In this document: one piece after another, positions 1 through 64,000 of the stretch
Position numbering within the stretch: the stretch's first letter is position 1
Layout of the letters: each line of letters starts with the position of its first letter
Source of the DNA: Escherichia coli
Lineage (GTDB): Bacteria; Pseudomonadota; Gammaproteobacteria; Enterobacterales; Enterobacteriaceae
Direction: 5' to 3' (one strand)
Length of the DNA: 64,000 nucleotides
NCBI RefSeq assembly: GCF_029227855.1
Contig: NZ_CP074356.1
Notes under the pieces: generated by a model
Told to the model about the DNA's origin: nothing
Databases searched by the model: none
The model's input: only the letters and a program-made list of their open reading frames with translations
Translations under genes and position numbers: made by a program

Positions 1-655
1 AGGGCAATAAAGGTCAGGATGATGTACTCCAGAGACATGGCGTAAACGCCCTGAAGTGCAAAAATAACGACGCTAATCACGTTAATAATCACCCACAACA
101 GCCAGTTTTCCACATACTTACGCGTCATCAGAATCATTGCCACGATAGATAACACCATCATGCAGGAATCCCAGAACGGGAAAGCGTCCGGTTGCAGTTC
201 AGGCATCACAACCTGTAATCCTAATGCTTGCATGATCATGACTGCCACGCGGGTCAAAAATGCAAACACCGGATTGATAAATACCGTCATCAGACCAATC
301 GAAACAACGCAAACCGCCAACCAGCTTAGCGCCTTCGGCAATGGCAACCAGCGAATTTTCAACTCCGCCTCGTTCTGACTGGTTTGTCGCGACCACGCAT
401 ACCAACCGTAAATATTCGCGGCAAAGAAAAACACCTGTAATAGCAGGCTGGCATACAGCTGAATCTGAAAGAAAATAATGCCAAACAAGGTGACGTTGAT
501 CAGGCCAAAGAAGTAGTTGCTGATCTTCTCCAGACTGGCAAGGCCAATACACAGCAACCCGGCGATCGTGCCTACCGCTTCGATCCATGAGAGATCATAA
601 CCGCCTGCTCCTATTGGTATATGTACCAGGATATTCTGCACACTAAAAAAATCCA
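1..655 (-). CDS. pnuC: Nicotinamide riboside transporter PnuC (partial; 3' end runs off the window start)
   Basis: Minus-strand frame open from ATG (complement of 653-655) to the window edge; translation begins MDFFSVQNILVHIPIGAGG, hydrophobic multi-pass; directly downstream of nadA as in the nadA-pnuC operon. Absent from the ORF track because no stop codon lies inside the window. Confidence 0.85.
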
Positions 656-693
656 TCTTTCCCCCAAAGCGTAACGTTACGCCTTATTATTCG

Positions 694-1737
694 TTATCCA
701 CGTAGTGTAGCCGCAAAATCCAGCATACGATTGAGCGGCACCAGCGCCCTCTCTCGCAGCCTTTCATCAACATGAACCTCGTGATTGCTTCCTTCCTGTT
801 CTAATGCCTCTGCGATGGCCTGAAGGCCATTCATGGCCATCCACGGACAATGCGCGCAGCTGCGGCAGGTTGCACCCTCACCTGCGGTTGGTGCTTCCAG
901 TAACTCTTTATCTGGCACCGCCTGCTGCATTTTGTAGAAAATACCCCGATCGGTTGCCACAATAAGCCTCTGATGTGGCAATGTTTTCGCAGCAGCGATC
1001 AGTTGACTGGTGGAACCGACCGCATCCGCCATATCGACAATAGCTTGTGGTGATTCTGGATGCACCAGTATGGCAGCATCCGGGTATTCTTCTTGCAAGC
1101 GGGTTAACGCCTGAGTCTTAAATTCATCATGCACAATGCAGGCACCCTGCCAGCATAAAATGTCTGCGCCCGTCTGTTTTTGCACGTAACGCCCCAGATG
1201 TTTGTCGGGTGCCCAGATGATTTTTTCACCCAAACTATCCAGATGATCAATAAGTTCGACGGCAATGCTTGAAGTTACCACCCAATCTGCCCGCGCTTTT
1301 ACCGCAGCAGAAGTGTTGGCGTAGACGACGACAGTATGATCGGGATGGGCATCGCAAAATGCGTTAAATTCTTCAACAGGGCAGCCGAGATCCAGTGAAC
1401 ATTCAGCCTGAAGTGTCGGCATCAGAATTGTTTTTTCCGGACTGAGAATTTTGGCGGTTTCTCCCATAAATCTCACCCCAGCGACTAACAACGTAGAAGC
1501 GGGATGCTTTGCACCGAAGCGCGCCATTTCCAGAGAATCAGAAATACAGCCACCGGTTTCTTCTGCCAGTTGTTGAATTTCGGGATCGGTATAGTAATGG
1601 GCAACCATCACCGCATTACGTTCTTTTAGCAGACGTTTTATCTTCTCGCGGTAATACGCTTTTTCATCAATGCTTAACGGCGTCGGCTTCGGGGGGAAAG
1701 GATAAATCGCCGTGTCTGGATCAAACATCACGCTCAT
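694..1737 (-). CDS. nadA: Quinolinate synthase A
   Basis: 347 aa [21 protein letters not shown]..., Cys-containing motifs typical of NadA; synteny with pnuC and the lysT tRNA cluster. Confidence 0.95.
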
Positions 1738-1809
1738 CTTACCATCTCGTTTTACAGGCTTAACGTTAAAACCGACATGAGCGTAATATTCGCTGTTATC
1801 GGTGTAATT

Positions 1810-1827
1810 TGTTTTATATGCTAAACA
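1810..1827. promoter_or_regulatory. Candidate NadR operator (NAD box) in the nadA promoter
   Basis: TGTTTT-ATATGC-TAAACA palindrome, matching the TGTTTA-N6-TAAACA NadR consensus, about 75 bp upstream of the nadA start codon. Confidence 0.55.
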
Positions 1828-1983
1828 AGATAGTCGAATGGTGGGGAAAAGTCACTCGAATTACGTATGAGATGCCGAATGCCACACTTTGCGTCTTATT
1901 TCTCCGACGTAAAGTTGTTTACGCAGCAAACGCGGAGTATGTCATCTGGGTTAAGAATTGAAATTGAGAGATGCCTGAATAGC

Positions 1984-2012
1984 AAAAAAGCGCCTTTAGG
2001 GCGCTTTTTTAC
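1984..2012. terminator. Palindromic rho-independent terminator (distal copy)
   Basis: aaaaaaGCGCCtttagGGCGCtttttt: GC stem flanked by A-run and T-run, so it can act in both directions; exact second copy at 2140-2168. Confidence 0.6.
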
Positions 2013-2014
2013 AT

Positions 2015-2139
2015 TGGTGGGTCGTGCAGGATGACTCGCTTCGCTCGCCCTACGGGCCGTCGCCGCGAGCGGCTCCGTTATTTCGCTGCGCTCAACTCGA
2101 ACCTGCTGCAGGTTCGAATCTTTGAGTATCGCAGATAGT
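2015..2139 (-). repeat. tRNA-Lys 3'-end fragment plus spacer between the two terminator copies
   Basis: Begins with tggtgggtcgtgcagga (the first 17 nt of the minus-strand tRNA-Lys genes) then diverges; also contains tcgaacctgc. Related fragments at 2404 and 2897. Confidence 0.5.
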
Positions 2140-2168
2140 AAAAAAGCGCCTTTAGGGCGCTTTTTTAC
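2140..2168 (-). terminator. Rho-independent terminator immediately downstream of the last tRNA-Lys gene
   Basis: Same palindrome as 1984-2012, starting 3 nt after the tRNA 3' end on the transcribed (minus) strand. Confidence 0.7.
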
Positions 2169-2170
2169 AT

Positions 2171-2246
2171 TGGTGGGTCGTGCAGGATTCGAACCTGCGA
2201 CCAATTGATTAAAAGTCAACTGCTCTACCAACTGAGCTAACGACCC
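2171..2246 (-). tRNA. lysQ: tRNA-Lys (UUU anticodon)
   Basis: 76 nt exact match to the canonical E. coli tRNA-Lys gene sequence (reverse complement GGGTCGTTAGCTCAGTTGGTAGAGCAGTTGACTTTTAATCAATTGGTCGCAGGTTCGAATCCTGCACGACCCACCA); symbol assigned by position in the cluster. Confidence 0.95.
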
Positions 2247-2279
2247 CTTGCGGGATTATGCTGCTTTAATCATTCAGGA

Positions 2280-2355
2280 TGGTGGGTCGTGCAGGATTCG
2301 AACCTGCGACCAATTGATTAAAAGTCAACTGCTCTACCAACTGAGCTAACGACCC
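2280..2355 (-). tRNA. lysZ: tRNA-Lys (UUU anticodon)
   Basis: Identical 76 nt tRNA-Lys sequence; symbol by cluster order. Confidence 0.95.
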
Positions 2356-2403
2356 ATACGGGTGTTACCTGAAAGATTTCTACTCGGAACCAATCTTTAA
2401 AAT

Positions 2404-2501
2404 TGGTGGGTCGTGCAGGATGACTCGCTTCGCTCGCCCTACGGGCCGTTGCTGGCGCAACGTTATCCTTCACGCTTAACATCTGAGTTTGATGTTAAAA
2501 T
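2404..2501 (-). repeat. Inter-tRNA spacer repeat containing a tRNA-Lys 3' fragment
   Basis: tggtgggtcgtgcaggatgactcgcttcgctcgccctacgggccgttgctggcgcaacgttatccttcacg; near-identical copy at 2897-2996. Confidence 0.5.
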
Positions 2502-2577
2502 TGGTGGGTCGTGCAGGATTCGAACCTGCGACCAATTGATTAAAAGTCAACTGCTCTACCAACTGAGCTAACGACCC
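2502..2577 (-). tRNA. lysY: tRNA-Lys (UUU anticodon)
   Basis: Identical 76 nt tRNA-Lys sequence; symbol by cluster order. Confidence 0.95.
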
Positions 2578-2580
2578 GAG

Positions 2581-2656
2581 TGGTGGGTGATGACGGGATC
2601 GAACCGCCGACCCCCTCCTTGTAAGGGAGGTGCTCTCCCAGCTGAGCTAATCACCC
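2581..2656 (-). tRNA. valZ: tRNA-Val (UAC anticodon)
   Basis: 76 nt match to E. coli tRNA-Val (reverse complement GGGTGATTAGCTCAGCTGGGAGAGCACCTCCCTTACAAGGAGGGGGTCGGCGGTTCGATCCCGTCATCACCCACCA). Confidence 0.95.
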
Positions 2657-2707
2657 GATACTGCGCTGGATACTACAAACTACTTCCACCGAACCCACCG
2701 TAATTAG

Positions 2708-2783
2708 TGGTGGGTCGTGCAGGATTCGAACCTGCGACCAATTGATTAAAAGTCAACTGCTCTACCAACTGAGCTAACGACCC
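2708..2783 (-). tRNA. lysW: tRNA-Lys (UUU anticodon)
   Basis: Identical 76 nt tRNA-Lys sequence; symbol by cluster order. Confidence 0.95.
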
Positions 2784-2785
2784 GG

Positions 2786-2861
2786 TGGTGGGTGATGACG
2801 GGATCGAACCGCCGACCCCCTCCTTGTAAGGGAGGTGCTCTCCCAGCTGAGCTAATCACCC
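2786..2861 (-). tRNA. valT: tRNA-Val (UAC anticodon)
   Basis: Identical 76 nt tRNA-Val sequence, 2 nt after the preceding tRNA-Lys. Confidence 0.95.
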
Positions 2862-2896
2862 GATACTACGCTGGATACTACAACTAACTAGGTTAG

Positions 2897-2996
2897 TGGT
2901 GGGTCGTGCAGGATGACTCGACTTCGTCTCGCCCTTCGGGCCGTTGCTGACGCAACGTTATCCTTCACGTTTTACTACCGCTTCCACCTTAGCGAT
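2897..2996 (-). repeat. Inter-tRNA spacer repeat containing a tRNA-Lys 3' fragment
   Basis: Starts tggtgggtcgtgcagga then ...ccgttgctgacgcaacgttatccttcacg, near-identical to 2404-2501. Confidence 0.5.
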
Positions 2997-3072
2997 TGGT
3001 GGGTCGTGCAGGATTCGAACCTGCGACCAATTGATTAAAAGTCAACTGCTCTACCAACTGAGCTAACGACCC
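2997..3072 (-). tRNA. lysT: tRNA-Lys (UUU anticodon), first gene of the cluster
   Basis: Identical 76 nt tRNA-Lys sequence; promoter region lies between 3073 and cpoB. Confidence 0.95.
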
Positions 3073-3236
3073 ACTTTTTCGTTGCTTTCGGTTTGTTTGA
3101 TATCCCGTGGCAACGGCGGCATATATTACTGATTTCAGACTTGAGCGCAACAAAAATTTCGATGTAGATCACTCAACTGCTTATGATTCGCACGACACGA
3201 CCAGAAATAATGCGACTTCTGGTCGTGTGTTATGCA

Positions 3237-4028
3237 TTACATCGCGTTCAGACGTTTTTGTGCCTGTTTAGCGCCATCAGTACCAGGGTATTTACTGATA
3301 ACCTGCTGGTATACGGCTTTCGCTTTTGCGGTGTCACCTTTGTCCTGCATGATGACGCCGACTTTAAACATCGCATCTGCAGCCTTTGGTGACTTCGGAT
3401 AGTTTTTTACTACCGAAGCAAAATAGTACGCCGCATCATCTTTTTTACCCTTGTTGTAGTTTAACTGACCCAGCCAATAATTGGCGTTTGGCAGGTAAGT
3501 TGAATCAGGGTAATTTTTGATGAAATTCTGAAATGCCACCATTGCGTCATCCTGGCGGGATTTATCCTGCACCAGCGCAATTGCTGCATTGTAATCCGTG
3601 TTTGCATCGCCGCTTTTCACCGGCGCGCCAGCATTCGCAGTACCAGCATCAGCTGTCGGCGTCGTTGATGCCGCCGCACCGCTTTGATCACCGCTGGTTG
3701 ATTGCGCCGCTGCACCACCGCTGCTGAGGCTGTCGATCTGCAACAGGATCTGCTTTTGCCGCTCCACGACCTGATTCAGTTGATACTGATTTTCCTGAAT
3801 CTGGCCACGCAGGGAATCAATATCGGATTGATTATCAGAGAGTTGTTGCTGGAGTTGGGTTAAAAGCTGGCTGTGAGCATTTGAAATACGCTCAAGTTGA
3901 GTGACGCGGTCTTCGACCGAGCCTGAGCCGACACTACTGATTGGTGCCTGAGCAAAAGCGGCCCAGGGGGCCGCTATACCAACCAGTAACGACAGACTCA
4001 ATAGTTGATGTCTGAAGTTACTGCTCAT
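3237..4028 (-). CDS. cpoB: Cell division coordinator CpoB (YbgF), TPR-repeat periplasmic protein
   Basis: 263 aa, signal peptide, coiled-coil Q-rich N-terminus and TPR-like C-terminus; downstream of pal. Confidence 0.9.
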   Translation of the reverse strand: MSSNFRHQLLSLSLLVGIAAPWAAFAQAPISSVGSGSVEDRVTQLERISNAHSQLLTQLQQQLSDNQSDIDSLRGQIQENQYQLNQVVERQKQILLQIDSLSSGGAAAQSTSGDQSGAAASTTPTADAGTANAGAPVKSGDANTDYNAAIALVQDKSRQDDAMVAFQNFIKNYPDSTYLPNANYWLGQLNYNKGKKDDAAYYFASVVKNYPKSPKAADAMFKVGVIMQDKGDTAKAKAVYQQVISKYPGTDGAKQAQKRLNAM

Positions 4029-4037
4029 GCAATTCTC

Positions 4038-4583
<546 letters not shown>

Positions 4584-4593
4584 TTAATTATTA

Positions 4594-5886
4594 TCACAGA
4601 TACGGCGACCAGGCAGGGAATTTGACCTGTCCATCAGTTGCCGGAAGACGCGCTTTGAAACGCCCATCTGTAGAAACCAAATTCAGCACGGATCCCATCC
4701 CCTGAGAAGAGCTGTAGATTACCATAGTGCCGTTAGGTGCCAGACTTGGCGTTTCATCCAGGAACGTGGACGACAGAACTTGTACGCCTCCCGTTGCCAG
4801 ATCTTGTTTGGCAATGTGCTGCTGCCCACCATTGGAGCTGACCATTACCATAAATTTACCGTCGCTGCTGACATCCGCATCCTGGTTCTGCGAACCTTCC
4901 CAGGTAATACGTTGTGGCGCACCGCCGTTGATATTCACTTTATAAACCTGTGGACGACCGGCCTGGTCAGAAGTAAATGCCAGGTTCTGGCTGTCCGGGA
5001 ACCAGGTCGGTTCGGTATTGTTACTGCGACCATCCGTCACCTGGCGGATCTGACCAGAAGCCAAATCCATTACGTACAGGTTCAGACTACCGGTTTTCGA
5101 CAAGGCGAATGCCAGTTTGCTGCCGTCTGGCGAGAATGCAGGTGCACCGTTGTGACGCGGGAATGAAGCCACCTGACGTACAGCGCCATTTGCCAGCGTT
5201 TGGATGACCAGCGCGGAACGACCGCTTTCGAAGGTCACATAAGCCAGTTTAGAACCGTCTGGTGACCACGCCGGAGACATCAGCGGCTGCGGTGAACGGT
5301 GAACGACAAACTGGTTGTAACCGTCATAGTCAGATACGCGCAGTTCATACGGGAACTGACCGCCGTTGGTCTGAACAACGTAGGCAATACGGGTACGGAA
5401 CGCACCTTTAATGCCGGTCAGTTTTTCAAACACTTCATCACTGGCGGTATGACCAGCATAACGCAGCCACTGCTTGTTCACTTTGTACGAGTTCTGAGCA
5501 AGTACAGTACCCGGTGCGCCGCCAGTGTCAACAAGTTGATAAGCAACATTGTAAGAACCATCCGGATTCGGAGTGACCTGACCGACAACTACAGCGTCAA
5601 TGCCCAGTGCGGACCATGCAGCTGGTTGTACTTCCTGCGCACTACCCGGCTGCTGTGGCAGACGAGCGCGATCTAACGGATTAAATTTACCGCTGTTACG
5701 CAAGTCAGCAGCAACGATGCCGCCAATATCTTCAGGTGCCGCACCAGGACCCGCCCACTGGAAAGGAACAACACCAATAGGACGACCGGAATCTACACCG
5801 CTGTCGATCACAATGCGGACTTCAGCATGCAGAACTGATGCCCACAGTATGAGAAAACCAAATGCTACTCGTAATGCCTGCTTCAT
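4594..5886 (-). CDS. tolB: Tol-Pal system periplasmic beta-propeller protein TolB
   Basis: [21 protein letters not shown] signal peptide, about 430 aa; synteny. Confidence 0.95.
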
Positions 5887-6018
5887 CATATCTCCCTTAT
5901 CTGGACCGATGGCCCACGATAATTTAGCAGAATGTTAACAAACTAAAATACACAAAACTACCAGAACCCCGTGGCAACCGGTGCCTGATGTTGACCGTCG
6001 GAACAGTCAACATCGCGA

Positions 6019-7329
6019 TTACGGTTTGAAGTCCAATGGCGCGTTTTTGAACACTTCATATACTGCCTGGCTTGGTGGTTTCGGGATCTTCGCAAGTTTA
6101 GCTGCTGCCAACGCAGCCTGACAAAGTGCGGGATCGCCACCTTCAGGTTTGATATCCAGTAACATACCATCGGGTGCCAGTTTTATGCGCAGCGTACAGG
6201 TTTTGCCTGCATAGGACGATGCGTCATAGAACTTACTTTCGATAGCAGATTTAATCTGCCCGGCATAGTTATTGATATCGGCCCCTGATGCGCCATTGTT
6301 TTTAGTATTACCACTCCCGGCAGGCGAAGCATTGTTCCCTTTCGCCCCTCCCCCCGTTTTCGGTGCATTCTTACCAGAGCTTAGCTCACCGAAAATATCA
6401 TCTGCCTCTGCGGCAGCTTTTGCTGCAGCGGCTTTTTCAGCTGCTGCTTTTGCAGCTGCTGCTTTTGCAGCTGCCGCTTTTTTGTCTGCGGCGGCTTTTT
6501 CTGCCGCTGCTTTCTTATCAGCTGCTGCCTTTTCAGCAGCTGCCTTTTCAGCAGCTGCCTTTTCAGCAGCCGCTTTTTCTGCTGCTTTTTTGTCGGCTGC
6601 AGCTTTCTCTGCTGCCACTTTCTTATCAGCTGCAGCCTTTTCAGCAGCCGCTTTCTTCTCAGCTTCTGCCTTGGCTTTTTCAGCAGCTTCAGTTGCCGCT
6701 TTCTTTCTTGCTTCAGCTGCAGCTGCTTCTGCCGCTTCCGCTTTCTTCTTCAGTGCCGCAGCGGCTGCCTCGGCTTTTTTCTGCGCTTCGGCTGCGGCTT
6801 TGGCGGCTTCTGCTTCTGCTTTTTTCTTCGCGTCTGCAGCCGCTTTCTTCGCAGCTTCTTCCGCAGCTTTAGCATCCGCTTCAGCCTTCGCTTTAGCATC
6901 TTCCGCCGCTTTCGCTGCCGCTTCTTCCGCTTGCTTCTGCTTTAACTCGGCCTGTTTTGCGGCTTCTTCAGCCTGCTTTTTCTGTTCCTGAGCAGCTAAC
7001 CGCTCTTTCTCAAGTTGCTTCAGGCGTTCCTGTTCAGCCGCTTGTTTCTCACGCAGTTCTTCAGCAGCCTGCTGTTCCTTCATCTTGCGCTGCTCATCAG
7101 AACGCTTCGCGCTTGATTCCTGGCTTTGCATGCGTTTGTACTGCTCAACTACCGCACCTGAATCAACCATGACAGCGTCGATGGATGAACCACCGCCGCC
7201 TCCGGCTGAAGCTTCTATATTCTCATCGAACGAACTCCAGATCAGCGCCGCAAATAAGATGACATGCAGCACTGCTGAAATAATTATCGCCCGCTTGAGC
7301 TTGTCGTTTTGTTCGGTTGCCTTTGACAC
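6019..7329 (-). CDS. tolA: Tol-Pal system protein TolA
   Basis: N-terminal TM anchor, long Ala/Lys/Glu-rich helical domain II, globular C-terminal domain III; 436 aa here. Confidence 0.95.
   Translation of the reverse strand: MSKATEQNDKLKRAIIISAVLHVILFAALIWSSFDENIEASAGGGGGSSIDAVMVDSGAVVEQYKRMQSQESSAKRSDEQRKMKEQQAAEELREKQAAEQERLKQLEKERLAAQEQKKQAEEAAKQAELKQKQAEEAAAKAAEDAKAKAEADAKAAEEAAKKAAADAKKKAEAEAAKAAAEAQKKAEAAAAALKKKAEAAEAAAAEARKKAATEAAEKAKAEAEKKAAAEKAAADKKVAAEKAAADKKAAEKAAAEKAAAEKAAAEKAAADKKAAAEKAAADKKAAAAKAAAAKAAAEKAAAAKAAAEADDIFGELSSGKNAPKTGGGAKGNNASPAGSGNTKNNGASGADINNYAGQIKSAIESKFYDASSYAGKTCTLRIKLAPDGMLLDIKPEGGDPALCQAALAAAKLAKIPKPPSQAVYEVFKNAPLDFKP
6400..6960 (-). repeat. Degenerate tandem repeats encoding the Ala/Lys/Glu-rich TolA domain II
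   Basis: Reiterated gcagc(t/c)gc...ttttcagc units visible on the plus strand, encoding (K/E)AAAEKAAAD-type repeats. Confidence 0.7.
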
Positions 7330-7393
7330 TCTCGGTTTCCAAAAACTGTTCGCCTGTTACCCGCTCTCTTTCAAGCAAGGGAAACGCAGATGT

Positions 7394-7822
7394 TTAGATA
7401 GGCTGCGTCATTAAACCAACCGATTTCACACCCGCACTATGTAACAAGTTCAGTGCTTTAATTATTTCATCGTAAGGCACATCTTTTGCGCCACCGATCA
7501 GAAAGACCGTTTTCGGGTTGGCCTTGAAACGGCTGGACACTTCCGCCACCACCTGCTCTGGTGGTAAACGCTCCAGGCGATCTTTCTCAACCACCACGGT
7601 GTACTGACCAATACCAGACACTTCAACAATCACTGGCGGATTATCGTTACTGCTAACCGCCTGTGATTCAGTAGCGTCTGGCAGATCGACCTCCACGCTC
7701 TGGGTGATGATGGGCGCTGTCGCCATAAAGATCAGCAACAGCACCAGCAGTACGTCCAGCAACGGTACAATGTTGATTTCGGACTTGAGATCGCGACGAC
7801 CTCGTCCACGCGCTCTGGCCAT
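7394..7822 (-). CDS. tolR: Tol-Pal system protein TolR
   Basis: 142 aa ExbD/TolR family, single TM; synteny. Confidence 0.95.
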   Translation of the reverse strand: MARARGRGRRDLKSEINIVPLLDVLLVLLLIFMATAPIITQSVEVDLPDATESQAVSSNDNPPVIVEVSGIGQYTVVVEKDRLERLPPEQVVAEVSSRFKANPKTVFLIGGAKDVPYDEIIKALNLLHSAGVKSVGLMTQPI

Positions 7823-7825
7823 GGC

Positions 7826-8919
<1,094 letters not shown>

Positions 8920-9015
8920 TTTACATCCCGGTAATGCAACAAAAGTTAGAGCTTTTAAACGCTGCTACTATACGCGCGCGATTGAGGTTTGGGAATGAGG
9001 GCAAGTTAAGGGAGC

Positions 9016-9053
9016 GTAAAAATTTATGGGCCTGGAGCGGCCCATAATTTTTT
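9016..9053 (-). terminator. Candidate terminator after ybgE (end of the cydAB-cydX-ybgE transcript)
   Basis: ttATGGGCCtggagcGGCCCATaa hairpin flanked by A/T runs. Confidence 0.45.
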
Positions 9054-9068
9054 AAAGAGAATTCTGAT

Positions 9069-9362
9069 TTAAAAGAAGAAGAAAATCAGCCCGACAATGA
9101 GAACAATATCAGCAAGCAATGGGCAAAAAATCCCTTGCCAAAGAACCTTCTGCGGACGAAAGCCCACGCCGTGAATCACACCAGCACAGACGGCCCACAT
9201 CAGCAATAAACCATGCCAGATTTCCAGTTCACTGGTCTTCGCGGCGAAACGTGATGGGTCCCAAAACATACATCCGGCTAACAGAAGCGCCATCACGAAG
9301 GAAAGCGCCCGCAGGGGGCGCTTGTCCATTACCGCATACAAGGTTGCGATAATCTTACTCAT
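9069..9362 (-). CDS. ybgE: Small inner-membrane protein YbgE (cyd operon)
   Basis: 97 aa, hydrophobic; start codon overlaps the cydX stop by 1 nt. Confidence 0.85.
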   Translation of the reverse strand: MSKIIATLYAVMDKRPLRALSFVMALLLAGCMFWDPSRFAAKTSELEIWHGLLLMWAVCAGVIHGVGFRPQKVLWQGIFCPLLADIVLIVGLIFFFF

Positions 9363-9475
9363 CAGATGTCTTCTTGACCGGCTTTGCCTGATTCGACGTG
9401 CTCAAGCGCCAGCGCGGTGATTACCCCAAACGAACAGGCAAGAAGCGTTCCCAGAATCCATGCGAAATACCACAT
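9362..9475 (-). CDS. cydX: Cytochrome bd-I oxidase small subunit CydX
   Basis: 37 aa ORF MWYFAWILGTLLACSFGVITALALEHVESGKAGQEDI found by manual translation; too short for the ORF track; between cydB and ybgE. Confidence 0.85.
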   Translation of the reverse strand: MWYFAWILGTLLACSFGVITALALEHVESGKAGQEDI

Positions 9476-9489
9476 TTTTAGCTCCTTAC

Positions 9490-10629
9490 TTAGTACAGAG
9501 AGTGGGTGTTACGTTCAATATCTTCTTTGGTGATACGACCGAACATTTTCCAGTAACACCAGGCGGTGTAGAGCAGAATGATCGGTACCAGAACCACCGC
9601 AACCCAGGTCATGACGTTAAGCGTCAGCTGGCTGGAAGTTGCATCCCACATTGTCAGACTTGCGTTCATCATGGTGCTGGACGGCATCACAAACGGGAAC
9701 ATTGCGATACCGGCAGTCAGGATGATGCAGGCCAGCGTCAGGGAGGAGAACACAAACGCCCACGCGGCTTTATCCATACGTGCAGTCAGGATGGTCAGCA
9801 GCGGCAGAACCACACCCAGTGCCGGAATAGCCCACAGAATTGGCGTGTTGTTGAAGTTTACCAGCCATGCGCCAGCTTCACGAACCACTTCTTTATTCAG
9901 TGGGTTAGAGGCTGCGTAATGGTCCATTGTCGATTTCACGACATAACCATCGATACCGTACATCACCCATACGCCAGCCAGTGCGAAACAGACCAGTGTC
10001 ACCAGTGCCGCCACCTGAGCCGTTGCACGGGTACGCAGGTGCAGTTCGCCCACGGTACGCATTTGCAGATAGGTTGCGCCCTGAGTAATGATCATCCCTA
10101 CGCTCACCACGCCTGCCAGCAGGCCGAACGGGTTAAGCAGCTGGAAGAAGTTACCGGTGTAGTACAGACGCAGATATTCATCAACGTTGAACGGTACGCC
10201 CTGCAACAGGTTACCGAACGCTACACCAATCACCAGCGGCGGAACGAAGCTACCAATGAAGATGCCCCAGTCCCACATGTTACGCCAGCGGGTTTCTTCA
10301 ATCTTGGAGCGGTAGTCAAAACCGACCGGACGGAAGAACAAAGACGCCAGCACGAGGATCATCGCCACATAGAAGCCGGAGAACGCAGCGGCATAGACCA
10401 TCGGCCAGGCAGCAAAGAGTGCGCCGCCTGCGGTGATCAGCCAAACCTGGTTACCGTCCCAGTGTGGTGCAATGGAGTTAATCATAATTCGACGCTCGGT
10501 GTCGTTACGACCGAGGAAACGGGTGAGCATGCCCACCCCCATGTCGAAACCGTCAGTGACTGCAAAACCAATCAGCAGAACGCCAACCAGCAGCCACCAG
10601 ATAAAACGCAATACTTCATAATCGATCAT
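9490..10629 (-). CDS. cydB: Cytochrome bd-I ubiquinol oxidase subunit II
   Basis: 379 aa polytopic membrane protein; synteny with cydA. Confidence 0.95.
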   Translation of the reverse strand: MIDYEVLRFIWWLLVGVLLIGFAVTDGFDMGVGMLTRFLGRNDTERRIMINSIAPHWDGNQVWLITAGGALFAAWPMVYAAAFSGFYVAMILVLASLFFRPVGFDYRSKIEETRWRNMWDWGIFIGSFVPPLVIGVAFGNLLQGVPFNVDEYLRLYYTGNFFQLLNPFGLLAGVVSVGMIITQGATYLQMRTVGELHLRTRATAQVAALVTLVCFALAGVWVMYGIDGYVVKSTMDHYAASNPLNKEVVREAGAWLVNFNNTPILWAIPALGVVLPLLTILTARMDKAAWAFVFSSLTLACIILTAGIAMFPFVMPSSTMMNASLTMWDATSSQLTLNVMTWVAVVLVPIILLYTAWCYWKMFGRITKEDIERNTHSLY

Positions 10630-10644
10630 TTGACGACTCCTGTC

Positions 10645-12213
10645 TTAGCGTGCCGGCTGAGTAGTCGTGGAAGACTGCTCAAAGTGATAGCGACCGGTTT
10701 TCAGGCTGCTTGGGCCGAGGCGTGCAAACTTGAACATTAAGAACAATTCTGCCACCAGGAACAGGGTATACAGGCCGCAAATCAGCACCATTGAGAAGAT
10801 GAGATCGCCTGCGGTCAGTGACGAGTTCGCCACAGCTGTCGGCAGCACTTCACCGATAGCCCACGGTTGGCGGCCATATTCAGCCACAAACCAGCCCGCT
10901 TCTACAGCAATCCACGGCAGCGGAATACCGTACAGCGCGGCGCGCAGCAGCCATTTTTTCTCGCCAATGCGGTTGCGGATGACACTCCAGAAAGAGAGCG
11001 CGATGATTGCCAGCAGTAGGAAGCCACACGCCACCATGATACGGAACGCGAAGTACAGCGGCGCTACACGCGGAATGGAGTCTTTGGTTGCCTGTTGAAT
11101 CTGCGCTTCAGTCGCATCAGCCACGTTTGGCGTATAGCGTTTCAGCAGCAGACCGTAACCGAGGTCTTTCTTCATGCTATTGAACTGGTCACGAACCGCC
11201 TGGTCGGTAGAACCAGAACGCAGTTGCTCGAGCAGAGAGTACGCCTTCATCCCGTTACGAATGCGTTCTTCATGCTGCACCATCAGTTCTTTCAGGCCGA
11301 TAACTGGAGTATCCACGGAACGCGTTGCAATGATGCCCAGCGCGTAAGGGATCTGGATCGCAAATTTGTTCGTCTCCTCTTCCTGATCAGGAATGCCGAA
11401 CAGAGTAAAGGCAGCAGGCGCAGGTTGCGTTTCCCACTCGGCTTCAATAGCAGCCAGTTTGGTTTTCTGCACGTCGCCCATTTCGTAACCAGATTCATCA
11501 CCCAGAACAATAACAGACAGAACGGCAGCCATACCGAAGCTGGCAGCGATAGCAAAGGAGCGTTTAGCGAAGGCGAAGTCACGACCTTTCAGCATATACC
11601 ATGCGCTGATACCGAGGATGAACATCGCGCCAGTCACATAACCAGACGCTACAGTGTGAACGAATTTCACCTGAGCAACCGGGTTAAGCACCAGCTCGGA
11701 GAAGCTCACCATCTCCATACGCATAGTTTCAAAGTTGAAATCGGACGCGATTGGGTTTTGCATCCAGCCGTTCGCAACCAGAATCCACAGTGCGGACAGG
11801 TTTGAACCGAGCGCCACCAGCCAGGTGACACACATATGCTGAACTTTACCCAGACGATCCCAACCGAAGAAGAACAGACCTACAAAGGTGGATTCGAGGA
11901 AGAAGGCCATCAGACCTTCGATTGCCAGCGGCGCACCGAAGATATCCCCTACATAGTGGGAATAGTAAGACCAGTTAGTCCCGAACTGGAACTCCATGGT
12001 CAGACCGGTAGCCACACCCAGAGCGAAGTTGATACCAAACAACTTGCCCCAGAACTTGGTCATATCTTTATAAATCTGTTTGCCGGAAAGGACGTAGACC
12101 GTTTCCATAATGGCCAGCAGGAACGCCATACCGAGCGTCAGTGGCACAAAAAGGAAGTGGTACATCGCGGTCAAGGCAAACTGTAAGCGCGACAGTTCGA
12201 CTATATCTAACAT
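10645..12213 (-). CDS. cydA: Cytochrome bd-I ubiquinol oxidase subunit I
   Basis: Starts [28 protein letters not shown]; about 522 aa. Confidence 0.95.
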
Positions 12214-12950
12214 CATGACTCCTTGCTCATCGCATGAAGACTCCGAGAGTGAACCCCGTTAGAAAGGGTCACACGCATGCCCCAATACAAAATTATTTGC
12301 TCGCCTCTATCGTTGCCATTTCATCAAAAGAGGAAAAGACAATGATAAAAAAGTTACAAATATGTTAATGAATAAACCAAATTGATCCCGTAATTATATT
12401 ACGCCGCAAAATCCTTACAATAAACATGTTTTTATTGAGCAAATTTGCATTTTTCGACAGTGATCAATTTATAGCGAAATTGTCACGATCTCACCAATTT
12501 GATCTACGACAATTTATCGTGTTTTGCAGATTTTTTTCAAGAATTAAAAATTGATTTATATCAAAACCAACCAAATATGTTAATTGTGTATAAACCATAG
12601 ATCATTGGTGATTTTATTGTTAATTTATTGTGAAATATTTATGCAACACAATTATTACAATGAAAAGGTATAGATAAAAAACCAGTGTTTTATTTAACAG
12701 AACCGCCTTATCCACTTTTTATAATACCAATTGATTAGATTAGCCAATTTGTTGCTATTTTACATAACATATTTTTATCAAAGTTAATTGATTGTTGCGT
12801 TTATGAGCACCGGCCGTAAGCCCGTTATGTTATTGTTTCATTAGTAATAATCACTTAAATGTATCGATGAAACAGGTATGACTTAGCGGGAGTGATTGTT
12901 TCTGAGTGAACAGAGACCACTTTCGCCTGATAAATGAAAAATGAGCGATT
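12214..12950 (-). promoter_or_regulatory. Long AT-rich cydAB upstream regulatory region
   Basis: About 0.7 kb non-coding AT-rich DNA upstream of cydA; the cyd promoter is known to be complex (FNR, ArcA, H-NS). Confidence 0.6.
12551..12564. promoter_or_regulatory. Consensus FNR binding site
   Basis: TTGATTTATATCAA is a perfect TTGAT-N4-ATCAA palindrome, about 340 bp upstream of the cydA ATG. Confidence 0.6.
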
Positions 12951-13018
12951 TTTGCAAGTTAGTTTTTCTATAGCCGAGTACGCTCAGCGCCTCGCTTGAT
13001 TACAATGAGGTTGCTGCT

Positions 13019-13963
13019 ATGAGTCCTGATAATATCAGTTCTGCTGTCAATCGCTTCTCAGGTTGGCCATCTAATGATCCTCTAAAAACAGATAAAGAAT
13101 CAATGACATCACCCATGACTGTGCAGGTAATAAAGATGATTGCCGCCATCCTTGACCCACATCGGATAGTCGTTGGAATCGATACACTTTATACAACGCA
13201 GCGCGAAACATTTACCTCAGAGAGTCAACAGCTCATTGAATCAGCATTGCAAACACTTCATGTGATGAATTTAAATAACCTGGAAACAAATCTCGATGAG
13301 GAAGGTCACTATCTGGCTTTTGGATATAACGTTGACACTCCTGACAGAATAACCGTTTCTGCTTATAATGAAAAAAAGCCTGGCTGCTATGGCCAATGTC
13401 TTTTAATACAGGATGACGAAACAGACTTATTTAACCTGATAAAAGTTAAAATTTTTGAAGCCAGGCATAATTATGTCGCTCAATTGATGAGCGATCCGGA
13501 ATTTATGTTCAAATTTAGTTATAGCGCTCAACAAAATAGATTAGAACCTCATCTTCTGGTTCCCACTTATTTCCCTCTAAAAACAAACGAACCGGTTACG
13601 CAAGAGGATGTACTGTTACTTTATCGTTTCTTTAAAATGGATGGTGATTTTAATATATTAACATCAGATGAATACATGAGTATCATGACACCTCTAATGA
13701 AGTGTGAGCGTAGCATCCACGACCACAACAGGTATGTGACGGGCAAAGATACCCTTCTTCTGGACTATCCTCCTTCTGGTAACCAGATATATTTCCATAT
13801 TTTTCCTGACGAATCAGCAACACTAGTCCTTTATTTTTCAAACAATGACATTGAATGTTTCGTCTTTGAAAGAGATATTCCGAGCCAGTATCGCTTTTTC
13901 AAAATGTTTACCAATCTGGCACTGGTTATTGATCAGTTAACCGATGCCAATCAAATACTTTAA
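13019..13963 (+). CDS. Hypothetical protein, AT-rich, no recognisable family
   Basis: 314 aa ORF, soluble, no motif I can recognise; codon usage and base composition unlike flanking core genes. Confidence 0.6.
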   Translation: MSPDNISSAVNRFSGWPSNDPLKTDKESMTSPMTVQVIKMIAAILDPHRIVVGIDTLYTTQRETFTSESQQLIESALQTLHVMNLNNLETNLDEEGHYLAFGYNVDTPDRITVSAYNEKKPGCYGQCLLIQDDETDLFNLIKVKIFEARHNYVAQLMSDPEFMFKFSYSAQQNRLEPHLLVPTYFPLKTNEPVTQEDVLLLYRFFKMDGDFNILTSDEYMSIMTPLMKCERSIHDHNRYVTGKDTLLLDYPPSGNQIYFHIFPDESATLVLYFSNNDIECFVFERDIPSQYRFFKMFTNLALVIDQLTDANQIL

Positions 13964-14043
13964 TTTTTATATATTCCCTGTGGCAAATATTGCTAAACAA
14001 TGCCCGGGGATTAATTTTTATTACTCACGGAAAGATTTAAATA

Positions 14044-14466
14044 ATGATCCCATCTCAAATCTCTTTCAACACCCTTCCTGTCAATGCAACATACGCTTCA
14101 GAGACAACAGTTGACACACAAAAATTCTCTGACATCCTCTACTCAGCGGGGTGTTCCCTAAAGGATCTGGCTTATTTGAGCAGATGTCTGGCATCAATAC
14201 ATCCGACTATCGCCAAAAACATTTATGAAACAGAAAATCTCAGCGATCAAAAATTACTACATATTGATTGCCGTAGTACAAATGAAATCAAGATAAATAT
14301 CTTTTTTGGTCGACAACGAGAAGGATTAATTGAAATTAGTTCTGACACAGTCATTTTTTCGATACTGTCTTCATTGATTGACTCCACCATTTCTAAATTT
14401 CAACACCAAAACCCCGTTAACGGTTCTGTAAATCCTGACCTATTGTATGAGGATTATACTGATTAA
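14044..14466 (+). CDS. Hypothetical protein, AT-rich, no recognisable family
   Basis: 140 aa ORF 80 bp downstream of the 314 aa ORF, same strand; likely co-transcribed. Confidence 0.55.
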   Translation: MIPSQISFNTLPVNATYASETTVDTQKFSDILYSAGCSLKDLAYLSRCLASIHPTIAKNIYETENLSDQKLLHIDCRSTNEIKINIFFGRQREGLIEISSDTVIFSILSSLIDSTISKFQHQNPVNGSVNPDLLYEDYTD

Positions 14467-15013
14467 ATCCCTCCTGTCGCGAAAAATGGCCTGCGTTATT
14501 GCCAGACGTAATAAAACTTTTGATTAACGTTTCTCGTACTGGTAGCACCCTCATGTACTTTTCTTTTTTACGAAAAATCAAAAGAGCTAACAAAGGTCAT
14601 AATTCGCATGAATCATTAATTATTTGTTATTTTCAACATTATTTTTACATTAAGCAGAGATGAATTGCAGTGAAATTCGACTTAACTTTTATGAAATGCA
14701 TTTACTCATGGCTAAAGCCACGTCACAAAAATGCAAATTAGAAGTTGATCACAATTATCTCAATACATCAAATCAAGTTAATTTTAAAAATTTAACATTC
14801 ATGACATCAGTTGACATAACACACTGAATTAAAATGAGAATTTGAAAACACACTTTAAACAATCATTTCCCGAAAGACATTTTGAAAATAGATCAATTGC
14901 AACATTACGGTCAGATAAAGACACTCCTGTGATATTAAACCTGTGCCGTTATGAACGGCCATAAATACGACGTGTGTAACTTATTTTACTCTCTGTCTTA
15001 CAAAGGATTACCC

Positions 15014-15463
15014 ATGAAGAAAGCAACACTTGTGATTGGCGTTATTGGCGCGGACTGCCATGCAGTAGGCAATAAAGTTCTGGACCGCGTTTTTAGCAAC
15101 CATGGCTTCAGAGTCATTAATCTGGGCGTAATGGTCAGCCAGGACGAATATATTGATGCTGCCATTGAAACTGGTGCTGACGCGATTGTCGTCTCCTCTA
15201 TCTATGGGCATGGCGATATCGACTGTCTGGACATGCGCGAACGCTGCATCGAGCGTGGACTGGGGGACATCCTGCTCTATGTGGGCGGTAACCTGGTGGT
15301 CGGAAAACATGACTTCGCTGACGTGGAAACCAAATTCAAAGAGATGGGATTTGATCGCGTCTTTGCCCCAAGTCATGACTTAGAAGATGTTTGTCAGCTG
15401 ATGGCCCACGATATCAACCAACGTCATGACGTTGATACTCGTATTCTTGAAGAGGCAATCTGA
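15014..15463 (+). CDS. glmS: Glutamate mutase sigma (S) subunit, B12-binding
   Basis: [21 protein letters not shown]: the DxHxxG cobalamin-binding motif of methylaspartate mutase S; AGGA RBS 7 nt upstream; start chosen at internal ATG of the track ORF. Symbol follows clostridial glutamate mutase usage, not glucosamine-6-P synthase. Confidence 0.85.
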
Positions 15464-16851
15464 TGCAAATCGTCTCTGTCGATATTGGATCGACGTGGAC
15501 CAAAGCAGCCCTCTTCGCCCGGGAGGGGGACGCGTTAACGTTGGTTAACCACGTACTGACCCCAACCACCCCCCATCATCTGGCGAAGGGGTTTTTCTCC
15601 AGTCTGAACCTGGTGTTAAACGTAGATGATGCCCTCCCCCTGTTTAACAGCGGTGAGGTTGCATTGAAGTATTCCTCCTCTGCCAAAGGTGGGCTGGCGG
15701 TTGCCGCAATGGGATTGGTGCCTTCTATCACCCTGGAAACCGCGAAAGTAACCGCTCACTCTGCGGGGGCTAAAATTGCGCAATATTACGCCTACAAGCT
15801 GAACCGCCGTGATATCCAGGCACTGGAAGAAACGCAGCCCGATATTCTCTTGTTCACCGGCGGCACCGACGGCGGAGAAGAAAGCTACGGCCTGAATAAC
15901 GCCCGTGTGCTGGCAGAATCCAAACTCGACTGCGCCATTATTTATGCCGGAAACCGGGATATTCAGGACAAGGTGCAGGAGATCCTAGGGCATAAAGACC
16001 TGACCATCGTCGACAACGTTCTGCCCGATCTTGACCATCCGAACCCTTTAGCTGCACGCCAGGCTATCTGCGACATATTCCTTAAACGCATCGTTAAAGG
16101 GAAAGGGCTGGATGTCGTTGTTGATAAAACAGGCGAAGAACCAATGCCGACACCGTGGACAGTCTTTGAACTGGTTAAGGCAATCAGTAATGTCGATCAC
16201 AGCTGGAAAGAGTTCATGCTGATCGACATGGGCGGCGCAACCACCGATGTCTATTCCGCCTGTGCCAACACGCTCTCGCCCGACACCGTTTTACACGGCG
16301 TACCGGAACCCTTCGTGAAACGGACGGTGGAAGGCGATCTGGGAATGCGCGTCTCGGCAATGGTGGTTGGTGAAAGTGCGAAAGAGTTAGTCAATGTGAA
16401 TTTTGCTCAGCAACCCGCACAGCTGGACGCTTTTTATCATTACCTCCGTCATCTAGTCGCTCATCCCGACTACTTACCCGCGAATTCAGAAGAAAAATAT
16501 TTCGATACCGTCCTGGCCGGACTGTGTGTGGGTTATGCCACCGAAAGACATGCGGGCACCAAAAAAGAGGTCTGCACCTGCGTCGGCAATGTCGATTTAC
16601 AGATGGGACGTGACCTGACAACCGTGCGTAAAGTCGTCGGATCCGGCGGATGGCTCTCGCGTGCCAGTCAGTTCGATATGCATCACTGGTTGAAATACCG
16701 CAAGTTAAACGACGACGGTAAACGCATTCTCTTACCGACCGAATTTGAATATTACCGCGATTCCCGGGGGCTATTACCATTGCTGGCAAACGTCGCCAGA
16801 GTCGATCCGCTGGCCGCCGCGCGCACCAGTATTCAATGCTTAACCCTATAA
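15463..16851 (+). CDS. glmL: Glutamate mutase L component (MutL/GlmL reactivase-like protein)
   Basis: 462 aa ORF between S and E subunits as in clostridial operons; ATGA overlap with the S subunit. Confidence 0.75.
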   Translation: MQIVSVDIGSTWTKAALFAREGDALTLVNHVLTPTTPHHLAKGFFSSLNLVLNVDDALPLFNSGEVALKYSSSAKGGLAVAAMGLVPSITLETAKVTAHSAGAKIAQYYAYKLNRRDIQALEETQPDILLFTGGTDGGEESYGLNNARVLAESKLDCAIIYAGNRDIQDKVQEILGHKDLTIVDNVLPDLDHPNPLAARQAICDIFLKRIVKGKGLDVVVDKTGEEPMPTPWTVFELVKAISNVDHSWKEFMLIDMGGATTDVYSACANTLSPDTVLHGVPEPFVKRTVEGDLGMRVSAMVVGESAKELVNVNFAQQPAQLDAFYHYLRHLVAHPDYLPANSEEKYFDTVLAGLCVGYATERHAGTKKEVCTCVGNVDLQMGRDLTTVRKVVGSGGWLSRASQFDMHHWLKYRKLNDDGKRILLPTEFEYYRDSRGLLPLLANVARVDPLAAARTSIQCLTL

Positions 16852-16869
16852 CAATTAAGGCTGCAATCA

Positions 16870-18315
16870 ATGGAACTTCGAAATAAGAAATTAACCCATG
16901 ACGAATTCATGACCGAGCGGCAACAGGTACTGAAAACCTGGGAAACCGGCAAGGATGTTGAAAACTTTGAAGATGGCGTTAAATACCAACAAACCATTCC
17001 TGAGCATAAACGCTTCTCTCTTGCGCTGTTGAAAGCAGACAAGGAAGGTAAAACCCTTAGCCAACCGCGCGCAGGTGTGGCGCTGATGGACGAACACATC
17101 GAACTACTGAAAACACTACAAGAAGAGTGCGATCTGCTGCCGAGCACTATCGATGCATATACCCGTCTGAATCGGTACGAAGAAGCGGCTGTAGGGATTA
17201 AAAAATCCATCGAAGCCGGAACCTCTAAACTGAACGGTTTGCCGGTAGTTAACCATGGCGTCGCAGCTTGCCGTCGCCTCACCGAAACCCTGCAAAAACC
17301 GCTACAGATCCGCCACGGCACGCCAGATGCGCGTCTGCTGGCTGAAATCTCGATGTCCAGCGGCTTTACCAGTTACGAAGGCGGCGGCATTTCCTACAAC
17401 ATTCCGTATGCCAAACGCGTAACGCTGGAAAAATCGATCCGCGACTGGCAGTACTGCGACCGTTTAATGGGGATGTATGAAGAACACGGGATCCGCATCA
17501 ACCGCGAACCGTTTGGCCCACTAACAGGTACGCTGATCCCGCCGTTTATCTCGCACTCTATCGCGATAATCGAAGGCTTGCTGGCGCTGGAACAGGGTGT
17601 GAAATCTATCACCGTTGGTTATGGACAGGTCGGCAGCCTGACGCAGGATGTTGCGGCGATCCAGTCTCTGCGTGAACTTGCACACGAATATTTTCAGAGC
17701 TATGGCTATACCGACTATGAATTAAGTACCGTGTTTCACCAGTGGATGGGCGGCTTTCCGGAAGACGAATCGAAAGCGTTCGCTATTATCTCCTGGGGCG
17801 CAGCCGTCGCGGGGATGTCTGGTGCCACCAAAGTCATCACCAAAAGCCCGCACGAAGCCTGGGGTATCCCGACTGCCGCTGCCAACATTCAGGGGCTGAA
17901 AGCCTCCCGCCAGATGCTCAACATGGTCAACGAGCAGAAATTCCCGCCGTGCCCTGCGGTTGAACTGGAAATTGAACTGATTAAGAGCGAGGTTCGCGCG
18001 GTACTGAATAAAGTGTTCGAACTGGGTAATGGTGATATTGCGCGCGGTACGGTGCTGGCATTTGAAGCGGGCGTACTGGATGTGCCGTTTGCGCCAGCCG
18101 CCTGCAACGCGGGCAAAATTCTTCCGGTCCGTGACAACACCGGCGCGATACGCGTACTGGAAGCCGGAGCCGTTCCATTGCCAAAAGATATTCTCGACCT
18201 CCACCACGATTACGTTGCTGAACGCGCACGCTTTGAAGGACGCCAACCGACATTCCAGATGGTTGTAGATGACATCAATGCTGTATCCCACAGTAAATTA
18301 ATAGGAAGACCATAA
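16870..18315 (+). CDS. glmE: Glutamate mutase epsilon (E) catalytic subunit
   Basis: 481 aa, size and gene order match methylaspartate mutase E. Confidence 0.8.
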   Translation: MELRNKKLTHDEFMTERQQVLKTWETGKDVENFEDGVKYQQTIPEHKRFSLALLKADKEGKTLSQPRAGVALMDEHIELLKTLQEECDLLPSTIDAYTRLNRYEEAAVGIKKSIEAGTSKLNGLPVVNHGVAACRRLTETLQKPLQIRHGTPDARLLAEISMSSGFTSYEGGGISYNIPYAKRVTLEKSIRDWQYCDRLMGMYEEHGIRINREPFGPLTGTLIPPFISHSIAIIEGLLALEQGVKSITVGYGQVGSLTQDVAAIQSLRELAHEYFQSYGYTDYELSTVFHQWMGGFPEDESKAFAIISWGAAVAGMSGATKVITKSPHEAWGIPTAAANIQGLKASRQMLNMVNEQKFPPCPAVELEIELIKSEVRAVLNKVFELGNGDIARGTVLAFEAGVLDVPFAPAACNAGKILPVRDNTGAIRVLEAGAVPLPKDILDLHHDYVAERARFEGRQPTFQMVVDDINAVSHSKLIGRP

Positions 18316-19556
18316 TGAAAATAAAACAGGCCCTTTTTACCGCTGGCTACTCCTCATTCTATTTCGATGACCAGCAGGCGATAAAAAACGGAGCGGGTCA
18401 CGACGGTTTTTTTTATACCGGGGAGCCAGTAACACAGGGGTTTAACGCCGTACGTCAGGCCGGGGAGTGCGTATCGGTACAGTTGATTCTGGAAAACGGC
18501 GCGGTCGCCGTAGGTGACTGTGCTGCCGTACAGTATTCCGGGGCAGGCGGTCGCGATCCACTGTTCCTCGCGGAGCACTTTATTCCGTTCCTCAACGACC
18601 ATATCAAGCCATTACTGGTAGGCCGCGATGTGGATGTTTTCCTGCCGAATGCCCGTTTCTTCGACAAATTGCGTATTGACGGCAACTTGCTGCATACCGC
18701 CGTGCGCTACGGATTATCACAGGCTCTGCTTGATGCTACCGCGCTGGCAACCGGCCGTCTGAAAACTGAAGTGATCTGTGATGAATGGCAGTTGCCACGC
18801 GTGGCGGAATCCATTCCATTATTTGGTCAGAGCGGGGACGATCGATATATCGCCGTCGATAAGATGATCCTTAAGGGCATCGACGTGCTGCCCCATGCGC
18901 TGATTAATAACGTCGAAGAGAAGCTGGGCTTTAAAGGTGAAAAACTGCGCGAATATGTCCGCTGGTTGTCGGATCGCATTCTGAGCAAGCGCACCAGCGC
19001 ACGCTACCACCCAATCCTGCACATCGATGTATACGGCACTATCGGTCTGATCTTCGATATGGATCCGCTTCGCTGTGCGCAATACATCGCCAGCCTGGAA
19101 AAAGAAGCGCAAGGCCTGCCGCTCTACATTGAAGGGCCGGTCGATGCCGGTAACAAGCCCGATCAAATTCGCCTGCTGACCGCGATTACCAAAGAGCTGA
19201 CGCGCCTCGGTTCCGGCGTGAAACTAGTGGCCGATGAATGGTGTAACACCTACCAGGATATTGTTGATTTCACAGATGCCGCCAGTTGCCACATGGTGCA
19301 AATCAAAACCCCGGATCTGGGCAGTATTCACAACATCGTCGATGCAGTTCTTTATTGCAACAGCCACAGCATGGAAGCGTACCAGGGCGGCACCTGCAAT
19401 GAAACTGATGTCAGTGCCCGCACCTGTGTCCACGTCGCCCTTGCCGCTCGCCCCATGCGTATGCTGGTAAAACCAGGGATGGGCTTTGACGAAGGCCTCG
19501 ATATCGTCTTCAACGAAATGAATCGTACTATCGCGCTGTTGCAGGCTAAGGATTAA
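18315..19556 (+). CDS. mal: Methylaspartate ammonia-lyase (beta-methylaspartase)
   Basis: 413 aa; N-terminus MKIKQALFTAGYSSFYFDDQQAIKNGAGHDGF matches the enolase-superfamily methylaspartase N-terminus; start overlaps the glmE stop. Confidence 0.85.
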   Translation: MKIKQALFTAGYSSFYFDDQQAIKNGAGHDGFFYTGEPVTQGFNAVRQAGECVSVQLILENGAVAVGDCAAVQYSGAGGRDPLFLAEHFIPFLNDHIKPLLVGRDVDVFLPNARFFDKLRIDGNLLHTAVRYGLSQALLDATALATGRLKTEVICDEWQLPRVAESIPLFGQSGDDRYIAVDKMILKGIDVLPHALINNVEEKLGFKGEKLREYVRWLSDRILSKRTSARYHPILHIDVYGTIGLIFDMDPLRCAQYIASLEKEAQGLPLYIEGPVDAGNKPDQIRLLTAITKELTRLGSGVKLVADEWCNTYQDIVDFTDAASCHMVQIKTPDLGSIHNIVDAVLYCNSHSMEAYQGGTCNETDVSARTCVHVALAARPMRMLVKPGMGFDEGLDIVFNEMNRTIALLQAKD

Positions 19557-19559
19557 CAA

Positions 19560-20930
19560 ATGGCTCGTTCTTTTAAAGTCTTATCGCCAACGGCAATCCT
19601 CGGGTATGGATTCCCGGAAGAGAGCTTCCGCAAAGCGATGGCAGAATCGCCCGATCTGATCGCCGTTGATGCAGGCTCTTCCGATCCTGGCCCCCACTAC
19701 CTCGGGGCGGGCAAACCGTTTACCGATCGCGCAGGGGTCAAGCGCGATCTGCGCTATATGATCACCGCAGGCGTGCAAAATAATATACCGGTGGTGATCG
19801 GAACGGCCGGCGGTTCTGGTGCCGCTCCACACCTGGAGTGGTGCCGAGAAATAATTCATGAGATTGCCCGGGAAGAGCACCTCTCGTTCTCGATGGCGTT
19901 GATCCCGGCAGACGTTGACAAAGCCATCGTCCACCAGGCGCTGGATAACGGCAAAATCACGGCGCTGGAGTTTGTCCCGCCGTTAACCCACGACGCGATT
20001 GACGAAAGTACGTATATCGTTGCGCAAATGGGCATCGAACCCTTCCAGCGGGCGCTGAAAGAAGGCGCGCAAGTGGTGCCGGGCGGGCGCGCTTACGACC
20101 CGGCCTGCTTTGCTGCGCTTCCGATCATGCAAGGCTTTGATGAAGGTCTGGCGCTTCATTGTGGGAAAATCCTTGAATGCGCGGCAATCGCCGCAACGCC
20201 CGGCTCAGGCTCTGACTGTGCGATGGGCATCATTGATGACAACGGCTTTACGCTGAAGACATTTAATCCGAAGCGTAAATTTACCGAAACGTCAGCAGCT
20301 GCACACACACTGTATGAGAAATCCGATCCCTACTTCCTGCCTGGACCTGGCGGCGTGTTGAACCTGAAAGGCTGCACATTTAAAGCGGTCAATGACAGCG
20401 AAGTGTACGTCAGCGGTTCTAAGCATGAAGAAACGCCGTATTCCCTGAAACTGGAAGGTGCGCGACGGGTGGGCTTCCGCTGTCTGACCATCGCAGGAAC
20501 GCGCGACCCGATCATGATCGCCGGGATCGATAAAATCATCGATGAAGTCAAAACCAGCGTTTCGCGTAACCTGTCGCTCGACGATGACAGCATTCACATC
20601 AATTTCCACCTGTACGGCAAAAACGGGGTGATGGGCGACCATGAACCGATGCAAACTGCCGGGCATGAGCTGGGGATTGTCCTAGATGTAGTTGCGCCGA
20701 CCCAGGAAATTGCCAACAGCGTTTGCTCGCTGGTGCGCTCTACTATGCTGCACTACGGCTATGAAAACCGCATCGCTACCGCAGGCAACCTGGCGTTCCC
20801 GTTCTCCCCTTCTGATATCCAGGGCGGGCCGGTATACGAATTTTCCATATATCACCTGATTGAAGCCAACGACGCTCTGCGTTTTGATTTCCATATTGAA
20901 CAGGTGACGCCAGAAGGAGTTCAGGCATGA
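19560..20930 (+). CDS. Conserved protein of unknown function (possibly DUF1446/AtuA-like)
   Basis: 456 aa, starts 4 nt after mal; family assignment is from memory of N-terminal pattern only. Confidence 0.5.
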   Translation: MARSFKVLSPTAILGYGFPEESFRKAMAESPDLIAVDAGSSDPGPHYLGAGKPFTDRAGVKRDLRYMITAGVQNNIPVVIGTAGGSGAAPHLEWCREIIHEIAREEHLSFSMALIPADVDKAIVHQALDNGKITALEFVPPLTHDAIDESTYIVAQMGIEPFQRALKEGAQVVPGGRAYDPACFAALPIMQGFDEGLALHCGKILECAAIAATPGSGSDCAMGIIDDNGFTLKTFNPKRKFTETSAAAHTLYEKSDPYFLPGPGGVLNLKGCTFKAVNDSEVYVSGSKHEETPYSLKLEGARRVGFRCLTIAGTRDPIMIAGIDKIIDEVKTSVSRNLSLDDDSIHINFHLYGKNGVMGDHEPMQTAGHELGIVLDVVAPTQEIANSVCSLVRSTMLHYGYENRIATAGNLAFPFSPSDIQGGPVYEFSIYHLIEANDALRFDFHIEQVTPEGVQA

Positions 20931-21244
20931 AACAGTCAATTGTCTCACTGGCGCAAGTCATTCGTTCGAAAAATGCCGGACCTTACGAACTGGTTTTAGA
21001 TATTTTATTTAAAACGAAAGAAAACTATGAGCGAGTTAAATCATCAGGGCAATTAACCCCAGAACTGATTGCGCGCTTATATCATGTTGAACCTGACTTT
21101 ATTCACCGTATTGTCTGGTTTGATCCTTCTAACGCAGTAAAAATCGTCATGCCACGAGATATTATCTCCGGGAATGTAGGTGACAATGATGTCTATGGTG
21201 CACAGCAACATGCACCTTTATTAAATATGAGTTTCGATTTGTAA
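20927..21244 (+). CDS. Small conserved protein of unknown function (possibly DUF4387-like partner)
   Basis: 105 aa, ATGA overlap with the preceding gene. Confidence 0.5.
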   Translation: MKQSIVSLAQVIRSKNAGPYELVLDILFKTKENYERVKSSGQLTPELIARLYHVEPDFIHRIVWFDPSNAVKIVMPRDIISGNVGDNDVYGAQQHAPLLNMSFDL

Positions 21245-21327
21245 AAATCCGAATACTTTTAGCCAACTGACATCCCGTCACTTATTGCAGTTCAACACTT
21301 CAGCTATTTGTAAGGTTGTAATAGCAG

Positions 21328-21359
21328 GTAGATGCCTGAATCTCTATTCAGGCATCTAC
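21328..21359 (+). terminator. Perfect 14 bp inverted repeat; candidate terminator or operator between operon and transporter gene
   Basis: GTAGATGCCTGAAT-ctct-ATTCAGGCATCTAC followed by T-rich ttctcctgattctgattt. Confidence 0.55.
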
Positions 21360-21404
21360 TTCTCCTGATTCTGATTTATCGCCGTGCACCTGATGGAGGA
21401 AAAA

Positions 21405-22685
21405 ATGAAGAAAATAAGTTTAACCACGATGATTCTTTTGGCGCTGGTACTTGGAATGATTATCGGCGTAGTGCTCAATAACACTGCTTCACCGGAAACC
21501 GCAAAACTCTATGCGCAAGAAATATCGATATTCACGACGATTTTCTTACGACTGATAAAAATGATTATCGCTCCGTTAGTGGTCTCTACCCTGGTGGTAG
21601 GTATAGCTAAAATGGGCGATGCCAAAGCCCTTGGTCGTATTTTTTCTAAAACACTCTTTTTATTTATTTGCGCCTCATTGCTGTCAATTGCCTTAGGCTT
21701 GATAACAGTAAATTTCTTCATGCCAGGCACAGGAATTAATTTTGTTGCACACGGAGCCGAAACCACCGGAGTGGTCGCGTCAGAACCCTTTACGCTAAAA
21801 GTATTTATTTCGCATGCTTTCCCCACCAGCATTGTCGATGCCATGGCGCACAATGAAATTTTGCAAATCGTGGTGTTCTCAATTTTCCTCGGCTGTAGCC
21901 TGACGGCGATTGGCGAGAAAGGCAGCGCCATCGTTCACGCCTTAGATTCGCTGGCACATGCCATGTTAAAGCTCACTGGCTACGTCATGCTCTTCGCTCC
22001 CCTGACCGTATTCGCTGCTATTTCAGCATTGATTGCTGAACGAGGACTGGCAGTTATGGTGAGCGCCGGGATCTTTATGGGTGAATTTTATTTCACCATG
22101 TTATTACTTTGGGTGCTGCTTATCGGTCTGGCCATCGTTTATGTTGGCCCCTGCATCAGACGCCTGACCCGCGCCCTTTCGGAACCCGCCCTGCTGGCAT
22201 TTACCACATCCAGTTCTGAAGCGGCTTTTCCGGGAACGCTTGAAAAACTGGAGCAATTTGGCGTTTCCCCAAAAATTGCCAGTTTTGTCTTACCCATTGG
22301 CTACTCATTTAATCTCGTTGGATCAATGGCCTACTGCTCCTTCGCCACAGTTTTCATCGCCCAGGCCTGCAATATCCATTTATCCATCGGTGAGCAAATC
22401 ACCATGCTGTTGATCCTGATGTTGACCTCGAAAGGAATGGCTGGCGTACCACGCGCCTCAATGGTGGTTATCGCCGCCACGCTCAACCAGTTCAATATTC
22501 CGGAAGCGGGGCTGATCTTGCTGATGGGCGTTGATCCGTTCCTTGATATGGGGCGTTCAGCGACAAACGTCATGAGCAACGCAATGGGCGCTGCGATGGT
22601 GAGTCGGTGGGAAGGCGAACATTTCGGCGAGGGCTGTCGGGGTAAAGCATTAAAACCCAATGAATCGAACGTTGCTCTGCCCTGA
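21405..22685 (+). CDS. Dicarboxylate/amino acid:cation symporter (GltP/DctA family), probable glutamate uptake
   Basis: About 426 aa polytopic protein; GGAGGA RBS 5 nt upstream of ATG 21405 (track ORF starts at an upstream GTG). Confidence 0.8.
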   Translation: MKKISLTTMILLALVLGMIIGVVLNNTASPETAKLYAQEISIFTTIFLRLIKMIIAPLVVSTLVVGIAKMGDAKALGRIFSKTLFLFICASLLSIALGLITVNFFMPGTGINFVAHGAETTGVVASEPFTLKVFISHAFPTSIVDAMAHNEILQIVVFSIFLGCSLTAIGEKGSAIVHALDSLAHAMLKLTGYVMLFAPLTVFAAISALIAERGLAVMVSAGIFMGEFYFTMLLLWVLLIGLAIVYVGPCIRRLTRALSEPALLAFTTSSSEAAFPGTLEKLEQFGVSPKIASFVLPIGYSFNLVGSMAYCSFATVFIAQACNIHLSIGEQITMLLILMLTSKGMAGVPRASMVVIAATLNQFNIPEAGLILLMGVDPFLDMGRSATNVMSNAMGAAMVSRWEGEHFGEGCRGKALKPNESNVALP

Positions 22686-22792
22686 GGGGGATCTTAAGCA
22701 ATCAGAAGCCAATGACTACGCATTTTTATAAGCCGGATCATGAAGTTAGACGGCAATTAAGTAAAACTAACGTTTAAGGTGAAAAGTGAAAT

Positions 22793-24445
22793 ATGTCCAA
22801 ACCATTTATCTGGCAAGAACCGTTTCTACAAAATAAAGACGGTACAGAATATACATTAATTAGCGATCAACATATTACAGTAACGGAATTAGACGGCGAA
22901 GAAGTAATAAAAATCGCTCCTGAAGCATTAACGCTGCTTGCCCGGCAGGCATTTTATGAAGCCTCTTTTTTCTTACGTTCCGCTCATTTGCAACAGGTCG
23001 CCAGCATTCTTAACGATCCGCAGGCCAGTAGTAATGATAAATACGTTGCGTTGCAGTTATTACGTAATGCTGAAGTCTCAGCAAAAGGGGTATTACCCAA
23101 CTGTCAGGATACCGGCACCGCAACTATTGTTGCCAGTAAAGGGCAACAGATATGGACGGGAGGTAACGACGCTGAAGCCTTAAGCAAAGGCATTTACACC
23201 ACTTTTCAGGAAAATAATCTGCGCTTTTCACAAAATGCGCCACTGGATATGTTTACCGAAGTCAATACGCAAACCAATCTCCCGGCGCAGATTGATATCA
23301 GCGCCGTCGCTGGTGATGAGTACCATTTTCTCTGTATTAATAAAGGGGGCGGCTCTGCCAATAAAGCCGCGCTTTATCAGGAAACCAAATCCCTATTGCA
23401 ACCAGAAAAACTGACCGCATTTTTAATCGAAAAAATGAAATCGCTGGGCACCGCTGCCTGCCCGCCTTACCACATCGCCTTTGTCGTCGGAGGACTTTCA
23501 GCCGATCAAACCTTAAAAGTTGCCAAGCTGGCCTCAACGAAATATTACGACAATTTGCCCACCAGCGGAAACGAGCAAGGACAAGCATTCCGTGATATTG
23601 AGCTGGAAAAAGTATTGCTCGAGGCCAGTCAGCAATTTGGTATTGGTGCGCAATTTGGGGGTAAATATTTCGCTCATGATATTCGCGTCATTCGTCTGCC
23701 GCGTCACGGTGGCTCTTGCCCGATAGCTATGGCGCTCTCCTGTTCTGCGGATCGCAATATCAAAGCAAAAATTAACAAGCACGGTATCTGGCTGGAAAAA
23801 CTCGAACACAATCCGGGGCAATATATTCCAGCCTCACTGCGGGAAGAAAATCACGCGCAACATGTACAGCTGGATCTAAACCGTCCGTTGCGTGACGTGA
23901 TGCAGGATCTCGCCAGATTACCGGTAGGCACCCGCGTGTCGTTAAGTGGTCCCATCGTAGTGGCGCGCGATATCGCCCACGCCAAAATAAAAGCGCGGCT
24001 GGATAGCGGCGAACCGATGCCGGATTACCTGAAGCATCATATTGTCTATTACGCTGGCCCGGCGAAAACACCGGAGAACATGGCCTGCGGTTCACTGGGT
24101 CCAACCACGGGCGGTCGAATGGACGGTTATGTCGATACCTTCCAGGCGGTTGGCGGCAGTCTGGTGATGTTATCGAAAGGTCACCGCAGCCAGCAGGTCA
24201 CCGATGCCTGTCACAAACATGGCGGCTTCAATCTGGGAAGTATTGGCGGTGCAGCTGCGTTACTGGCGCAAGAATATGTCAAAAGTCTGCGTTGCCTGGA
24301 ATACCCGGAGCTGGGTATGGAAGCGGTGTGGATGATGGAAGTGGAAAATCTGCCCGCATTCATCCTGGTAGATGATAAAGGCAATAATTTCTTTAGTCAG
24401 TTTGAGCAGCAACACCGCTGCGCCAGTTGCCCTGCGGGACATTAA
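22793..24445 (+). CDS. fumD: Class I (Fe-S) fumarate hydratase family enzyme, probable mesaconase
   Basis: 550 aa; N-terminus closely parallels FumA ([31 protein letters not shown]); linkage to glutamate mutase/methylaspartase as described for the E. coli O157:H7 mesaconase FumD. Confidence 0.8.
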
Positions 24446-24454
24446 GGAAAATGA

Positions 24455-25057
24455 ATGGAAGCGCGAATTTCAACTGAACGGCATGTGCAGCGCCAGCAGA
24501 AATTGAAGGAACAGGTCGATACGCGCATCGCGGCGGCGATAGAGAAAAAAGGGATTTTGATTGTTTTCACCGGCAATGGCAAAGGGAAATCCACTGCCGC
24601 GTTTGGTACTGTGACGCGCGCGGTGGGTCATGGCAAAACGGTGGGGGTTGCGCAGTACATCAAGGGGCAATGGGACAACGGCGAATACAACCTTCTCCAG
24701 CCGCTGGGGGTTGAGTTTCATATTATGGGAACCGGTTTTACCTGGGAGACACAGAACCGGCAAGCGGATATCGACGCGGCGAAAGAGGTCTGGTCGGAAA
24801 GCAAACGGATGCTGGCTGACAAGCGTTACGACTTAGTGGTGCTTGATGAGCTGACCTATATGCTGGCTTACCATTATCTGGATACCGAAGAAGTGATCGC
24901 TTCTCTGCAAAACCGCCCGGCACAACAAAGTGTCATTGTCACCGGACGCGGTTGCCACAGTCAGATATTAAAAATGGCGGATACGGTCAGCGAAATCCGC
25001 CCCGTCAAACATGCTTTTGATAACGGCATTCAGGCGCAGCCGGGTATCGACTGGTAA
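24455..25057 (+). CDS. ATP:cob(I)alamin adenosyltransferase (CobA/BtuR paralog)
   Basis: 200 aa; GILIVFTGNGKGKSTAAFG P-loop and strong collinearity with E. coli BtuR. Confidence 0.85.
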   Translation: MEARISTERHVQRQQKLKEQVDTRIAAAIEKKGILIVFTGNGKGKSTAAFGTVTRAVGHGKTVGVAQYIKGQWDNGEYNLLQPLGVEFHIMGTGFTWETQNRQADIDAAKEVWSESKRMLADKRYDLVVLDELTYMLAYHYLDTEEVIASLQNRPAQQSVIVTGRGCHSQILKMADTVSEIRPVKHAFDNGIQAQPGIDW

Positions 25058-25060
25058 TAA

Positions 25061-25093
25061 CTGCGCCTGGCATCCCGCCAGGCGCAGGTTTTA
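25061..25093. terminator. Bidirectional terminator hairpin between convergent cobA-like and LysR genes
   Basis: CTGCGCCTGGC-atccc-GCCAGGCGCAG then gtttta. Confidence 0.6.
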
Positions 25094-25996
25094 CATCTCC
25101 TGCGGTACAACCGATTTCGCCAGCAACCATTCACGAAATTGCTGCAAGTGCGGTGAGTCAGACTTCTCTTCCTGCCACGTCATAATAAAACGATTACCGG
25201 TACGAATAGGCACATCACAGGGGATCACCATATCGCCACTATCCAAATCATGTTGAATAGCGAAACGTGGTAACAGCGCCACGCCGAGATTAGAGCGCAC
25301 GGCGGCAATCAGCATTGAAAGCAAATCGAAACGTGGTCCGTTGTTGACCAGTGGACTGCTAACGCCAGATAAAGCAAACCACTCTTCCCAGCCAGTAATA
25401 CGGGTGCTTTGATGCAGAAGTGGTAACTCAGTAAGCAGTTCTGCCACTGACAGTTTTTGATCGGACATTGCAAGCAAACTGCCGCTGCATACCGGCAAAA
25501 TCTCCTCATCAAAGAGATATTCTACTTCCGCCCAGGGCGCGCAAAAATTTTCGCGCATAATGACAGCATCGTACTCCCGATTAAGAAAATCGCCGTTATT
25601 AGCTAAAGAGTGAATATTAACAATAATATCGGGATGTAACTTTGTGAATTCATGTAAATTTGGGATTAACCAGTGGGTACTAAACGTAGGATTCACGGCA
25701 AGTTCAATAACCTGAACCGTAGGCTGCCAGGTCATAATAGTATTGGTATCGCGTTCCAGCTTATTTAATGTTTCTTTTACTATCCCCAGGTAATACTTCC
25801 CTGCATCATTAAGAAAAATACGTTTTTTAGAGTGTGAAAATAACGGAGTATGTAAAAATTCCTCCAGCGCACTCACTTGTCTGAATACAGCACTTTGGGT
25901 TAACGCTAACTCCTCTGCCGCTCTGGTATAACTTTCATAACGTGCGACGACCTCAAAAGTCACCAGCAGCTCCGTTTTAGGTATTTTTCCTCGCAT
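25091..25996 (-). CDS. LysR-family transcriptional regulator
   Basis: N-terminal HTH (TRAAEELALTQSAVFRQVSALE) and LysR substrate-binding domain; start at ATG 25996 with RBS; divergent from the RtcB-like gene. Confidence 0.85.
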   Translation of the reverse strand: MRGKIPKTELLVTFEVVARYESYTRAAEELALTQSAVFRQVSALEEFLHTPLFSHSKKRIFLNDAGKYYLGIVKETLNKLERDTNTIMTWQPTVQVIELAVNPTFSTHWLIPNLHEFTKLHPDIIVNIHSLANNGDFLNREYDAVIMRENFCAPWAEVEYLFDEEILPVCSGSLLAMSDQKLSVAELLTELPLLHQSTRITGWEEWFALSGVSSPLVNNGPRFDLLSMLIAAVRSNLGVALLPRFAIQHDLDSGDMVIPCDVPIRTGNRFIMTWQEEKSDSPHLQQFREWLLAKSVVPQEM

Positions 25997-26585
25997 AATT
26001 CCGTCCGTGAAAAAATAACAATTCAAAAATTATTTTATAAAAAACAGTAGCACTAATGAATATCATAATTCAAATAAACAAACCAGTCAGCTATATGTCT
26101 AACCAGGAAAATAAAGTGACAATAATCCTAAAACAGGAATTTCACCTCAGTTATCCGCATGCAATACTTTAAAGCTATTATTGCAAGAATATTATTCATA
26201 TACATGAATATACTCTAAATAAGTCAAGTTGCAGGAAGGGAACAAATAATGAATTTCCAGAAGCTTACATAAGTAAGTGACCTGAGTGAGCGAACATCGA
26301 TGCAGCACATGCAACTTGAATTATGACAAGTATACAATGATAAATTTATATACCCTATGTTATATATTATCTATGTCCGGTTAAATTGAATGAGTCATGG
26401 CCTTAAAAGACTTCACAAAAGATAATTCCTCTTTAACAATAAGCCAGATTTACCACTTGTAAAACTTGCTATCGCCACATACACTACGCGCGTTTTCTTT
26501 CCCTTTTGCTGGCTGCTGACCGGAAAGACAAAATTACCCTCGCAATACAGGGGGTTGTTTAACGTCTATATTTCAGGACAGCGTT

Positions 26586-27983
26586 ATGCATCATCTTTCA
26601 AGGCTTGATAAAGCCTTTCTGCGCAAAGGGATCCAACTTTCCCGCGCCAACAATATTGTTTCATTATCTCGTCCATCAGGTGCCAGTGCCCGCGTACTGC
26701 TGCCGGACGAACTGCCGCTGGAAGAAAAAGCAGTAACACAACTGCTTGATTTTGCAGAAGTGAAGCTACCAGACCACCCAGGTTATGTGCGCCAGACGTG
26801 CGCGACGCCAGATTTTCATCCCGGCAATGGCGTCCCCGTTGGCGCGGTGGTGGCCTCAACGCCGGATTTAGTCATTCCCGCCGCCATCGGCACCGATATT
26901 TCTTGTGGCATGCGGCTGCTGACGACCGGATTAACACTTGAGCAAGCCGAAGCGCATAAAGACATCATCGCTCAGCGGTTAACGCAAGTGCTGCTGCAAA
27001 ATGAGCGCGATGTTCCGTTATCCGCACAGGCGTTCACTGCGCTTTTTGATGGCGGACCGGCAGATTGCGTGTCGACCTTGCCATCAGCAGGTCTCTGGAC
27101 ACGCACGAATATCCCCCGAATGGTACAAGAGATTGACTGCTGCATTGGGCTTAACGAGCATAACAGTCATTCGCGTTATGCCCCACCCGCCCTGCTGGCA
27201 ACGGACCGCGCATTACTCCGCGATCCTTGTCTGGGTACGCCGGGTTCAGGTAATCATTTTATTGAACTTCAGGTCGTTGATAGCGTGGTTGATCGCCATG
27301 TAGCCTGGCAACAAGGGCTGAAAACAGGCGATATTGTGGTGATGATCCACAGTGGATCGCGAGATGTTGGCTTTTACGTCGGAAGACGCTGGATGGATCG
27401 CGCCCGTGCTGAATGGCCCACCGGACATAAACATCCACAAAGCGGGTTATATGGTCTGGCAGGCGGACTGGCGGAGGAATATCTACAAGCGATAGGAATG
27501 GCTGCGCGTTACGCGTGGTTAAATCGCGTCACAATTGCCGAAATGGTGCGCGTATGTCTCGCCAATCTCTTTCATCAGGACAATTCGCATCTGGTGGTGG
27601 ATGTGCCGCATAACATCATCCTTCGCGAGCATGAAATGAATATTCATCGCAAAGGTGCAACACCGGCACGAGTGGGCGATCTGGCATTAATCCCCGGTTC
27701 AATGGGCGATTATTCGTGGCTTGCAGTCGGTTGCGGCAACCCGGAGTGGCTGTGGTCATGCAGTCACGGAGCAGGACGCAGCCAGCGTCGACAGGCCATG
27801 CGCTCAAGCGCGACTGAAGAGTCAACGCTGCCGTGGCAATGCGTCACATTGCGTGAAGAACGACGTCTTGAAGAAGCGCCAGCGGCTTATAAAGATATTG
27901 GTCCGGTTATCGAAGCCCAACAAGAAGCCGGATTAATTCAACCAGCGGTCAGATTTCGACCGTGGTTAACGTTTAAGGGGTAA
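26586..27983 (+). CDS. RtcB-family RNA ligase paralog (stand-alone)
   Basis: 465 aa with RtcB signature blocks DISCGMRL, GSGNHFIE, MIHSGSRDVG, HRKGATPARVGDLALIPGSMG, CSHGAGR, APAAYKDIGPV; all metal/GMP-binding Cys/His positions appear conserved. Confidence 0.8.
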   Translation: MHHLSRLDKAFLRKGIQLSRANNIVSLSRPSGASARVLLPDELPLEEKAVTQLLDFAEVKLPDHPGYVRQTCATPDFHPGNGVPVGAVVASTPDLVIPAAIGTDISCGMRLLTTGLTLEQAEAHKDIIAQRLTQVLLQNERDVPLSAQAFTALFDGGPADCVSTLPSAGLWTRTNIPRMVQEIDCCIGLNEHNSHSRYAPPALLATDRALLRDPCLGTPGSGNHFIELQVVDSVVDRHVAWQQGLKTGDIVVMIHSGSRDVGFYVGRRWMDRARAEWPTGHKHPQSGLYGLAGGLAEEYLQAIGMAARYAWLNRVTIAEMVRVCLANLFHQDNSHLVVDVPHNIILREHEMNIHRKGATPARVGDLALIPGSMGDYSWLAVGCGNPEWLWSCSHGAGRSQRRQAMRSSATEESTLPWQCVTLREERRLEEAPAAYKDIGPVIEAQQEAGLIQPAVRFRPWLTFKG

Positions 27984-28066
27984 CTGAAATGATAAATGGC
28001 CTGCGGTTCTCACGCAGGTCAAATCTGGTATCTGCGTAAGCTAACAAACTTGTTTATCAACAATCT

Positions 28067-28088
28067 CAGGCCATCCGAAGATGGCCTG
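28067..28088. terminator. Hairpin between convergent RtcB-like gene and mngB
   Basis: CAGGCCATC-cgaa-GATGGCCTG, 9 bp stem. Confidence 0.5.
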
Positions 28089-28127
28089 AAATTATTGCCC
28101 CCCTTAGATACACTTTTAGCGCAATAA

Positions 28128-30761
28128 TCAGCCAAGGCGGTAGCTAAATGTCCGTGACTGCCCCGGTAAAAATGCCCCCAGTTCCTTTAAATTATCTCTT
28201 TCCGCTGTGCTGATGCTTTCATCCATCATCGTTTGCGTACATGAAATCACCTCACGACTGAACGCGACAGTTGCCTCACAGGTTGTCGATTCTGCCGGAT
28301 TAAACAGTCGCAATACCACTTCTTGCCGGTCTTCCGCTTTTTTAAGAGCGCTAATCAGGCATCCCACAGGGGGCATTTTCAGCAAGCTATAGCTTTCCGG
28401 CACATTGAATCCGGCTTTATTTAACTTCATCGCATCCCACGGGATTTTGTTGTAACACTGTACTGGCGTCAGCCATGCACGCGCCTGCTGGGCTACACCG
28501 GCGGTCGAAGGCGTACCTGTATAACTAAATAAGCTCAGACGGCAGCTAAAGGAGCCACGTAATTGTGAATCGGGCACCGGCATTTTTATACCCGAAGGAC
28601 GTCCAGGCCTTAAAAGCAGATCTTCTTTCCCCAGTAAGCCCACGCCACGCAGCAACGTAATGGCAAAGGTTTTCTTCTCTTCACCGATGACTTCGAATTC
28701 ACGTAGCCCTTCGCTAAAGACAGCCAGACCGTTACGCCCTTCCTGTAAGGCAGCATAGTTGAGCATATTCCATACCGGAACAGGCGCTTCTTTCCAGCCT
28801 TCTTGTTGCCAGACATCCATCGCACTGTCGCTCACCGGGCGCGTTAGCGAACCAAACTGGGTATCGGCCAGAACATTGTCGGTGTTGAAAGGTGTAGGGA
28901 CCAGGACGCGAAGGCGATGATCGTCAGCCTGGTTATCAAGGTTGATAACCACATCAATGCGCCTGCTGTTATCACTCAGAGTGACAACCAACTCCACCCC
29001 TACTCTACCCGTGCATTGCCGTGCGCTGCGTTCTTGTAGATTACGCGGCACCGCCATGTCATAGCGGATAACAGCCCTGCTCTGCCAGGCCTCATGAATA
29101 ATCTCGCATTGCGGTTTCGCATTCGCCGAAGTAATTACCCACTCTTCTTTTGCAGGTGAATAGTCATATTCATCACCATCATCAGAGCTTTCTTCAATTT
29201 GCAATACCCGGTCATAGCGCACACCGCTGTCTTTATCTACCAGTTGTAGCGTTCCATCCTCATTGAGCGCAATTTGCCAGAAAGCATTTTCCAGTATCCC
29301 TTCAGCGTCACTTTTTGCCGCAATCACGTTGCCAGGCTGATTCGTTTCGATATAAAGCGTGCGATAGCCCATAGAAGGGACAATCTGGTTGATCTGAATA
29401 TCAAACTCCATAAAGGGATCGTAATTACCGTAATGAACGATTTGCCGATCGATTAGGCCAGGATCGATCTCACGGGCATGGCGAATAAAATACGGTACAG
29501 GCTGACCGCGATCGTCCCGCAAATTAAACTGGCTAGCGCGCAGCCGCACAGTGGTGTTGATCACTTCTTCCCGCGGCCAGGGCATCAGGTTAAACAGCAC
29601 AAGTTTGTCGGCATCACTCTGTGGCATGTTATCGGCAATTTTGCGCATGTAGAAACGAATCAGATTATCCGCCATGTCTTCAGCCAGTTCGAAGCGGGCG
29701 ACGATTTCGCGATGAACTTTGTCACTGCAACAACAACCGATACTGTCGTGGGCATGATTTTTTAAGATCTCTTTCCACATTTTCTCCAGCAAGCCGTGGT
29801 GGTATTCAAAACCTAAAGTCCAGGCCAGTGTTGCCAGCGGTTCCAGCAGATTAACAATCTTATTTTCAATACGCGCGTGGGCAATTTTGATATCCATGCG
29901 CGTGGAACCGATGGTGCGATGCACGCGCATATATTTGCCATCGATAAATTCACCTTTCAGAGTCGCCAGATTATCTCGCTGCGCTTCAATCTGCTCGAAT
30001 ACCTCTTCAAAGCGGCTCATCACAAACTTTCGTTGAGGATAAATTTCGCGAAGTTTCTCCATCACTTCGAAGATATTTTGCTGCAATGGCATCTGATCAT
30101 GACCATTCGGCAATAAAATTTCTTTGGTTACTGACGCTTTTTCCAGCACGTCAAAATAACTGTCGAGACGTTTGCGTAATCCGTCTTCGTCGGCAGGTAA
30201 GTACTTACCGATGGCGTAGCCCAGCGGCAGCACCTGCGCCGTCACTTCGCTACCATCACTGCTTTGCCACAAAAACTCGGTTTTATCAGTACCGTGGCGC
30301 TCAGAACATCCGCGCCAGAACATGGTGCGGGTAATGCCAAATCCATTGTAAATATGCGGCAGTTGCTCGGACATGCCAAAGGAATCTGGTAAATAACCTA
30401 TTTTCATCGGCTCGCCAAACGCGAGGCAGTCACGCATTCCGTACATCAGATTACGGACGATGGATTCCGCAGAAACAATCGTGGTATCGGTCTGGGTATA
30501 CCAGGGGCCGATAATCAACTTACCGGCTTCTACCAGTTTCTTCACGCGCTCTTTGTTTTCCGGTTTCACCGCGAAATAATCTTCGAGGATCGCCGTTTGC
30601 CCGTCGAGTACGTAATATTTGTATTCGTTGTCCTGTTCCAGTCGGCGCAGGATCTCTTCCATATTATTGACCAGCAGAATGCGTGACTCTTCGGTGGTGA
30701 AATACCACTCCCGATCCCAGTGCATATGCGGGGTGATGTGAACGCGAGATACCGCTTTCAT
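28128..30761 (-). CDS. mngB: Mannosylglycerate hydrolase (GH38 alpha-mannosidase)
   Basis: 877 aa; [21 protein letters not shown]; synteny with mngA/mngR. Confidence 0.95.
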
Positions 30762-30778
30762 CGTCGTTTCCTTTTTGT

Positions 30779-32749
30779 TTATGGCATTACGCCATCAGTC
30801 AGATAGTTGCCATGCTTAACCGCGTAACGCCGCCAGATCAGGAGAATTGCAGTCGAGATTGCAGCCCCCACCAATGCCGCACCAAACCAGCCAATTGCCG
30901 CCATAACACCGCCCGCGCCATTATCATGAAGTAAAAAGAGCGAGAAAATGCCGGCACCGGGTGTCGAAAGGCCGATATTCATCGCGCCGACAATAGCGCC
31001 CGTTACCATAGAGCCCAGCACAAACGAACCAATAACCCGCAGCGGATCTTCAATCGCCATCGGGATCGCCCCTTCGGTAATACCTGCCAGCCCTAACAGC
31101 CAGGTGGATTTCCCGGTCTCAATTTCAAACTCTTTAAACAGGCGCGGTGCGAGCATCGTGGAAGCGGTTACGGTAAATGCCGAAACCATTTTGACGGAGG
31201 CGAAAATGGCATACGGGCCGTAAACGCCGTTCGCCATTGCGCCCAGGCAGAATGCATAAGCGGCTTTGTTCACTGGCCCTCCAAGGTCAAAGGAACACAT
31301 AAAACCGAGAATGGCACCCAGCAACAGCGCGTTACTTCCTGACAGACCGTTCAGCCAGGCGGTAAGCGAGTTATTGATCCAGGCGACAGGTTCCCCCACC
31401 ACAAACAGCATCAGACTGCCCGCTCCCAACGTACCGAGCACCGGGTAGAGATAAAAAGTCAGGAATCCATTGAATTTACTGCTAAGACGTAAGTGATTTT
31501 TCACCCAGCGCATCAGATAACCGGCTATCAATCCGCCAACGACCGCGCCGAGAAACCCGGAACCGATCATGTTGGCGGCAAGTCCAGCCGCAAAGCCCGG
31601 CGCTAACGCCGGTTTATCTGCCAGCGAATAGGCGGTATAGGCTGCCAGCACCGGCACCATCAAAATCCCGAGCATCCCGCCGCCCAGTTTGCGGTACATC
31701 CACAACCAGGAGTTTTCTTCATTAAATAGATCTTGTAGCCCGAAGATTTGCGACAGTAATACCGCAACCGCCAGCACCGTACCCCCCGCGACAATCAACG
31801 GCACGGCGAAAGAGATCCCGCTTAACAGCGCCTGTTTCAGCTCCGTTTTGACGCTTTTCGCCGGTTGCGTATCTTGCTGTACGGTACGCGTCTCACCGCT
31901 ACGCTCGAGGGTCAGTGCTTGTTGGATCAACGCTTCAGCATGGCGAATCGGCTCGGCAACAGGCACTGAAAGCGCGGGAATGCCGTTAAAACGCTCACTC
32001 TCCTTGATGGCGACTTCAGCCGCAAAAATACAGGCGGTTGCACTATTGAGTTGCTCTGCCGTTAAACGCCCTTCAATACCGTTAGCGCCTTGTTTTTCAA
32101 CGTAGACATTCACGCCGAGTTTGCGTCCGGCTTTTTCCAGATATTCCGCAGCCATATAGGTGTGAGCAATACCCGCCGGGCAGGCCGTTACGCAGACGAT
32201 AGTTGGCGCGTTGGAAAAAGAAGCTGAGGGTTGCGTGCCTCCCTTGTCATCCAGCGCCGAAAGCAATTCATCAGGCGTCGTCGCCGACTGTATACGCGCC
32301 CGTATCTCATCATCCGCCAGGCGCGTGGTCAGCGCTGTCAGCAGTTGCATGTGCGTAGTACCCGCTTCATTGGGGGGAATCGCCAGCAACACCACTAAAT
32401 CAACCGCTTCCGGGCCATCCACGCCTTCCCACTGAAGCGGCTCACTCAGTGTCGCAACGGCAAACGCTGCTTCTTTTACCGCAGCAGTTTTACCATGCGG
32501 CACAGCCAACCCTTCACCTAAGGCGGTCGGGCCAAGGCTTTCACGGCGATACACTTCTTCCAGAAATTGCTCAGTACTGGAAATTTTCCCCAGAGCAGCA
32601 AGACGTTGAGTCAACGCGTGGATGGCCTCTTCACGGCTGGTAAAGCGCGCATTCAGACACAACGCATCGCGGTGGGTCAGAGTCGTCAGGTTCATCATGA
32701 TCCTCACTTGATCGTTTTTATAGTCGCGCCAGTGTGCCCGATAAAACAA
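30779..32749 (-). CDS. mngA: PTS 2-O-alpha-mannosyl-D-glycerate-specific EIIABC component
   Basis: About 656 aa with EIIA, EIIB ([12 protein letters not shown]) and EIIC domains; exact start uncertain (track ORF may begin at a non-ATG codon). Confidence 0.9.
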
Positions 32750-32864
32750 TACTATTATGTGATCAATTTCACTTGATTGAAATTATTTGTATTGTATTTG
32801 TATTATTTACAGGATGAATTTATCGTGCATAATGGCTAAATTCGTATTAATGAGATGCTAAATA

Positions 32865-33587
32865 ATGGGACGGAAACCCTTATATCGACAGATTGCCGAT
32901 CGCATTCGTGAGCAAATTGCGCGTGGCGAGCTAAAACCTGGCGATGCGTTACCTACCGAATCGGCATTGCAAACAAAGTTTGGCGTCAGCCGGGTTACGG
33001 TGCGTCAGGCTTTGCGCCAGCTAGTCGAGCAACAGATCCTCGAAAGCATTCAGGGCAGCGGGACTTACGTCAAAGAAGAGCGGGTCAATTACGATATTTT
33101 TCAGTTAACCAGTTTTGATGAAAAACTGTCGGACCGTCACGTCGATACACACAGTGAAGTTCTGATATTTGAAGTGATTCCGGCTGACGATTTTCTTCAG
33201 CAACAGCTACAAATCATCGCGCAGGATCGTGTGTGGCATGTGAAGCGCGTGCGCTATCGCAAGCAAAAGCCAATGGCGCTGGAAGAAACCTGGATGCCGC
33301 TTGCGTTGTTCCCGGATCTCACCTGGCAGGTTATGGAAAATTCGAAATATCACTTTATTGAAGAAGTGAAGAAAATGGTTATCGATCGTAGCGAACAGGA
33401 AATCATTCCTCTGATGCCAACCGAAGAGATGAGCCGTCTGCTTAATATCAGCCAGACTAAGCCGATTCTTGAAAAAGTATCGCGTGGATATTTAGTTGAT
33501 GGCCGGGTGTTTGAATATAGCCGCAACGCTTTTAATACTGATGACTATAAATTTACCCTGATAGCGCAGCGAAAATCATCGCGATAA
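32865..33587 (+). CDS. mngR: GntR-family repressor MngR
   Basis: 240 aa, N-terminal GntR HTH, UTRA C-terminal domain; divergent from mngA. Confidence 0.9.
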   Translation: MGRKPLYRQIADRIREQIARGELKPGDALPTESALQTKFGVSRVTVRQALRQLVEQQILESIQGSGTYVKEERVNYDIFQLTSFDEKLSDRHVDTHSEVLIFEVIPADDFLQQQLQIIAQDRVWHVKRVRYRKQKPMALEETWMPLALFPDLTWQVMENSKYHFIEEVKKMVIDRSEQEIIPLMPTEEMSRLLNISQTKPILEKVSRGYLVDGRVFEYSRNAFNTDDYKFTLIAQRKSSR

Positions 33588-33591
33588 GCAT

Positions 33592-33690
33592 AAAAAAGGC
33601 CATCATACGATGGCCAACCATGTCGAAACCGACAACCCTTCGCCATTCCTGTAGAGGGAAGCGGCGAGGGCTATTTCTTATTACAGATAT
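33592..33690 (-). ncRNA. sdhX: Candidate 3'UTR-derived sRNA SdhX (RybD) with intrinsic terminator
   Basis: Region immediately downstream of sucD on the minus strand ends in hairpin GGCCATCGTATGATGGCC plus U-run (complement of 33592-33615); position matches the known sdh-suc 3'UTR sRNA. Boundaries approximate. Confidence 0.45.
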
Positions 33691-34560
33691 TTATTTCAGA
33701 ACAGTTTTCAGTGCTTCACCGATATCCGCCAGGCTGCGAACGGTTTTCACGCCTGCGGCTTCCAGAGCAGCGAATTTCTCATCCGCAGTCCCTTTCCCAC
33801 CGGCAATGATGGCACCCGCGTGGCCCATACGTTTGCCTTTCGGCGCAGTTACACCAGCGATGTAACCTACAACTGGCTTGGTAACGTGCTCTTTGATGTA
33901 CGCAGCCGCTTCTTCTTCAGCACTACCGCCGATCTCACCGATCATCACGATCGCTTCGGTCTGCGGATCTTTTTCGAACATTTCGAGGATGTCGATAAAG
34001 TTAGAGCCAGGGATCGGGTCGCCGCCGATACCAACACAGGTCGACTGACCGAAACCGTAATCCGTGGTCTGTTTAACTGCTTCATAGGTCAGTGTACCGG
34101 AACGGGAAACGATACCCACTTTACCCGGTTTGTGAATGTGACCAGGCTGGATACCGATTTTGCATTCACCCGGAGTGATAACGCCTGGGCAGTTCGGGCC
34201 GATCATGCGAACGCCCGCTTCATCCAGTTTCACCTTCACGGTCAGCATATCCAGCGTCGGGATGCCTTCAGTGATGGTGATAATCAGTTTGATGCCTGCA
34301 TCAATAGCTTCCAGAATGGAGTCTTTGCAGAACGGTGCTGGTACGTAGATAACAGAAGCGGTAGCGCCAGTAGCAGCAACAGCTTCACGCACGGTGTTGA
34401 ACACCGGCAGGCCGAGGTGGGTGGTGCCGCCTTTACCTGGGGTTACGCCGCCAACCATTTTAGTGCCGTATGCAATGGCTTGTTCAGAGTGGAAAGTCCC
34501 CTGGCTACCGGTAAAGCCCTGGCAGATAACCTTGGTGTTTTTATCAATTAAAATGGACAT
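33691..34560 (-). CDS. sucD: Succinyl-CoA synthetase alpha subunit
   Basis: 289 aa, [24 protein letters not shown]. Confidence 0.97.
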
Positions 34561-35726
34561 TATTTCCCCTCCACTGCGGCAACAACCTGCTGAGCTGCAT
34601 CCGTCAGACCTTTTGCTGCAATAATATTCAGGCCGCTGTCAGCCAGTTTCTTCGCGCCGAGTTCGGCGTTGTTACCTTCCAGACGTACCACGACCGGTAC
34701 GTTAACACCCACTTCCGCTACCGCGCCGATGATACCGTCAGCGATCAGGTCGCAACGAACGATACCGCCGAAGATGTTAACCAGAACGGCTTTCACTTTG
34801 TCGTCAGATAGGATGATTTTGAACGCTTCGGTTACACGTTCTTTGGTTGCGCCGCCGCCAACGTCCAGGAAGTTAGCTGGTTCGCCGCCGTGCAGTTTAA
34901 CGATGTCCATCGTACCCATCGCCAGACCTGCGCCGTTAACCATACAACCGATGTTACCGTCCAGCGCAACGTAGTTCAGTTCCCACTGTGCAGCCTGTGC
35001 TTCACGCGGATCTTCCTGCGACTGGTCACGCATTTCGCGCAGATCAGGCTGGCGGAACAGTGCGTTGCCATCAGCGCCCAGTTTGCCGTCGAGGCAAATC
35101 AGATCGCCCTGTTTGGTGATGACCAGCGGGTTGATTTCGATCAGCGCCAGGTCGCGCTCCAGGAAAATGGTCGCCAGGCCCATGAAGATTTTGGTGAACT
35201 GCTGAACCAGTTTACCTTCCAGACCCAGTTTGAACGCCAGCTCGCGTCCCTGATATGGCATCGGGCCAGTCAGCGGATCAAGCGCAACTTTGTGGATCAG
35301 GTGCGGAGTTTCTTCCGCCACTTTTTCGATTTCCACGCCGCCTTCAGTGGAGGCCATAAAGACCACGCGACGGGAACTACGGTCTACAACGGCACCGAGA
35401 TACAGCTCTTTAGCGATATCGGTCGCCGCTTCAACCAGAATCTGGTTAACCGGTTGGCCATTGGCATCTGTTTGATACGTTACCAGACGCTTGCCCAGCC
35501 AGTTTTCTGCAAAAGCACGGATGTCTTCTTTGCTGTTTACAACTTTCACACCGCCCGCTTTACCGCGGCCACCAGCGTGAACCTGACATTTCACTACCCA
35601 CGGACCGGCACCGATTTTTGAAGCGGCTTCTTCTGCTTCGCGCGGAGTAGTACAGGCATAACCCACCGGTGCTGGTAAGCCATAGCGGGCAAAAAGTTGT
35701 TTTGCCTGATATTCATGTAAGTTCAT
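34560..35726 (-). CDS. sucC: Succinyl-CoA synthetase beta subunit
   Basis: 388 aa, [18 protein letters not shown]; 1 nt overlap with sucD. Confidence 0.97.
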
Positions 35727-35819
35727 GTGTTCTGTCCATCCTTCAGTAATCGTTATCTTTTAAACCGTAGACCGACACCCTATCCACGTCGGTCTACAGT
35801 GCAGGTGAAGCTTAAACTA

Positions 35820-37037
35820 CTACACGTCCAGCAGCAGACGCGTCGGATCTTCCAGCAACTCTTTGATCGTTACCAGGAAGCCCACGGATTCGCGACCATC
35901 GATCAGACGGTGATCGTAGGACAGCGCCAGGTACATCATCGGCAGGATCTCAACCTGACCATTCACCGCCATCGGACGATCTTTGATAGCGTGCATACCC
36001 AGAATTGCGCTCTGCGGCGGGTTGATGATCGGCGTAGACATCAGGGAACCGAACACACCACCGTTGGTGATGGTGAAGTTACCACCGGTCAGATCTTCAA
36101 CCGTCAGCTTGCCGTCACGGCCTTTAACTGCCAGCTCTTTGATTTTCTTCTCGATGTCTGCCATGCCTAGGGTATCGACATCACGCAGTATCGGCGTCAC
36201 CAGGCCGCGCGGCGTAGAAACCGCCATGCTGACGTCGAAATAGTTGTGGTAAACCACATCATCGCCGTCGATAGACGCGTTCACTTCCGGGTAACGTTTC
36301 AGGGCTTCAACCACCGCTTTCACGTAGAAGGACATAAAGCCCAGACGAATACCGTGACGTTTTTCAAACGCTTCACCGTACTGCTTACGCAGATCCATAA
36401 TCGGCTTCATGTTGACTTCGTTGAACGTGGTCAGCATAGCGGTGGAGTTTTTCGCTTCCAGCAGACGCTCTGCCACACGCTTACGCAGGCGAGTCATCGG
36501 CACACGTTTTTCGCTACGTGCAGCCAGAGCCGGTTGCGCCGCCGGAGCAGCCGCTGCCGGAGCAGACTCTTTCGCCGGGGCTTTCGCCAGATGTTTTTCC
36601 ACATCTTCACGAGTCAGACGACCACCCACACCGGTGCCTTTAATGGCGCTGGCGTCGAGGTTGTGTTCAGCCAGCAGGCGACGGATCGCCGGGCTTAACG
36701 CATCGTTGTTTTGCTCTTCCAGAGACGCCTGCTGGCGTTGCGCCGGAGTGGACGCTTTCTCTTCAGATTTGGCGCTGGTTTCTTTACCGGCGCTGTTGCC
36801 TTCACGCAGGCGACCAAGGATCTGACGAGACGTTACCGTTGTACCTTCATCTTCCAGAACCGCATCCAGAATGCCGTCTGCTGATGCCGGTACTTCCAGT
36901 ACCACTTTGTCAGTTTCGATTTCTACCAGCACTTCATCACGTACGACTGCGTCGCCGGGTTTTTTATGCCAGGTTGCGACGGTGGCATCGGCTACGGATT
37001 CAGGCAGGTCAGGGACCAGAATATCTACGCTACTCAT
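35820..37037 (-). CDS. sucB: 2-oxoglutarate dehydrogenase E2 (dihydrolipoyllysine succinyltransferase)
   Basis: 405 aa, lipoyl domain ([11 protein letters not shown]), Ala/Pro linker, catalytic domain. Confidence 0.97.
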
Positions 37038-37051
37038 TGTGTATCCTTTAT

Positions 37052-39853
37052 TTATTCGACGTTCAGCGCGTCATTAACCAGATCTTGTTGCTGTTTCTGG
37101 TGAACGGACATATACCCTACCGCCGGAGAGGCGGAGGCCGGGCGGCCTGCATAACGCAGAGAAGCCCCAAACGGAATCACTTCACGGAAATGATGCTGGC
37201 TGCAGTACCATGCGCCCTGGTTGAGCGGCTCTTCCTGGCACCAGACAAAATCCTTGACGTGAGCAAACTGCAGCAACACTTCCTGCATCGCTTTATGCGG
37301 GAACGGGTAGAGTTGCTCGATACGCACAATGGCGACATCGTGTTGATTGTTCTTACGACGTTGTTCCAGCAGGTCGTAATAAACCTTACCAGAACACATC
37401 ACTACGCGCTTCACGCCCTTCGGATCAAGCTCGTCGATTTCACCGATGGCTGGCAGGAAGGTGCCGTTCGCCAGTTCTTCGAGGCTGGATACCGCCAGCG
37501 GATGACGCAGCAGGGATTTCGGCGACATCACGACCAGTGGACGACGCATCCCGCGCAACGCCTGACGACGCAGCATGTGGTAAACCTGTGCCGGGGTAGA
37601 CGGTACGCACACCTGCATGTTTTGCTCAGCGCAAAGTTGCAGATAACGTTCCAGACGCGCGGAGGAGTGCTCCGGTCCCTGCCCTTCGTAACCGTGCGGC
37701 AGCAACATCACCAGGCCACACATCCGGCCCCATTTCTGCTCGCCAGAGGAGATGAACTGGTCGATAACCACCTGAGCACCGTTAGCGAAGTCACCGAACT
37801 GTGCTTCCCAGATAGTCAGAGTGCGTGGTTCTGCGGTGGCATAACCGTATTCAAACGCCAGCACTGCTTCTTCAGACAGTACGGAGTCCCAGACACGGAA
37901 CGCGCCCTGGCCGTTATGGATGTGTTGCAGCGGCGTGTAAGTGGAACCGTTAGACTGGTTGTGGATCACCGCGTGGCGGTGGAAGAAGGTACCGCGACCG
38001 GAGTCTTCACCCGACAGGCGAACCGGAATGCCTTCGTCAACCAGCGTGGCGTAAGCAAGGTTTTCCGCGCCGCCCCAGTCGAACAGTTTCTCACCGGCTG
38101 CCATCGCCTGGCGATCGCCATAAATCTTGGCAACGCGAGACTGCATTTCAACTGCTTCCGGCACCGTGCTGATGCGTTTAGCCAGTTCCTGCAGGCGCTT
38201 CATCTCAACTTTGTTCGGGTACTCTTCGTCCCATTCGTGGTTGAGGTACGGCGACCAGGTGAAAGAGTGCATGTTCATCGGACGCCACTCTGCCACTACG
38301 CAATCGCCAGCATCCAGCGCATCGCGGTACAGGTTAACCATCTCGGTGGCATCTTCCAGCGTCGCGACTTTTTCCTGCTCCAGCTTGTCAGCGTAGATTT
38401 TGCGCGGCGTCGGATGTTTTTTGATTTTCTGATACATCAGCGGCTGGGTTGCGCTCGGCTCGTCGGCTTCGTTGTGGCCGTGACGGCGGTAGCATACCAG
38501 GTCGATAAAGACATCACGTTTAAAGGTGTTACGGAAATCGAGCGCCAGACGGGTCACAAAAGCAACGGCTTCCGGATCATCCGCGTTTACGTGGAAAATC
38601 GGTGCCTGAACCATCTTACCGATATCAGTACAGTACGGTGTAGAACGAGCATCCAGCGGATTAGAGGTGGTGAAGCCAACCTGGTTGTTGATAACGATAC
38701 GTACCGTACCGCCAACTTCATAACCACGCGCTTTCGACATGTTCAGGGTTTCCTGAACTACGCCCTGCCCGGTCACTGCGGCGTCACCGTGGATGGTGAT
38801 TGGCAGCACTTTGTTGCTGCTCGGCTCATCGAGTCTGTCCAGACGGGCACGAACAGAACCGATAACTACCGGGCTGACAATCTCAAGGTGAGACGGGTTA
38901 AACGCCAGCGCCAGATGCACCAGGCCGCCATCGGTCTGGAAGTCAGACGAGAAGCCCATGTGGTATTTCACGTCACCCGTGCCGAGGTGTTCTTTATGTT
39001 TACCGGCAAACTCGTCGAACAAGTCTTGCGGTTTTTTACCCAGCACGTTCACCAGCACGTTCAGACGACCACGGTGCGCCATCCCGAGAACCACTTCACG
39101 GGTGCCGCTGTTGCCAGCGTGGCGGATCATCTCTTTAAGCATCGGGATTAACGCGTCACCGCCTTCCAGCGAGAAGCGTTTTGCGCCAGGGAATTTTGCA
39201 CCGAGGTAACGTTCAAGGCCTTCAGCGGCGGTCAGTTCGCTTAAGAAGCGTTTTTTCTCTTCGCTATTGAAAGTCGCGCGACCAGACTCGATACGCTGTT
39301 GGATCCAGCGTTTTTCTTCGGTGCTGGTAATGTGCATATACTCGGCACCAATCGGGCCGCAGTAGGTTTGCTTGAGGGCTTCCAGCAGCTCGCCGAGTTT
39401 CATGGTTTCTTTGCCGCTGGCAAATGAACCGACGTTGAAGGTCTCCTGGAAGTCTGCTTCGGTCAGATCGTGGAAAGACGGATCCAGATCGGCCACTTTA
39501 TCTTGCTGCCACAGTCCCAGCGGATCGAGATTCGCATGCTGGTGACCACGGAAGCGGTATGCGTTAATGAGCTGCAGGACTTTAACCTGCTTCACATTGG
39601 TGTCAGGGTCGGAGATCGTTGAAGAGTAACGTGAAGCGTCTTTCGCCAGGCGGCGGAAATATTCACGCGTTTGAGAGTGGAATTGATCCGGTTTGACTCC
39701 CGTACCAGGTAACTGCTGGAACGTCGAACGCCAGTTAGCGTCAACCGAGTCAGGATCGGTTAAGAAGTCTTCATAGAGCTGTTCTATCCAGCTCTGGTTT
39801 GCGCCAGAGAGGTAAGAAGAGTCCAACCAGGCTTTCAAAGCGCTGTTCTGCAT
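37052..39853 (-). CDS. sucA: 2-oxoglutarate dehydrogenase E1 component
   Basis: 933 aa, [30 protein letters not shown]. Confidence 0.97.
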
Positions 39854-40053
39854 CGTGATCCCTTAAGCATCTTTTTTATGCTTACTTCGCCGTGGATACT
39901 ACCACGCACAGTGATGTGCGTGCCGGGGTTCACTTGCGAGCTCTTGTCTACGTAGTGGCTCGCGAAGGAACCTTTAAAAACTGTCTTAGTGTCAGGGGCA
40001 GTTTTTAAAGATTTCCTGAATAGCCGGGGGATTTCCCCGGCATCAACATTTAA

Positions 40054-40770
40054 TTACGCATTACGTTGCAACAACATCGACTTGATATGGCCGATGGCGC
40101 GCGTCGGGTTCAGCCCCTTCGGACATACACTGACGCAGTTCATGATGCTGTGACAGCGGAATACACTGAATGCATCGCTCAAACCGTCGAGGCGGCTGTC
40201 AGTCTCGGTATCACGGCTATCGATCAGGAAACGATATGCCGCTAACAAGCCTGCCGGGCCGATAAACTTATCGGGATTCCACCAGAAAGACGGACAAGAG
40301 GTTGAACAACATGCGCAGAGAATACATTCATACAACCCGTCGAGTTTTTCGCGCTGCTCTGGCATCTGTAAATGCTCGCGAGCTGGCGGATTTTGTCCAT
40401 TATTCAACAGGTAAGGCTTAATTTTCTCATATTGCGCATAGAATTGTCCCATGTCTACCACCAAATCGCGGATCACCGGTAAACCTGGCAGCGGGCGAAT
40501 CACAATCTTCTTGCCCGGCTGGTTGAGTGCCGAAATCGGGGTAATACAGGCCAGACCATTCTTGCCGTTCATGTTCAGACCGTCGGAACCGCACACACCT
40601 TCACGACAGGAGCGACGGAACGACAGGCTGGGATCTTTCTCTTTCAGCTGGATAAGCGCATCCAGCAGCATCATGTCGCGACCTTCTTCCGCTTCCAGGG
40701 TGTAATCCTGCATACGCGGAGCATCATCAACATCCGGGTTATAGCGATAAATTGAAAACTCGAGTCTCAT
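40054..40770 (-). CDS. sdhB: Succinate dehydrogenase iron-sulfur subunit
   Basis: 238 aa with three Cys clusters for the Fe-S centres. Confidence 0.97.
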   Translation of the reverse strand: MRLEFSIYRYNPDVDDAPRMQDYTLEAEEGRDMMLLDALIQLKEKDPSLSFRRSCREGVCGSDGLNMNGKNGLACITPISALNQPGKKIVIRPLPGLPVIRDLVVDMGQFYAQYEKIKPYLLNNGQNPPAREHLQMPEQREKLDGLYECILCACCSTSCPSFWWNPDKFIGPAGLLAAYRFLIDSRDTETDSRLDGLSDAFSVFRCHSIMNCVSVCPKGLNPTRAIGHIKSMLLQRNA

Positions 40771-40785
40771 TTTCCTGTCTCCGCA

Positions 40786-42552
40786 TTAGTAAGTACGAAT
40801 CTTCGGCGGGAATGCCGGGCGCAGTTTCGGTTCCATGTTGACGCTTCGGCGCGTCATGGATTCCGACTCTGGCAGATACAGGGAGTGGCACAGCCAGTTT
40901 TCATCATCACGATCCGGGAAGTCGAAGCGGCTATGCGCGCCGCGGCTTTCGGTACGGAAGTTGGCAGAAACAGCCGTTGCATACGCCGTTTCCATCAGGT
41001 TATCCAGTTCCAGGCACTCAACACGCTGGGTGTTGAACTCGCTGGAAGTGTCATCCAGACGGGCATTTTTCAGACGCTCACGGATCACTTTCAACTGCTC
41101 AAGCCCTTTCGCCATCGCATCACCTTCACGGAAGACCGAGAAGTTATGCTGCATACATTCTTGCAGTGCTTTACGGATCGCCACCGGATCTTCACCGTTA
41201 CGGTTGTTGTTCCAGCGGTTCAGGCGATCCAGAGACGCTTCTACATCAGACTCGCTGGCATCGCGCAGTGCGCCCTGCTCGGCGATAGACTCTTGCAGAT
41301 GCAGACCCGCTGCGCGACCAAAGACCACCAGGTCCAGCAGCGAGTTGCCGCCCAGACGGTTAGCGCCGTGTACCGATACACAAGCGATTTCACCAACGGC
41401 AAACAGCCCCGGAACAACCACATCTTCGCCTTTCTCATTCACGGTCAGCGCCTGACCGGTCACTTTGGTCGGAATACCGCCCATCATGTAGTGACAGGTT
41501 GGGATAACCGGGATCGGCTCTTTCACCGGATCAACGTGAGCGAAGGTACGGGAGAGTTCCAGAATACCCGGCAGACGGGATTCGAGAACTTCTTTACCCA
41601 GGTGGTCAAGTTTCAGTTTCGCGTGTGGCCCCCACGGACCATCACAGCCGCGACCTTCACGGATTTCAATCATGATGGAACGCGCCACCACGTCACGGCC
41701 CGCCAGGTCTTTGGCGTTCGGCGCATAACGCTCCATAAAGCGTTCGCCATGTTTGTTCAGCAGATAACCGCCTTCACCACGGCAACCTTCGGTGACCAGT
41801 ACGCCCGCTCCTGCAATGCCGGTCGGGTGGAACTGCCACATTTCCATATCCTGCACTGGTACGCCTGCACGGATAGCCATGCCGACGCCGTCGCCAGTGT
41901 TAATGTGGGCGTTGGTAGTGGACTGATAAATACGCCCTGCCCCGCCAGTCGCCAGCACGGTAGCGCGGGCTTTGAAATAAACCACTTCACCAGTTTCGAT
42001 GCACAGTGCGGTACAACCGACCACCGCGCCATCCTGGTTTTTCACCAGATCCAGCGCATACCACTCGGAGAAAATGGTGGTGTGGTTTTTCAGGTTCTGC
42101 TGATAAAGGGTGTGCAACAGTGCGTGACCGGTACGGTCAGCAGCCGCCGCAGTACGTGCCGCCTGCTCGCCGCCGAAGTTTTTCGACTGACCGCCAAACG
42201 GACGTTGATAGATACGACCATCATCAAGACGCGAGAACGGCAGACCCATATGTTCCAGTTCCAGAATCGCTTCCGGCCCGGTTTTACACATATATTCAAT
42301 CGCGTCCTGGTCACCGATATAGTCCGAACCTTTTACGGTGTCGTACATATGCCATTCCCAGTTATCTTCATGGGTATTACCCAGCGCAACGGTAATGCCG
42401 CCTTGCGCAGAAACGGTATGGGAACGGGTCGGGAAGACTTTAGAGAGCAGCGCACAGGTCTGACCGCTCTGGGAAATTTGCAGCGCCGCGCGCATACCTG
42501 CGCCACCGGCACCAATCACAACTGCATCAAATTCTCTGACTGGCAATTTCAT
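40786..42552 (-). CDS. sdhA: Succinate dehydrogenase flavoprotein subunit
   Basis: Starts [24 protein letters not shown] (FAD-binding), about 588 aa; internal ATG used instead of the longer track ORF. Confidence 0.97.
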
Positions 42553-42899
42553 CACACACCCCACACCACAACGAATCCATAAATCACGTAAACCACCAGA
42601 GCAACGACAATCACCAGTTGCAGCATCAGGCGCAAGGCCAGCGGTTTAACGTAGTCGGTCAACACCTGCCACATGCCGATCCAGGCATGGATCAAGATAG
42701 AAAACAGCGCCAGCAGGGTGAACACTTTGGTGAACGCAGAGGCGAAGAAACCGATCCAGACTTCATATGTCAGCTCGCCACTGGTAGCGAAAAAACCGAC
42801 CATATAAATGATGTAGAGCGTCAGGACGATAGCGGTAGCGCGAACGAGGATGAAATCATGTACGCCATTGCGTCCTAATGCGGAGGCGTTGCTTACCAT
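42552..42899 (-). CDS. sdhD: Succinate dehydrogenase membrane anchor subunit
   Basis: 115 aa hydrophobic; overlaps the sdhA start. Confidence 0.95.
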
Positions 42900-43282
42900 A
42901 CGAGGACTCCTGCGAGAAGTGAAAGCACGACAGTAATAACAAAGGAGATTTTGGCGGAGCGTTTACCCGCTTCGAATGTTTCTTCCAGATAGCCAAAATC
43001 CATCATCATGTGGCGAATACCTACGACGACGTGATACGCCAGAGCGGTAAGGATGCCCCACATGATAAATTTGACGAAGAAGCTGCCCATAATCGCGGAA
43101 GCTTGCTCGAAACCTTCAGGGGAAGAGAGGCTGGTACCCAGAAGCCACAGCAGGATGCCCACTGCAACAAAGGTGATCACACCGGAAACGCGATGGAGAA
43201 TGGACGCTATCGCCGTGATGGGGAACCGGATGGTCTGTAGGTCCAGATTAACAGGTCTTTGTTTTTTCACATTTCTTATCAT
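42893..43282 (-). CDS. sdhC: Succinate dehydrogenase cytochrome b556 subunit
   Basis: Starts [21 protein letters not shown], about 129 aa. Confidence 0.95.
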
Positions 43283-43990
43283 GAATAACGCCCACATGCT
43301 GTTCTTATTATTCCCTGGGGACTACGGGCACAGAGGTTAACTTTCTGTTACCTGGAGACGTCGGGATTTCCTTCCTCCGGTCTGCTTGCGGGTCAGACAG
43401 CGTCCTTTCTATAACTGCGCGTCATGCAAAACACTGCTTCCAGATGCGAAAACGACACGTTACAACGCTGGGTGGCTCGGGATTGCAGGGTGTTCCGGAG
43501 ACCTGGCGGCAGTATAGGCCGTTCACAAAATCATTACAATTAACCTACATATAGTTTGTCGGGTTTTATCCTGAACAGTGATCCAGGTCACGATAACAAC
43601 ATTTATTTAATTTTTAATCATCTAATTTGACAATCATTCAACAAAGTTGTTACAAACATTACCAGGAAAAGCATATAATGCGTAAAAGTTATGAAGTCGG
43701 TATTTCACCTAAGATTAACTTATGTAACAGTGTGGAAGTATTGACCAATTCATTCGGGACAGTTATTAGTGGTAGACAAGTTTAATAATTCGGATTGCTA
43801 AGTACTTGATTCGCCATTTATTCGTCATCAATGGATCCTTTACCTGCAAGCGCCCAGAGCTCTGTACCCAGGTTTTCCCCTCTTTCACAGAGCGGCGAGC
43901 CAAATAACAAACGGGTAAAGCCAGGTTGATGTGCGAAGGCAAATTTAAGTTCCGGCAGTCTTACGCAATAAGGCGCTAAGGAGACCTTAA
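43283..43990. promoter_or_regulatory. Divergent sdhC / gltA promoter-regulatory region
   Basis: About 0.7 kb AT-rich non-coding region between divergently transcribed sdhCDAB and gltA; individual sites not resolved here. Confidence 0.6.
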
Positions 43991-45274
43991 ATGGCTGATA
44001 CAAAAGCAAAACTCACCCTCAACGGGGACACAGCTGTTGAACTGGATGTGCTGAAAGGCACGCTGGGTCAAGATGTTATTGATATCCGTACTCTCGGTTC
44101 AAAAGGTGTGTTCACCTTTGACCCTGGCTTCACTTCAACCGCATCCTGCGAATCTAAAATTACTTTTATTGATGGTGATGAAGGTATTTTGCTGCACCGC
44201 GGTTTCCCGATCGATCAGCTGGCGACCGATTCTAACTACCTGGAAGTTTGTTACATCCTGCTGAATGGTGAAAAACCGACTCAGGAACAGTATGACGAAT
44301 TTAAAACTACGGTGACCCGTCATACCATGATCCACGAACAGATTACCCGTCTGTTCCATGCTTTCCGTCGCGACTCGCATCCAATGGCAGTCATGTGTGG
44401 TATTACCGGCGCGCTGGCGGCGTTCTATCACGACTCGCTGGATGTTAACAATCCTCGTCATCGTGAAATTGCCGCGTTCCGCCTGCTGTCGAAAATGCCG
44501 ACCATGGCCGCGATGTGTTACAAGTATTCCATTGGTCAGCCATTTGTTTACCCGCGCAACGATCTCTCCTATGCTGGTAACTTCCTGAATATGATGTTCT
44601 CCACGCCGTGCGAACCGTATGAAGTTAATCCGATTCTGGAACGTGCTATGGACCGTATTTTGATCCTGCACGCTGACCATGAACAGAACGCCTCCACCTC
44701 CACCGTGCGTACCGCTGGCTCTTCGGGGGCGAACCCGTTTGCCTGTATCGCAGCAGGTATTGCTTCACTGTGGGGACCTGCGCACGGTGGTGCTAACGAA
44801 GCGGCGCTGAAAATGCTGGAAGAAATCAGCTCCGTTAAACACATTCCGGAATTTGTTCGTCGTGCGAAAGACAAAAATGACTCTTTCCGCCTGATGGGCT
44901 TCGGGCACCGCGTGTACAAAAATTACGACCCGCGCGCCACCGTAATGCGTGAAACCTGCCATGAAGTGCTGAAAGAGCTGGGTACCAAAGATGACCTGCT
45001 GGAAGTGGCTATGGAGCTGGAAAACATCGCGCTGAACGACCCGTACTTTATCGAGAAGAAACTCTACCCGAACGTCGATTTCTACTCTGGTATCATCCTG
45101 AAAGCGATGGGTATTCCGTCTTCTATGTTCACCGTGATCTTCGCTATGGCACGTACCGTTGGCTGGATCGCCCACTGGAGCGAAATGCACAGTGACGGTA
45201 TGAAGATTGCCCGTCCGCGTCAACTGTATACAGGATATGAAAAACGCGACTTTAAAAGCGACATTAAGCGTTAA
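43991..45274 (+). CDS. gltA: Citrate synthase (type II)
   Basis: 427 aa, [36 protein letters not shown]. Confidence 0.97.
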
Positions 45275-45303
45275 TGGTTGATTGCTAAGCCGTTTACTTT
45301 CCG

Positions 45304-45335
45304 GACCCGCCTTTAATAGAGCGGGTTCTTTTTTA
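45304..45335 (+). terminator. Rho-independent terminator of gltA
   Basis: GACCCGC-ctttaatagagc-GCGGGTT then cttttttat. Confidence 0.7.
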
Positions 45336-45663
45336 TATGGCTGAACATAATAAATTGTAAAAATTAAACCAGATGCAAATACCCATTAATAAGGTGAAAA
45401 AATGTGACAAGTCACATACTGAGCAGAATGATAAGTTTATTTTTATACTTTCCTGCCGGTAGCATTGTTAACCCAATGAAAATTATGCATATCCATCCCA
45501 CCCCATCTTTCATCTCATTAAACAATAAATTTATGCACTCAATTATTCCATTCTTTATATAACAAGCTTTTTAATATTGTTAAATAAAACCAAATACATT
45601 CAACTGTCAGTTAATATATTCTTGCCTCGCAACACTCTATCTCATTATTTAAAGGACTCAGCT

Positions 45664-46230
45664 ATGTTTAAAGGACAAAAAACATTGGCCGCACTGGCCA
45701 TATCTCTGCTATTCACAGCACCTGTTTATGCGGCTGATGAAGGATCCGGTGAAATTCACTTTAAAGGTGAAGTTATTGAAGCACCGTGTGAAATACATCA
45801 GGATGATATTGATAAAGAGGTTGAACTCGGTCAGGTGACCACCAGCCACATTAATCAGTCACATCACAGCGATGCCGTTGCTGTCGACCTGCGCTTAGTC
45901 AACTGCGATTTGGAAAACTCCAACAACGGTTCCGGCGGCAAGATTTTTAAAGTTTCAGTCACCTTTGACAGCTCAGCGAAAACCACCGGCGCAGATCCGA
46001 TTCTCAACAACACCAGCACGGGTGAAGCGACCGGTGTCGGCGTGCGTTTAATGAATAAAGATCAAAGCAATATCGTTTTAGGCACCGCTACTCCAGATAT
46101 CGACCTGGCACCAACCTCCAGCGAACAAACGTTAAATTTCTTTGCGTGGATGGAACAAATTGATCAGGCTACGCCCGTAACACCAGGCGCAGTTACGGCG
46201 AATGCGACCTACGTACTGGATTATAAATAA
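45664..46230 (+). CDS. ybgD: Fimbrial major subunit-like protein (cryptic chaperone-usher fimbriae)
   Basis: 188 aa, signal peptide MFKGQKTLAALAISLLFTAPVYA, pilin-like size, C-terminal aromatic residue; RBS upstream of ATG 45664. Confidence 0.85.
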   Translation: MFKGQKTLAALAISLLFTAPVYAADEGSGEIHFKGEVIEAPCEIHQDDIDKEVELGQVTTSHINQSHHSDAVAVDLRLVNCDLENSNNGSGGKIFKVSVTFDSSAKTTGADPILNNTSTGEATGVGVRLMNKDQSNIVLGTATPDIDLAPTSSEQTLNFFAWMEQIDQATPVTPGAVTANATYVLDYK

Positions 46231-46280
46231 GTATCACTTTGGCGGCGTCATCGCCGCCTTTCTTCAAATATTTATCAGGT

Positions 46281-48740
46281 ATGGACACCGTGAATATTTA
46301 TCGACTCTCTTTTATATCCTGCCTGGTCATGGCGATACCTTCCGCATTGGCGGTCGAATTCAACCTGAATGTCCTCGATAAATCGATGCGAGATCGCATT
46401 GATATTTCATTATTAAAGGAAAAAGGGGGCATTGCTCCCGGTGAATATTTTGTTAGCGTTGCAGTAAATAACAACCAAATCAGTAACGGACAAAAGATTG
46501 ACTGGAAAAAGAACGGTGACCAAACCATTCCGTGTATTAATGATTTACTGGTAGATAAATTTGGTTTAAAACCTGAAGTTCGTCAGTCGTTACCACGGTT
46601 AAACCAGTGCGTCGATTTTAGCTCCCGGCCTGAAATTCTCTTCATTTTTGATCAGGCTAGCCAGCAACTGAATATCACTATTCCACAAGCCTGGCTGGCG
46701 TGGCACTCAGATAACTGGACTCCCCCCTCAACATGGAAAGAAGGTGTCGCCGGCGTCCTGATGGACTACAACCTGTTTGCCAGCAGCTACCGCCCACAGG
46801 ATGGTAGCAACAGCACTAACCTGAACGCCTATGGAACAGCCGGAATTAACGCGGGAGCATGGCGTTTACGCAGTGATTACCAATTGAATCAGACCGATAG
46901 CGATGATAACCATGAACAGTCAGGCGAAATATCACGCACCTATCTTTTTCGTCCATTACCGCAATTAGGTTCAAAATTAACCCTTGGTGAAACGGATTTC
47001 AGTTCCAATATTTTCGACGGCTTTTCTTATACCGGCGCGGCACTGGCAAGTGACGATCGGATGTTACCGTGGGAGCTACGCGGCTACGCCCCACAAATCA
47101 GCGGCATTGCACAAACCAACGCCACCGTCACCGTGAGTCACTCAGGGCGAGTTATTTACCAGAAAAAAGTCCCACCAGGTCCGTTTATCATTGATGACCT
47201 TAATCAGTCCGTCCAGGGTACGTTGGATGTCAAAGTGACGGAAGAAGATGGTCGGGTGAACAATTTCCAGGTTTCGGCAGCATCGACGCTCTTCCTTACG
47301 CGCCAGGGGCAGGTTCGCTATAAACTTGCTGCCGGTCAGCCGCGAACATCTATGTCTCATCAAACTGAAAATGAAACCTTTTTTAGCAATGAAGTTTCCT
47401 GGGGGATGCTGTCAAACACCTCGCTGTACGGCGGCCTGCTGATTTCGGGTGATGACTACCATTCTGCCGCAATGGGTATCGGGCAAAATATGCTGTGGCT
47501 TGGTGCGCTGTCTTTTGATGTCACCTGGGCCAGTAGTCAGTTTGATACTCAGCAGGACGAGCGGGGCTTAAGTTACCGCTTTAATTACAGCAAACAAGTG
47601 GATGCCACTAACAGCACGATTTCGCTCGCCGCTTATCGCTTCTCAGATCGTCATTTTCACAGCTACGCCAACTATCTGGATCACAAATACAACGACAACG
47701 ATGCGCAGGACGAAAAACAGACGATCAGCTTATCCGTGGGCCAACCGATTACCCCACTAAACCTCAATCTTTACGCCAACCTGCTGCATCAAACCTGGTG
47801 GAATGCAGACGCCTCCACGACCGCCAACATCACGGCGGGTTTTAATGTTGATATTGGTAACTGGAGAGATATCTCGATCTCGACGTCATTCAATACAACC
47901 CATTACGAAGATAAAGATCGCGACAATCAGATTTACCTGTCGATTTCGCTCCCCTTCGGTAATGGGGGGCGGGTCGGTTATGACATGCAAAACAGTAGTC
48001 ACAGCACCACGCACCGCATGTCGTGGAATGATACGTTAGATGAACGTAATAGCTGGGGCATGTCTACCGGACTGCAATCCGACCGTCCGGATAATGGAGC
48101 CCAGGTGAGCGGTAACTATCAGCACCTGAGTTCAGCGGGTGAGTGGGATATTTCTGGTACCTATGCCGCCAATGATTACAGTTCCGTCAGCAGCAGCTGG
48201 AGCGGTTCTTTCACAGCAACCCAATATGGTGCGGCGTTCCATCGTCGCAGCTCCACCAATGAACCACGCCTGATGGTCAGCACCGATGGCGTGGCAGATA
48301 TTCCGGTTCAGGGCAATCTCGACTACACCAACCATTTTGGCATTGCGGTGGTGCCGTTGATTTCCAGTTACCAGCCTTCCACCGTGGCGGTGAACATGAA
48401 TGATTTACCCGACGGCGTAACAGTGGCAGATAACGTTATCAAAGAAACGTGGATTGAAGGCGCGATAGGTTACAAATCGCTGGCTTCCCGTTCCGGTAAA
48501 GACGTTAACGTCATCATTCGCAACGCCAGCGGTCAGCTCCCCCCCCTCGGTGCGGATATCCGCCAGGAGGATAGCGGCATTAGCGTGGGAATGGTTGGCG
48601 AGGAAGGACACGCCTGGTTAAGTGGAGTCGCTGAAAATCAACAATTTACCGTGTTCTGGGGTGATAGCCAGCGTTGCTCGATCCATCTTCCTGAACATAT
48701 GGAAGACACCGCAAATCGCCTGATTTTACCTTGTCATTAA
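46281..48740 (+). CDS. ybgQ: Fimbrial outer-membrane usher
   Basis: About 819 aa with signal peptide MDTVNIYRLSFISCLVMAIPSALA; usher-family length and composition; start placed at internal ATG. Confidence 0.85.
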   Translation: MDTVNIYRLSFISCLVMAIPSALAVEFNLNVLDKSMRDRIDISLLKEKGGIAPGEYFVSVAVNNNQISNGQKIDWKKNGDQTIPCINDLLVDKFGLKPEVRQSLPRLNQCVDFSSRPEILFIFDQASQQLNITIPQAWLAWHSDNWTPPSTWKEGVAGVLMDYNLFASSYRPQDGSNSTNLNAYGTAGINAGAWRLRSDYQLNQTDSDDNHEQSGEISRTYLFRPLPQLGSKLTLGETDFSSNIFDGFSYTGAALASDDRMLPWELRGYAPQISGIAQTNATVTVSHSGRVIYQKKVPPGPFIIDDLNQSVQGTLDVKVTEEDGRVNNFQVSAASTLFLTRQGQVRYKLAAGQPRTSMSHQTENETFFSNEVSWGMLSNTSLYGGLLISGDDYHSAAMGIGQNMLWLGALSFDVTWASSQFDTQQDERGLSYRFNYSKQVDATNSTISLAAYRFSDRHFHSYANYLDHKYNDNDAQDEKQTISLSVGQPITPLNLNLYANLLHQTWWNADASTTANITAGFNVDIGNWRDISISTSFNTTHYEDKDRDNQIYLSISLPFGNGGRVGYDMQNSSHSTTHRMSWNDTLDERNSWGMSTGLQSDRPDNGAQVSGNYQHLSSAGEWDISGTYAANDYSSVSSSWSGSFTATQYGAAFHRRSSTNEPRLMVSTDGVADIPVQGNLDYTNHFGIAVVPLISSYQPSTVAVNMNDLPDGVTVADNVIKETWIEGAIGYKSLASRSGKDVNVIIRNASGQLPPLGADIRQEDSGISVGMVGEEGHAWLSGVAENQQFTVFWGDSQRCSIHLPEHMEDTANRLILPCH

Positions 48741-48754
48741 TTAAGGAAATGAAA

Positions 48755-49487
48755 ATGACATTTATGAAAGGACTACCCCTTTTGTTGTTGGTTGCCAGTC
48801 TGTGCAGCCACGCTGCACTACAACCCGATCGCACTCGTATTGTGTTTAACGCTAATGATAAAGCTACCAGTCTGCGCGTGGATAATCGTAGCGATAAACT
48901 CCCCTACCTCGCTTATTCCTGGCTCGAAAATGAAAAAGGGGAGAAAAGCGACGATCTTCTGGTCGCCCTGCCACCGATACAACGTCTGGAACCGAAAGCA
49001 ACAACGCAGATGCGGATAGTCAAGCAAGCCTCGACCGCGAAATTACCGGGCGATCGCGAAACGCTATTTTTCTACAATATGCGTGAAATTCCTCCCTCCC
49101 CAGAAAAAAAACAGCGGCCATGCCGTTCTGCAGGTCGCCATCCAGAGTCGTATCAAGGTGTTCTGGAGACCGTCCGCGTTACGCAAGAAAGCAGGAGAAA
49201 AAGTCGAGCTACAGTTACAAGTCAGCCAGCAGGGCAATCAACTTAACTTAAAAAACCCGACCGGCTATTACCTGACAATCGCCTACTTGGGACGAAATGA
49301 GCAAGCTGTTCTCCCGGGCTTCAAAACCGTGATGGTTGCGCCTTTTAGTACAGTAATTACAAACACCGGAAGTTATAGCGGCAGTCAGTTTTATCTCGGT
49401 TATATGGATGATTACGGCGCGTTACGCATGACGACGCTCAATTGCAACGGACATTGCCGTTTACAAGCAGTGGAGGCGAAGAAATGA
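48755..49487 (+). pseudogene. ybgP: Fimbrial periplasmic chaperone (PapD-like) disrupted by a frameshift in an A8 homopolymer
   Basis: N-terminal half (MTFMKGLPLLLLVASLCSHA...FFYNMREIPPSPEK) is in one frame and the C-terminal half (NSGHAVLQVAIQSRIKVFWRP...) in the +1 frame; the switch maps to the run of eight A at 49104-49111. Seven A would give a continuous chaperone of about 240 aa. Confidence 0.75.
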
Positions 49488-50545
49488 GTACTGGCAAAGG
49501 ATTGTTGCTCGTCATCTGTCTGTTATTTCTGCCATTGAAGTCTGCGCTAGCGCTGAACTGCTATTTTGGTACTTCCGGCGGAACGGTAGAAAAATCGGAA
49601 GCGATTCAACCCTTTGCTGTGCCAGGTAATGCCAAACCCGGCGATAAGATCTGGGAATCTGACGATATTAAAATTCCCGTCTATTGTGACAACAATACCA
49701 ACGGCAACTTTGAAAGCGAACATGTCTACGCATGGGTAAACCCCTACCCGGGGGTACAGGATCGTTATTATCAACTCGGCGTGACATACAATGGTGTCGA
49801 TTACGATGCCAGTCTGGGGAAAAGCCGCATCGACACCAACCAGTGTATCGACAGTAAGAACATTAACATTTATACCCCTGAGCAGATTATCGCGATGGGC
49901 TGGCAGAACAAAATATGCTCGGGTGACCCCGCTAATATTCACATGTCGCGAACCTTTCTTGCTCGTATGCGGTTATACGTTAAGATTCGCGAAATACCGC
50001 CGCATGATTATCAAAGTACGCTTAGCGACTACATCGTCGTGCAATTTGATGGTGCCGGTAGCGTTAACGAAGACCCTACCGCCCAAAACCTGAAATACCA
50101 TATTACTGGTCTGGAAAACATTCGTGTACTGGATTGCAGCGTCAATTTTTCTATTTCACCAGAAACACAGGTGATTGATTTTGGTAAATTTAACCTGCTG
50201 GATATTCGCCGCCACACAATGTCGAAAACATTCAGTATTAAGACGACAAAATCACAAAATGACCAGTGCACCGACGGATTTAAGGTCAGCTCTTCGTTTT
50301 ATACCGAAGAAACATTGATTGAAGAGGATAAAGCACTGCTGATTGGTAATGGACTGAAGCTACGTTTGCTGGATGAAAATTCTTCACCCTATACTTTCAA
50401 CAAATACAGCGAATATGCTGATTTCACCAGCGATATGCTGATCTACGAAAAAACCTATACGGCTGAACTTTCGTCCATTCCCGGCACCCCCATCGAAGCG
50501 GGTCCCTTCGATACAGTGGTGCTTTTTAAGATTAACTATAACTAA
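49484..50545 (+). CDS. ybgO: Fimbrial adhesin-like tip protein
   Basis: 353 aa, signal peptide [23 protein letters not shown]; last gene of the fimbrial operon; GGAGG RBS. Confidence 0.8.
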
Positions 50546-50697
50546 TTTATCATGATGCCCTTTGCAGTCAGTAAAGGGCATCTCTTTCAGAAAATTGCTG
50601 ATTTTCCCCTTTTCCTTGATTGCTGTTATTTTTTCCTGGCCCGGCTTTCTTTATGCTGTATCGATACACCAAAGAGAAAATAATGAGGGAGCGAAGG

Positions 50698-51744
50698 ATG
50701 CCAGTTTTGCAGTGGGGAATGTTATGTGTGATATCACTTCTCCTTTCTATTGGTTTCCTCGCGGTACATCTCCCGGCGGCACTATTACTTGGGCCGATGA
50801 TCGCCGGGATCATCTTTAGTATGCGCGGAATTACTCTGCAACTTCCCCGCTCCGCTTTTCTCGCCGCCCAGGCCATTCTTGGCTGCATGATTGCGCAAAA
50901 CCTCACTGGTTCGATTCTCACCACGCTGGCCGTCAACTGGCCGATCGTGCTTACAATTTTACTGGTGACGCTGCTTTCCAGCGCCATTGTTGGGTGGCTA
51001 CTGGTGCGCTATAGCTCATTACCTGGAAATACTGGTGCCTGGGGTTCTTCTCCTGGCGGCGCGGCGGCAATGGTCGCTATGGCGCAAGATTACGGCGCAG
51101 ATATTCGCCTGGTGGCGTTTATGCAATATCTGCGAGTGCTGTTCGTCGCGGGGGCCGCTGTTCTGGTCACCCGCATGATGCTGGGCGAAAACGCTGAAGC
51201 GGTTAACCAGCAGATCGTCTGGTTCCCGCCAGTGAGCATTAATCTCCTGCTTACGATTTTGCTCGCGGTCGTTGCCGGTACGGCGGGATGCTTGCTACGT
51301 CTTCCTTCCGGCACGATGCTCATCCCGATGCTGGCGGGCGCAGTGCTCCAGTCTGGTCAGCTCATCACCATCGAACTACCAGAATGGCTGCTGGCGATGG
51401 CGTATATGGCAATTGGCTGGCGGATTGGTCTTGGTTTCGATAAGCAAATCTTACTGCGGGCATTGCGCCCGCTGCCACAAATCTTGCTGTCGATTTTTGC
51501 TCTGCTGGCTATTTGTGCAGGTATGGCGTGGGGGCTGACCCGGTTTATGCATATTGATTTTATGACCGCCTACCTCGCCACCAGTCCCGGCGGGCTTGAT
51601 ACCGTGGCGGTCATCGCCGCAGGGAGCAATGCCGATATGGCGCTTATTATGGCGATGCAAACCCTGCGCCTGTTCAGTATTTTGCTGACGGGGCCAGCCA
51701 TTGCGCGGTTTATTTCAACCTATGCGCCGAAACGGTCGGCCTAG
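50698..51744 (+). CDS. abrB: AbrB-family membrane protein (putative transporter/regulator)
   Basis: About 348 aa polytopic membrane protein; start at ATG 50698 with GAAGG RBS. Confidence 0.8.
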
Positions 51745-52532
51745 TGCTGGCAACCCGGACACCAGTAAAACGGGCGAGATGACAGCGTGGTTTTCTCAAT
51801 GATGCTGCCACAGCGTTCACACGGTTCGCCATCACGATGAAAAACCTTAAAGCGAAACAACGCCCCATGATGTTTATTCTCATCCACCTGCCCCCGCGTA
51901 GCGTAAGAAAGTCGAGGAATATCCAGTAACGCGTCTGCGAGTGCATCCAGTTGCGCCGCATTGAGATCTTTCGCTTTATGATTTCCAGTCAACCCCACCT
52001 GCCAGAGGATCTCCACCCGCAAATAATTGCCAAGTCCTGCCAGAAACGCCTGATCGAGCAGTAATCCAGCAAACTGACGGTTACGAAAGCGCAGCGACAA
52101 TAATCGTTCCTTTACCACCTCTGGCGTCAGATTCGGATCCAGCACATCTGGACCAACGCGTTGTAAAAACGGATGCGTGGTCAGTTGTTCCGGGGTCAAC
52201 ATCTCAATATCCGAGGCGCTATAAAGCAGAATGGTTTTGTCAGCCGTTTGCAGTTTTACCCGCAATACTCGCGTGGTCTGCGGCTCTTCGCCGGTATCAA
52301 CCACGCGCCAGACGCCGTAAAGCTGATTATGGCTGTAGAGCGTTAAACCGTTGGAAAAATGAGTTAACAACGCCTTACCTCGCGTTTCCACATGGCTAAC
52401 GTGTTGACCGATAAGTTGTGATTGATAAGGTTTTAACTGCGGGAAGGCAAACCAGACATCAGTTAGTGGTTTGCCTTTGATCGCCGCCTCCAGGTTATCC
52501 GCTGCGCGGCGGATCTCCGGGCCTTCAGGCAT
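51741..52532 (-). CDS. nei: Endonuclease VIII (DNA glycosylase/AP lyase)
   Basis: 263 aa, [22 protein letters not shown]-terminal catalytic Pro and C-terminal zinc finger ([10 protein letters not shown]...CPGCQ). Confidence 0.95.
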
Positions 52533-52567
52533 GGTGATATCCTTTTTTCATTCTTTATTAAGCGGGG

Positions 52568-53302
52568 TTATGCTGCGACAACAATCCCCTTTTCGGAAAA
52601 TGTAGAGCGTAGTCGGCGGGCGAATGCCAGTGCGTGTTCTCCATCGCCATGCAGGCAGACCGTTTGCGCCGTGACCGTTGCCCATTCGCCGTTGATACTT
52701 TTGACTCTGCCGTGTTGCACCATCTCCAACGTTTGCGCCAGCGCCTGTTCTTCGTTTTCAATCAACGCGCCTGGCTGGCTTCGCGGCACCAGCGAGCCGT
52801 CAGCCTGATAACCGCGATCGGCAAACACTTCCTCGCGCGTTGTCAGGCCATATTGCTTGCCTGCACGAATCAGCTCGCTTCCTGCCAGCCCGACGAGAAT
52901 CAATGCCGGATCGCAAGCGTATACCGCTCTGGCGATGGCGTCTGCCAGTTGTGCCTCTTTCGCCGCCTGGTTGTATAACATGCCGTGCGGTTTGACATGA
53001 CACATTACGCCGCCTTGCGCACGGGTAATCGCTGCCAGCGCGCCAATTTGATACAGCGTCTGGGCGTAAACGGTTTCTGGCGGCAGCTGCATGGCGCTGC
53101 GACCAAAATTTTCCCTGTCGGGAAAACTCGGGTGAGCGCCAATCGCGACACCATTTTTTATTGCTTCACGCACGCAAGCCTGCATGGTTTGCGCATTGCC
53201 TGCATGAAATCCACAGGCAATATTGGCAGAGGAAACCAGCGTTAATAGCTCTGCGTCGCTGGCGCAGCCTTCGCCCAGATCGGCGTTCAGGTCAATTTTC
53301 AT
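52568..53302 (-). CDS. pxpA: 5-oxoprolinase subunit A (LamB/YcsF family)
   Basis: 244 aa, [20 protein letters not shown]. Confidence 0.9.
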
Positions 53303-54224
53303 TGTGCAGCCGCCACGCTAATTGTTCGAAATAACGTTGTTGATCTTGCCGCGCTTTCAGTGCCTCTTCCAGTGAACACTGGACAAAATGAATCGGCTGA
53401 CCGAGCGGAATTTGCGCCAGATGGTACATATCAGCCTCAATGATACAGGCAATACGCGGATAACCACCGGTGGTCTGTGCGTCGTTCATCAATACAATCG
53501 GCTGGCCGTTATGCGGCACTTGCACCACACCCGGCAACAAACCGTGAGATAACAGTTCGCGATCGGTGGTGCGTTTTAAAATTTGCCCCTGTAAGCGATA
53601 GCCCATTCGGTTACTTTGCGAGCTAAGCTGCCAGGGCGAACGCCAGAATGCATCCTGCGAGGCGCGATCGAACTCATGATATTCCGGCCCCGGCAAGGCG
53701 CGAATGCGGTTGCCCCACAGCAGCTGTTTAACGCCCTGCGCTTCCATAAAATCACGCTTCGCTTTGCCAATCGGGAGTCGGTCACCATCCTTCAGTAAAC
53801 GGCCTTCCAGCCCGCCAATCCCCACTTTGAGATCGGTGCTGCATGACCCCATTACCGGCGGAACATCAATACCACCCGCGACCGCCAGATAACTGCGCAT
53901 CCCGTGCTGCGGGCGTTTAAGCGTTAAACGCTGGCCTGCTTTCATCGGCAATCGCCAGCCAGTCCAGACGGCGTTATCATCCAGCCGCGCTTCGCAACCG
54001 GCCCCCGTCAGAGCAAACCACCCATCAGTTTCGAACTCAACCGTTAACTGGCCGAGCGTGATCTCCAGCGCGGGGGCATTGGCGTCATTACCCACCAGTA
54101 GGTTAGCAATGCGTAACGCGGGCATATCCAGTGCGCCGCAGTGGCTGATACCCGACTGGCGAAAACCGTGACGACCGCCATCCTGCACAGTGGTATACAT
54201 GCCCGCACGAATAATCTTCAGCAT
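53292..54224 (-). CDS. pxpC: 5-oxoprolinase subunit C
   Basis: 310 aa; operon position between pxpB and pxpA. Confidence 0.9.
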
Positions 54225-54874
54225 ACTCCCTCCTTCTGCGGTACAAAGCGCACGCTGTCTCCCGGTCGTAATAAGATGGGTTCGTCACGCGCCGGATCAA
54301 ACAGGCTGAGTGAGGTATGACCAATCAACTGCCAGCCACCCGGCGTTGCCAGCGGATAAACACCAGTCTGCGGCCCGCCGATCCCGACAGAACCTGCCGG
54401 AACGAGCAAGCGCGGTTCAGCGCGCCGTGGCGTATGTAGTTGTTCCGGCAAACTCCCGAGATACGGGAAGCCCGGTTGAAAACCTAAAAACCAGACCACG
54501 TATTCCACGGAGGAGTGCAATTCAACAACCTGTTTTTCGCTCAATCCACAATGCGCCGCGACCACCGCCAAATCCGGTCCGGCTGCGCCACCGTAAACCA
54601 CCGGAATTTCAATAAAGCGAGACTCCGGCTCCAGCGCCTCACTCTCCTCCCACCAGCGTTGCAAACGCTCTATGGCATCCAGCGCCAGCGACTCAGGATT
54701 ACGCAAAATCACCGTGATATTGTTCATGCCGGGAATGGCTTCAACCACATTCGGCATATCCACCAGACGCTGTGCCAGTCGCCAGATCCGTTTCTGGCTA
54801 GCCAGCGTCACCGGCGGTTCCAGCTCCAGCACTACCGCCGTTTCACCTATCAGATAACAACGCGCTCGTTGCAC
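54218..54874 (-). CDS. pxpB: 5-oxoprolinase subunit B
   Basis: 218 aa; operon position. Confidence 0.9.
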
Positions 54875-54896
54875 TTTCGATCCCTCTGATTATTCG

Positions 54897-55640
54897 TTAT
54901 GCAGGATTAGGAATATCAATAAAGGTCACATCAAGATCGGTATTTTCATTCAGCCACTCGCTCAATGCGCGAATACCACCGCGTTCAGTGGCATGGTGAC
55001 CCGCAGCATAAAAATGCAATCCCTGCTCGCGGGCTGAATGAATGGTCTGTTCAGAAACTTCGCCAGTAATAAAAGCATCCACGCCAAAACGCGCGGCGCT
55101 ATCGATAAAACTCTGCCCGCCGCCCGTGCACCAGGCAACGCGCTGGACCACCTCAGGTCCGGTATCGCCACACCATAACGGCTTACGTCCCAGACGCGCT
55201 TCAATCCAGGAAGCCAGCTCCAGTCCCGGCACAGGCATGGTCAGTTCGCCCCACGGCACCAACGGCTCAATTTCGCCCATGACCGTGATCCCCAGTAACG
55301 CCGCCAGCTGTGCGTTATTGCCCAGCTCAGGATGTGCGTCAAGCGGCAAATGCCAGCCATACAGGTTGATATCATTTGCCAGCAACGTTTTTAAACGGTT
55401 ACGCTTCATTCCGCGAATGACCGGAGATTCGCCTTTCCAGAAGTAGCCATGATGCACAATGACCGCATCCGCGCCCAGACGCACTGCCTCATCGAGCAAA
55501 GCCTGGCTGGCAGTGACACCGGTAACAATTTTTTGCACCGTCTCTTTGCCTTCCACCTGCAAACCATTCGGCGCGTAATCACTAATCGCCGCGCTGTTCA
55601 GTTTTTCGTTAATCAGTTGTTCCAGTTCGGTGTTTTTCAT
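54897..55640 (-). CDS. ybgI: Nif3-family metal-binding protein (GTP cyclohydrolase 1 type 2 homolog)
   Basis: 247 aa, MKNTELEQLINEKLNSAAISDYAPNGLQVEG. Confidence 0.9.
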   Translation of the reverse strand: MKNTELEQLINEKLNSAAISDYAPNGLQVEGKETVQKIVTGVTASQALLDEAVRLGADAVIVHHGYFWKGESPVIRGMKRNRLKTLLANDINLYGWHLPLDAHPELGNNAQLAALLGITVMGEIEPLVPWGELTMPVPGLELASWIEARLGRKPLWCGDTGPEVVQRVAWCTGGGQSFIDSAARFGVDAFITGEVSEQTIHSAREQGLHFYAAGHHATERGGIRALSEWLNENTDLDVTFIDIPNPA

Positions 55641-55727
55641 CTTCGCGCCTTCCGTATTCTGATAGCTACACCGTTAACATAGCGTTACCTCGCCTGTTCG
55701 TCGATAGCCAATCTTTTGACATATTAA

Positions 55728-57392
<1,665 letters not shown>

Positions 57393-57434
57393 CAGGCCAG
57401 CACCGATGCCTGATAAAACGCTCGCTGCGTTTTA

Positions 57435-58853
57435 TCAGGCTCCTTTCCTCGCTTCTTCGTACGCTGCCAGCGTTCGCAGCCTTGCCTCTTTGTGATCAAC
57501 TATCGGTTGCGGATAATCCAGCGTCACACCTGCTTTCTGCGCCCACTTCCACGGCTCATGCACCACTTTCCCTGGCACATCGCGCAGTTCCGGTAGCCAC
57601 TGGCGGATAAACTCGCCTTCGCGGTCAAATTTCTCGCCCTGGGTTGTCGGGTTAAAAATACGAAAATACGGCGCTGCATCGGTTCCGGTTGAAGCGGCCC
57701 ACTGCCAGCCACCGTTATTAGCTGCCAAATCACCATCAATCAGCTGCGACATGAAATATCGCTCGCCTTCGCGCCAGTCGATCAACAAATCTTTCACCAG
57801 AAAACTGGCTGTAATCATCCGTAGCCTGTTATGCATCCAGCCAGTGCTGTTAAGCTGACGCATGGCAGCATCGACAATCGGGTATCCCGTTTTGCCTTCC
57901 TGCCAGGCCTGTAAATGTGCGGGATTGCTCTGCCACTGCACACGATCCGTCCAGGCAATAAACGGACAATGTTTACACAACGAGGGGTAATACGTCATCA
58001 GATGACGGTAGAACTCGCGCCAGATCAGCTCACTAAGCCAGACACTACCGGCCCCACCGTCCAGCGCCTGCGGCTGTTCCGCCAACAGGCGATGCAGACA
58101 CTGGCGAGGCGATAACCCGCCCGTTGCCAGGCTGGCGGACAAACGGCTGGTACCTTCAACAGCCGGAAAATCTCTTTGTTGCTCATACTCTCCGGCACCG
58201 TTCTGGCAAAACTGGCGTAATTGCGCAATCGCCGCTTTTTCTTCCACCGGGAAATGCGCAGTATCGAAAGGCTGACGAGGATAATTCAGCGTAATGGATG
58301 GCGCGGGTTCTATCATTCCGCTACTACGTACTTTTGGCGCAGCGACGCACTCCGGCATCCCTTCTCGCAGCCGTTTCAGCCAGGCATTTTGAAAAGGCGT
58401 AAAGACTTTGTACATCTCATGATTGCCAGTCATCACCGCGCCAGGCGGCAGGATCACGCTGTCATCAAATCCTTCACACACCACGTTACGCAGCGTTCTC
58501 TCAACCTGCACATCCCGCGCCCGCTCATTCACCTCATACTGATAGTTATAAAACAGATGGGTAACACGATTTTCCGCGCACACCTGTTCAACTATTTCGA
58601 CGCTGGCGGCAAAGTCATCCACTTCATGAAACAGCAAAGGAATGCCTTTTTCCGCCAGCGCGATTTGTAGCCCGTTCAGTTGTGCATTGATAAATTCAGC
58701 CTGACGCGGCGACATATTATGCGCCGCCCACTGGCGTGGTGTAGCGATATACAACGCCAGCACGCGTGCAGACGAATAGCGGCAAGCGGCAGCCAGTGCG
58801 AAATTATCGTGCAGACGTAAATCCTGGCGAAACCAGACCAGATGGGTAGTCAT
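57435..58853 (-). CDS. phrB: Deoxyribodipyrimidine photolyase
   Basis: 472 aa, MTTHLVWFRQDLRLHDNFALAAA. Confidence 0.95.
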   Translation of the reverse strand: MTTHLVWFRQDLRLHDNFALAAACRYSSARVLALYIATPRQWAAHNMSPRQAEFINAQLNGLQIALAEKGIPLLFHEVDDFAASVEIVEQVCAENRVTHLFYNYQYEVNERARDVQVERTLRNVVCEGFDDSVILPPGAVMTGNHEMYKVFTPFQNAWLKRLREGMPECVAAPKVRSSGMIEPAPSITLNYPRQPFDTAHFPVEEKAAIAQLRQFCQNGAGEYEQQRDFPAVEGTSRLSASLATGGLSPRQCLHRLLAEQPQALDGGAGSVWLSELIWREFYRHLMTYYPSLCKHCPFIAWTDRVQWQSNPAHLQAWQEGKTGYPIVDAAMRQLNSTGWMHNRLRMITASFLVKDLLIDWREGERYFMSQLIDGDLAANNGGWQWAASTGTDAAPYFRIFNPTTQGEKFDREGEFIRQWLPELRDVPGKVVHEPWKWAQKAGVTLDYPQPIVDHKEARLRTLAAYEEARKGA

Positions 58854-59359
58854 AAAACTCCTGCATGGCGCAAGTTAATCACACGCGGCCAAAGTTCGAA
58901 ATAACGCTGCTCTGAAAGCCAGGCGTCAGGATAAAACGCCATATAGTGTTTGATACGCATCAGCGGCGCAAGAAGCGGTTGCTCGCCACGGCGATAACTG
59001 TCGATAAGCGCCGCCAGCTGCTGGCGTTCTGTGGAATCAATATGTGGGCGAAAATATCCCTGAACGTGCATCAAAACGTTAGTATGATCACGCCGGTTGG
59101 CAGGGTGAGAAAGCAAAACAATTACGCGTTGGCGGTACTGGTTGTAATAGTCATCCAGATTTTGCCACTGGTGAATATCAGCCACAAACGGGCCAAGTTT
59201 GCGGTACTCGGGCTGGGAATGGGCCAGAAAGACGAGTTTATAGCGGCTGTGATAATCGTTGAGTGCCCCGCGCGTTAAGCCATGTTCTTTCAGTCGATGT
59301 AACTCATGAAGGGCGAAGATACGGATTAGGGTGCTGTCATCAAATCGTTGCTGATTCAT
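58850..59359 (-). CDS. ybgA: DUF1722-family protein co-transcribed with photolyase
   Basis: 169 aa; 4 nt overlap with the phrB start. Confidence 0.85.
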   Translation of the reverse strand: MNQQRFDDSTLIRIFALHELHRLKEHGLTRGALNDYHSRYKLVFLAHSQPEYRKLGPFVADIHQWQNLDDYYNQYRQRVIVLLSHPANRRDHTNVLMHVQGYFRPHIDSTERQQLAALIDSYRRGEQPLLAPLMRIKHYMAFYPDAWLSEQRYFELWPRVINLRHAGVL

Positions 59360-59476
59360 TACTGCTCCTGAACGGTTTACAGGAGTAAGTGTAGACGTTG
59401 GGAAATGATATTTGTGAAGTTAATCCTGTTGTAGCAGGGCAAGATTACGAAAGCCCGCTCCCCGCAAGGACTGACG

Positions 59477-60268
59477 TCAGGTAGTTTCTGTCCATGGCTG
59501 CCCTTTCCATTCAAACGTGAAATCAATAAGTTCATCAGGGACATCGCAAACAATGTGAAGACGGATTTCTTCTCTGCCGTGACTCTTTTCACTCATTGCG
59601 TAACTGCCATGCTCTGGATTATTTAATTCTTTCAGCGGAAACTTTTCCTCAAAGGCTTTATTTAGCCGCCCCTGGTTTCCTTTTACAGCGAATAAATAAT
59701 CACCGCCCTGTTTTTGTATCTTCTCTGCGATATCTTTCTGGCAACCCATCGCATCAGTTGTGATAATTTTTCCTTTAATATCCAACATGTTAAGAAGTTC
59801 AGGGATAGCTGTAATTTCATTGGATTTCTCATCCGTCCTGATCTGTCCGATGACCAGACTGTGCATTGTTGAGAACGAACTAATGACATGAATCGCTCCC
59901 CTGCGGCGACTCTAGTCATAAGAGTGCCGGAGCGTTTTTCCATCAATTGCAATGACGCCTTTATCATCTGAAGAATGGCAGTCACGCATCCAGTTAATAA
60001 AGCACTCGTGAAATTTTGCAGGACTGATACAGGATACAACTCTGGCAATGGTATCGTGAACAGGAATACCATTTTCAAAATCACCATATTGCTTCAAAAA
60101 ATCGAGATGTGTTTCCCCAAAATCCTCTATATCTTCCCAGCCTTCTGCACCAGAAATAACGGCACAAATAGTCAACAGTAGAATATCCGACAATTTATGT
60201 TCCACTTTCCAGGCTTGTCTGTAATCGGGGATAATAGAAATATGTTCCATCAATTTTTTAAGTTCCAT
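59477..60268 (-). pseudogene. H-repeat-associated (ISAs1-family) transposase interrupted by an in-frame amber codon and C-terminally truncated
   Basis: N-terminal segment [32 protein letters not shown]...[10 protein letters not shown], then TAG (complement of 59912-59914), then the same frame continues [40 protein letters not shown]...FEWKG and ends early. Both track ORFs 59912-60268 and 59477-59866 are in one frame. Confidence 0.8.
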
Positions 60269-60375
60269 TTTGTTCTCCTTAATTATGTAAGGAGTATTTG
60301 ATCATGTATAAGCAATAAAAAACAGCTTCAGGTAATGAGGAATATCTCAATTTTTAAACATAAAATGCGAATTAT

Positions 60376-60993
60376 TTAGTACAAAAAGTGTACTTCTGAT
60401 GATCTTTCCCTGTCCTTGGCACCATCATTTTTTGACGCTTCAAAAATACTACTACAAGTGAGTTTAGAAAACTCTTTTCCAGATAATTCTCCAGGTTGTA
60501 ATCCTCCGCCGCCAAAAATCCTACTCCCAGGATTTCCATACCTATTTAGAGCATATGAATAGCAATTATTTACGGCAAGATAATACGCATCTGAATTTAG
60601 TTCTCGATTGAATACTGGAGCAGGTTTATCAATTAAGCCCAGCGGATCAATAGAATAGGTTGGATGTATGGAAGCATATACATACTGATTCCACCCGCCT
60701 TCCAGCCCAATCGGATCCTGAGTGATATACCGCCCCTGCAGCGGGTCATAATAGCGGTGGCGGTTGTAATACAGGCCGGACTCCTCATCATACTGCTGCC
60801 CCGGCAGACGGATAAGCTGCTGCAGGTGCTGCGGGTTCTCTTCAGTCAGCAGGTTGTCCCATTCATCATATTCTGCGCACCATTCTGTTGCCCCGTCAGG
60901 GCTGATAAGCGTCAGCGGCAGGCCGCGATAGTCGCAGTGGTAGAGGTGGATTATTCGCAGTGATCTATATGCCAACGTCATCTTATTTTTCAT
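60376..60993 (-). CDS. Orphan Rhs C-terminal fragment (core-end homology plus distinct toxin tip)
   Basis: First about 100 aa ([82 protein letters not shown]) parallel the end of the main Rhs core at 62.0-62.3 kb; the remaining about 100 aa are unrelated to the main Rhs tip. Confidence 0.75.
60700..60970 (-). repeat. Rhs core 3'-end homology block (copy 1; partner at about 62020-62290)
   Basis: Nucleotide-level near-identity, e.g. gtgatataccgcccctgcagcgggtcataatagcggtggcggttgtaatacaggccggactcctcatcatactgctg at both loci. Confidence 0.8.
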
Positions 60994-61045
60994 CTACTCC
61001 AACGAGTAGACAAGTTTTTTATTAAACCATTTATACCTTTTACGA

Positions 61046-61549
61046 TTAAATTTTCTTATGTAATAGAGGTGAATAATCTTCCCAAAAATCCATACAAGCT
61101 TTACTTGCATAAAAGAATCCAGCGTCTGATTCATAAGACATAAACTGTGCAATAATAGATAGTTGTATATCTGAAAAATTAAAAACAAAATTCAAAAAAT
61201 CATCGTGATCCCGATACTCAGGACATAAATATTGTTGAATAAAATCGGATTCAAAAACCCAAAAATCATTCTTATTAAACAACGAGGCATAAATATACAG
61301 AGGGATGTAATAGCAGAATACTTTCTCAGGGAGGAATGTAATTCCTAACTCTAAAGCATAAGAGTCATCCTTTATTTTAAAATTGTTGGCTATTTCATTC
61401 CATTGTTTCTTTTGGAAAAAATTATATACAATATCCAGTTCCTCCAGCCCTGTAATATCATTTGAAATATGAGGTAATGGCTGGCATGGGAAATGAATCA
61501 TAAGTTCATCATAGACTGCACTCTCGTTAGAGAAAATTATTTTTTTCAT
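61046..61549 (-). CDS. Probable Rhs immunity protein (RhsI) for the main Rhs toxin tip
   Basis: 167 aa AT-rich ORF starting [12 protein letters not shown]; its ATG overlaps the Rhs stop codon (ATGA); location typical of rhsI genes. Confidence 0.65.
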
Positions 61550-64000
61550 TTTATTAAGCCACTGCAATCAGCTGCTGTTTTATATGCTTTATTCTCTTCT
61601 TCCATATGGGCCTTATCTCCACCACCAAAGCACTGATTATTAATCTGCTTTCTGACCGAAGCGCACGCCAAATTTATCTCGTACCGTCTCAATATTTCTT
61701 TTCTCAGCATCTGAGGAGCGCAAGCTCTAGACTGGTTACATAATCTGTTTTTTTCATTTTGTAAGTCACTCAGGTTCTGGGGACTACAGTTACCACCAGG
61801 ATTTACACCTGACTTATGTTCATCTGTTAATTTGTCGGCTTCTGGATTAACTTTACGGCCATATTGATCTCTGCGTTGTTGCCCACTTTGGATAACACCA
61901 CCTGATGAAAACAAACCGCAACTCATCAGTGCTACAACACTAAGAATTAACGGATTTAACCCTTGTGGGTCTATCTCTGAGATCGGATTTAACGGATACT
62001 GATAAAAATTCCATCCCCCCTTCAGTCCAATCGGATCCTGAGTGATATACCGCCCCTTCAGCGGGTCATAATAGCGGTGGCGGTTGTAATACAGGCCGGA
62101 CTCCTCATCATACTGCTGACCCGGCAGGCGGATGAGCTGCTGCAGCTGATGCGGGTTCTCTTCATTCAGCTGGTTACCCCATTCATCGTATTCTGCGTAC
62201 CACGCTGTTGTCCCTTCCGTGCTGACAAGCGCCAGCGGCAGGCCGCGATGGTCGCAGTGGTACAGGTGGATTTTTCGCGCCGGCGTGTACACCGGGTCCA
62301 TCTGGTTTTGCATCTGCTCCACCGTCAGGCCGCACGATGCCAGCCAGCGGCGGCTTTCCTCGCTCACCCGGTCAGTAAGGATTTCACTTTCCAGCCGGTC
62401 GAGCATCTGCACCAGCACCGGCGGGAACACCACTCTGCCACCGTCTTCGCCGCCGGACTGCTGAAGGGCATCCGCCAGGCTGCGGCGCTGCGTTTTCGCC
62501 AGCTCACCGGTGGCGGTTTCAACTCTGATGAGTGGCGTGAAGCTCCCCGGCTGATAAACCGTCTGGATGCGGGTTCTGTCGTTCTGTATTGTGGTCAGCC
62601 GGTCGCCGTCCCAGCCGTACCAGGTCACTTCCGGTTTCCGTGACAGCGACATCCAGCCCGTCAGGTCCCGTTCACGCCGCCATACCCGTTTTGCCACCCT
62701 GCGGCCCAGCGGGTCGTAAAGATAGCGACTTTCGACCAGCGGCTCTGCATATTGTGTCCGCGTGTAGTGCACCAGCCGGTGCCGGCTGTCGTAATGATAC
62801 CGGTGAGTCCGCTCATCATCCGTGCGGATAACCCCTTCCGGGATGAGGTCGGTTTTCTCTGTCAGCCTGCCGTGACGGTCATACCGGTAAAGATAGTGCG
62901 CGTCACGGGCGATACGGTTATCCGGCCACATGCTGAGGGTGCTGTCCGGGTGCAGCTCCGGGTCGGGCAGGCGGTTGCCTGCCGGGTCCGTGGCATACGG
63001 GATGCGGATATCCAGGTTCGCTGCCGTGGTGTGGACGCCGGTCAGCCTGCCGGTGTCGCTGTAGCTGTAACTCCGGGTCTGGCGCGGGCTGCTGATGCGG
63101 ATGAGTTCGCCGTTGTCGTTCCAGGTGTAATCGCGGTCATACTGCAGGCTGTTCAGGTGCTGGCTCTGTAACTGCCCGGCAGGGGTGTAAGCGGTGGTGA
63201 GTTCATAACGGCCGAAGCTGCGCAGCGTTTCCCGGTGCAGGCGGTCGCGGGTGAAATCCACCAGCGGTGTGTCGCCGAGTTTCATGCCTGACAGCCAGCC
63301 GCTGCCGTAGGTCAGCCATTCCACGGCGGGCAGGCTGTCCGGTATACAGCGGTTCGCCAGTCCCTGCGCGTTGTAAGCATGTCTGGTTTCATGCTGCCAG
63401 AGCAGTGCTTCCGTCTGCGGGTGATGCACCGTCTGGCGCTCACCGGTCAGGCGGCCTTTCTCATCATACCCGTAATGCACCGTCACCCGGTGGCCTTCGC
63501 TGAGATAGCTGATTTGTGTCAGCCAGCCGCGTTCGTCGTACCGCCACTGTTCTGCGGTTTCACCATTCACCGTTCGCTGTGTGATGCGGTCTGCTTCGTC
63601 ATAGTGCCAGTGGGTGACCAGCCCCTCATCCTCGCTGCGGATAAGTTTGCCGGTCAGGTCGTGGTGATAACGCTGTGTGCGGCCGTCAAAGCCGGTTTCC
63701 TGTATCAGCCGGTCGAGTACATCGTAACGGAAGGTGGTGTGGCTGCCGTTTTCACTGGTCAGGCGGATGACCCGTCCGGCAGCATCGTATTCCATACTGC
63801 GCGTCAGACCACCCTGCGTGGTACGGATGGCCTTTCCCCACGTATCGTACTGTGTCCCGTTTCTGCTGCCGTCCGGGGCAATGACGGCGGTCAGGTCACC
63901 GGCGGCGTTGTATTCATACCGCGTTTCATGGCCCTGCATGTCTTTCACCGCAATTAACTGTCCACGGCTGTCGTATGCGCGGTACTGACTCAGGCCTTCC
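61546..64000 (-). CDS. rhsC: Rhs protein, C-terminal part (YD-repeat core plus polymorphic toxin tip); 5' end beyond the window
   Basis: YD-repeat-rich translation (…RYDAAGRV…[10 protein letters not shown]…), core-terminating DPxGL motif, then a distinct C-terminal domain of about 140 aa; symbol by synteny with ybgA-phrB only. Confidence 0.8.

Follow-up and report, generated by a model that had tools for sequence, protein, structure and literature searches.

RtT units and a duplicated terminator at the cpoB-nadA tRNA cluster of Escherichia coli

RtT repeats and the units linked to tRNA-Lys

The RtT RNA family was first described in 178-bp repeats located behind tyrT. Three other kinds of elements are relevant for comparison. 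Sponges of the 3′ETS-leuZ type are regulatory RNAs derived from tRNA spacers and trailers. Integrases that target tRNA genes usually have an att core extending from the T loop to CCA. Finally, tandem arrays of tRNA genes are subject to unequal crossing-over.

The units analyzed here are linked to tRNA-Lys genes and share a conserved core with the tyrT/tyrV RtT of E. coli (rttR, the 178-bp repeats). As in these, they lie on the same strand as the cognate tRNA and downstream of it, in tandem and in variable copy number, and they end in the last nucleotides of the adjacent tRNA, including CCA (18 nt for Lys, 19 nt for Tyr). The differences are that this 3′ end comes from tRNA-Lys instead of tRNA-Tyr, that the scores are much lower (46–61 bits, against 133–138 bits for the tyrT and tyrV copies of K-12), that the internal Lys units lack around 40 nt of the 5′ part, and that the terminal Lys unit includes a terminator in every repeat. 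Like the 3′ETS-leuZ sponges, the segments would be made on one transcript with tRNAs and set free when these are processed, but the terminal RtT copy lies outside the main transcript. As in integrase att sites, the tRNA 3′ end is directly repeated from a point within the T loop onward; in contrast with them, there is no element, integrase, or phage relative, and the repeat includes the host terminator. The locus also resembles tandem tRNA arrays that undergo unequal crossing-over, since it has 5–8 tRNA genes, a 205-bp Lys-Val unit present 1.9 times, and a Val/Lys hybrid in one strain, but the 156-bp unit described below holds no intact tRNA gene.

The window (64,000 nucleotides of E. coli DNA, contig NZ_CP074356.1) contains in its positions 1–5000 the pnuC-nadA / tRNA cluster / cpoB-pal region. 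One complete genome, that of strain JNEC-KY178, is 100% identical to this region. ARAGORN calls five tRNA-Lys(UUU) and two tRNA-Val(UAC) genes, seven in total and all of them minus-strand. By synteny with K-12 the first gene of the operon is lysT (2997..3072), and the others occupy the positions of valT (2786..2861), lysW (2708..2783), valZ (2581..2656), lysY (2502..2577), lysZ (2280..2355), and lysQ (2171..2246; Rfam tRNA, 79.2 bits). Unlike in K-12, the genes at the lysZ and lysW positions have no RtT unit behind them. A unit of 205 bp comprising tRNA-Lys, tRNA-Val, and a spacer is repeated in tandem at 2502–2883 (1.9 copies, 98% identity). Between pal and cpoB (3999–4137, minus strand) there is a CpoB/ybgF intercistronic RNA thermometer (RF02782, 142 bits), which is unrelated to RtT.

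Three elements of the cluster match the RtT family (RF00391) over the full model, with scores above the curated gathering score of 45 bits: 2015–2140 (48.4 bits), 2404–2570 (54.4 bits), and 2897–3065 (60.6 bits). All lie on the minus strand, within the tRNA operon and downstream of the cognate tRNA. The terminal element (2015..2140; cmscan, model positions 1–130) barely exceeds the gathering score. The internal units consist of 80 nt plus the 18-nt tRNA-Lys 3′ end behind lysY (2404..2501) and of 82 nt plus the same 18 nt behind lysT (2897..2996). In all three elements the 3′ end through CCA is that of the neighboring tRNA-Lys (18 of 18 positions). The preliminary description had recognized a tRNA-Lys 3′ end at the start of the enclosed element, as read on the plus strand, and similar fragments at 2404 and 2897. 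Both observations hold, as these two fragments carry the exact 18-mer and match RF00391, but the shared start is of 18 nt (TGGTGGGTCGTGCAGGAT) and not 17, and the elements do not diverge after it, since the three remain homologous beyond the 18-mer (repeat families D4 and D6, with 95% and 92% identity). Nor is a bare tRNA-Lys 3′ fragment an adequate name for a member of the RtT RNA family, which RefSeq annotation labels RtT sRNA. Across the 64 kb of the window there are eight copies of the 18-mer, in the five tRNA-Lys genes and at 2015, 2404, and 2897, for a chance expectation of 0.

The terminal element can be divided into three parts. The copy of the tRNA-Lys 3′ end (2015..2032, an exact match to the five tRNA-Lys genes) comprises, according to a tRNA alignment, the last two bases of the T loop, the 3′ strand of the T stem, the 3′ strand of the acceptor stem, and ACCA. 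It is adjoined by a 64-nt core (2033..2096), which aligns to the RtT consensus and contains the CCCGWAGGGCGA motif as well as the conserved hairpins. After these 64 nt, counted exactly from the 18-mer, a 10-nt piece of the tRNA T arm is found again (TCGAACCTGC, 2097–2106), adjoining its own inverted copy (2108–2120). The 5′ half of the T arm (GCAGGTTCGA) and the inverted copy that precedes it (2097..2120) form an 11-bp hairpin in the minimum free energy (MFE) structure. The fold of the whole element is more stable than shuffled controls (−48.4 kcal/mol, z = −3.06); the core hairpins are present, and four pairs of the outer stem are noncanonical in the cmscan alignment. The internal copies have an outer stem of nine pairs with one internal mismatch in the MFE structure, where upstream CGUGAAGGAU pairs with the tRNA-derived AUCCUGCACG and encloses the core hairpins. 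In these copies cmscan placed the 5′ part of the model in the upstream tRNA, leaving 44 nt unaligned. A tRNA pseudogene was considered and rejected: neither ARAGORN nor Rfam calls a tRNA at 2015–2140, and nothing is left of one but both halves of the T arm and the 3′ strand of the acceptor stem.

As judged from these matches, the Lys-linked units are divergent members of the known RtT RNA family, with Rfam scores below those of the tyrT copies but the same design. The feature is thus an already known and annotated repeat family at a well-studied tRNA operon, real but ordinary. Its annotation is uneven. PGAP (RefSeq) labels the terminal unit RtT sRNA in strain JNEC-KY178 and leaves it unlabeled in E. 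coli O145:NM FWSEC0002 (locus L008). The internal units at 2404 and 2897 are unlabeled in JNEC-KY178, as such units generally are, despite passing the gathering score here.

The duplicated terminator and the transcript

Two identical palindromes of 29 nt (AAAAAAGCGCCTTTAGGGCGCTTTTTTAC) at 1984–2012 and 2140–2168 had been described as a duplicated terminator, with an element of about 125 bp between them, and this is confirmed in each respect. The palindromes sit within a longer direct repeat of 54 nt (1979–2032 and 2135–2188, 98% identical with one mismatch), whose distal copy is composed of the 18-nt tRNA-Lys 3′ end, AATG, the terminator, and 5 further nt. On the transcribed (minus) strand each palindrome forms a 13-bp hairpin followed by UUUUUU (ΔG −19.1 kcal/mol). 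The hairpin is made of GCGCC-CUAAA-GGCGC extended by A-U pairs, and together with the U run it has the sequence expected of a Rho-independent terminator. The proximal copy (2140..2168) is the operon terminator placed directly after lysQ, and its hairpin has the same sequence as that of the K-12 operon. The distal copy (1984..2012) closes the RtT unit.

The 54-nt repeats belong to a 156-bp tandem repeat that runs from the T loop of lysQ onward and is present in about 1.35 copies in the window. Each unit opens with the 18-nt tRNA-Lys 3′ end and AATG, which are followed by the terminator hairpin and a 107-nt RtT body. Tandem Repeats Finder does not report this repeat in the window, but reports it in a strain with three copies. 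A scan of the window for consensus promoters and terminators found neither of the palindromic hairpins, nor the operon promoter; the hairpins were probably missed through an artefact of the scanner, whose stem extension swallows A/T runs.

In K-12 the lysT operon is expressed as a single transcript of approximately 1100 nt, with its end at the Rho-independent terminator behind lysQ; the terminator behind lysV, also reported to end transcription, has the same sequence (PMC4176162). Given this single transcript, the internal RtT units form 3′ trailers of tRNA-Lys and are transcribed together with it. RNase P was demonstrated to remove the terminator of the valU operon (after lysV), the same is presumed for the lysT operon, and exonuclease trimming was proposed for the long trailers of Lys pre-tRNAs (PMC4176162). 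The same study treats the spacers as trailers bound for degradation and reports no discrete stable RNA. The terminal unit lies beyond a working terminator and is therefore probably made by read-through only, in which case its RNA would stop at its own copy of the terminator.

Copy-number variation, its age, and its probable causes

The preliminary description saw at this locus the footprint of unequal recombination or of copy-number change in the tRNA cluster. We analyzed it in 59 complete E. coli genomes, sampled systematically at even spacing. When positions 1750–3250 or 1–5000 are used as the BLAST query, the internal repeats split the alignments and the length of the locus cannot be read; the query was hence restricted to the unique flanks, whose distance from each other in a genome gives the size of the variable part. 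The spans range from 3436 to 4181 bp and fall into 21 length classes. One genome of each class was parsed into modules, the other members of the class being assumed to be structurally alike. The 21 parsed alleles differ by whole units only, and the spacers downstream remain unchanged (35, 51, 48, 33, and 4 nt). Copy-number change is thereby established, and with it the contrary case, identical spacers in all strains, is discarded.

Each tRNA-Lys may or may not be followed by an internal unit (78–82 nt plus the 18-mer), and the 18-nt repeat bounds the unit in every case. The terminal unit of 156 bp (terminator plus RtT) is found in 0 copies (locus L013), 1 (the window), 2 (L012), or 3 (L016, where Tandem Repeats Finder gives a period of 156 bp repeated 3.3 times with 99% identity). 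The number of tRNA genes ranges from 5 to 8. Taking the parsed allele as representative of its length class, 29 of the 59 genomes have the terminal unit, 3 have more than one, and 11 have no RtT whatever at the cpoB-nadA locus; the exact arrangement of the window is found in 1. In the wider set of 5426 E. coli genomes, 79 are collinear with positions 1–5000 of the window and 2835 contain the terminal-type core, in at most four places per genome, a count that includes the lysV locus. This count was made with a core-only query, because a threshold of at least 80% coverage (2254 genomes) is unclean, as O157-type alleles lacking the terminal unit reach 81%. The cpoB-nadA tRNA cluster is therefore a hypervariable marker of E. 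coli, and its variability could mislead assembly, variant calling, and counts of tRNA genes.

K-12 has an RtT unit after each of its five tRNA-Lys genes, and the window lacks those after lysW and lysZ. At lysZ, the comparison of the two shows a clean absence between the 18-nt repeats. Loss between two 18-nt repeats would produce exactly the junctions seen after lysW and lysZ in the window. The published notes on strains agree, as RtT copy number shifts even between laboratory strains of K-12: J53 gained one rtT copy (PMC5968721) and OV2 lost one (PMC12584984). Variation also affects the tRNA genes themselves. Two O157:H7 strains differ by one Lys-Val unit of 205 bp and have 6 and 8 tRNA genes (loci L007 and L006, respectively). 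In E. coli Z1323CEC0014 (locus L014, approximately 2325–2400) a single hybrid gene of 76 nt replaces valT and lysW. Its first 26 nt are those of tRNA-Val and the remainder those of tRNA-Lys, PGAP calls it a tRNA-Lys, and its acceptor stem would contain two mismatches. Such a hybrid could be explained if valT and lysW had undergone an unequal crossover.

If copy number changes now, the unit itself seems to be old. In K-12 MG1655 the valU-valX-valY-lysV operon ends in a terminator-RtT-terminator block like that of lysQ (locus L147, 1030–1230), with a direct repeat 7 nt longer (GCTATCTGCGAT), and the block after lysV is also found in Klebsiella aerogenes. Yersinia and Providencia have a full-length RtT after the last tRNA-Lys of the cpoB-nadA locus (83 and 97.5 bits). 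The terminal units of the window and of K-12 differ at 4 of 156 positions. Because it is a member of RF00391, present at cpoB-nadA in Yersinia and Providencia and after lysV in K-12, the terminal RtT unit would therefore be old and not a recent accident. Hence, the idea of a recombination footprint is retained as regards the change in copy number, but not as a merely recent event. To judge from their structure, the differences between strains mostly look like later losses and re-amplifications of an old element.

The explanation that we regard as very probable is that the feature is a divergent RtT member within a 156-bp repeat, whose units are lost or amplified by means of the repeats that flank them. 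Flanked by direct repeats of 54 nt in the case of the terminal unit and of 18 nt in the case of the internal ones, whole units could be cleanly deleted or amplified by homologous or slipped-strand recombination, which would explain both the 0–3 terminal units and the presence of any subset of the four internal units. As to the direction of the events (loss or gain) and their pathway (RecA-dependent or slippage), we infer them from structure only. An artefact, i.e., a repeat mis-joined in sequencing or assembly, might be suspected because short reads can mis-assemble repeats of this size; yet the block is shared by K-12 MG1655 and thousands of other complete genomes determined independently, the variants differ from one another by entire units of 156 bp, and there are substitutions within the copies. 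The independent complete genomes and the parsed alleles rule this candidate out, and what likelihood it keeps is negligible. Exact boundaries, with units either present or absent, could be left by an integrase-type element that inserted in tRNA-Lys at its T loop, giving rise to attL and attR by duplication of the tRNA 3′ end, and was later mostly deleted. Such a relic requires direct repeats of the tRNA 3′ end, which are present, and the duplicated segment does run from inside the T loop to CCA. We nevertheless hold this origin to be very improbable. Just 80–107 nt separate the repeats, with no integrase or other gene and no ORF of note, and the DNA between them is a conserved structured RNA family. 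The terminal repeat of 54 nt includes the host terminator, in other genera a lineage-specific one, which an incoming element would not bring along. A search of phage and plasmid collections for a mobile carrier of RtT found nothing genuine: the sole hit in the phage collection is a chromosomal contig of Salmonella, and the hits in the plasmid collection are all typed as nonmobilizable and mostly large records, with those inspected carrying chromosomal genes (gltX, cpoB, and nadA among them), so that they look like pieces of chromosome.

Loss and amplification through flanking repeats would account for the variation, but they do not explain why different enterobacterial families conserve the terminal unit, which points to some role under selection. 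One could then regard RtT primarily as a functional RNA maintained by selection, a mimic of the tRNA 3′ end or T arm that would be cut out of the tRNA transcript and take part in the processing of tRNAs or in the amino-acid starvation response, with the duplicated terminator as its own stop. RtT occupies the same locus in different enterobacterial families, its RNA segments track the neighboring tRNA (with an outer stem of GTGCAGG/CCTGCAC beside tRNA-Lys, but of GGGAAGG/CCTTCCC beside tRNA-Tyr), and its fold is more stable than the shuffled sequences, as given above. Covariation has been reported for the family (PMC7657543). A further source, which cites Bosl and Kersten 1991, describes how the RtT of tyrT is freed from the transcript of the tRNA operon and implicates it in responding to amino-acid limitation (PMC4986893). 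Against such a role, around half of the E. coli genomes lack the terminal type and some have no RtT at the locus at all, i.e., it is dispensable, the terminal copy sits behind a strong terminator, and the spacers of the lysT operon were treated as degradable trailers in the study of its processing (PMC4176162). The frequent absence of RtT argues that its function, if any, is not essential in E. coli. On balance, selection for a functional RNA as the explanation of the feature seems to us possible but rather doubtful.

RtT cores beyond E. coli and interrupted tRNA genes

A scan of representative genomes with the core motif gives at least 120 loci. Among the matches listed, the RtT core adjoins the 3′ ends of Lys, Tyr, Arg, Gln, Ser, Pro, Asp, and Glu tRNAs, and in 115 of 163 cases the locus contains, in the same orientation, a tRNA gene whose 3′ end is identical. 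The core is found beyond Enterobacterales, in Marinobacterium, Salinisphaera, Thioalkalivibrio, Rheinheimera, Mariprofundus, and other genera, of which the Rfam threshold catches only some. The trailer is often duplicated: among the matches listed from other Gammaproteobacteria, 114 cores have the same tRNA 3′ end upstream as well, and for 58 of these the trailer is repeated too, with a period of 154–192 nt, and many of the duplicated trailers are strong hairpins. An arrangement in which the tRNA is followed by a terminator hairpin, the RtT core, and then second copies of the tRNA 3′ end and of the terminator recurs at tRNA-Arg, tRNA-Gln, and others, with lineage-specific terminators. It is observed in Salinisphaera, Thioalkalivibrio, Solimonas, Rheinheimera, Arenicella, Aestuariibacter, and Mariprofundaceae, in many cases below the RtT gathering score.

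The RtT of Yersinia and Photorhabdus is an entire tRNA-Lys gene whose T loop is split by a 64-nt insert, placed between TTCGA and AT, and ARAGORN calls a normal tRNA-Lys once this insert is removed. The 58-nt 5′ part of the copy of Yersinia pseudotuberculosis (locus L025, 1453–1592) is identical to a real tRNA-Lys gene at 57 of 58 positions. In Photorhabdus caribbeanensis (locus L030, 5400–7900) such copies form tandem arrays of at least 12, with a period of approximately 175 nt and some with the anticodon CTT. Interrupted tRNA-Lys copies are also found in loci L067, L068, L070, and L080. The E. coli core (2033..2096) has the same length and position as the T-loop insert of Yersinia and Photorhabdus. 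The terminal unit of E. coli keeps the 64-nt insert at the same point, and the 5′ two-thirds of the tRNA are gone.

One may therefore ask if RtT, instead of a spacer RNA, is a class of copies of tRNA genes into whose T loop a structured module of around 64 nt is set, always at one point, between TTCGA and AT. The core is located at the 3′ ends of at least 10 tRNA identities, in Gammaproteobacteria and Mariprofundus, each time tailored to the neighboring tRNA, and often within a tandem repeat that includes the local terminator. We consider this generalization unlikely as it stands. If true, it would imply either that the T-loop insert is mobile or that there is a widespread family of tRNA-like RNAs. 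In the literature searched, no paper describes T-loop-interrupted tRNAs in connection with RtT, though they may be documented elsewhere, e.g., in the notes of Rfam itself. The wider pattern, T-loop-interrupted tRNA copies together with tRNA-tailored RtT units and duplicated terminators in many Gammaproteobacteria, is the one part that may be worth further work, as a lead, not as a result.

In Yersinia pseudotuberculosis, all four tRNA-Lys genes have the T stem GCAGG/CCCGC, with an A-C mismatch at 51–63. The RtT 3′ end of this species has the same C, indicating that the tRNA and RtT copies evolve in concert.

Follow-up and report, generated by a model that had tools for sequence, protein, structure and literature searches.

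A 16-unit tolA allele of Escherichia coli, very probably a natural variant of a known intragenic tandem repeat

Length polymorphism of the repeats within tolA is already known and was dissected experimentally in 2012. An earlier survey of the repeat by Zhou, Vanoirbeek, Aertsen and Michiels reportedly appeared in the same year in Res Microbiol 163:316. The experimental work on this intragenic tandem repeat (Zhou, Michiels, Aertsen, PLoS One 2012, PMC3477136) counted 13 units in E. coli MG1655 and, in its citation of Res Microbiol 163:316, states that unit numbers in 234 isolates ranged naturally from 8 to 16 and that 66% of the isolates had 13. Chromosomal tolA variants with 2-39 units all kept function, the unit numbers tested being 2, 6, 8, 13, 26 and 39; an allele with 16 units was not among them. 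In the isogenic MG1655 variants, tolerance to deoxycholate increased with unit number, phage fd plated at 28-43% on every non-13 variant tested (2, 6, 8, 26 and 39 units), and tolerance to high salt at pH 5 fell for 26 and 39 units. Thirteen units were proposed as the overall optimum. Contractions of the tract arose at up to 6.9e-5, were RecA-dependent and were enhanced in a uvrD background, while expansions were not recovered experimentally (PMC3477136).

In other enterobacteria, the part of tolA that encodes domain II is likewise polymorphic and serves for MLVA typing, i.e., at locus SENTR1/SE-10 of Salmonella Enteritidis, a 45-bp repeat in tolA (PMC2430564), and at locus 53 of Klebsiella pneumoniae, which lies within tolA (PMC3948817). 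These VNTR loci are stable enough for typing and variable enough for discrimination. They differ from the E. coli tract in species and in the definition of the unit; a 45-bp (15-aa) super-unit is present in an E. coli allele of the S10EC type, which also encodes 436 aa, but is absent from the allele described here. A more distant parallel is domain II of TonB with its Pro-Glu and Pro-Lys repeats, which is also a spacer built of repeats that spans the periplasm and belongs to a force transducer coupled to a motor. It forms a polyproline-II rod, whereas that of TolA is an alpha-helix, and the two share no sequence similarity, so that the comparison concerns the working principle and not family membership. 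In TolA, domain II is a helix with a repeating Lys1-2-Ala3-4-(Glu/Asp) pattern, and proteins in which it has been exchanged or lengthened retain part of their function (PMC10666116). Among Proteobacteria its length ranges from 110 to 335 residues in TolA and from 40 to 245 in TonB (PMC12204202).

Here, we describe a tolA gene from a 64-kb stretch of E. coli DNA, which is called the window in the following. The gene is encoded on the minus strand and is organized as follows:

6019..7329, minus strand: tolA coding sequence, 436 aa plus stop, GTG start (ORF list, equivalog models, PF06519)
7228..7329, minus strand: domain I, N-terminal membrane anchor, aa 1-34 (translation, alignment, predicted helix 3-34)
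6379..7152, minus strand: domain II, long Ala/Lys/Glu-rich helical region, aa 60-317 (single-sequence AlphaFold2 model, composition)
6771..6942, minus strand: upstream repeats of period 24/12 bp, more degenerate, inside domain II (Tandem Repeats Finder, allele comparison)
6403..6651, minus strand: tolA tandem-repeat tract proper, aa 227-309 (codon listing, unit counts, Tandem Repeats Finder)
6526..6570, minus strand: perfect run of three GCTGCTGAAAAGGCA copies, AAAEK (unit listing, allele comparison)
6445..6474, minus strand: perfect run of two GCAGCTGCAAAAGCA copies, AAAAK (unit listing, allele comparison)
6313..6378, minus strand: flexible linker rich in Gly, Asn and Ser that joins domains II and III, about aa 318-339 (model, alignment)
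6028..6312, minus strand: domain III, TolA C-terminal globular domain, aa 340-434 (PF06519)

The identity of the open reading frame at 6019-7329 as tolA, the gene for the cell envelope integrity protein of the Tol-Pal system, is not in doubt. The encoded protein matches two TolA equivalog models over their full length, NF007065 (NCBIfam) with 559.3 bits at a cut-off of 213 and TIGR02794 with 312.5 bits at a cut-off of 59.45, and the Pfam profile for the TolA C-terminal domain, PF06519, aligns with aa 340-434 over positions 1-96 of 96 (E 2.1e-38). The gene resides between tolR and tolB in the order ybgC-tolQ-tolR-tolA-tolB-pal-cpoB. All ORFs of this operon correspond one-to-one to annotated genes of K-12 and of strain JNEC-KY178, and the latter has tolA annotated at the very place of the window ORF. 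The Ser-His-Leu-Ser motif with which the TolA anchor binds the motor (as defined in PMC10666116 and PMC12204202) is read as S18-H22-L29-S33 in the window translation (...IIISAVLHVILFAALIWSS...) and proved invariant in all alleles aligned. Alanine makes up 44% of domain II, and the 246 residues at aa 64-309 comprise 109 alanines, 52 lysines and 40 glutamates. The adjoining linker is devoid of secondary structure in the single-sequence AlphaFold2 model (pLDDT below 50) and is invariant among the alleles. Two plus-strand ORFs antisense to the tolA repeats, 6272-6991 (239 aa) and 6363-6872 (169 aa), were rejected as genes. Their products are low-complexity strings rich in Ala, Ser, Phe and Leu, the reading frames are by-products of a GCN-rich repeat read on the opposite strand, and related genomes carry no annotation there. 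At the other end of the operon, downstream of cpoB, window positions 2000-3100 contain seven Lys/Val tRNA genes and an 'RtT sRNA' feature, as judged by correspondence with JNEC-KY178. K-12 carries lysT-valT-lysW-valZ-lysY-lysZ-lysQ at this position, with a spacing and order that appear slightly different from JNEC-KY178.

Comparison with K-12 bears out what the earlier note had claimed, namely that degenerate tandem repeats at 6400-6960 code for domain II and that the protein of 436 aa is longer than the 421 aa of K-12 TolA. The tolA gene of K-12 MG1655 (b0739) is annotated with 1266 bp and thus encodes 421 aa. Tandem Repeats Finder reports overlapping arrays with periods of 15/30/33/18 at 6408-6664 and of 24/12 at 6771-6942, which match the region named in the note, and a codon-by-codon listing resolves the tract at 6403-6651 into 16 units, each in frame and 12, 15 or 18 bp long (AAAEK, AAADKK, AAEK or AAAAK). 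When the tract is split after every lysine run, the same way of counting yields 16 units for the window, 15 for JNEC-KY178 and 13 for K-12. K-12 therefore differs from the window in length as well as in repeat number. Our count for K-12 equals the published one (PMC3477136), and the 16 units of the window fall inside the natural range of 8-16 as that range is cited there.

At the protein level, the window allele is distinguished from K-12 by the exchanges A143E and A238V, an insertion of 10 aa and an insertion of 5 aa, all of which lie in the Ala/Lys/Glu repeats. The linker and domains I and III do not vary among the four alleles aligned, i.e., those of the window and K-12 and two others. The 10-aa insertion consists of two extra copies of GCTGCTGAAAAGGCA (AAAEK), which is present three times in the window and in JNEC-KY178 and once in K-12. 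The 5-aa insertion corresponds to a single additional copy of GCAGCTGCAAAAGCA (AAAAK), of which the window has two and both K-12 and JNEC-KY178 have one. All 15 additional residues are therefore whole in-frame units of the tract, and neither a frameshift nor a stop is present in the tract of the window tolA. The longest exact direct repeat measures 32 bp in the window tolA and 20 bp in that of K-12. When synonymous codons were shuffled and the protein was kept, the longest repeat averaged 16.8 bp (maximum 27), and when codon order was shuffled it averaged 13.9 bp (maximum 21); 32 bp was reached in 0 of 500 shuffles in either case. The repetition of the tolA DNA thus exceeds what is expected from an Ala/Lys/Glu-rich protein composition. 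Codon choice is identical among the duplicated units but differs in other AAAEK units of the window tolA. The added units are exact copies at the DNA level, and this pattern marks their duplication as recent.

The population context was derived from 5,426 complete RefSeq E. coli genomes, 5,425 of which yielded tolA. A tolA sequence identical to that of the window was not found among the 5,426 genomes, and neither was its arrangement of three AAAEK and two AAAAK copies combined with A143E and A238V. Note that this uniqueness rests only on the complete genomes: an exact look-up in a collection of 15 billion proteins returned the window TolA as absent, but did so as well for the K-12 control and nine other RefSeq alleles and was thus uninformative. 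The best match, with 98.9%, is tolA of JNEC-KY178, and the whole shortfall is due to one 15-base gap. The first 420 and the last 390 nt are free of SNPs, and the tract is otherwise identical. JNEC-KY178 is also the closest complete genome to the window in its entirety, with 20 SNPs and one indel over 64 kb. Three of the SNPs and the 15-bp tolA unit fall within positions 1-25000, the other 17 SNPs, without any gap, within 25001-64000. The single indel in this one comparison is hence the AAAAK unit of tolA, which is suggestive of a tract that may rearrange more often than the sequence around it.

Allele lengths were assessed in 59 full-length genes, which were sampled at even spacing along the ranking from the whole-gene search. 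The K-12 length of 1266 bp was found in 41 of these (about 69%), a length of 1311 bp in five (about 8%), and the remaining lengths spanned 1185 to 1299 bp; one gene of 1314 bp occurred among the best matches listed. The five genes of 1311 bp (S10EC type, WP_000030659.1) also encode 436 aa but reach this length via a different 15-aa insertion, AAEK-AAAEK-AAADKK. With these differently arranged alleles of the same size at hand, 436 aa is not an unusual length for TolA. Fifteen tolA alleles were fetched, all of which are intact annotated coding sequences of 394-437 aa with 9-16 units. A comparison across strains, as the earlier note had proposed for a check, covered 16 alleles and showed that they differ by whole repeat units, from 9 to 16, and keep the frame. 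Variation is not confined to the tract proper. The upstream repeats of period 24 also differ in length (+8 aa in MN06021, +2 aa in ATCC 8739), and in O157:H7-type alleles a deletion reaches upstream of unit 1. These figures are in agreement with those of the published survey in the form in which it is cited (69% with K-12 length here, 66% with 13 units there; 9-16 versus 8-16 units). The literature (PMC3477136), the MLVA loci and the sampled complete genomes are thus in accord with the note's statement that the region is a known site of strain variation.

We consider it very probable that the window tolA is a natural 16-unit allele of this known intragenic tandem repeat (VNTR). An artefact of assembly or consensus calling, affecting the extra 15-bp AAAAK unit or even the whole excess over K-12, is very unlikely. 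Suspicion could arise as the unit is the sole indel relative to the nearest genome over 64 kb and as the exact gene is absent from the 5,426 complete genomes, the best match being 98.9%. However, with a longest exact repeat of 32 bp, a tract of about 250 bp and mostly unique units, ordinary reads span the tract, and for the same reason the sequence lends no support to the assembly trouble which the earlier note had associated with the repeats. Moreover, exactly one unit has been inserted and the frame is preserved, the 30-bp insertion is common to JNEC-KY178, and the tract is documented to change naturally by whole units (PMC3477136). The AAAAK doublet itself occurs in identical DNA form in the independent complete genome of strain A16 and in a phase-shifted version in KFu014 and EC17CM2, each time on another tolA SNP background, which speaks against an artefact and for natural events that have recurred. 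The presence of the doublet in other lineages, together with the mosaic nature of tolA alleles, in which unit arrangements and flanking SNPs are combined differently across strains, could in turn be taken to indicate that a tolA segment was imported horizontally by gene conversion from another E. coli lineage and not duplicated in situ. We regard this as highly improbable, because the window tolA equals that of JNEC-KY178 apart from one 15-bp unit, only 3 SNPs separate the two in 25 kb of flanks, and the carriers of the doublet are without the AAAEK triplet and show 2-3 SNP differences within the first 420 nt. One local duplication explains the allele more parsimoniously.

Another question is whether the allele with 16 units represents an adaptive contingency state, e.g., in response to bile salts or filamentous phage, instead of the outcome of near-neutral drift of a mutable tract. 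The increase of deoxycholate tolerance with unit number and the plating of phage fd at 28-43% on all non-13 alleles (PMC3477136) are in favour of adaptation, as are two successive expansions in the window lineage and the position of 16 units at the top of the natural range in its cited form. On the other hand, alleles with 13 units predominate (66-69%) and have been suggested as the overall optimum (PMC3477136), and the expansions tested, with 26 and 39 units, were far larger than the three additional units found here. An adaptive state appears unlikely. We are even more doubtful about a directional trend, in which the very recent natural step from 15 to 16 units, on top of that from 13 to 15 in the same lineage, would reflect selection toward longer TolA rods. 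Were such a trend real, bile-salt stress or pressure by filamentous phages or colicins would be possible drivers, and it would involve expansions, which the laboratory study did not recover.

In the reading that we prefer, a natural variant of the repeat, the allele arose as follows. Domain I anchors TolA in the inner membrane together with the proton-driven TolQR motor, which TolA couples to the outer membrane; the long Ala/Lys/Glu helix of domain II crosses the periplasm, and domain III binds TolB and other partners. When near-identical units in the DNA misalign, either by replication slippage or by RecA-dependent unequal recombination, the latter having been shown experimentally for the tract, whole units are gained or lost, the frame is kept and the helix changes in steps of 4-6 residues. 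A first step, common to the window lineage and JNEC-KY178, converted one AAAEK unit into three. In a later, more recent step, specific to the window strain, one AAAAK unit became two, the net outcome being 15 added residues that are predicted to be helical. In this respect the window allele differs from the experimental study, which saw contractions only (PMC3477136), since it was reached by expansions.

The consequences for the protein were considered with the help of single-sequence AlphaFold2 models, which were used for secondary structure only (mean pLDDT about 70, pTM about 0.25). For the window TolA, helices are predicted at residues 3-34, 60-215 and 221-317, and the inserted residues are predicted to be helical with a pLDDT of about 80-87. 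The single helix break is located at 216-220 in the window protein and at 201-203 in K-12, and the C-terminal helix of domain II spans 97-99 residues in both models; the positions of the break provide only a hint. With a helical rise of 1.5 Angstrom per residue, the 15 additional residues would add about 22 Angstrom of helix contour, which corresponds to about 6% of domain II. A published AlphaFold model presents TolA domain II as a helical hairpin about 220 Angstrom long that is proposed to extend on energisation, and CpoB/YbgF binds at TolA residues 280-313 (PMC8928145). The confidence of our own models is too low to choose between hairpin and extended geometry. A longer domain II may alter the reach across the periplasm. 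The corresponding claim of the earlier note, a changed periplasmic span, is therefore reasonable as far as the 15 predicted-helical residues and their approximately 22 Angstrom are concerned, while hairpin models blur the geometry. A change of 15 residues is expected to be tolerated, because domain II comprises 110-335 residues among Proteobacteria and lengthened chimeras are partly functional.

The window TolA should be fully functional, and any phenotypic effect would be at most a modest shift in envelope properties, as in the published isogenic series. The only new element is one further tolA allele that has not been seen among complete genomes, and its importance beyond annotation is little. 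An allele at the top of the range may slightly shift bile-salt tolerance and the susceptibility to filamentous phages and group A colicins. The tract is useful as a fine-scale typing marker, as it provides the sole length difference in 64 kb to the nearest sequenced relative. Differences in tolA length between assemblies should be taken neither as errors nor as signs of drastic functional change.

Several further features of the window deserve mention. By correspondence with JNEC-KY178, positions 13000-25000, beyond cydA, contain a methylaspartate pathway cluster with genes for the mutase S and E subunits, the accessory protein GlmL, methylaspartate ammonia-lyase, an AtuA-family protein, a DUF4387 protein, a dicarboxylate symporter and a class I fumarate hydratase as well as cobO. 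Window positions 1-25000 are covered to at least 80% in only 876 of 5,425 E. coli genomes, and the K-12 annotation around cydA, in the stretch fetched, is free of genes of the methylaspartate cluster. Taken together, this gives the cluster the appearance of a variable accessory island. At about 48750-49490 (L017 23755-24487), a fimbrial chaperone gene of a ybgO/P/Q/D-type operon is annotated as frameshifted in JNEC-KY178. The right end of the window, at about 59500-64000 (L017 34501-39456), comprises, again by correspondence with JNEC-KY178, the core protein gene of an RHS element together with an RHS C-terminal fragment and a degraded transposase of the ISAs1 family (ybfD). Inside this RHS region, a segment of 271 bp is repeated at about 90% identity, with copies at 60688-60958 and 62008-62278.

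Follow-up and report, generated by a model that had tools for sequence, protein, structure and literature searches.

A probable glutamate-fermentation gene cluster with predicted citramalate lyase genes at a hypervariable cydA-mngB locus of Escherichia coli

Gene content between cydA and mngB

The window analysed here is a 64,000-nucleotide stretch of Escherichia coli DNA, and what sets it apart lies between cydA and mngB. In blastn comparisons with K-12 MG1655 and one K-12-like strain, homology stops at 12584 and restarts at 28125; 475 bp of the K-12 cydA-mngB spacer, which is 846 bp long, are swapped for 15,540 bp (12585-28124). The original prediction had proposed an accessory island here that is missing from K-12, where it gave a spacer of less than 1 kb, and both statements hold. 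The limits it gave (12950-28060) fall inside the island and have to be widened to 12585-28124. On the left, the core flank is cydA (10645..12213, minus strand, taken from the annotation of an identical genome), and a pattern search finds a perfect FNR box in its control region at 12551-12564, just inside the left junction. On the right, K-12 homology resumes 3 bp before the stop codon (28128) of mngB (28128..30761, minus strand; NF007331, 1495 bits), the 3' end of which has a sliding identity to K-12 of just 83-90%.

The island is a composite of three unrelated modules: an orphan ORF pair, a metabolic operon with its regulator, and an orphan rtcB. GC content in the operon core is about 51-55%, as in the flanking core genes; it is about 35% solely in the orphan-ORF module and the lysR-rtcB spacer, and the borders are AT-rich. 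The left border is a spacer of about 35% GC (12585..13018), of which 12585-12854 is common to strains that carry a gene for a TPR protein at the same locus instead (homology to one such locus, L004, runs to 12854).

The first module consists of a 314-aa ORF (13019..13963, plus strand) and its 140-aa partner (14044..14466, plus strand). The former is confined to Escherichia, has no family match in Pfam, NCBIfam, PADLOC, or PHROG, and falls into only 5 clusters among 5.8 billion proteins; a 65% homologue adjoins cydA in a contig without glm genes. The partner, likewise without a family match, adjoins it in every E. coli copy examined. Their dN/dS values are 0.43-0.47 and 0.22, respectively.

At the other end, a 463-bp AT-rich filler follows lysR (26015..26477; homology to O157:H7 Sakai and 1532WA breaks at 26014 and returns at 26478), and 144 other genomes carry a histidine-utilisation (hut) block of 8.7 kb in this interval between lysR and rtcB. 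The rtcB gene (26586..27983, plus strand) encodes an RtcB-family RNA ligase of 465 aa, an archaeal-type length, which matches PDB structures of PH1602 and Thermus RtcB at E 1e-40 to 1e-43. The metal and histidine motifs DxxC, GNHF, HSGSR, PHN, and SHGAGR are readable in the translation, and dN/dS is 0.18. Since the protein scores under the NCBIfam equivalog cut-offs of the RtcB models, we regard it as a divergent paralogue. Neither rtcA nor rtcR is found near it, the neighbours being lysR and mngB, and neither a prfH-rtcB2 nor a canonical rtcBA-rtcR context was recognised (TIGR03073, 167 bits, cut-off 272). A hairpin with 18-nt arms (28058..28097, inverted repeat I17) lies between the convergent rtcB and mngB. 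Both this gene and the orphan ORF pair are modules separate from the pathway described below.

The operon and its regulator

Family calls were made with the curated cut-offs of NCBIfam, each bit score being set against the cut-off of its own model, and in the present analysis these assignments rest on sequence. The operon is preceded by an AT-rich leader or promoter region of 547 bp (14467..15013, plus strand, from reading the sequence). An Rfam scan at E<=1 finds no riboswitch in it, nor does it hold a convincing FNR box: the pattern occurs only at 2 mismatches, which is not above chance.

All of the operon's genes lie on the plus strand. The first is glmS (15014..15463; NF002612, 253 bits, cut-off 110), which encodes the B12-binding small subunit of glutamate (methylaspartate) mutase and has the DxHxxG motif in the form DCHAVG. 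It is followed by glmL, or mutL (15463..16851; NF040745, 506 bits, cut-off 475), for the accessory or reactivating protein, and by glmE (16870..18315; TIGR01503, 863 bits, cut-off 390), for the catalytic subunit, which matches the epsilon subunit of PDB 1CCW and 6H9E at 631-635 bits. Directly 3' of glmE lies mal (18315..19556; TIGR01502, 544 bits, cut-off 286), for 3-methylaspartate ammonia-lyase, with a full-length match of 893 bits to the methylaspartate ammonia-lyase structure 1KKO. The start codon of mal overlaps the glmE stop; glmS and glmL overlap, as do cmlA and cmlB further on, and the remaining gaps in this tightly packed, co-directional series are 3-160 bp.

After the two citramalate lyase genes comes a dicarboxylate/amino acid:cation symporter of the DAACS family (21405..22685), presumed to be the glutamate importer. 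It scores 302-312 bits on the GltP and DctA models, below both equivalog cut-offs, so it is called as a DAACS-family member and its substrate is assigned from position only. A symporter gene lies 3' of cmlB in a Yersinia locus and a further gammaproteobacterial contig (L011) as well. Next are fumD, a class I fumarase gene (22793..24445; NF011921, 1281 bits, cut-off 1060), and a gene for an ATP:cob(I)alamin adenosyltransferase of the cobO/cobA type (24455..25057; TIGR00708, 247 bits, cut-off 168). Convergent with the latter is the gene for a LysR-type regulator (25091..25996, minus strand). The regulator scores under the cut-offs of GcvA-like LysR models, so its specificity, too, is read from position only; homologues at 64-82% occur in the Yersinia and L011 clusters. 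Between the two genes lies a GC-rich hairpin (25061..25087, inverted repeat I16) with an 11-bp stem, 9 GC pairs, and a T-tail, which is likely a bidirectional terminator.

Most of the original gene calls are upheld: the mutase subunits S, L, and E and the ammonia-lyase pass their cut-offs, as do the mesaconase of the class I fumarase type and the CobA paralog, and K-12 has no such genes at this locus. For the transporter, the family stands, and glutamate is its presumed substrate. All the genes then listed are present, and to these we add lysR, rtcB, and the two orphan ORFs.

A predicted citramalate lyase and the proposed pathway

The original prediction also stated that no citramalate lyase is encoded, and here it was mistaken. 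Its fallback, that unassigned genes might supply the last step, was right, the genes being cmlA and cmlB. The large-subunit gene cmlA (19560..20930, plus strand; AtuA/DUF1446 family) encodes a protein that matches chain A of PDB 9ERQ and 9EVF over residues 1-456 of 456 (E 4e-289, about 90-91% identity). Its predicted model superposes on 9EVF chain A with a TM score of 0.93 (91% identity), and no other PDB fold is retrieved at E<0.001. The gene cmlB (20927..21244, plus strand; DUF4387), which overlaps cmlA by 4 bp, encodes the small subunit and matches chain B of the same entries over its full length (E 5e-57, about 90% identity). Both structures were deposited under the name "citramalate lyase subunits CmlA/CmlB", and 9EVF, an "ADP-pyruvate complex", was released on 2025-10-08. 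At about 90% identity, we consider the two genes to be E. coli orthologues of CmlA and CmlB and predict that they encode a citramalate lyase. According to a preprint, CmlAB of Raoultella planticola is a citramalate lyase that converts (S)-citramalate to pyruvate and acetate, and an engineered E. coli grew in a mesaconate-dependent manner once given fumarase and CmlAB.

The match of CmlA to Pfam AtuA (PF07287) is weak (65 bits, E 6e-18, residues 63-393). It is shared with the founding member of that family, Pseudomonas AtuA of acyclic terpene utilisation, but there are no atu genes near cmlA, and CmlA depends on a DUF4387 protein as its second subunit. Homologues of CitD, CitE, CitF, or CitC/X/G were found neither among the island ORFs nor in five related loci examined, so that no clostridial-type, ACP-dependent lyase resembling CitDEF is recognised in the island.

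Because CmlAB is encoded in the island, no step as far as pyruvate and acetate is missing on paper. The B12-dependent route originally proposed, from glutamate through 3-methylaspartate and mesaconate to (S)-citramalate, agrees with the family assignments, and the whole would run as follows. Glutamate would enter through the DAACS symporter and be rearranged to (2S,3S)-3-methylaspartate by the adenosylcobalamin-dependent GlmSE, with GlmL keeping this enzyme active and the CobO encoded in the cluster adenosylating the cofactor. Methylaspartate ammonia-lyase would then release ammonia to give mesaconate, FumD would hydrate this to (S)-citramalate, and CmlAB would split this product into pyruvate and acetate. 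Control of the operon presumably falls to the LysR-type regulator, which is conserved with the cluster. The roles of FumD and CmlAB are probable by analogy with orthologues 90-98% identical that are known from the literature or from deposited structures, and we infer the symporter substrate, the regulator target, and any flux through the pathway in E. coli. FumD of the window is 98.4% identical to Sakai ECs0757, a characterised mesaconase with its highest kcat/Km on mesaconate (Kronen & Berg 2015, PMC4682846). The same authors found no condition under which the genes are expressed in O157:H7, nor growth on glutamate or methylaspartase activity, so operation in living E. coli remains predicted.

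E. coli is not known to synthesise corrinoids de novo, and the pathway would therefore depend on external B12.

Relatives, origin, and meaning of the locus

Contrary to what the original prediction had implied, the cluster is not new: it was published by Kronen & Berg 2015 (PMC4682846) and Kato & Asano 1997, and the former also reported how often it occurs in E. coli and that FumD acts as a mesaconase. The genes of the enterobacterial cluster of Kronen & Berg (Fig. 5) are present here, namely mutase S, E, and L, mal, DUF1446, the transporter, fumD, CobA, and LysR. The "glutamate fermentation gene cluster" of Sakai, ECs0755-ECs0767, shares 12 genes with the window in an identical arrangement, also with cydA on the left, and is 98.3% identical in nucleotide sequence over 16 kb. 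These genes, from the 314-aa ORF through lysR, are all intact at 93.6-100% protein identity; glmS, glmL, glmE, mal, the symporter, FumD, CobA, and LysR are 97.6-100% identical. In Sakai, however, the island abuts sucD, mngR-mngA-mngB is missing, and rtcB is cut to short remnants; in the window, mngB and mngA are retained, rtcB is intact, and the 463-bp filler follows lysR. Among 5426 complete E. coli genomes, 1125 (about a fifth) have cmlAB, which agrees with the 26.5% published for the cluster (PMC4682846); the rtcB-mngB junction and exact layout of the window occur in just 133 of the 5426.

Further afield, an uninterrupted glmS-glmL-glmE-mal-cmlA-cmlB series, ordered as here, recurs in Yersinia, the L011 contig, a Riflebacteria genome, and two other contigs derived from metagenomes. 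The clostridial pathway (C. tetanomorphum, C. cochlearium) has the same chemistry to citramalate, the same end products, and homologous GlmS, GlmL, GlmE, and Mal. It differs in its two-subunit mesaconase MesAB, where the island has the single-chain FumD, and in its citrate-lyase-like CitDEF with CitCXG activation genes, where the island has CmlAB. A further difference is that the island supplies a transporter, an adenosyltransferase, and a LysR regulator of its own and resides in a facultatively anaerobic host.

Taken together, we think it very probable that this is the known enterobacterial glutamate-fermentation (methylaspartate) cluster, as one of three modules in a hypervariable locus shuffled by recombination. 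Identity to K-12 drops gradually toward the island on both flanks, falling upstream of cydA to 90% and then 73%, and the same operon occurs in at least four different local layouts. This decay and the several layouts point to homologous recombination at a hypervariable cydA-sucD/mngB locus rather than site-specific insertion, and so narrow an acquisition mechanism that the original prediction had left unclear. A classical integrase-borne island, or another mobile element at a specific site, would fit the AT-rich borders around the operon core and the patchy presence among strains, but we rate it as very unlikely. The original prediction saw no integrase, transposase, tRNA, or flanking direct repeat, and the searches agree: no integrase or transposase family is matched among the island ORFs, the interval 10000-33000 is free of tRNA genes, the closest tRNA array being some 9.5 kb off, and flanking direct or inverted repeats do not go beyond chance-level 14-30-mers. 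Moreover, the gradual decay means that the junctions are not sharp, the right neighbour varies (mngB here, sucD in Sakai), and the Yersinia and L011 copies sit elsewhere in the chromosome without mobility genes.

What the cluster does for its host must be weighed as well. It is unlikely that E. coli carries it as cryptic cargo, silenced or in decay and without a physiological role at present. The silence of the genes in O157:H7 (PMC4682846) is what this account would expect, and the leader and both flanks, at about 35% GC, would be typical H-NS targets; strain 14EC033 has lost the symporter-to-lysR stretch via IS1, and rtcB is down to 41-57-bp remnants in about 400 genomes. Against this, the pathway genes are all intact in the window and Sakai, with dN/dS of 0.00-0.21 between them; 1121 of the 1125 carriers keep at least 80% of cmlAB; and methylaspartase activity is widespread among enterobacteria (Asano and Kato, per PMC4682846). 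A little less probable still is that the true substrates are C5-dicarboxylates (mesaconate, citramalate, methylmalate) handled by the symporter, FumD, and CmlAB, with mutase and ammonia-lyase as a side entry. The symporter scores equally well on the DctA (C4-dicarboxylate) and GltP models, FumD prefers mesaconate (PMC4682846), and fumarase with CmlAB was enough in the engineered strain of the preprint; yet the glmS-to-cmlB block is translationally coupled and conserved across phyla, in some cases lacking a neighbouring transporter or fumarase, and the cluster has a B12 adenosyltransferase of its own. Hardly credible is a role in the haloarchaeal type of methylaspartate cycle (anaplerosis via mesaconyl-CoA, not catabolism). 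The GlmSE and Mal steps are in common, but that cycle continues through CoA-dependent enzymes, and among the island ORFs there is none for a CoA-transferase, a mesaconyl-CoA hydratase, or a methylmalyl-CoA lyase. In their place stand a mesaconase that uses the free acid and the predicted citramalate lyase.

Beyond the preferred reading of a recombination-shuffled glutamate-fermentation cluster, a wider proposal may be entertained, rather doubtful as it is: that the locus is a recombination hot spot assembling amino-acid catabolic modules, the window's version being a recombinant from which hut was lost or into which it never came. The adjoining Escherichia-only ORFs and the archaeal-type RtcB might then be no passengers but linked in function to the island, perhaps through regulation or RNA repair under the inducing condition. 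If this were true, hut, which leads from histidine to glutamate, and the operon would together form a complete, self-contained route that turns histidine and glutamate into pyruvate and acetate, in a species generally regarded as hut-negative.

Boundaries and flanks of the island

Between cydA (10645-12213, minus strand), which flanks it on the left, and mngB (28128-30761, minus strand), which flanks it on the right, the window holds a block of co-directional genes that is absent from K-12. Alignment by blastn against K-12 MG1655 and a K-12-like strain places the junctions at 12584/12585 and 28124/28125; 475 bp of the 846-bp cydA-mngB spacer of K-12 are swapped in the window for 15,540 bp. These junctions bear out the original prediction of an accessory island missing from K-12. 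The limits that it proposed, 12950-28060, fall inside the replaced segment but stop short of both true junctions. E. coli JNEC-KY178 is identical to the window across 17 kb, and its RefSeq annotation gives the same genes.

On the left, cydA itself is 98-100% identical to K-12, and its control region (12201-12584) only ~80%; upstream of the gene, identity drops gradually, to 90% and then 73%. A perfect FNR box, TTGATTTATATCAA (12551-12564), belongs to this control region, 20 bp inside the left junction; the island thus starts just past a retained cyd regulatory site. On the right, the 3' end of mngB (28125-29500; the 3' 1-1.5 kb) is 83-90% identical to K-12, rising to 95-100% deeper in the gene, and most E. 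coli genomes match the window in this 3' part at only ~86%. Such low identity to K-12 suggests that a divergent mngB allele was imported beside the island. The window contains a second divergent patch, the ybgD-ybgQ-ybgP-ybgO fimbrial operon region (45000-50500), which is only 72-92% identical to K-12 among surrounding genes at 96-100%.

Pathway genes and the predicted citramalate lyase

Six genes of the island score above the curated NCBIfam cut-offs for their families: glmS (15014-15463), glmL (15463-16851), glmE (16870-18315), the methylaspartate ammonia-lyase gene mal (18315-19556), a class I fumarase of family NF011921, FumD (22793-24445), and a CobA/CobO adenosyltransferase (24455-25057). 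The DxHxxG motif that binds B12 is present in GlmS; for GlmE there are matches to the solved glutamate mutases 1CCW and 6H9E, and for the ammonia-lyase a full-length match to its solved counterpart 1KKO. A DAACS-family symporter (21405-22685) scores below the cut-offs with both the GltP and the DctA models, so its presumed specificity for glutamate is drawn from context.

The two genes 3' of mal (cmlA and cmlB, 19560-21244) match chains A and B of PDB entries 9ERQ and 9EVF over their full length, with E-values of 4e-289 and 5e-57, respectively, and ~90% identity. These chains were deposited as "Citramalate lyase, subunit A (cmlA)" and "subunit B (cmlB)," and 9EVF, released on 2025-10-08, is titled "Citramalate lyase - ADP - pyruvate complex." The AlphaFold model of the window's CmlA superposes on 9EVF_A with a TM-score of 0.93, and no other PDB fold was matched at E<0.001. 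None of the public names for the pair that we found in RefSeq or the Sakai records agrees with this assignment: RefSeq PGAP calls cmlA "AtuA family protein" and cmlB "DUF4387," and the records of O157:H7 Sakai misname them "3-methylaspartate ammonia-lyase" and "acyl-CoA synthetase."

Gene order lends independent support. The genes glmS-glmL-glmE-mal-cmlA-cmlB also follow one another without a break in Yersinia enterocolitica, in a contig labelled Aeromonas sp., in a Riflebacteria genome, and in two further contigs derived from metagenomes; at these five loci CmlA shows the same degree of conservation as GlmE and Mal (62-89% identity), and no CitDEF-type Pfam domains were found near the cluster in related loci. 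We therefore regard the AtuA-family and DUF4387 genes beside mal as the predicted citramalate lyase CmlAB, with which the pathway would be complete. The original prediction had read a B12-dependent methylaspartate pathway from these genes, and the family scores uphold that part of its interpretation, as the junctions do the accessory status; its further claim that no citramalate lyase is encoded is wrong, given the matches to 9ERQ and 9EVF.

In the non-enterobacterial clusters, a ~315-aa Walker A protein is encoded directly after cmlB (11712-12665 in locus L007, 11677-12618 in L008, and 11698-12654 in L009). Two copies from distant phyla share 62% identity; the protein has no Pfam or NCBIfam family, its similarity to PDB entries is at the level of the P-loop only, and no homologue was found in the window. 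It might be related to the ADP in 9EVF.

In the pathway that we propose, glutamate would be imported and then isomerised by the adenosylcobalamin-dependent GlmSE, with GlmL and CobO keeping up the mutase and its cofactor. Mal would deaminate the product to mesaconate, FumD would hydrate mesaconate to (S)-citramalate, and CmlAB would cleave this to pyruvate and acetate. The FumD step has been established experimentally for a protein 98.4% identical to that of the window; the CmlAB step is predicted from the ~90% identical homologue, and the remaining steps from family membership.

Composite structure and variation of the locus

The original prediction did not list a LysR-type regulator, an RtcB-family gene, and two orphan open reading frames (ORFs), and the island is a composite of this ORF pair, the glm operon, and rtcB. 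The adjacent orphan ORFs (314 aa, 13019-13963; 140 aa, 14044-14466) sit in DNA of ~35% GC and had no hit in Pfam, NCBIfam, PADLOC, or PHROGs. Their relatives form a handful of clusters only, and every contig examined was Escherichia-like; with dN/dS of 0.47 and 0.22, respectively, both change more rapidly than the enzymes encoded beside them. In one Escherichia-like contig without the glm operon or the mng genes, a 65% homologue of the larger ORF adjoins cydA, and this marks the pair as a separate module. The 314-aa ORF was also considered as a counterpart of the post-cmlB P-loop gene and rejected, as the two share no similarity.

The rtcB gene (26586-27983) encodes a full-length, divergent, archaeal-type paralogue of the RtcB RNA ligases, with intact catalytic motifs, a dN/dS of 0.18, and no rtcA, rtcR, or prfH partner. 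Among 5426 complete E. coli genomes, it is full-length in 289, and remnants of 41-57 bp persist in ~400 others, including O157:H7 Sakai. Upstream of it, in the AT-rich spacer, lies a 25-nt imperfect inverted repeat (26209-26334), which folds modestly better than shuffled sequences (z = -2.6) and has no Rfam match.

An Rfam scan of 11500-29000 (E<=1) gave no hits, so there is no sign of a riboswitch, for B12 or otherwise, in the AT-rich leader of 547 bp; sigma-70 promoters and terminators occurred at shuffle level. FNR control of the operon was rejected; the only site in the leader, at 14745, has 2 mismatches, and window-wide counts were not above chance. The sole convincing terminator candidate is a strong hairpin between cobO and the convergent lysR (25091-25996, minus strand).

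The locus occurs in several layouts: the K-12 type with its 846-bp spacer; a TPR-protein gene instead of the island; the island followed by mngB, as in the window; the island abutting sucD with rtcB remnants only (Sakai, AHB30); the island with an 8.7-kb hut block, rtcB, and sucD; and an IS1 deletion variant. In this last (E. coli 14EC033, locus L016), an IS1 element has deleted fumD and cobO together with most of lysR and the 3' part of the symporter gene; the island is thus still decaying in some lineages. Within the 5426 genomes, cmlAB is found in 1125, the hut block in 144, and the window's rtcB-mngB junction in 133. As originally noted, the island bears no mobile-element signature: no tRNA, repeats, integrase, or transposase was found at it, nor small ORFs of interest. 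This absence, the gradual decay of identity in the flanks, and the variety of layouts fit a hypervariable locus repeatedly reshaped by homologous recombination, not site-specific integration.

The hut block lies between lysR and rtcB (between the equivalents of window positions 26014 and 26478), where the window has 463 bp of AT-rich filler; derivation of this filler from hut sequence was rejected for want of similarity. In E. coli 1532WA (locus L005, 17267-25008) the hut block encodes a HAL-like ammonia-lyase, hutG, hutI, hutD, a permease, and hutU. The block would deliver histidine-derived glutamate straight into the methylaspartate pathway.

Relation to known systems

The region belongs to the enterobacterial glutamate fermentation cluster already described in the literature, and all the defining features of that cluster that can be checked in sequence are present in the window. 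The clostridial methylaspartate pathway works alike, differing in its mesaconase (MesAB, as against the single-chain FumD) and its citramalate lyase (CitDEF-type, as against CmlAB). The haloarchaeal methylaspartate cycle was rejected because the region encodes no mesaconyl-CoA enzymes.

An alternative is that the cluster is "dead cargo" in E. coli. In O157:H7, Kronen and Berg could detect neither expression nor methylaspartase activity, and saw no growth on glutamate (PMC4682846); this 2015 paper was the only literature on expression retrieved under the Sakai locus tags. Against the "dead cargo" reading, the pathway genes of the window are all intact, with dN/dS of 0.00-0.21 relative to Sakai, and they are evidently under purifying selection.

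A 2015 publication already covers the cluster, its distribution among strains, and its mesaconase, so none of these is a new finding; Berg's laboratory then called the fate of citramalate in O157:H7 unclear and noted a DUF1446 gene downstream of mal (PMC4682846). Little is new overall in the cluster beyond a correction of annotation. The missing last enzyme has been identified through structures, among them 9EVF (released 2025), and the genes beside mal that carry the names "AtuA family protein" and "DUF4387" should be annotated as putative CmlAB.

Follow-up and report, generated by a model that had tools for sequence, protein, structure and literature searches.

In the window, the 64-kb (64,000-nucleotide) stretch of Escherichia coli DNA analysed here, cydA encoded subunit I of cytochrome bd-I at 10645–12213 on the minus strand, according to the open reading frame list and the RefSeq annotation of strain JNEC-KY178 (100% identical over the probe). 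It was followed by cydB, cydX, ybgE and then tol-pal. The intergenic region upstream of cydA was 805 bp long with 33% G+C. In megablast and blastn searches, homology to K-12 starting from cydA stopped at position 12584 and resumed at the stop codon of mngB (28125), so that the segment between the cydA regulatory region and this codon (12585–28124) was without a K-12 BLAST counterpart. The segment contained two hypothetical ORFs, glmS, glmL and genes for the mutase E subunit, methylaspartase, a glutamate transporter, a class I fumarase and cobO. It also encoded a LysR regulator and RtcB, and was followed by mngB, mngA and mngR. The gene content matches the FumD/glutamate-fermentation cluster of Kronen and Berg (2015, PMC4682846), which according to these authors is carried by 26.5% of E. 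coli strains. The two hypothetical ORFs, both on the plus strand between the cydA control region and glmS (13019–13963, 314 aa; 14044–14466, 140 aa), also occurred in E. albertii, at 80% DNA identity across 12217–14069, but not in the versions of the cluster in Citrobacter and Klebsiella.

The initial annotation had reported a perfect FNR consensus upstream of cydA, which was borne out. The 14-base palindrome TTGATTTATATCAA was present at 12551–12564 and matched the FNR-operator inverted repeat TTGAT-N4-ATCAA (TTGATNNNNATCAA) at 10 of 10 half-site bases. It was the sole perfect match on both strands of the window. For the window as a whole 0.11 perfect sites were expected, and at least one occurred in 10 of 100 dinucleotide shuffles. 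For the 805-bp cydA upstream region, a perfect site was obtained in 108 of 20,000 first-order Markov simulations (p ~0.005). An FNR weight matrix was built from the ChIP-bound K-12 sites (Myers et al. 2013, Table S6), excluding both cydA sites; the palindrome scored 20.1 bits, compared with a median of 15.2 and a maximum of 21.3 bits among the training sites. Its centre (12557.5) was located ~344 bp (344.5 bp) upstream of the cydA ATG.

Only one other match of at least 6 bits was present in the cydA intergenic region. This weaker site, TTGTCGTAGATCAA on the cydA strand (12499–12512, centre 12505.5), scored 14.4 bits and was proximal to cydA, with 52 bp between the two centres. A consensus scan of the minus strand gave a candidate core promoter, termed P1 here, at 12511–12540, with a −35 hexamer TTGAAA (12540–12535), an 18-nt spacer and a −10 hexamer TAAATT (12516–12511). 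The aligned K-12 columns read TTGGAA and TAAATT, respectively. The predicted hexamers put the transcription start near 12504, which agrees with the K-12 position of the distal FNR site relative to a cydAB start, −53.5 (Myers et al. 2013, Table 1). With this putative start, the FNR sites would be centred at −53.5 and −1.5, as in K-12, and the proximal site would overlap the start.

An alignment in the cydA orientation with the genome of K-12 MG1655 (L001) placed the distal site column for column on TTGATATTTATCAA, at L001 6111–6124, corresponding to NC_000913.3 771,110–771,123. The distance from the site centre to the cydA ATG was 341.5 bp in K-12 (344.5 bp in the window), and the spacing between the distal and proximal centres was equal in the two sequences. 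Matrix scores of the K-12 orthologs were 17.0 bits for the distal site and 13.6 bits for the proximal site, TTGTTCTCGATCAA. All ten half-site bases were the same in both E. coli sequences, in a surrounding 50-bp block of 68% identity. The pair of K-12 cydAB FNR sites is reportedly also credited to Cotter et al. in 1997 and Govantes et al. in 2000. In the published genome-wide mapping, TTGATATTTATCAA at 770,333 and TTGTTCTCGATCAA at 770,385 (U00096.2; offset of 777 from NC_000913.3) are both marked at an FNR ChIP-seq peak (Myers et al. 2013, PMC3688515, Table S6), and cydAB is listed as a directly FNR-repressed operon (Table 1 of the same study). The ChIP-seq summit lies ~64 bp from the ortholog of the distal site, nearer to the proximal one, and the two sites are inseparable in these data (Myers et al. 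2013, PMC3688515). Comparison with the mapped K-12 cydA sites thus did not place the functional FNR sites elsewhere, since the motif coincides with the ChIP-listed TTGATATTTATCAA. By alignment, the palindrome is real and the counterpart of a mapped K-12 FNR operator, and thus already known. It probably functions as an FNR operator in the window as well, and we consider it very likely that it is the distal of two FNR operators in a window-type variant of the cydAB promoter region.

Sites for ArcA were searched with a matrix derived from Park et al. 2013 (Table S3), with the cydA boxes left out. In K-12, three ArcA ChIP regions, cydA1, cydA2 and cydA3, have been mapped (Park et al. 2013, Tables S3 and S4). 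Just distal to the FNR palindrome, the window contained a cluster of predicted direct repeats on the plus strand (12577–12645), in which all boxes pointed away from cydA. Three of them, at 12606–12623 (14.9 bits), 12617–12634 (20.9 bits) and 12628–12645 (8.1 bits), started in 11-bp phase and were taken as counterparts of region cydA2. The fourth, at 12577–12594 (12.8 bits), was assigned no K-12 counterpart. Both the box starting at 12617 and the ChIP-mapped K-12 box atgtttaaaatgtgtgag (cydA2, 12.5 bits) were at +52 from the distal edge of the FNR site. In the P1 leader, the plus-strand box AAGTTACAAATATGTTAA (12351–12368) scored 20.5 bits and was the aligned ortholog of the K-12 cydA3 box, AGGTTGCAAACATGTTAA (14.9 bits). 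Two further ArcA-like boxes were found far upstream at 12764–12798 (12764–12781, minus strand, 17.6 bits; 12781–12798, plus strand, 14.2 bits), ~215 bp distal to the FNR site as against ~240 bp for K-12 cydA1. They may weakly be considered an analog of cydA1 rather than a positional ortholog, as homology is not demonstrable. Across 39 Enterobacteriaceae genomes, outward-pointing ArcA boxes recurred at +41/42 and +52/53 from the distal edge of the FNR site; boxes of at least 10 bits occurred in 54% of the genomes at +41 and in 51% at +52, against a background of 1.5%.

The 475 bp that K-12 carries between the two ends of BLAST homology, including ArcA regions cydA1 and cydA2, had no BLAST counterpart in the window. 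A loss of regions 1 and 2, as suggested by the end of BLAST homology, was overturned for region 2 by the offset-based use of the matrix. Of the co-located ArcA sites of the cydAB module, predicted boxes were thus found at the cydA2 and cydA3 offsets, and cydA1 was only loosely matched. The description of the cydAB regulatory region as intact stands for its elements, namely the FNR pair, the P1-like hexamers and the cydA2 and cydA3 ArcA boxes, but not for its sequence, which is not K-12-like and only ~80–85% identical in the shared part, ending 20 bp past the palindrome. Judged from these predicted elements, the control module of cydAB is kept in place, with both FNR sites, the P1 hexamers between them, and ArcA boxes on the distal side and in the leader. 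The earlier expectation that oxygen-responsive control of cytochrome bd is preserved is very probably correct, given the conserved FNR, ArcA and P1 sites.

The window and K-12 were ~100% identical through cydA and the first ~90 nt upstream, and identity then dropped abruptly at ~12302. Beyond this point it ranged from 44 to 94% per 50 bp (window 12302–12584 compared with L001 6091–6370). Over ~380 bp the two E. coli sequences were ~80% identical, no closer to each other than either was to Citrobacter or E. albertii. Of 5,426 complete E. coli genomes, 2,226 carried the window-type allele and 3,178 the K-12 type according to 50-bp probes centred on the motif, so that the window-type regulatory variant accounts for ~41% of them. 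No description of an intergenic switch at cydA was found in a literature search.

Two parts of the leader differed in their conservation. In the P1 leader, identity to K-12 fell to 44% over a patch of ~50 bp (12303–12351) that lies between well-conserved blocks. The K-12 version of the patch includes TGGTATGAT, a sequence similar to an extended −10 element and without equivalent in the window; one proximal cydA promoter may for this reason be specific to one variant. The last ~85 nt of the leader (12217–12300, ending in GGGGCATGCGTGTGACCCTTTCTAACGGGGTTCACTCTCGGAGTCTTCATGCGATGAGCAAGGAGTC) were identical in both E. coli variants and could be aligned across genera, and a structured or regulatory leader element in this stretch is possible. 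An Rfam scan of 12100–13100 for structured leaders or small RNAs returned one meaningless miRNA match (E = 0.33, far below the gathering score), and no Rfam family covers the conserved leader end.

The conservation of the arrangement was assessed in species-representative genomes, in which a scan with a degenerate pattern of the CydA N-terminus recovered 120 loci, 109 of them with at least 450 bp of upstream sequence. In 37 of these 109 Enterobacterales loci, an FNR site of at least 15 bits was centred 320–360 bp upstream of the cydA ATG (median 343.5 bp). The palindrome was perfect in 28 of the 37 loci, and a partner site was located 51–53 bp downstream in 19. The 37 loci belonged mostly to Enterobacteriaceae, including Citrobacter, Enterobacter, Klebsiella, Kluyvera, Kosakonia, Lelliottia, Pluralibacter, Shimwellia, E. 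albertii and others. More distant groups had a good FNR site at other distances, such as ~90 bp in Gilliamella and ~275 bp in Photorhabdus. The commonest form of the site was TTGATTTAAATCAA, from which the spacer of the window is one change away and that of K-12 three. Fnr control of cydAB was predicted earlier in ten gamma-proteobacteria, among them Yersinia, Pasteurellaceae and Vibrionaceae (Ravcheev et al. 2007).

In a BLAST search of these cydA loci with 12217–33600, four Citrobacter species, K. oxytoca and Escherichia sp. ESNIH1 also carried the methylaspartate cluster (window 14979 onward) beside the cydA regulatory region, whereas mngAB took this place in Enterobacter, Kluyvera and Pluralibacter. 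The cluster (14979–21247) was present at 73–81% identity in the Citrobacter spp. genomes L017, L099, L081 and L006, in K. oxytoca (L110) and in L048. E. albertii shared the island-proximal ~1.9 kb (window 12217–14069). E. coli E69, an island-less strain that resembles strain A26, had a window-type cydA control region and a 59-bp fragment of the glmS start that was 93% identical to the window (L092 11818–11876, corresponding to window 14985–15043). This remnant looks like a deletion scar, pointing to a loss of the cluster from that lineage. Because the cluster is found beside cydA in several genera and has left a remnant in E69, its position there is, as far as can be read from these genomes, old and widespread rather than specific to E. 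coli, and the K-12 arrangement may be derived by loss or replacement. The "nearby insertion" described in the initial annotation is doubtful on the same grounds, as the same cluster stands beside cydA in Citrobacter and K. oxytoca and a glmS remnant is present in E69.

The other flank of the island behaved similarly to the cydA side. The mngRAB genes were 95% identical to K-12 overall, and at the 3' end of mngB (28125–28700 compared with L001 4480–5615) identity fell toward the island junction, with values of 0.92, 0.91, 0.88, 0.86 and 0.75 per 250 columns. The rise in divergence towards either junction points to an old polymorphism for presence or absence of the island. The flanks do not seem to have been homogenised by recombination, which would have kept the cydA control region linked to the state of the island.

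The gene fnr is a core gene of E. coli and lies outside the 64-kb window. Under anaerobic conditions, active FNR dimers occupy both operators and partially repress cydAB, phosphorylated ArcA (ArcA-P) activates the operon mainly by acting against H-NS, and expression peaks at low oxygen. For the strain of the window, we infer from the sequence that FNR binds these sites and represses cydAB, and where transcription starts. In the proposed mechanism, FNR carrying a [4Fe-4S] cluster would dimerise without oxygen, and the dimers would bind the perfect palindrome (~−53.5 from P1) and the weaker site 52 bp downstream over the start (−1.5). The two bound sites would together lower cydAB transcription. 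ArcA-P on the direct repeats upstream and on the leader box would counter silencing and activate the operon, and the net outcome would be maximal expression of cytochrome bd-I at low oxygen.

The two FNR sites need not contribute equally. The FNR-bound distal site could contribute little, with repression exerted mainly by the proximal site, which lies over the P1 start, and with assistance from the distal site, for example through cooperativity or by blocking upstream contacts. A repressor on the start site suffices for occlusion, and the K-12 ChIP summit is closer to the proximal site. Mutagenesis by Govantes in 2000 is likewise said to have assigned the two FNR sites unequal roles, one of them ancillary, which we count in favour of a minor distal role. 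However, the distal site is the stronger and the better conserved of the two (perfect in 28 of 37 loci, with a partner in 19 of 37), and since it is better conserved than its partner, it appears to be under selection in its own right. We regard a minor role of the distal site as possible, though unlikely, and prefer the reading in which both sites act together.

Adjacency to the island raises the question of a second function. The island genes do lie next to an FNR/ArcA-controlled locus, as had been pointed out before, but control of the island is not implied by this, as no FNR matrix match of at least 10 bits was present in 12565–28124 and nothing in the sequence points to direct FNR control of the island. 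The distal site itself could in addition serve in class II activation (from ~−42) of a divergent promoter that points into the island, which would bring the oxygen-sensitive glutamate-fermentation genes under FNR. The island begins with an ORF (13019) oriented divergently to cydA, a TATAAA at 12589–12594 would set a plus-strand start ~43 bp from the site centre, and the island has no other FNR match of at least 10 bits. Yet the TATAAA belongs to a conserved ArcA repeat and is not kept as a −10 element in the island-bearing Citrobacter, K. oxytoca and Escherichia sp. ESNIH1. The spacing deviates by 1–2 bp from the canonical −41.5, distances of 455 bp and 2.4 kb separate the site from the nearest ORF and from glmS, and a plus-strand consensus scan gave no promoter there. 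A divergent FNR-activated promoter into the island was rejected as very improbable, its −10 candidate falling within an ArcA repeat and being unconserved in island-bearing genera.

A chance occurrence of the palindrome in AT-rich intergenic DNA, with no regulatory role, would be compatible with the low G+C content of the region (33%) and with the perfect sites in 10 of 100 window shuffles. It is effectively refuted by the low probability within the 805-bp region (p ~0.005), by the orthologous position to a ChIP-bound K-12 site and by the retention of the site in many genera, at ~344 bp from the cydA ATG and between diverging flanks. FNR half-sites are TTGAT/ATCAA and those of CRP are TGTGA/TCACA. 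Although CRP and FNR are of one family and bind related 22-bp palindromes, the palindrome having TTGAT/ATCAA half-sites and a K-12 ortholog under an FNR ChIP-seq peak led us to reject a CRP site, on the half-sites, as highly improbable.

The reading as the distal FNR operator of a conserved cydAB module has slight significance beyond annotation. It implies that strains with the methylaspartate/FumD cluster would keep the canonical FNR/ArcA architecture of cytochrome bd-I control, so that K-12 knowledge should carry over at the site level. The haplotype divergence is the sole mildly interesting by-product. It amounts to a natural experiment in which neither the FNR half-sites nor the positions of the ArcA boxes have changed, despite ~20–30% sequence divergence within a single species. 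The unchanged bases would mark functional constraint, and the variants would represent two natural promoter alleles whose oxygen responses lend themselves to comparison. A different set-point is conceivable, because the FNR and ArcA matches of the window were uniformly stronger than those of K-12 (FNR, 20.1 compared with 17.0 bits; ArcA, 20.9 compared with 12.5 and 20.5 compared with 14.9 bits) and the ~50-bp leader patch was unrelated. That the two variants set different oxygen thresholds for cytochrome bd-I is a tentative idea which we consider rather doubtful. If true, O157:H7 and some uropathogenic lineages would differ from K-12 in the oxygen set-point of cytochrome bd-I, with a bearing on gut colonisation, where cytochrome bd is required.

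The window-type control region resembled K-12 cydAB in its perfect half-sites, the 52-bp gap to a weaker partner, the −35 and −10 hexamers between the two sites and the flanking ArcA boxes. It differed in the 4-bp spacer of the palindrome, which on the cydA strand reads ATTT in K-12 and ATAA in the window (two positions changed), and in the surrounding DNA, which was ~20–30% diverged. The spacer of the window is nearer to the family-wide TTAA and gave the higher matrix score.

Tandem FNR sites that down-regulate other E. coli promoters have reportedly been described by Green, Guest and co-workers at ndh (−50.5 and −94.5) and yfiD (−40.5 and −93.5). As in these systems, the predicted cydAB module would place two FNR dimers about five helical turns apart, with FNR near −50, which is not an activating position. 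The two yfiD sites are 53 bp apart (Myers et al. 2013, PMC3688515, Table S6). In contrast to ndh and yfiD, the second cydAB site would overlap the start and not lie further upstream, and the cydAB circuit includes ArcA and H-NS.

Horizontal regulatory switching is said to have been described in E. coli by Oren et al. in 2014. 'Switched' intergenic regions are known in E. coli from the Piggy analysis (Thorpe et al. 2018, PMC5890482). The cydA control region shares with such regions an intergenic divergence far above that of a near-identical neighbouring gene and a sharp breakpoint. Unlike them, it retains its transcription-factor sites across both variants, and the pair of cydA variants looks like a case of circuit conservation rather than rewiring.

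What the first reader, a model, noticed from the sequence alone, without database searches (positions are those of the whole stretch)
13019..14466. Two AT-rich ORFs of unrecognisable family at the island edge: candidate novel two-gene module
The 314 aa and 140 aa ORFs are co-oriented, 80 bp apart and visibly more AT-rich than both the core genes and the adjacent metabolic operon, which suggests a separate, possibly more recent acquisition. I cannot place either protein in any family. They sit between an H-NS-type AT-rich promoter region and a long AT-rich intergenic stretch. Large-plus-small pairs in such positions are often toxin/immunity, effector/chaperone or anti-phage modules, but that is speculation.
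Basis: inference. Interest (0 to 1): 0.65.

Follow-up and report, generated by a model that had tools for sequence, protein, structure and literature searches.

The report
Two Escherichia-only orphan genes beside cydA
These are two real, conserved protein genes found only in E. coli and its sister species E. albertii, with no recognisable relatives or known function. They look like old chromosomal residents rather than a recently acquired toxin or anti-phage cassette.

Summary
ORF1 (13019-13963, 314 aa) and ORF2 (14044-14466, 140 aa) are co-oriented, 80 bp apart and 37-38% GC, against about 53% for cydA and the glutamate mutase (mes) operon.

They are ECs0767 and ECs0766 of E. coli O157:H7 Sakai, annotated "hypothetical protein" everywhere.

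- **Real genes.** dN/dS is 0.2-0.47, there are no indels inside the ORFs although the spacers have them, and both were annotated in 59 of 60 sampled genomes.
- **True orphans.** Pfam, NCBIfam, PADLOC, PHROGs, PDB sequences, phage genomes and an exhaustive HMMER scan (ORF1 profile) of 1.84 billion proteins found only Escherichia and Shigella copies. AlphaFold models were unusable (pLDDT 43).
  - The pair sits at one chromosomal site only and has no mobile-element signature.
  - It is at least as old as the E. coli/E. albertii split, so it is not recent.
  - E. albertii keeps ORF1 intact while ORF2 is dead and the mes operon is absent from this locus.
  - An EPEC E2348/69 derivative keeps both ORFs after losing most of the mes operon.
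  - ORF1 therefore needs neither ORF2 nor the mes operon, which argues against an obligate toxin/antidote pair.

Function remains unknown. My best reading is an old, AT-rich accessory operon, probably H-NS-silenced, encoding two soluble acidic proteins. Interest is modest.

The parts
12217..12854 (.). AT-rich control region of the divergent cydAB operon. It is not specific to the ORF pair. It holds a perfect FNR box, TTGATTTATATCAA, at 12551-12564.
   Evidence: Nearly all E. coli genomes share 12217-12584 (about 80% identity in K-12-like strains), and LF82-like strains share it up to 12854 (90%), although both lack the ORFs. FNR box. GC of the whole spacer 12217-13018 is 0.332.
12855..13018 (+). 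164-bp upstream region found only in genomes that carry ORF1. It presumably holds the ORF1 promoter and 5' UTR. A Shine-Dalgarno GAGG lies at 13007-13010, 8 nt before the ATG.
   Evidence: Homology with LF82 stops at 12854. Sequence read. No consensus sigma-70 match on the + strand here. It diverges 15.3% between alleles, against 7.3% for ORF1.
13019..13963 (+). ORF1, 314 aa (36.3 kDa, pI 4.7, no hydrophobic segment). It equals ECs0767 of O157 Sakai and WP_001305591.1. It is an orphan family restricted to E. coli, Shigella and E. albertii.
   Evidence: identity; only Escherichia and Shigella relatives; dN/dS 0.37-0.47, no indels, same length at 65% aa identity; physical properties; AF2 pLDDT 43.
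13964..14043 (+). 80-nt spacer with a weak Shine-Dalgarno GGAAAG at 14029-14034, 9 nt before the ORF2 ATG.
   Evidence: Sequence read. It diverges 15.4% with 3 gap columns between alleles, so it is unconstrained.
14044..14466 (+). ORF2, 140 aa (15.7 kDa, pI 4.8). It equals ECs0766 of O157 Sakai and WP_275877313.1. It is an orphan family seen only in E. coli and Shigella. The core, residues 36-117, is nearly invariant; residues 118-134 are fast-evolving; the C-terminal YEDYTD is invariant.
   Evidence: only E. coli and Shigella; conservation pattern; dN/dS 0.2-0.4; 160-aa frameshift variants; dead remnant in E. albertii; AF2 pLDDT 42.6.
14467..15013 (.). AT-rich (GC 0.324) spacer between ORF2 and glmS. 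No terminator-like site and no Rfam element, so read-through into the mes operon is possible.
   Evidence: no terminator after ORF2; no Rfam hit at E <= 1; GC; 8.9% divergence and 8 gap columns between alleles.

Best explanation
**Shown**
- ORF1 and ORF2 are genuine protein-coding genes under moderate purifying selection.
- They are found only in Escherichia (plus Shigella), and always at the same chromosomal place, just beyond the cydAB control region. This place lies in the hypervariable cydA-sucD gap.
- They have no detectable relatives, sit on no mobile element, and carry no defence or toxin signature.
- The segment was already present in the common ancestor of E. coli and E. albertii, or was exchanged between them long ago.
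- ORF1 persists intact without ORF2 and without the mes operon, so it does not depend on either.

**Inferred**
- They are the remains of an old foreign, AT-rich insertion.
- Like other such DNA in E. coli, it is probably bound and largely silenced by H-NS.
- Transcription probably starts at a weak promoter in 12855-13018, runs through both ORFs, and may continue into glmS.
- The products are soluble, acidic, mixed alpha/beta cytoplasmic proteins with disordered polar N-termini.
- They most likely act by binding partners, as niche-specific accessory factors, rather than as a selfish toxin/antidote pair. No catalytic or DNA-binding motif is recognisable.

Their biochemical activity is not determined.
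For: **Coding and selection**
- dN/dS is 0.37-0.47 for ORF1 and 0.22-0.40 for ORF2.
- ORF1 length is exactly conserved at 65% amino-acid identity and dS 0.5.
- Indels occur only in the spacers, and the spacers diverge about twice as fast as the ORFs.
- Both genes are annotated and uninterrupted in 59 of 60 sampled genomes. This check would not detect the ORF2 frameshift variant.

**Orphan status**
- Searches found nothing.
- The ORF1 profile, run against 1.84 billion representatives, returned only fragments of ORF1 itself.
- Foldseek against AFDB50 returned only Escherichia and Shigella proteins.
- All source names are 'hypothetical' or 'uncharacterized'.

**Fixed locus, not mobile**
- 1135 of 5426 complete genomes carry the pair, with a median of one place per genome and essentially all on chromosomes.
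- No phage hits at E <= 1.
- The 'plasmid' hits are two 4.9-Mb records and a 730-kb record that I judge to be mislabelled chromosome sequence.
- No flanking repeats.

**Age and independence**
- E. albertii shows synteny over 12217-14069.
- ORF1 is intact in most listed E. albertii alleles. Within the species there are 7 synonymous against 6 non-synonymous codon differences.
- The ORF2 remnant there stops after 23 codons.
- The mes operon is absent from this locus in E. albertii.
- EPEC1, an engineered derivative of E2348/69, keeps both ORFs after ISEc13 removed most of the mes operon.

**Protein properties**
- pI 4.7-4.8 and no transmembrane segment.
- predicted secondary structure.
- polar N-termini.

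The island has its own LysR-type regulator.
Against: - There is no direct evidence of expression. No sigma-70-like promoter was predicted upstream of ORF1, and no paper mentions the genes.
- dN/dS of about 0.4 is high for a bacterial gene, so constraint is weak.
- Roughly a tenth of the distinct ORF2 protein sequences in the searched collection carry a C-terminal frameshift. Shigella dysenteriae copies are fragments.
- H-NS silencing and partner binding are inferences from composition, not tests.
- Within E. coli the pair and the mes operon each occur in 1135 genomes. A functional link to the mes operon is therefore not excluded.
Confidence: 0.6

Rival explanations
1. One or both proteins are substrates of a type III secretion system (LEE or ETT2), that is, new effectors delivered into host cells.
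For: - Both N-termini are unstructured and rich in Ser, Thr, Pro, Asn and Gln. They are the two highest of 50 genes in the window: 0.56 and 0.48 against a mean of 0.25 (sd 0.09) (disorder).
- The genes are AT-rich and genus-restricted, like many effectors.
- They are retained in LEE-positive lineages: O157:H7, O55:H7, the EPEC E2348/69 derivative and E. albertii.
Against: - No similarity to any effector or chaperone family in Pfam or NCBIfam.
- Not in a prophage or exchangeable effector locus, and not near a secretion system.
- Kept intact in many genomes from extraintestinal and environmental sources. I judge these lineages to be LEE-negative; that was not checked here.
- The ORF1 N-terminus carries a conserved motif, which secretion signals usually lack.
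- From memory, not checked here: the secretome surveys of Sakai and E2348/69 did not report these genes.
Confidence: 0.12
2. The pair is an accessory or regulatory partner of the adjacent glutamate fermentation (mes) operon and is co-transcribed with it.
For: - The pair and the mes operon each occur in 1135 of 5426 E. coli genomes.
- Same orientation, with no terminator-like site between ORF2 and glmS.
- The upstream region is the oxygen-responsive cydAB control region, which holds a perfect FNR box.
Against: - ORF1 is kept intact in E. albertii, which has no mes operon at this locus.
- Both ORFs are kept in the E2348/69 derivative after mes loss.
- mes clusters in Klebsiella, Citrobacter, Salmonella and others (PMC4682846) have no homologue of either ORF, because none exists outside Escherichia and Shigella.
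- GC is 37-38% against 53%.
- The island has its own LysR regulator.
- Co-occurrence can be explained by physical linkage alone.
Confidence: 0.12
3. A toxin/antitoxin, toxin/immunity or anti-phage two-gene defence module.
For: Large-plus-small co-oriented pair in AT-rich DNA, inside a hypervariable intergenic hotspot.
Against: - No PADLOC hit at E <= 1 and no toxin, immunity or HTH domain.
- Absent from phages and genuine plasmids.
- A single fixed locus with no mobility signature.
- ORF1 survives intact without ORF2 in E. albertii. ORF2 cannot be the antidote to an ORF1 toxin.
- Both proteins are acidic and their sequences are unrelated.
Confidence: 0.07
4. Non-functional ORFs: decaying remnants that annotators call genes.
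For: - High dN/dS, about 0.4.
- ORF2 frameshift variants.
- Decay in Shigella dysenteriae, and of ORF2 in E. albertii.
- No literature on them.
Against: - A 314-codon frame is preserved without a single indel at dS 0.5 in 62% A+T DNA.
- Spacers accumulate indels and twice the substitutions.
- dN/dS is clearly below 1 in every comparison.
- The ORF2 core, residues 36-117, is nearly invariant at the protein level while synonymous changes occur there.
Confidence: 0.05

Closest known systems
ECs0767 / ECs0766 of E. coli O157:H7 Sakai (NP_308794.1, NP_308793.1) and their RefSeq equivalents
   Same: These are the same genes, about 96-97% identical in DNA, at the same position between cydA and glmS.
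   Different: Nothing differs. They are annotated only as hypothetical proteins, and no paper in the searched library mentions them.
Taxonomically restricted (ORFan), AT-rich, H-NS-silenced islets of enterobacterial genomes
   Same: Low GC (37-38% against a 50% genome average), genus-restricted, no homologues, fast-evolving, and flanked by even more AT-rich spacers.
   Different: H-NS binding was not tested here. Unlike many such islets there is no integrase, tRNA, IS or repeat boundary. The segment is old and syntenic across two species.
Type III secretion effector genes, with or without an adjacent chaperone
   Same: Polar, disordered N-termini; AT-rich; restricted to a pathogen-containing genus; a large and a small acidic protein side by side.
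   Different: No effector or CesT/SycE-type chaperone family match. Not associated with a prophage or secretion system. Present in many genomes from extraintestinal and environmental sources, which I judge to lack the LEE. Secretion is untested.
Type II toxin-antitoxin and two-gene anti-phage systems (PADLOC catalogue)
   Same: Two co-oriented, closely spaced genes of unequal size in a variable region.
   Different: No model match, no mobility, and one partner is dispensable for keeping the other.
Methylaspartate (mes) glutamate fermentation cluster of Enterobacteriaceae (Kronen and Berg 2015, PMC4682846)
   Same: Physically adjacent, co-oriented, and co-occurring within E. coli.
   Different: Not part of the cluster in other genera. 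Different base composition. Retained where the cluster is absent or deleted.

Membership tests
Any Pfam-A / NCBIfam protein family | Significant profile-HMM match | tested here: not met
   Pfam best i-Evalues were 0.14 (ORF1) and 9.2 (ORF2). NCBIfam gave 0 families at E <= 1.
Known anti-phage defence systems (PADLOC-DB v2) | Match of at least one component to a system model | tested here: not met
   0 families at E <= 1 for both proteins.
Known anti-phage defence systems / mobile defence islands | Occurrence in varied genomic contexts, including prophages, plasmids and islands with mobility genes | tested here: not met
   Single chromosomal locus in 1135 genomes. No phage hit. The 'plasmid' hits are two 4.9-Mb records and a 730-kb record that I judge to be chromosome sequence. 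No flanking repeats.
Type II toxin-antitoxin pair | The toxin cannot be retained intact without its antidote, so the two are lost or kept together | tested here: not met
   E. albertii keeps a 314-aa intact ORF1 in most listed alleles, while ORF2 is a remnant with a stop after 23 codons.
Type II toxin-antitoxin pair | Antitoxin with a DNA-binding domain (HTH, RHH, AbrB), and a toxin of a known fold | tested here: not met
   No such domain in either protein. The structure models are too poor to test folds.
Type III secretion effector | N-terminal secretion signal: disordered, Ser/Thr/Pro-rich and poor in charge | tested here: inconclusive
   N-terminal S/T/P/N/Q fraction is 0.56 (ORF2) and 0.48 (ORF1), against a window mean of 0.25. 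This is a composition proxy only, and the ORF1 N-terminus has 24% charged residues.
Type III secretion effector | T3SS-dependent secretion or translocation | not testable with these tools
   Needs reporter-fusion experiments in wild-type and escN (or ETT2) mutant strains.
Type III secretion class I chaperone (CesT/SycE type) | Profile match or alpha-beta-beta-beta-alpha-beta-beta-alpha fold; small and acidic | tested here: inconclusive
   ORF2 is small and acidic (pI 4.8), but has no Pfam match. The AF2 model (pLDDT 42.6) predicts three helices, three strands and one helix. Foldseek against the PDB gave nothing with E < 0.2.
Methylaspartate / glutamate fermentation (mes) gene cluster | Conserved together with glmS, glmL, glmE and mal across the taxa that carry the cluster | tested here: not met
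   No homologue of either ORF outside Escherichia and Shigella, although the cluster occurs in many enterobacterial genera (PMC4682846). ORF1 is present without the cluster in E. albertii.
Taxonomically restricted orphan (ORFan) gene | Coding sequence under selection, with no detectable homologue outside a narrow clade | tested here: met
   dN/dS is below 0.5 with no indels. Exhaustive HMMER (ORF1 profile), word-indexed searches of both proteins, and fold searches found only Escherichia and Shigella.

The most novel reading that the evidence does not exclude
ORF1 and ORF2 found two new protein families confined to Escherichia. Their polar, disordered N-termini would be secretion signals, making them previously missed type III (LEE or ETT2) substrates or other host-interaction factors. 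They would have been overlooked because they are chromosomal, silenced, and outside prophage effector loci.
Probability: 0.1. Interest if true: 0.6.

Novelty: new member of a known kind. Interest (0 to 1): 0.3.

Why it matters
About a fifth of complete E. coli genomes carry these two genes. This includes O157:H7, O55:H7, EPEC E2348/69 and many extraintestinal clinical lineages. Most listed E. albertii alleles of ORF1 are intact as well. Nothing is known about the genes.

If they had a role in host interaction or gut physiology, they would be an easy target, because deletion and expression tests are simple. As it stands, they add to the large stock of lineage-restricted orphan genes.

The useful results are negative: the genes are not a defence or toxin cassette, not mobile, and not recent. 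They also show that AT-richness at an island edge does not imply recent arrival.

Tried and rejected
1. **Family assignment.** Pfam, NCBIfam, PADLOC, PHROGs and PDB sequence profiles gave nothing significant.
2. **Remote homologues.**
   - A word-indexed search of 5.8 billion clusters, for both proteins, found only Escherichia and Shigella.
It found only fragments of ORF1 itself.
   - A scan of GTDB genomes found E. albertii and two misbinned MAG contigs.
3. **Structure.** AlphaFold2 with shallow alignments gave pLDDT 43.0 and 42.6. Foldseek against the PDB and AFDB50 gave no non-self hit better than E = 2e-3 with TM about 0.1. The scattered dsRBD, HPF and longin-like matches are topology noise from poor models, and I rejected them.
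4. **ORF1 as a tandem duplication of an ORF2-like module.** Predicted secondary structure suggested this. It was rejected: hhalign probability was 0.9% and Smith-Waterman z-scores against shuffles were 1.07 or less.
5. **Mobile-element signatures.** No convincing direct or inverted repeats, no Rfam element, and no phage or genuine plasmid copies.
6. **Literature.** The locus tags ECs0766, ECs0767 and their neighbours, plus guessed Z-numbers, are absent from the searchable text. The paper on the mes cluster does not discuss these ORFs.
7. **Promoter and regulator sites.** No consensus promoter lies upstream of ORF1. FNR, CRP and ArcA-like matches fall mostly within the shared spacer upstream of ORF1, which includes the cydA control region, or at chance level.

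Full report
**What is there**

The window is E. coli chromosome. It is 100% identical over the queried 12217-14950 segment to strain JNEC-KY178, NZ_AP045174.1.

Gene order around the finding:
- On the minus strand: tol-pal, ybgC, ybgE, cydX, cydB and cydA (10645-12216).
- An 802-bp AT-rich spacer.
- ORF1 (13019-13963, 314 aa), an 80-nt gap, then ORF2 (14044-14466, 140 aa).
- A 547-bp AT-rich spacer.
- The glutamate fermentation (mes) island: glmS, glmL, glmE, methylaspartate ammonia-lyase, AtuA/DUF4387 genes, a dicarboxylate/amino acid:cation symporter and class I fumarase FumD.
- A cobA-type adenosyltransferase, a LysR regulator and an RtcB-family gene.
- Finally mngB, mngA, mngR and sucDCBA.

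In O157:H7 Sakai the genes are ECs0767 and ECs0766.

**Are they real genes?**

Yes.

- A 329-codon stop-free run in 62% A+T DNA is far beyond shuffles (mean 85, maximum 175).
- Selection was compared across E. coli alleles that differ by 3-9% in DNA, and against E. albertii at 65% amino-acid identity.
  - ORF1 keeps exactly 945 nt with no indel and dN/dS 0.37-0.47.
  - ORF2 has dN/dS 0.22-0.40.
  - For comparison, cydA is about 0 and glmL about 0.2.
- Between the window and the most divergent E. coli allele, the short spacers differ by 15% and carry indels. ORF1 differs by 7.3% and the ORF2 core by 6.5%, with no indels.
- In a spread sample of 60 of the 1135 carrier genomes, 59 annotate both genes. 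One has an IS4-family insertion.
- ORF2 is less secure than ORF1.
  - 160-aa variants arise from a frameshift near codon 128 (P0010, P0014).
  - Fragments occur in Shigella dysenteriae.

**What family?**

None.

- Pfam, NCBIfam, PADLOC, PHROGs and PDB sequence profiles gave nothing significant.
- The word-indexed search of 5.8 billion clusters returned only E. coli, Shigella and E. albertii proteins.
- A profile of ORF1 scored against every one of 1.84 billion cluster representatives returned 14 hits, all fragments of ORF1 itself.
- tblastn against 50,697 phage genomes found nothing at E <= 1.
- The three 'plasmid' hits are two 4.9-Mb records and a 730-kb record that I judge to be mislabelled chromosome sequence.
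- AlphaFold2 models were poor (pLDDT 43.0 and 42.6). Foldseek found only the family itself in AFDB50 and noise in the PDB.
- The two proteins are not detectably related to each other, and ORF1 has no supported internal repeat.
- Both are acidic (pI 4.7-4.8) and lack hydrophobic segments.
- Their N-termini are the most Ser/Thr/Pro/Asn/Gln-rich of 50 genes in the window.

**History and context**

- Within E. coli, 1135 of 5426 complete genomes carry the pair, always beside cydA. The same number carry the mes operon.
- The cydA-sucD gap is a hotspot with many states:

| Strain or species | Content of the cydA-sucD gap |
|---|---|
| K-12-like strains | mngRAB only |
| LF82 | a single TPR-protein gene |
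| O157 Sakai | the island, without mngRAB |
| EPEC1 (engineered E2348/69 derivative) | ORF1, ORF2 and glmS; ISEc13 has removed the rest of mes |

- In E. albertii, DNA homology to the window runs from cydA through ORF1 to 14069 at about 80% identity.
  - ORF1 is 314 aa and intact in most listed alleles.
  - In the type strain it carries a +1 A in an A-run.
  - ORF2 is a remnant with a stop after 23 codons.
  - The mes operon and mngRAB are absent from this locus.
- Two E. albertii ORF1 alleles differ at 7 synonymous and 6 non-synonymous codons. This suggests continued constraint, although the numbers are small.
- The segment therefore predates, or at least spans, the E. coli/E. albertii divergence. 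ORF1 does not need ORF2 or the mes operon.
- There are no flanking repeats, integrase, tRNA or Rfam element.
- Positions 12217-12854 of the 'promoter region' belong to the cydAB control region, which is shared with non-carrier strains. They include a perfect FNR box at 12551. Only 12855-13018 is specific to ORF1.

**How it most likely works**

Shown: these are real, weakly constrained, immobile, genus-restricted genes, and ORF1 does not depend on ORF2 or on the mes operon.

Inferred:
- This is an old xenogeneic AT-rich operon. It is probably H-NS-repressed, from established knowledge that H-NS binds AT-rich acquired DNA and the cydAB promoter.
- No terminator-like site was found after ORF2, so read-through into glmS is possible.
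- The products are soluble acidic proteins with disordered polar N-termini. They probably act through protein-protein contacts.

I put 0.6 on this overall picture, with the biochemical activity unknown. The rivals and my confidence in each are:

| Rival reading | Confidence |
|---|---|
| Type III secretion substrates | 0.12 |
| Accessory factors of the mes operon | 0.12 |
| Toxin/immunity or anti-phage module | 0.07 |
| Non-functional ORFs | 0.05 |

**Comparison with what is known, and novelty**

The genes themselves are already in every annotation as hypothetical proteins, and no searchable paper discusses them. They fit the known category of taxonomically restricted, AT-rich orphan genes. 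They fail the tested defining features of defence systems, TA pairs and the mes cluster. The type III effector features are inconclusive or untestable here.

I therefore rate them as a new (uncharacterised) member of a known kind, with modest interest (0.3).

Noticed in passing
window 12217-33700, with L005, L007, L008, L002 and L012: The cydA-sucD gap is a hypervariable hotspot. At least five different gene contents occur among Escherichia: mngRAB only; a TPR-protein gene; the mes island with or without mngRAB; ORF1 plus an unclassified 258-aa signal-peptide protein in E. albertii; and an ISEc13-truncated island in an EPEC E2348/69 derivative.
   Followed up: partly
window 26586-27983 (+): A 465-aa RtcB-family RNA ligase homologue (NCBIfam NF007153, E = 5.6e-60, below the curated cut-off) lies at the far end of the island. 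The O157 Sakai version of the island lacks it.
   Followed up: partly
window 12551-12564: A perfect FNR consensus box, TTGATTTATATCAA, lies in the cydAB control region, within the part shared with K-12-like strains.
   Followed up: partly
L009 (JAIJJM010000209.1) and L010 (DXKH01000067.1): Metagenome-assembled genomes labelled Collinsella sp. and Citrobacter sp. carry contigs whose ORF1 match is 99-100% identical to E. coli ORF1. This is almost certainly misbinned E. coli DNA.
   Followed up: no
PLSDB records NZ_CP141089.1, NZ_CP134663.1 (4.9 Mb) and CP088669.1 (730 kb): These records are filed as plasmids but carry this chromosomal locus, and two have chromosome-sized lengths. They appear to be mislabelled chromosomes or chromosome pieces.
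   Followed up: no
window 14044-14466; proteins P0010, P0014, P0013: A subset of E. coli carries a frameshift near ORF2 codon 128. It replaces the conserved acidic-aromatic tail (LxYEDYTD) with an unrelated extension of about 33 residues (longer in P0013), giving 160-198 aa products.
   Followed up: partly
L011 7560-7565 (E. albertii NBRC 107761): The ORF1 frameshift in the E. albertii type strain is a single extra A in an A-run of a draft assembly. It may be a sequencing error rather than a true pseudogene.
   Followed up: partly
window 14951-15463: The longest glmS ORF starts at 14951 (170 aa), but RefSeq starts glmS at 15014 (149 aa). The mechanical ORF over-extends the gene by 21 codons into the AT-rich spacer.
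   Followed up: no

Follow-up and report, generated by a model that had tools for sequence, protein, structure and literature searches.

The gcvTHP operon of Escherichia coli is controlled by GcvA, a LysR-type regulator (LTTR) with a distal and a proximal site, and by a CRP site located far upstream. In the benA and catB promoters with their regulators BenM and CatM, a recognition site is found near −64 and an activation site near −43, and classical LysR-type promoters carry the high-affinity site near −65. A divergently oriented regulator gene with an autoregulatory site is common in the LTTR family, but not universal. With respect to the enzymes, the closest described system is the Clostridium glutamate mutase/methylaspartase cluster mutS-mutL-mutE-mal (PMC4682846). 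The enterobacterial glm cluster encodes the same enzymes in the same gene order, S-L-E-mal, but differs in having its own upstream region, a LysR regulator, and genes for an AtuA-like protein, a DUF4387 protein, a symporter, fumD, and cobO. The methylaspartate (mesaconate) pathway of glutamate breakdown is carried by EHEC O157:H7, O145, and O55 and by many opportunistic pathogens, and in O157:H7 no growth condition tried led to expression of the genes (PMC4682846).

The window, which is the whole stretch of 64 kb of E. coli DNA that was analyzed, contains such a cluster in an accessory island adjoining cydA. A gene-free gap of 547 bp (14467–15013) lies directly 5′ of glmS and is followed by glmS, glmL, glmE, the methylaspartate ammonia-lyase gene mal, an AtuA-like gene, a DUF4387 gene, and genes for a dicarboxylate/amino acid symporter, a class I fumarase (FumD), and CobO. 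Annotation was taken from the RefSeq record of strain JNEC-KY178, which is 100% identical over 12200–15500. The features of the locus are as follows.

10645–12216, minus strand: cydA, from the island gene order.
13019–13963: low-GC gene of 314 aa, unannotatable.
14044–14466: low-GC gene of 140 aa, unannotatable.
14467–14607, no strand: AT-rich filler forming the 3′ flank of an E. coli-specific insertion, which E. whittamii, Escherichia sp. E1V33, and all other genera lack.
14608–14734, no strand: Escherichia-specific AT-rich spacer of the ancestral cydA-glmS intergenic region, alignable only within Escherichia, with small ORFs that indels disrupt in other strains.
14735–14758, plus strand: distal block U1, AAATTAGAAGTTGATCACAATTAT, cross-genus consensus AAAATAAGATTnnGATCACAAAnAT (MAFFT alignment and consensus scan).
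14818–14834, plus strand: weaker block U2, AACACACTGAATTAAAA, consensus AACAC-a-TTGAT-t-T-AA (alignment).
14862–14899, plus strand: putative proximal operator, composed of an ATC-N11-GAc dyad (14862–14878) and the invariant 20-mer TTTTGAAAATAGATCAATTG (14880–14899) (alignment).
14897–14902, plus strand: predicted −35 hexamer TTGCAA, with TTG in 45 of 45 loci.
14920–14925, plus strand: GACACT, predicted as a weak −10 and separated from the −35 by exactly 17 nt.
14932 (±2 nt), plus strand: predicted transcription start, a purine 7 nt downstream of the −10.
14933–14938, plus strand: TATTAA at the start of the leader, an alternative, poorer −10 candidate, moderately conserved and without T at position 6.
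14945–14959, plus strand: hairpin GCCGTT-ATG-AACGGC in the predicted leader, lineage-specific.
15003–15016, plus strand: Shine-Dalgarno sequence AAGGA (15003–15007) and glmS start codon (15014–15016), (A/G)AGGAT-N6-ATG in all genera.
15014–15463, plus strand: glmS, methylaspartate mutase S subunit, first operon gene (RefSeq annotation of the 100%-identical record).
25091–25996, minus strand: gene of a LysR-family regulator (GcvA/DsdC subfamily), distal end of the cluster; the protein is a candidate for binding the proximal operator.

Our main reading, to which we give a probability of about 60%, is that the gap controls the glmS-glmL-glmE-mal-...-cobO operon through a LysR-activated promoter and is a composite of two parts. 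Its upstream half (14467 to ~14734) is lineage-specific AT-rich DNA, ~140 bp of which came with the insertion of the two low-GC genes, and the downstream ~280 bp are an old conserved module with a predicted sigma-70-type promoter starting near 14932. A T-N11-A operator would abut this promoter and overlap the −35, with the 20-mer centered at about −43 and a second dyad at about −62. The GcvA-like LysR regulator encoded at the end of the cluster, as the most likely activator, would bind the −62 and −43 dyads in response to an effector. The sites further upstream would supply a second input: U2 near −105, and U1, which is CRP-like, near −186 and at a fixed 142–148 bp from the proximal operator. 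As the −10 is weak, transcription would need an activator, and the silence of O157:H7 under all growth conditions tried fits a promoter that is silent without activator and effector. Our comparisons demonstrate the conservation, the spacing, the single occurrence of the site, and the linkage of the regulator gene, whereas we infer activation rather than repression, the identity of the binding protein, the transcription start, and any contribution of H-NS. The promoter-operator region is of an ordinary activator-dependent type, previously undescribed, and not a new kind of element. Its value lies in the handle it offers on induction of the pathway in EHEC, as the combination of promoter, invariant operator, and candidate regulator makes the inducing signal and the role of the pathway directly testable.

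The gap had been delimited exactly in a sequence-only reading of this DNA: the 140-aa ORF ends at 14466 and glmS starts at 15014. Its statement that ORFs of at least 60 aa are absent also held, as the longest ORFs comprise 58, 55, and 54 aa. These small ORFs were rejected as genes: none had a Pfam match, and indels frameshift them between strains. An ORF of 170 aa starting at 14951 is only an in-frame upstream extension of glmS: the conserved Shine-Dalgarno sequence, the alignment across genera, and the annotation in RefSeq agree in placing the true start at 15014. Of 5426 complete E. coli genomes, 1135 contain the gap with 89–100% identity, and among the E. coli records listed there was no annotated feature within it. 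The RefSeq locus tags leave out one number exactly at the gap (RS20015 to RS20025 in NZ_CP017249, RS07785 to RS07775 in NZ_CP027103), which suggests that a feature formerly called there was later withdrawn.

For comparison we took glmS loci from one genome per species, ~45 loci from ~15 enterobacterial genera, and compared the upstream regions. cydA and glmS adjoin each other divergently, across ~1.2 kb without genes, in E. whittamii, Citrobacter, Klebsiella, Salmonella arizonae and diarizonae, and others. The same direct arrangement was found in Escherichia sp. E1V33, which lacks the segment 14467–14607. The direct cydA-glmS neighborhood elsewhere indicates that the segment ~12860–14607, covering both low-GC genes and the initial ~140 bp of the gap, is an insertion in the E. 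coli lineage. No elements kept across genera were found within 14467–14607, which is also the most variable segment among E. coli strains (8–22% divergence). Together with the adjoining spacer, the first ~270 bp of the gap (to ~14734) are Escherichia-specific filler, and BLAST similarity outside Escherichia was limited to a short block ~110–155 bp before the ATG. Strain divergence within E. coli was 0–1.3% in the last 154 bp, 0.6–6.7% at third codon positions of glmS and glmL, and 4–22% in the upstream gap.

Some further observations concern the surroundings of the insertion. The two low-GC genes (37–38% GC, 314 and 140 aa) have the same orientation, are inserted between cydA and glmS in E. 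coli-type genomes only, and are degraded in Escherichia sp. MOD1-EC7003; their hypothetical products had no family matches in Pfam, NCBIfam, PHROGs, or PADLOC. The cydA-proximal ~640 bp (12217–12860) are common to other genera and to nearly all E. coli genomes (part of the query matched in 5425 of 5426) and represent the conserved cydAB regulatory region, so that accessory DNA starts only past ~12860. Over 14044–16851, comparison with loci L002 to L005 and L029 revealed a mosaic, with 4–22% divergence in the 140-aa gene and the upstream gap versus 0–3% in the promoter, leader, and glm genes. Escherichia sp. MOD1-EC7003 displays the opposite pattern, 2.5–13% in the gap and 27–34% at third codon positions of glmS and glmL. 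The mosaic divergence points to a putative recombination breakpoint near the glmS start.

The gap has a GC content of 32.4%, compared to 50.3% in the window overall and 51% in the operon, with minima of ~25%, and it sits within a 2.8-kb low-GC tract; the strong AT-richness reported earlier was thus correct. Such an AT content (32% GC versus 50% in the window) is compatible with H-NS silencing. One could suppose that the main property of the gap is binding and xenogeneic silencing of its AT-rich DNA by H-NS, combined with anaerobic control through FNR and perhaps a small RNA, and the low-GC tract, the silence of the O157:H7 operon in the laboratory (PMC4682846), and an FNR-like site at 14745–14758 with a perfect TTGAT half would agree with this. 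We regard this explanation as doubtful, because the AT-rich upstream half is not conserved, is partly a recent insertion, and is lacking in genera that express the enzyme (PMC4682846). The FNR-like site, with two mismatches the best in the gap, lies ~180 bp before the predicted start and lacks conservation in its right half; the earlier suggestion of a classical FNR promoter did not hold up. A class II FNR promoter (TTGAT-N4-ATCAA near −41.5) was likewise rejected, as that site is too distant and the spacing of the proximal dyad is wrong: the conserved dyad at the −35 has a 5-N5-5 spacing versus 5-N4-5 for FNR, and read as an FNR site it has mismatches at 3 of 10 positions. Scans with consensus sequences for FNR, ArcA, IHF, NarL, and H-NS gave only weak or unconserved matches. 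H-NS silencing is plausible as a putative additional, E. coli-specific layer on the AT-rich, partly inserted upstream half.

An RNA function of the gap found no support either. The small RNA proposed in the sequence-only reading was not borne out, since there was no Rfam match (cobalamin riboswitch or other) at E ≤ 1 on either strand of 12000–15600, no terminator-like site in a scan of the gap, and no consensus structure, and the small ORFs are frameshifted between strains. The hairpin described in that reading is real, but its loop and length had been given incorrectly: it is GCCGTT-ATG-AACGGC, 15 nt with a 3-nt loop and not a loop of atga, and ends 54 nt before the glmS ATG. In shuffled sequences of 547 bp with the composition of the gap, perfect 6-bp hairpins occurred at a mean of 1.5 per shuffle, and ones with at least four G/C pairs in 1.4% of the shuffles. 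The predicted 82-nt leader, beginning at ~14932, folded no better than shuffled sequences (z = −1.2), and the same was true for alignment-free folding of leaders from 23 lineages (mean z of −0.39). The leaders had no conserved structure, with an RNAalifold consensus of −0.08 kcal/mol and 0 compensatory pairs. Several genera have short hairpins, differing in sequence, at about the same place in the leader; the C. freundii group and Enterobacter have none. The hairpin was rejected as a conserved element, as its sequence is not kept outside Escherichia, a deletion has removed the segment in C. amalonaticus, and no covariation was found; judged by this comparison, it is probably without conserved function.

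The promoter and regulatory sites that had been expected somewhere in the gap could be placed by phylogenetic footprinting in its last ~280 bp, which carry conserved blocks at fixed spacing. The predicted assignment of this last part as promoter and operator is, in our estimate, highly probable. The −35 hexamer TTGCAA, a 17-nt spacer (17 ± 1 bp being expected), and a −10 hexamer having A2 and T6 together bear the marks of a sigma-70-type promoter. Among the glmS loci, A2 and T6 of the −10 were kept in 45/45 and A4 in 44/45; the hexamers have the forms TTGCNN and (G/C)A(C/A)A(C/T)T, and the spacer is constant in length but free in sequence (45 loci). TTGCAA matches the consensus at 4 of 6 and GACACT at 3 of 6 positions, as in a weak promoter. 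In a generic promoter scan no plus-strand promoter with at least 9 of 12 matches was found; GACACT went unreported there because only three of its six positions match. Literature searches by locus tag retrieved no published expression or transcription start data for these genes.

The 20-mer immediately upstream is the most strongly conserved part of the module. Nineteen of its 20 positions were invariant in 23 sequences from ~12 genera, the third base being T or C only, within an alignment whose mean column identity was only 69%. It holds two overlapping T-N11-A boxes, cATTTTGAAAATA (14878–14890) and TGAAAATAGATCA (14883–14895), which appear across genera as TGAAAATAGATCA and (T/c)ATTTTGAAAATA. 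The box TGAAAATAGATCA is a T-N11-A dyad of the LTTR kind, with TGA-N7-TCA in nearly all genera, Yersinia and Hafnia included. The perfect palindrome TATTTTGAAAATA is present in most genera, and a related operator form, CTGAcAATAaATCAATTG, was found in Yersinia, Hafnia, Morganella, and Budvicia. The −35 begins with the final three bases of the 20-mer, so that the operator overlaps this hexamer. A second dyad, ATC-N11-GAT, is located 19 bp upstream of the first one; the positions of the dyad centers, about −62 and −43, are relative to the predicted start only.

The operator occurs once per locus, always on the glmS strand and upstream of glmS, and is unique within the window (42 bits versus 5 for the runner-up). 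No second operator was found elsewhere in the island upstream of the symporter gene, fumD, or the LysR gene. In a metagenome scan with the exact 18-mer, all matches with enterobacterial flanks (15 of 80) were glmS promoters, and the others were chance matches in unrelated low-GC sequences. The single site per window and locus and the metagenome result make the 20-mer look like a dedicated operator, which is confined to Enterobacterales. Partial copies in E. coli (14628–14639 on the minus strand, 14658–14669, and 14838–14850) were considered as extra operators and rejected, as their positions were not conserved over 20 lineages; partial copies were also not enriched in these lineages (17 observed versus 13.9 expected).

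The invariant block might instead be bound by a global or unlinked regulator, such as a CRP/FNR-family protein on TTGA-N7-TCAA, ArcA, or IHF, with the LysR protein of the cluster acting elsewhere. The sequence TTGAA-N5-ATCAA (14882–14896) within the block and the conserved CRP half-site TCACA in U1 would fit such a regulator, as would the ArcA/FNR-controlled cydAB genes next to the operon, the fermentative nature of the pathway (PMC4682846), and the location of the E. coli LysR gene, which is not adjacent to the operator. We consider this possibility unlikely, since the 5-N5-5 spacing of the block fits neither FNR (N4) nor CRP (N6), and the IHF consensus was unmatched at the block in the consensus scan. 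Moreover, the site of a global regulator is not expected to be letter-perfect over 20 bp, and a second copy was absent from the 64 kb and from other enterobacterial contexts among the metagenome matches.

A dedicated LTTR as activator, as assumed in our main reading, has a candidate in the LysR protein of the cluster, which is GcvA/DsdC-like and obtained its highest score with the GcvA subfamily model. This score of 219 bits is below the model cut-off of 288 bits, which rules out GcvA itself. Its orthologues, whose number falls off sharply below ~54–56% identity, occur in the same genera as the operon, and the same LTTR was drawn in enterobacterial clusters by Kronen and Berg in 2015 (PMC4682846). 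Linkage between the LysR gene and the glm genes persists in four different arrangements. At the distal end, the LysR gene converges on cobO, or on fumD in clusters lacking cobO; this is the case in E. coli, Enterobacter, S. diarizonae, and a Pseudescherichia-like contig, on which the operator is present too. In Yersinia it is found 2.7 kb upstream, and in Yokenella it is divergent from a B12-uptake-glm operon. The gene is ~10 kb from the operator in E. coli and not divergently arranged, and no autoregulatory or other conserved motif was found upstream of the LysR genes of seven loci. The better conservation of the dyad at about −43 counts against a LysR protein as binder, and the divergence of the operator parallels that of the regulator but also the species phylogeny and is thus not independent evidence. 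Weighing these points, we give roughly even odds, or a little better, that the LysR protein is the binder of the putative operator.

Judged by regulator subfamily and by the presence of proximal and distal sites, the glm region would most resemble the gcvTHP control region. Shared with gcvTHP are the best score of the cluster regulator against the GcvA subfamily model, a proximal site at about −70 to −35 that overlaps the −35, additional conserved sites ~100–190 bp upstream at fixed distance, one of them CRP-like, and a role in the control of amino acid catabolism. The two differ in that the glm regulator scores below the GcvA model cut-off, its operator TGAAAATAGATCA is unrelated to the CTAAT-type sites of GcvA, a GcvR-like partner or DNA looping is without support in the glm system, and the glm regulator gene lies in the cluster of its target while gcvA is unlinked. 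The likeness to benA/catB with BenM/CatM consists in the T-N11-A dyads at about −62 and −43 from the predicted start, a weak core promoter needing an activator, and a pathway-specific regulator encoded with the pathway genes. In contrast to that system, the E. coli glm regulator gene is located ~10 kb away and convergent with cobO instead of divergent, the invariant glm dyad is the promoter-proximal one and not that at −62, and an autoregulatory site is not detectable upstream of the glm LysR genes.

The distal block U1 contains the CRP-like 16-mer TTAGAAGTTGATCACA (14738–14753), which matches 8 of 10 consensus positions. In 31 of 32 lineages its TCACA core precedes the proximal anchor by 142–148 nt, and its center is at about −186 from the predicted start. 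In the left half TAAGA is conserved, at the place where the CRP consensus has TGTGA. In U2, TG at 14825–14826 is invariant. A more elaborate form of the main reading would be a GcvA-type multi-site switch, in which the LysR protein on the proximal operator and either CRP or a second LysR copy on U1, in helical phase ~144 bp upstream, would act jointly, possibly through looping. Three changes in the E. coli lineage, the two-gene insertion, a diverged left half of U1, and CTGAA in place of TTGAT in U2, could then explain the silence of O157:H7 as opposed to expression in Citrobacter and Morganella. We offer this switch as a speculation that is quite unlikely to be correct as a whole.

In E. coli both U1 (14747–14750) and the 20-mer (14891–14894) contain GATC (Dam methylation) sites. 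These are not kept in the Yersinia group, nor in U1 of Klebsiella or Salmonella, and we read no meaning into them.

The predicted start itself depends on the choice of the −10. Should TATTAA (14933–14938) be the real −10, the start would be near 14945, GACACTCC would be an extra protein site in the spacer, and all positions would shift by ~13 nt, which places the dyads at about −56 and −75. This would bring them nearer to the textbook LysR recognition position of −65, and TATTAA is moderately conserved in the group of Escherichia, Citrobacter, Klebsiella, and Salmonella. Nevertheless, we judge this assignment very unlikely: TATTAA has no T6, degenerates to CATTAT, AGTTAA, and ATTCCA in several genera, has no conserved −35-like element 17 nt upstream, and is not matched by any hexamer at a fixed spacing in the group of Yersinia, Morganella, and Hafnia, whereas the hexamer at +17 keeps A2 and T6 in 45/45 loci. 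Lastly, a constitutive promoter without specific regulator, in which the invariant A/T tract would serve only as UP element and −35, is extremely unlikely. ATATTTTGAAAATA at −55 to −42 does resemble UP elements in the layout of its A/T tracts (matches at ~9 of the 16 specified positions in our own comparison with the published consensus). However, UP elements tolerate much variation and are not expected to be letter-perfect over 20 bp across genera, the −10 is weak, the operon is unexpressed in the laboratory, and a dedicated regulator is kept in the cluster.

Several minor observations were made in the wider neighborhood of the cluster genes. In Yokenella, a cobalamin-uptake operon of the TonB-receptor/FecCD/ABC/BtuF-like type, oriented divergently to the LysR gene, precedes glmS. 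In S. diarizonae, a gene for an AraC regulator with a PocR domain adjoins the LysR gene. A Logan contig (L089) carries a LysR orthologue with 62% identity beside a cob biosynthesis operon and cobA-fumD-symporter genes, with no glm genes within 10 kb. In the window, the 160-bp gap between the DUF4387 and symporter genes contains a perfect 14-bp inverted repeat, GTAGATGCCTGAAT-ctct-ATTCAGGCATCTAC, at 21328–21359, which may be an internal terminator, an attenuator, or an mRNA stability element splitting the operon.
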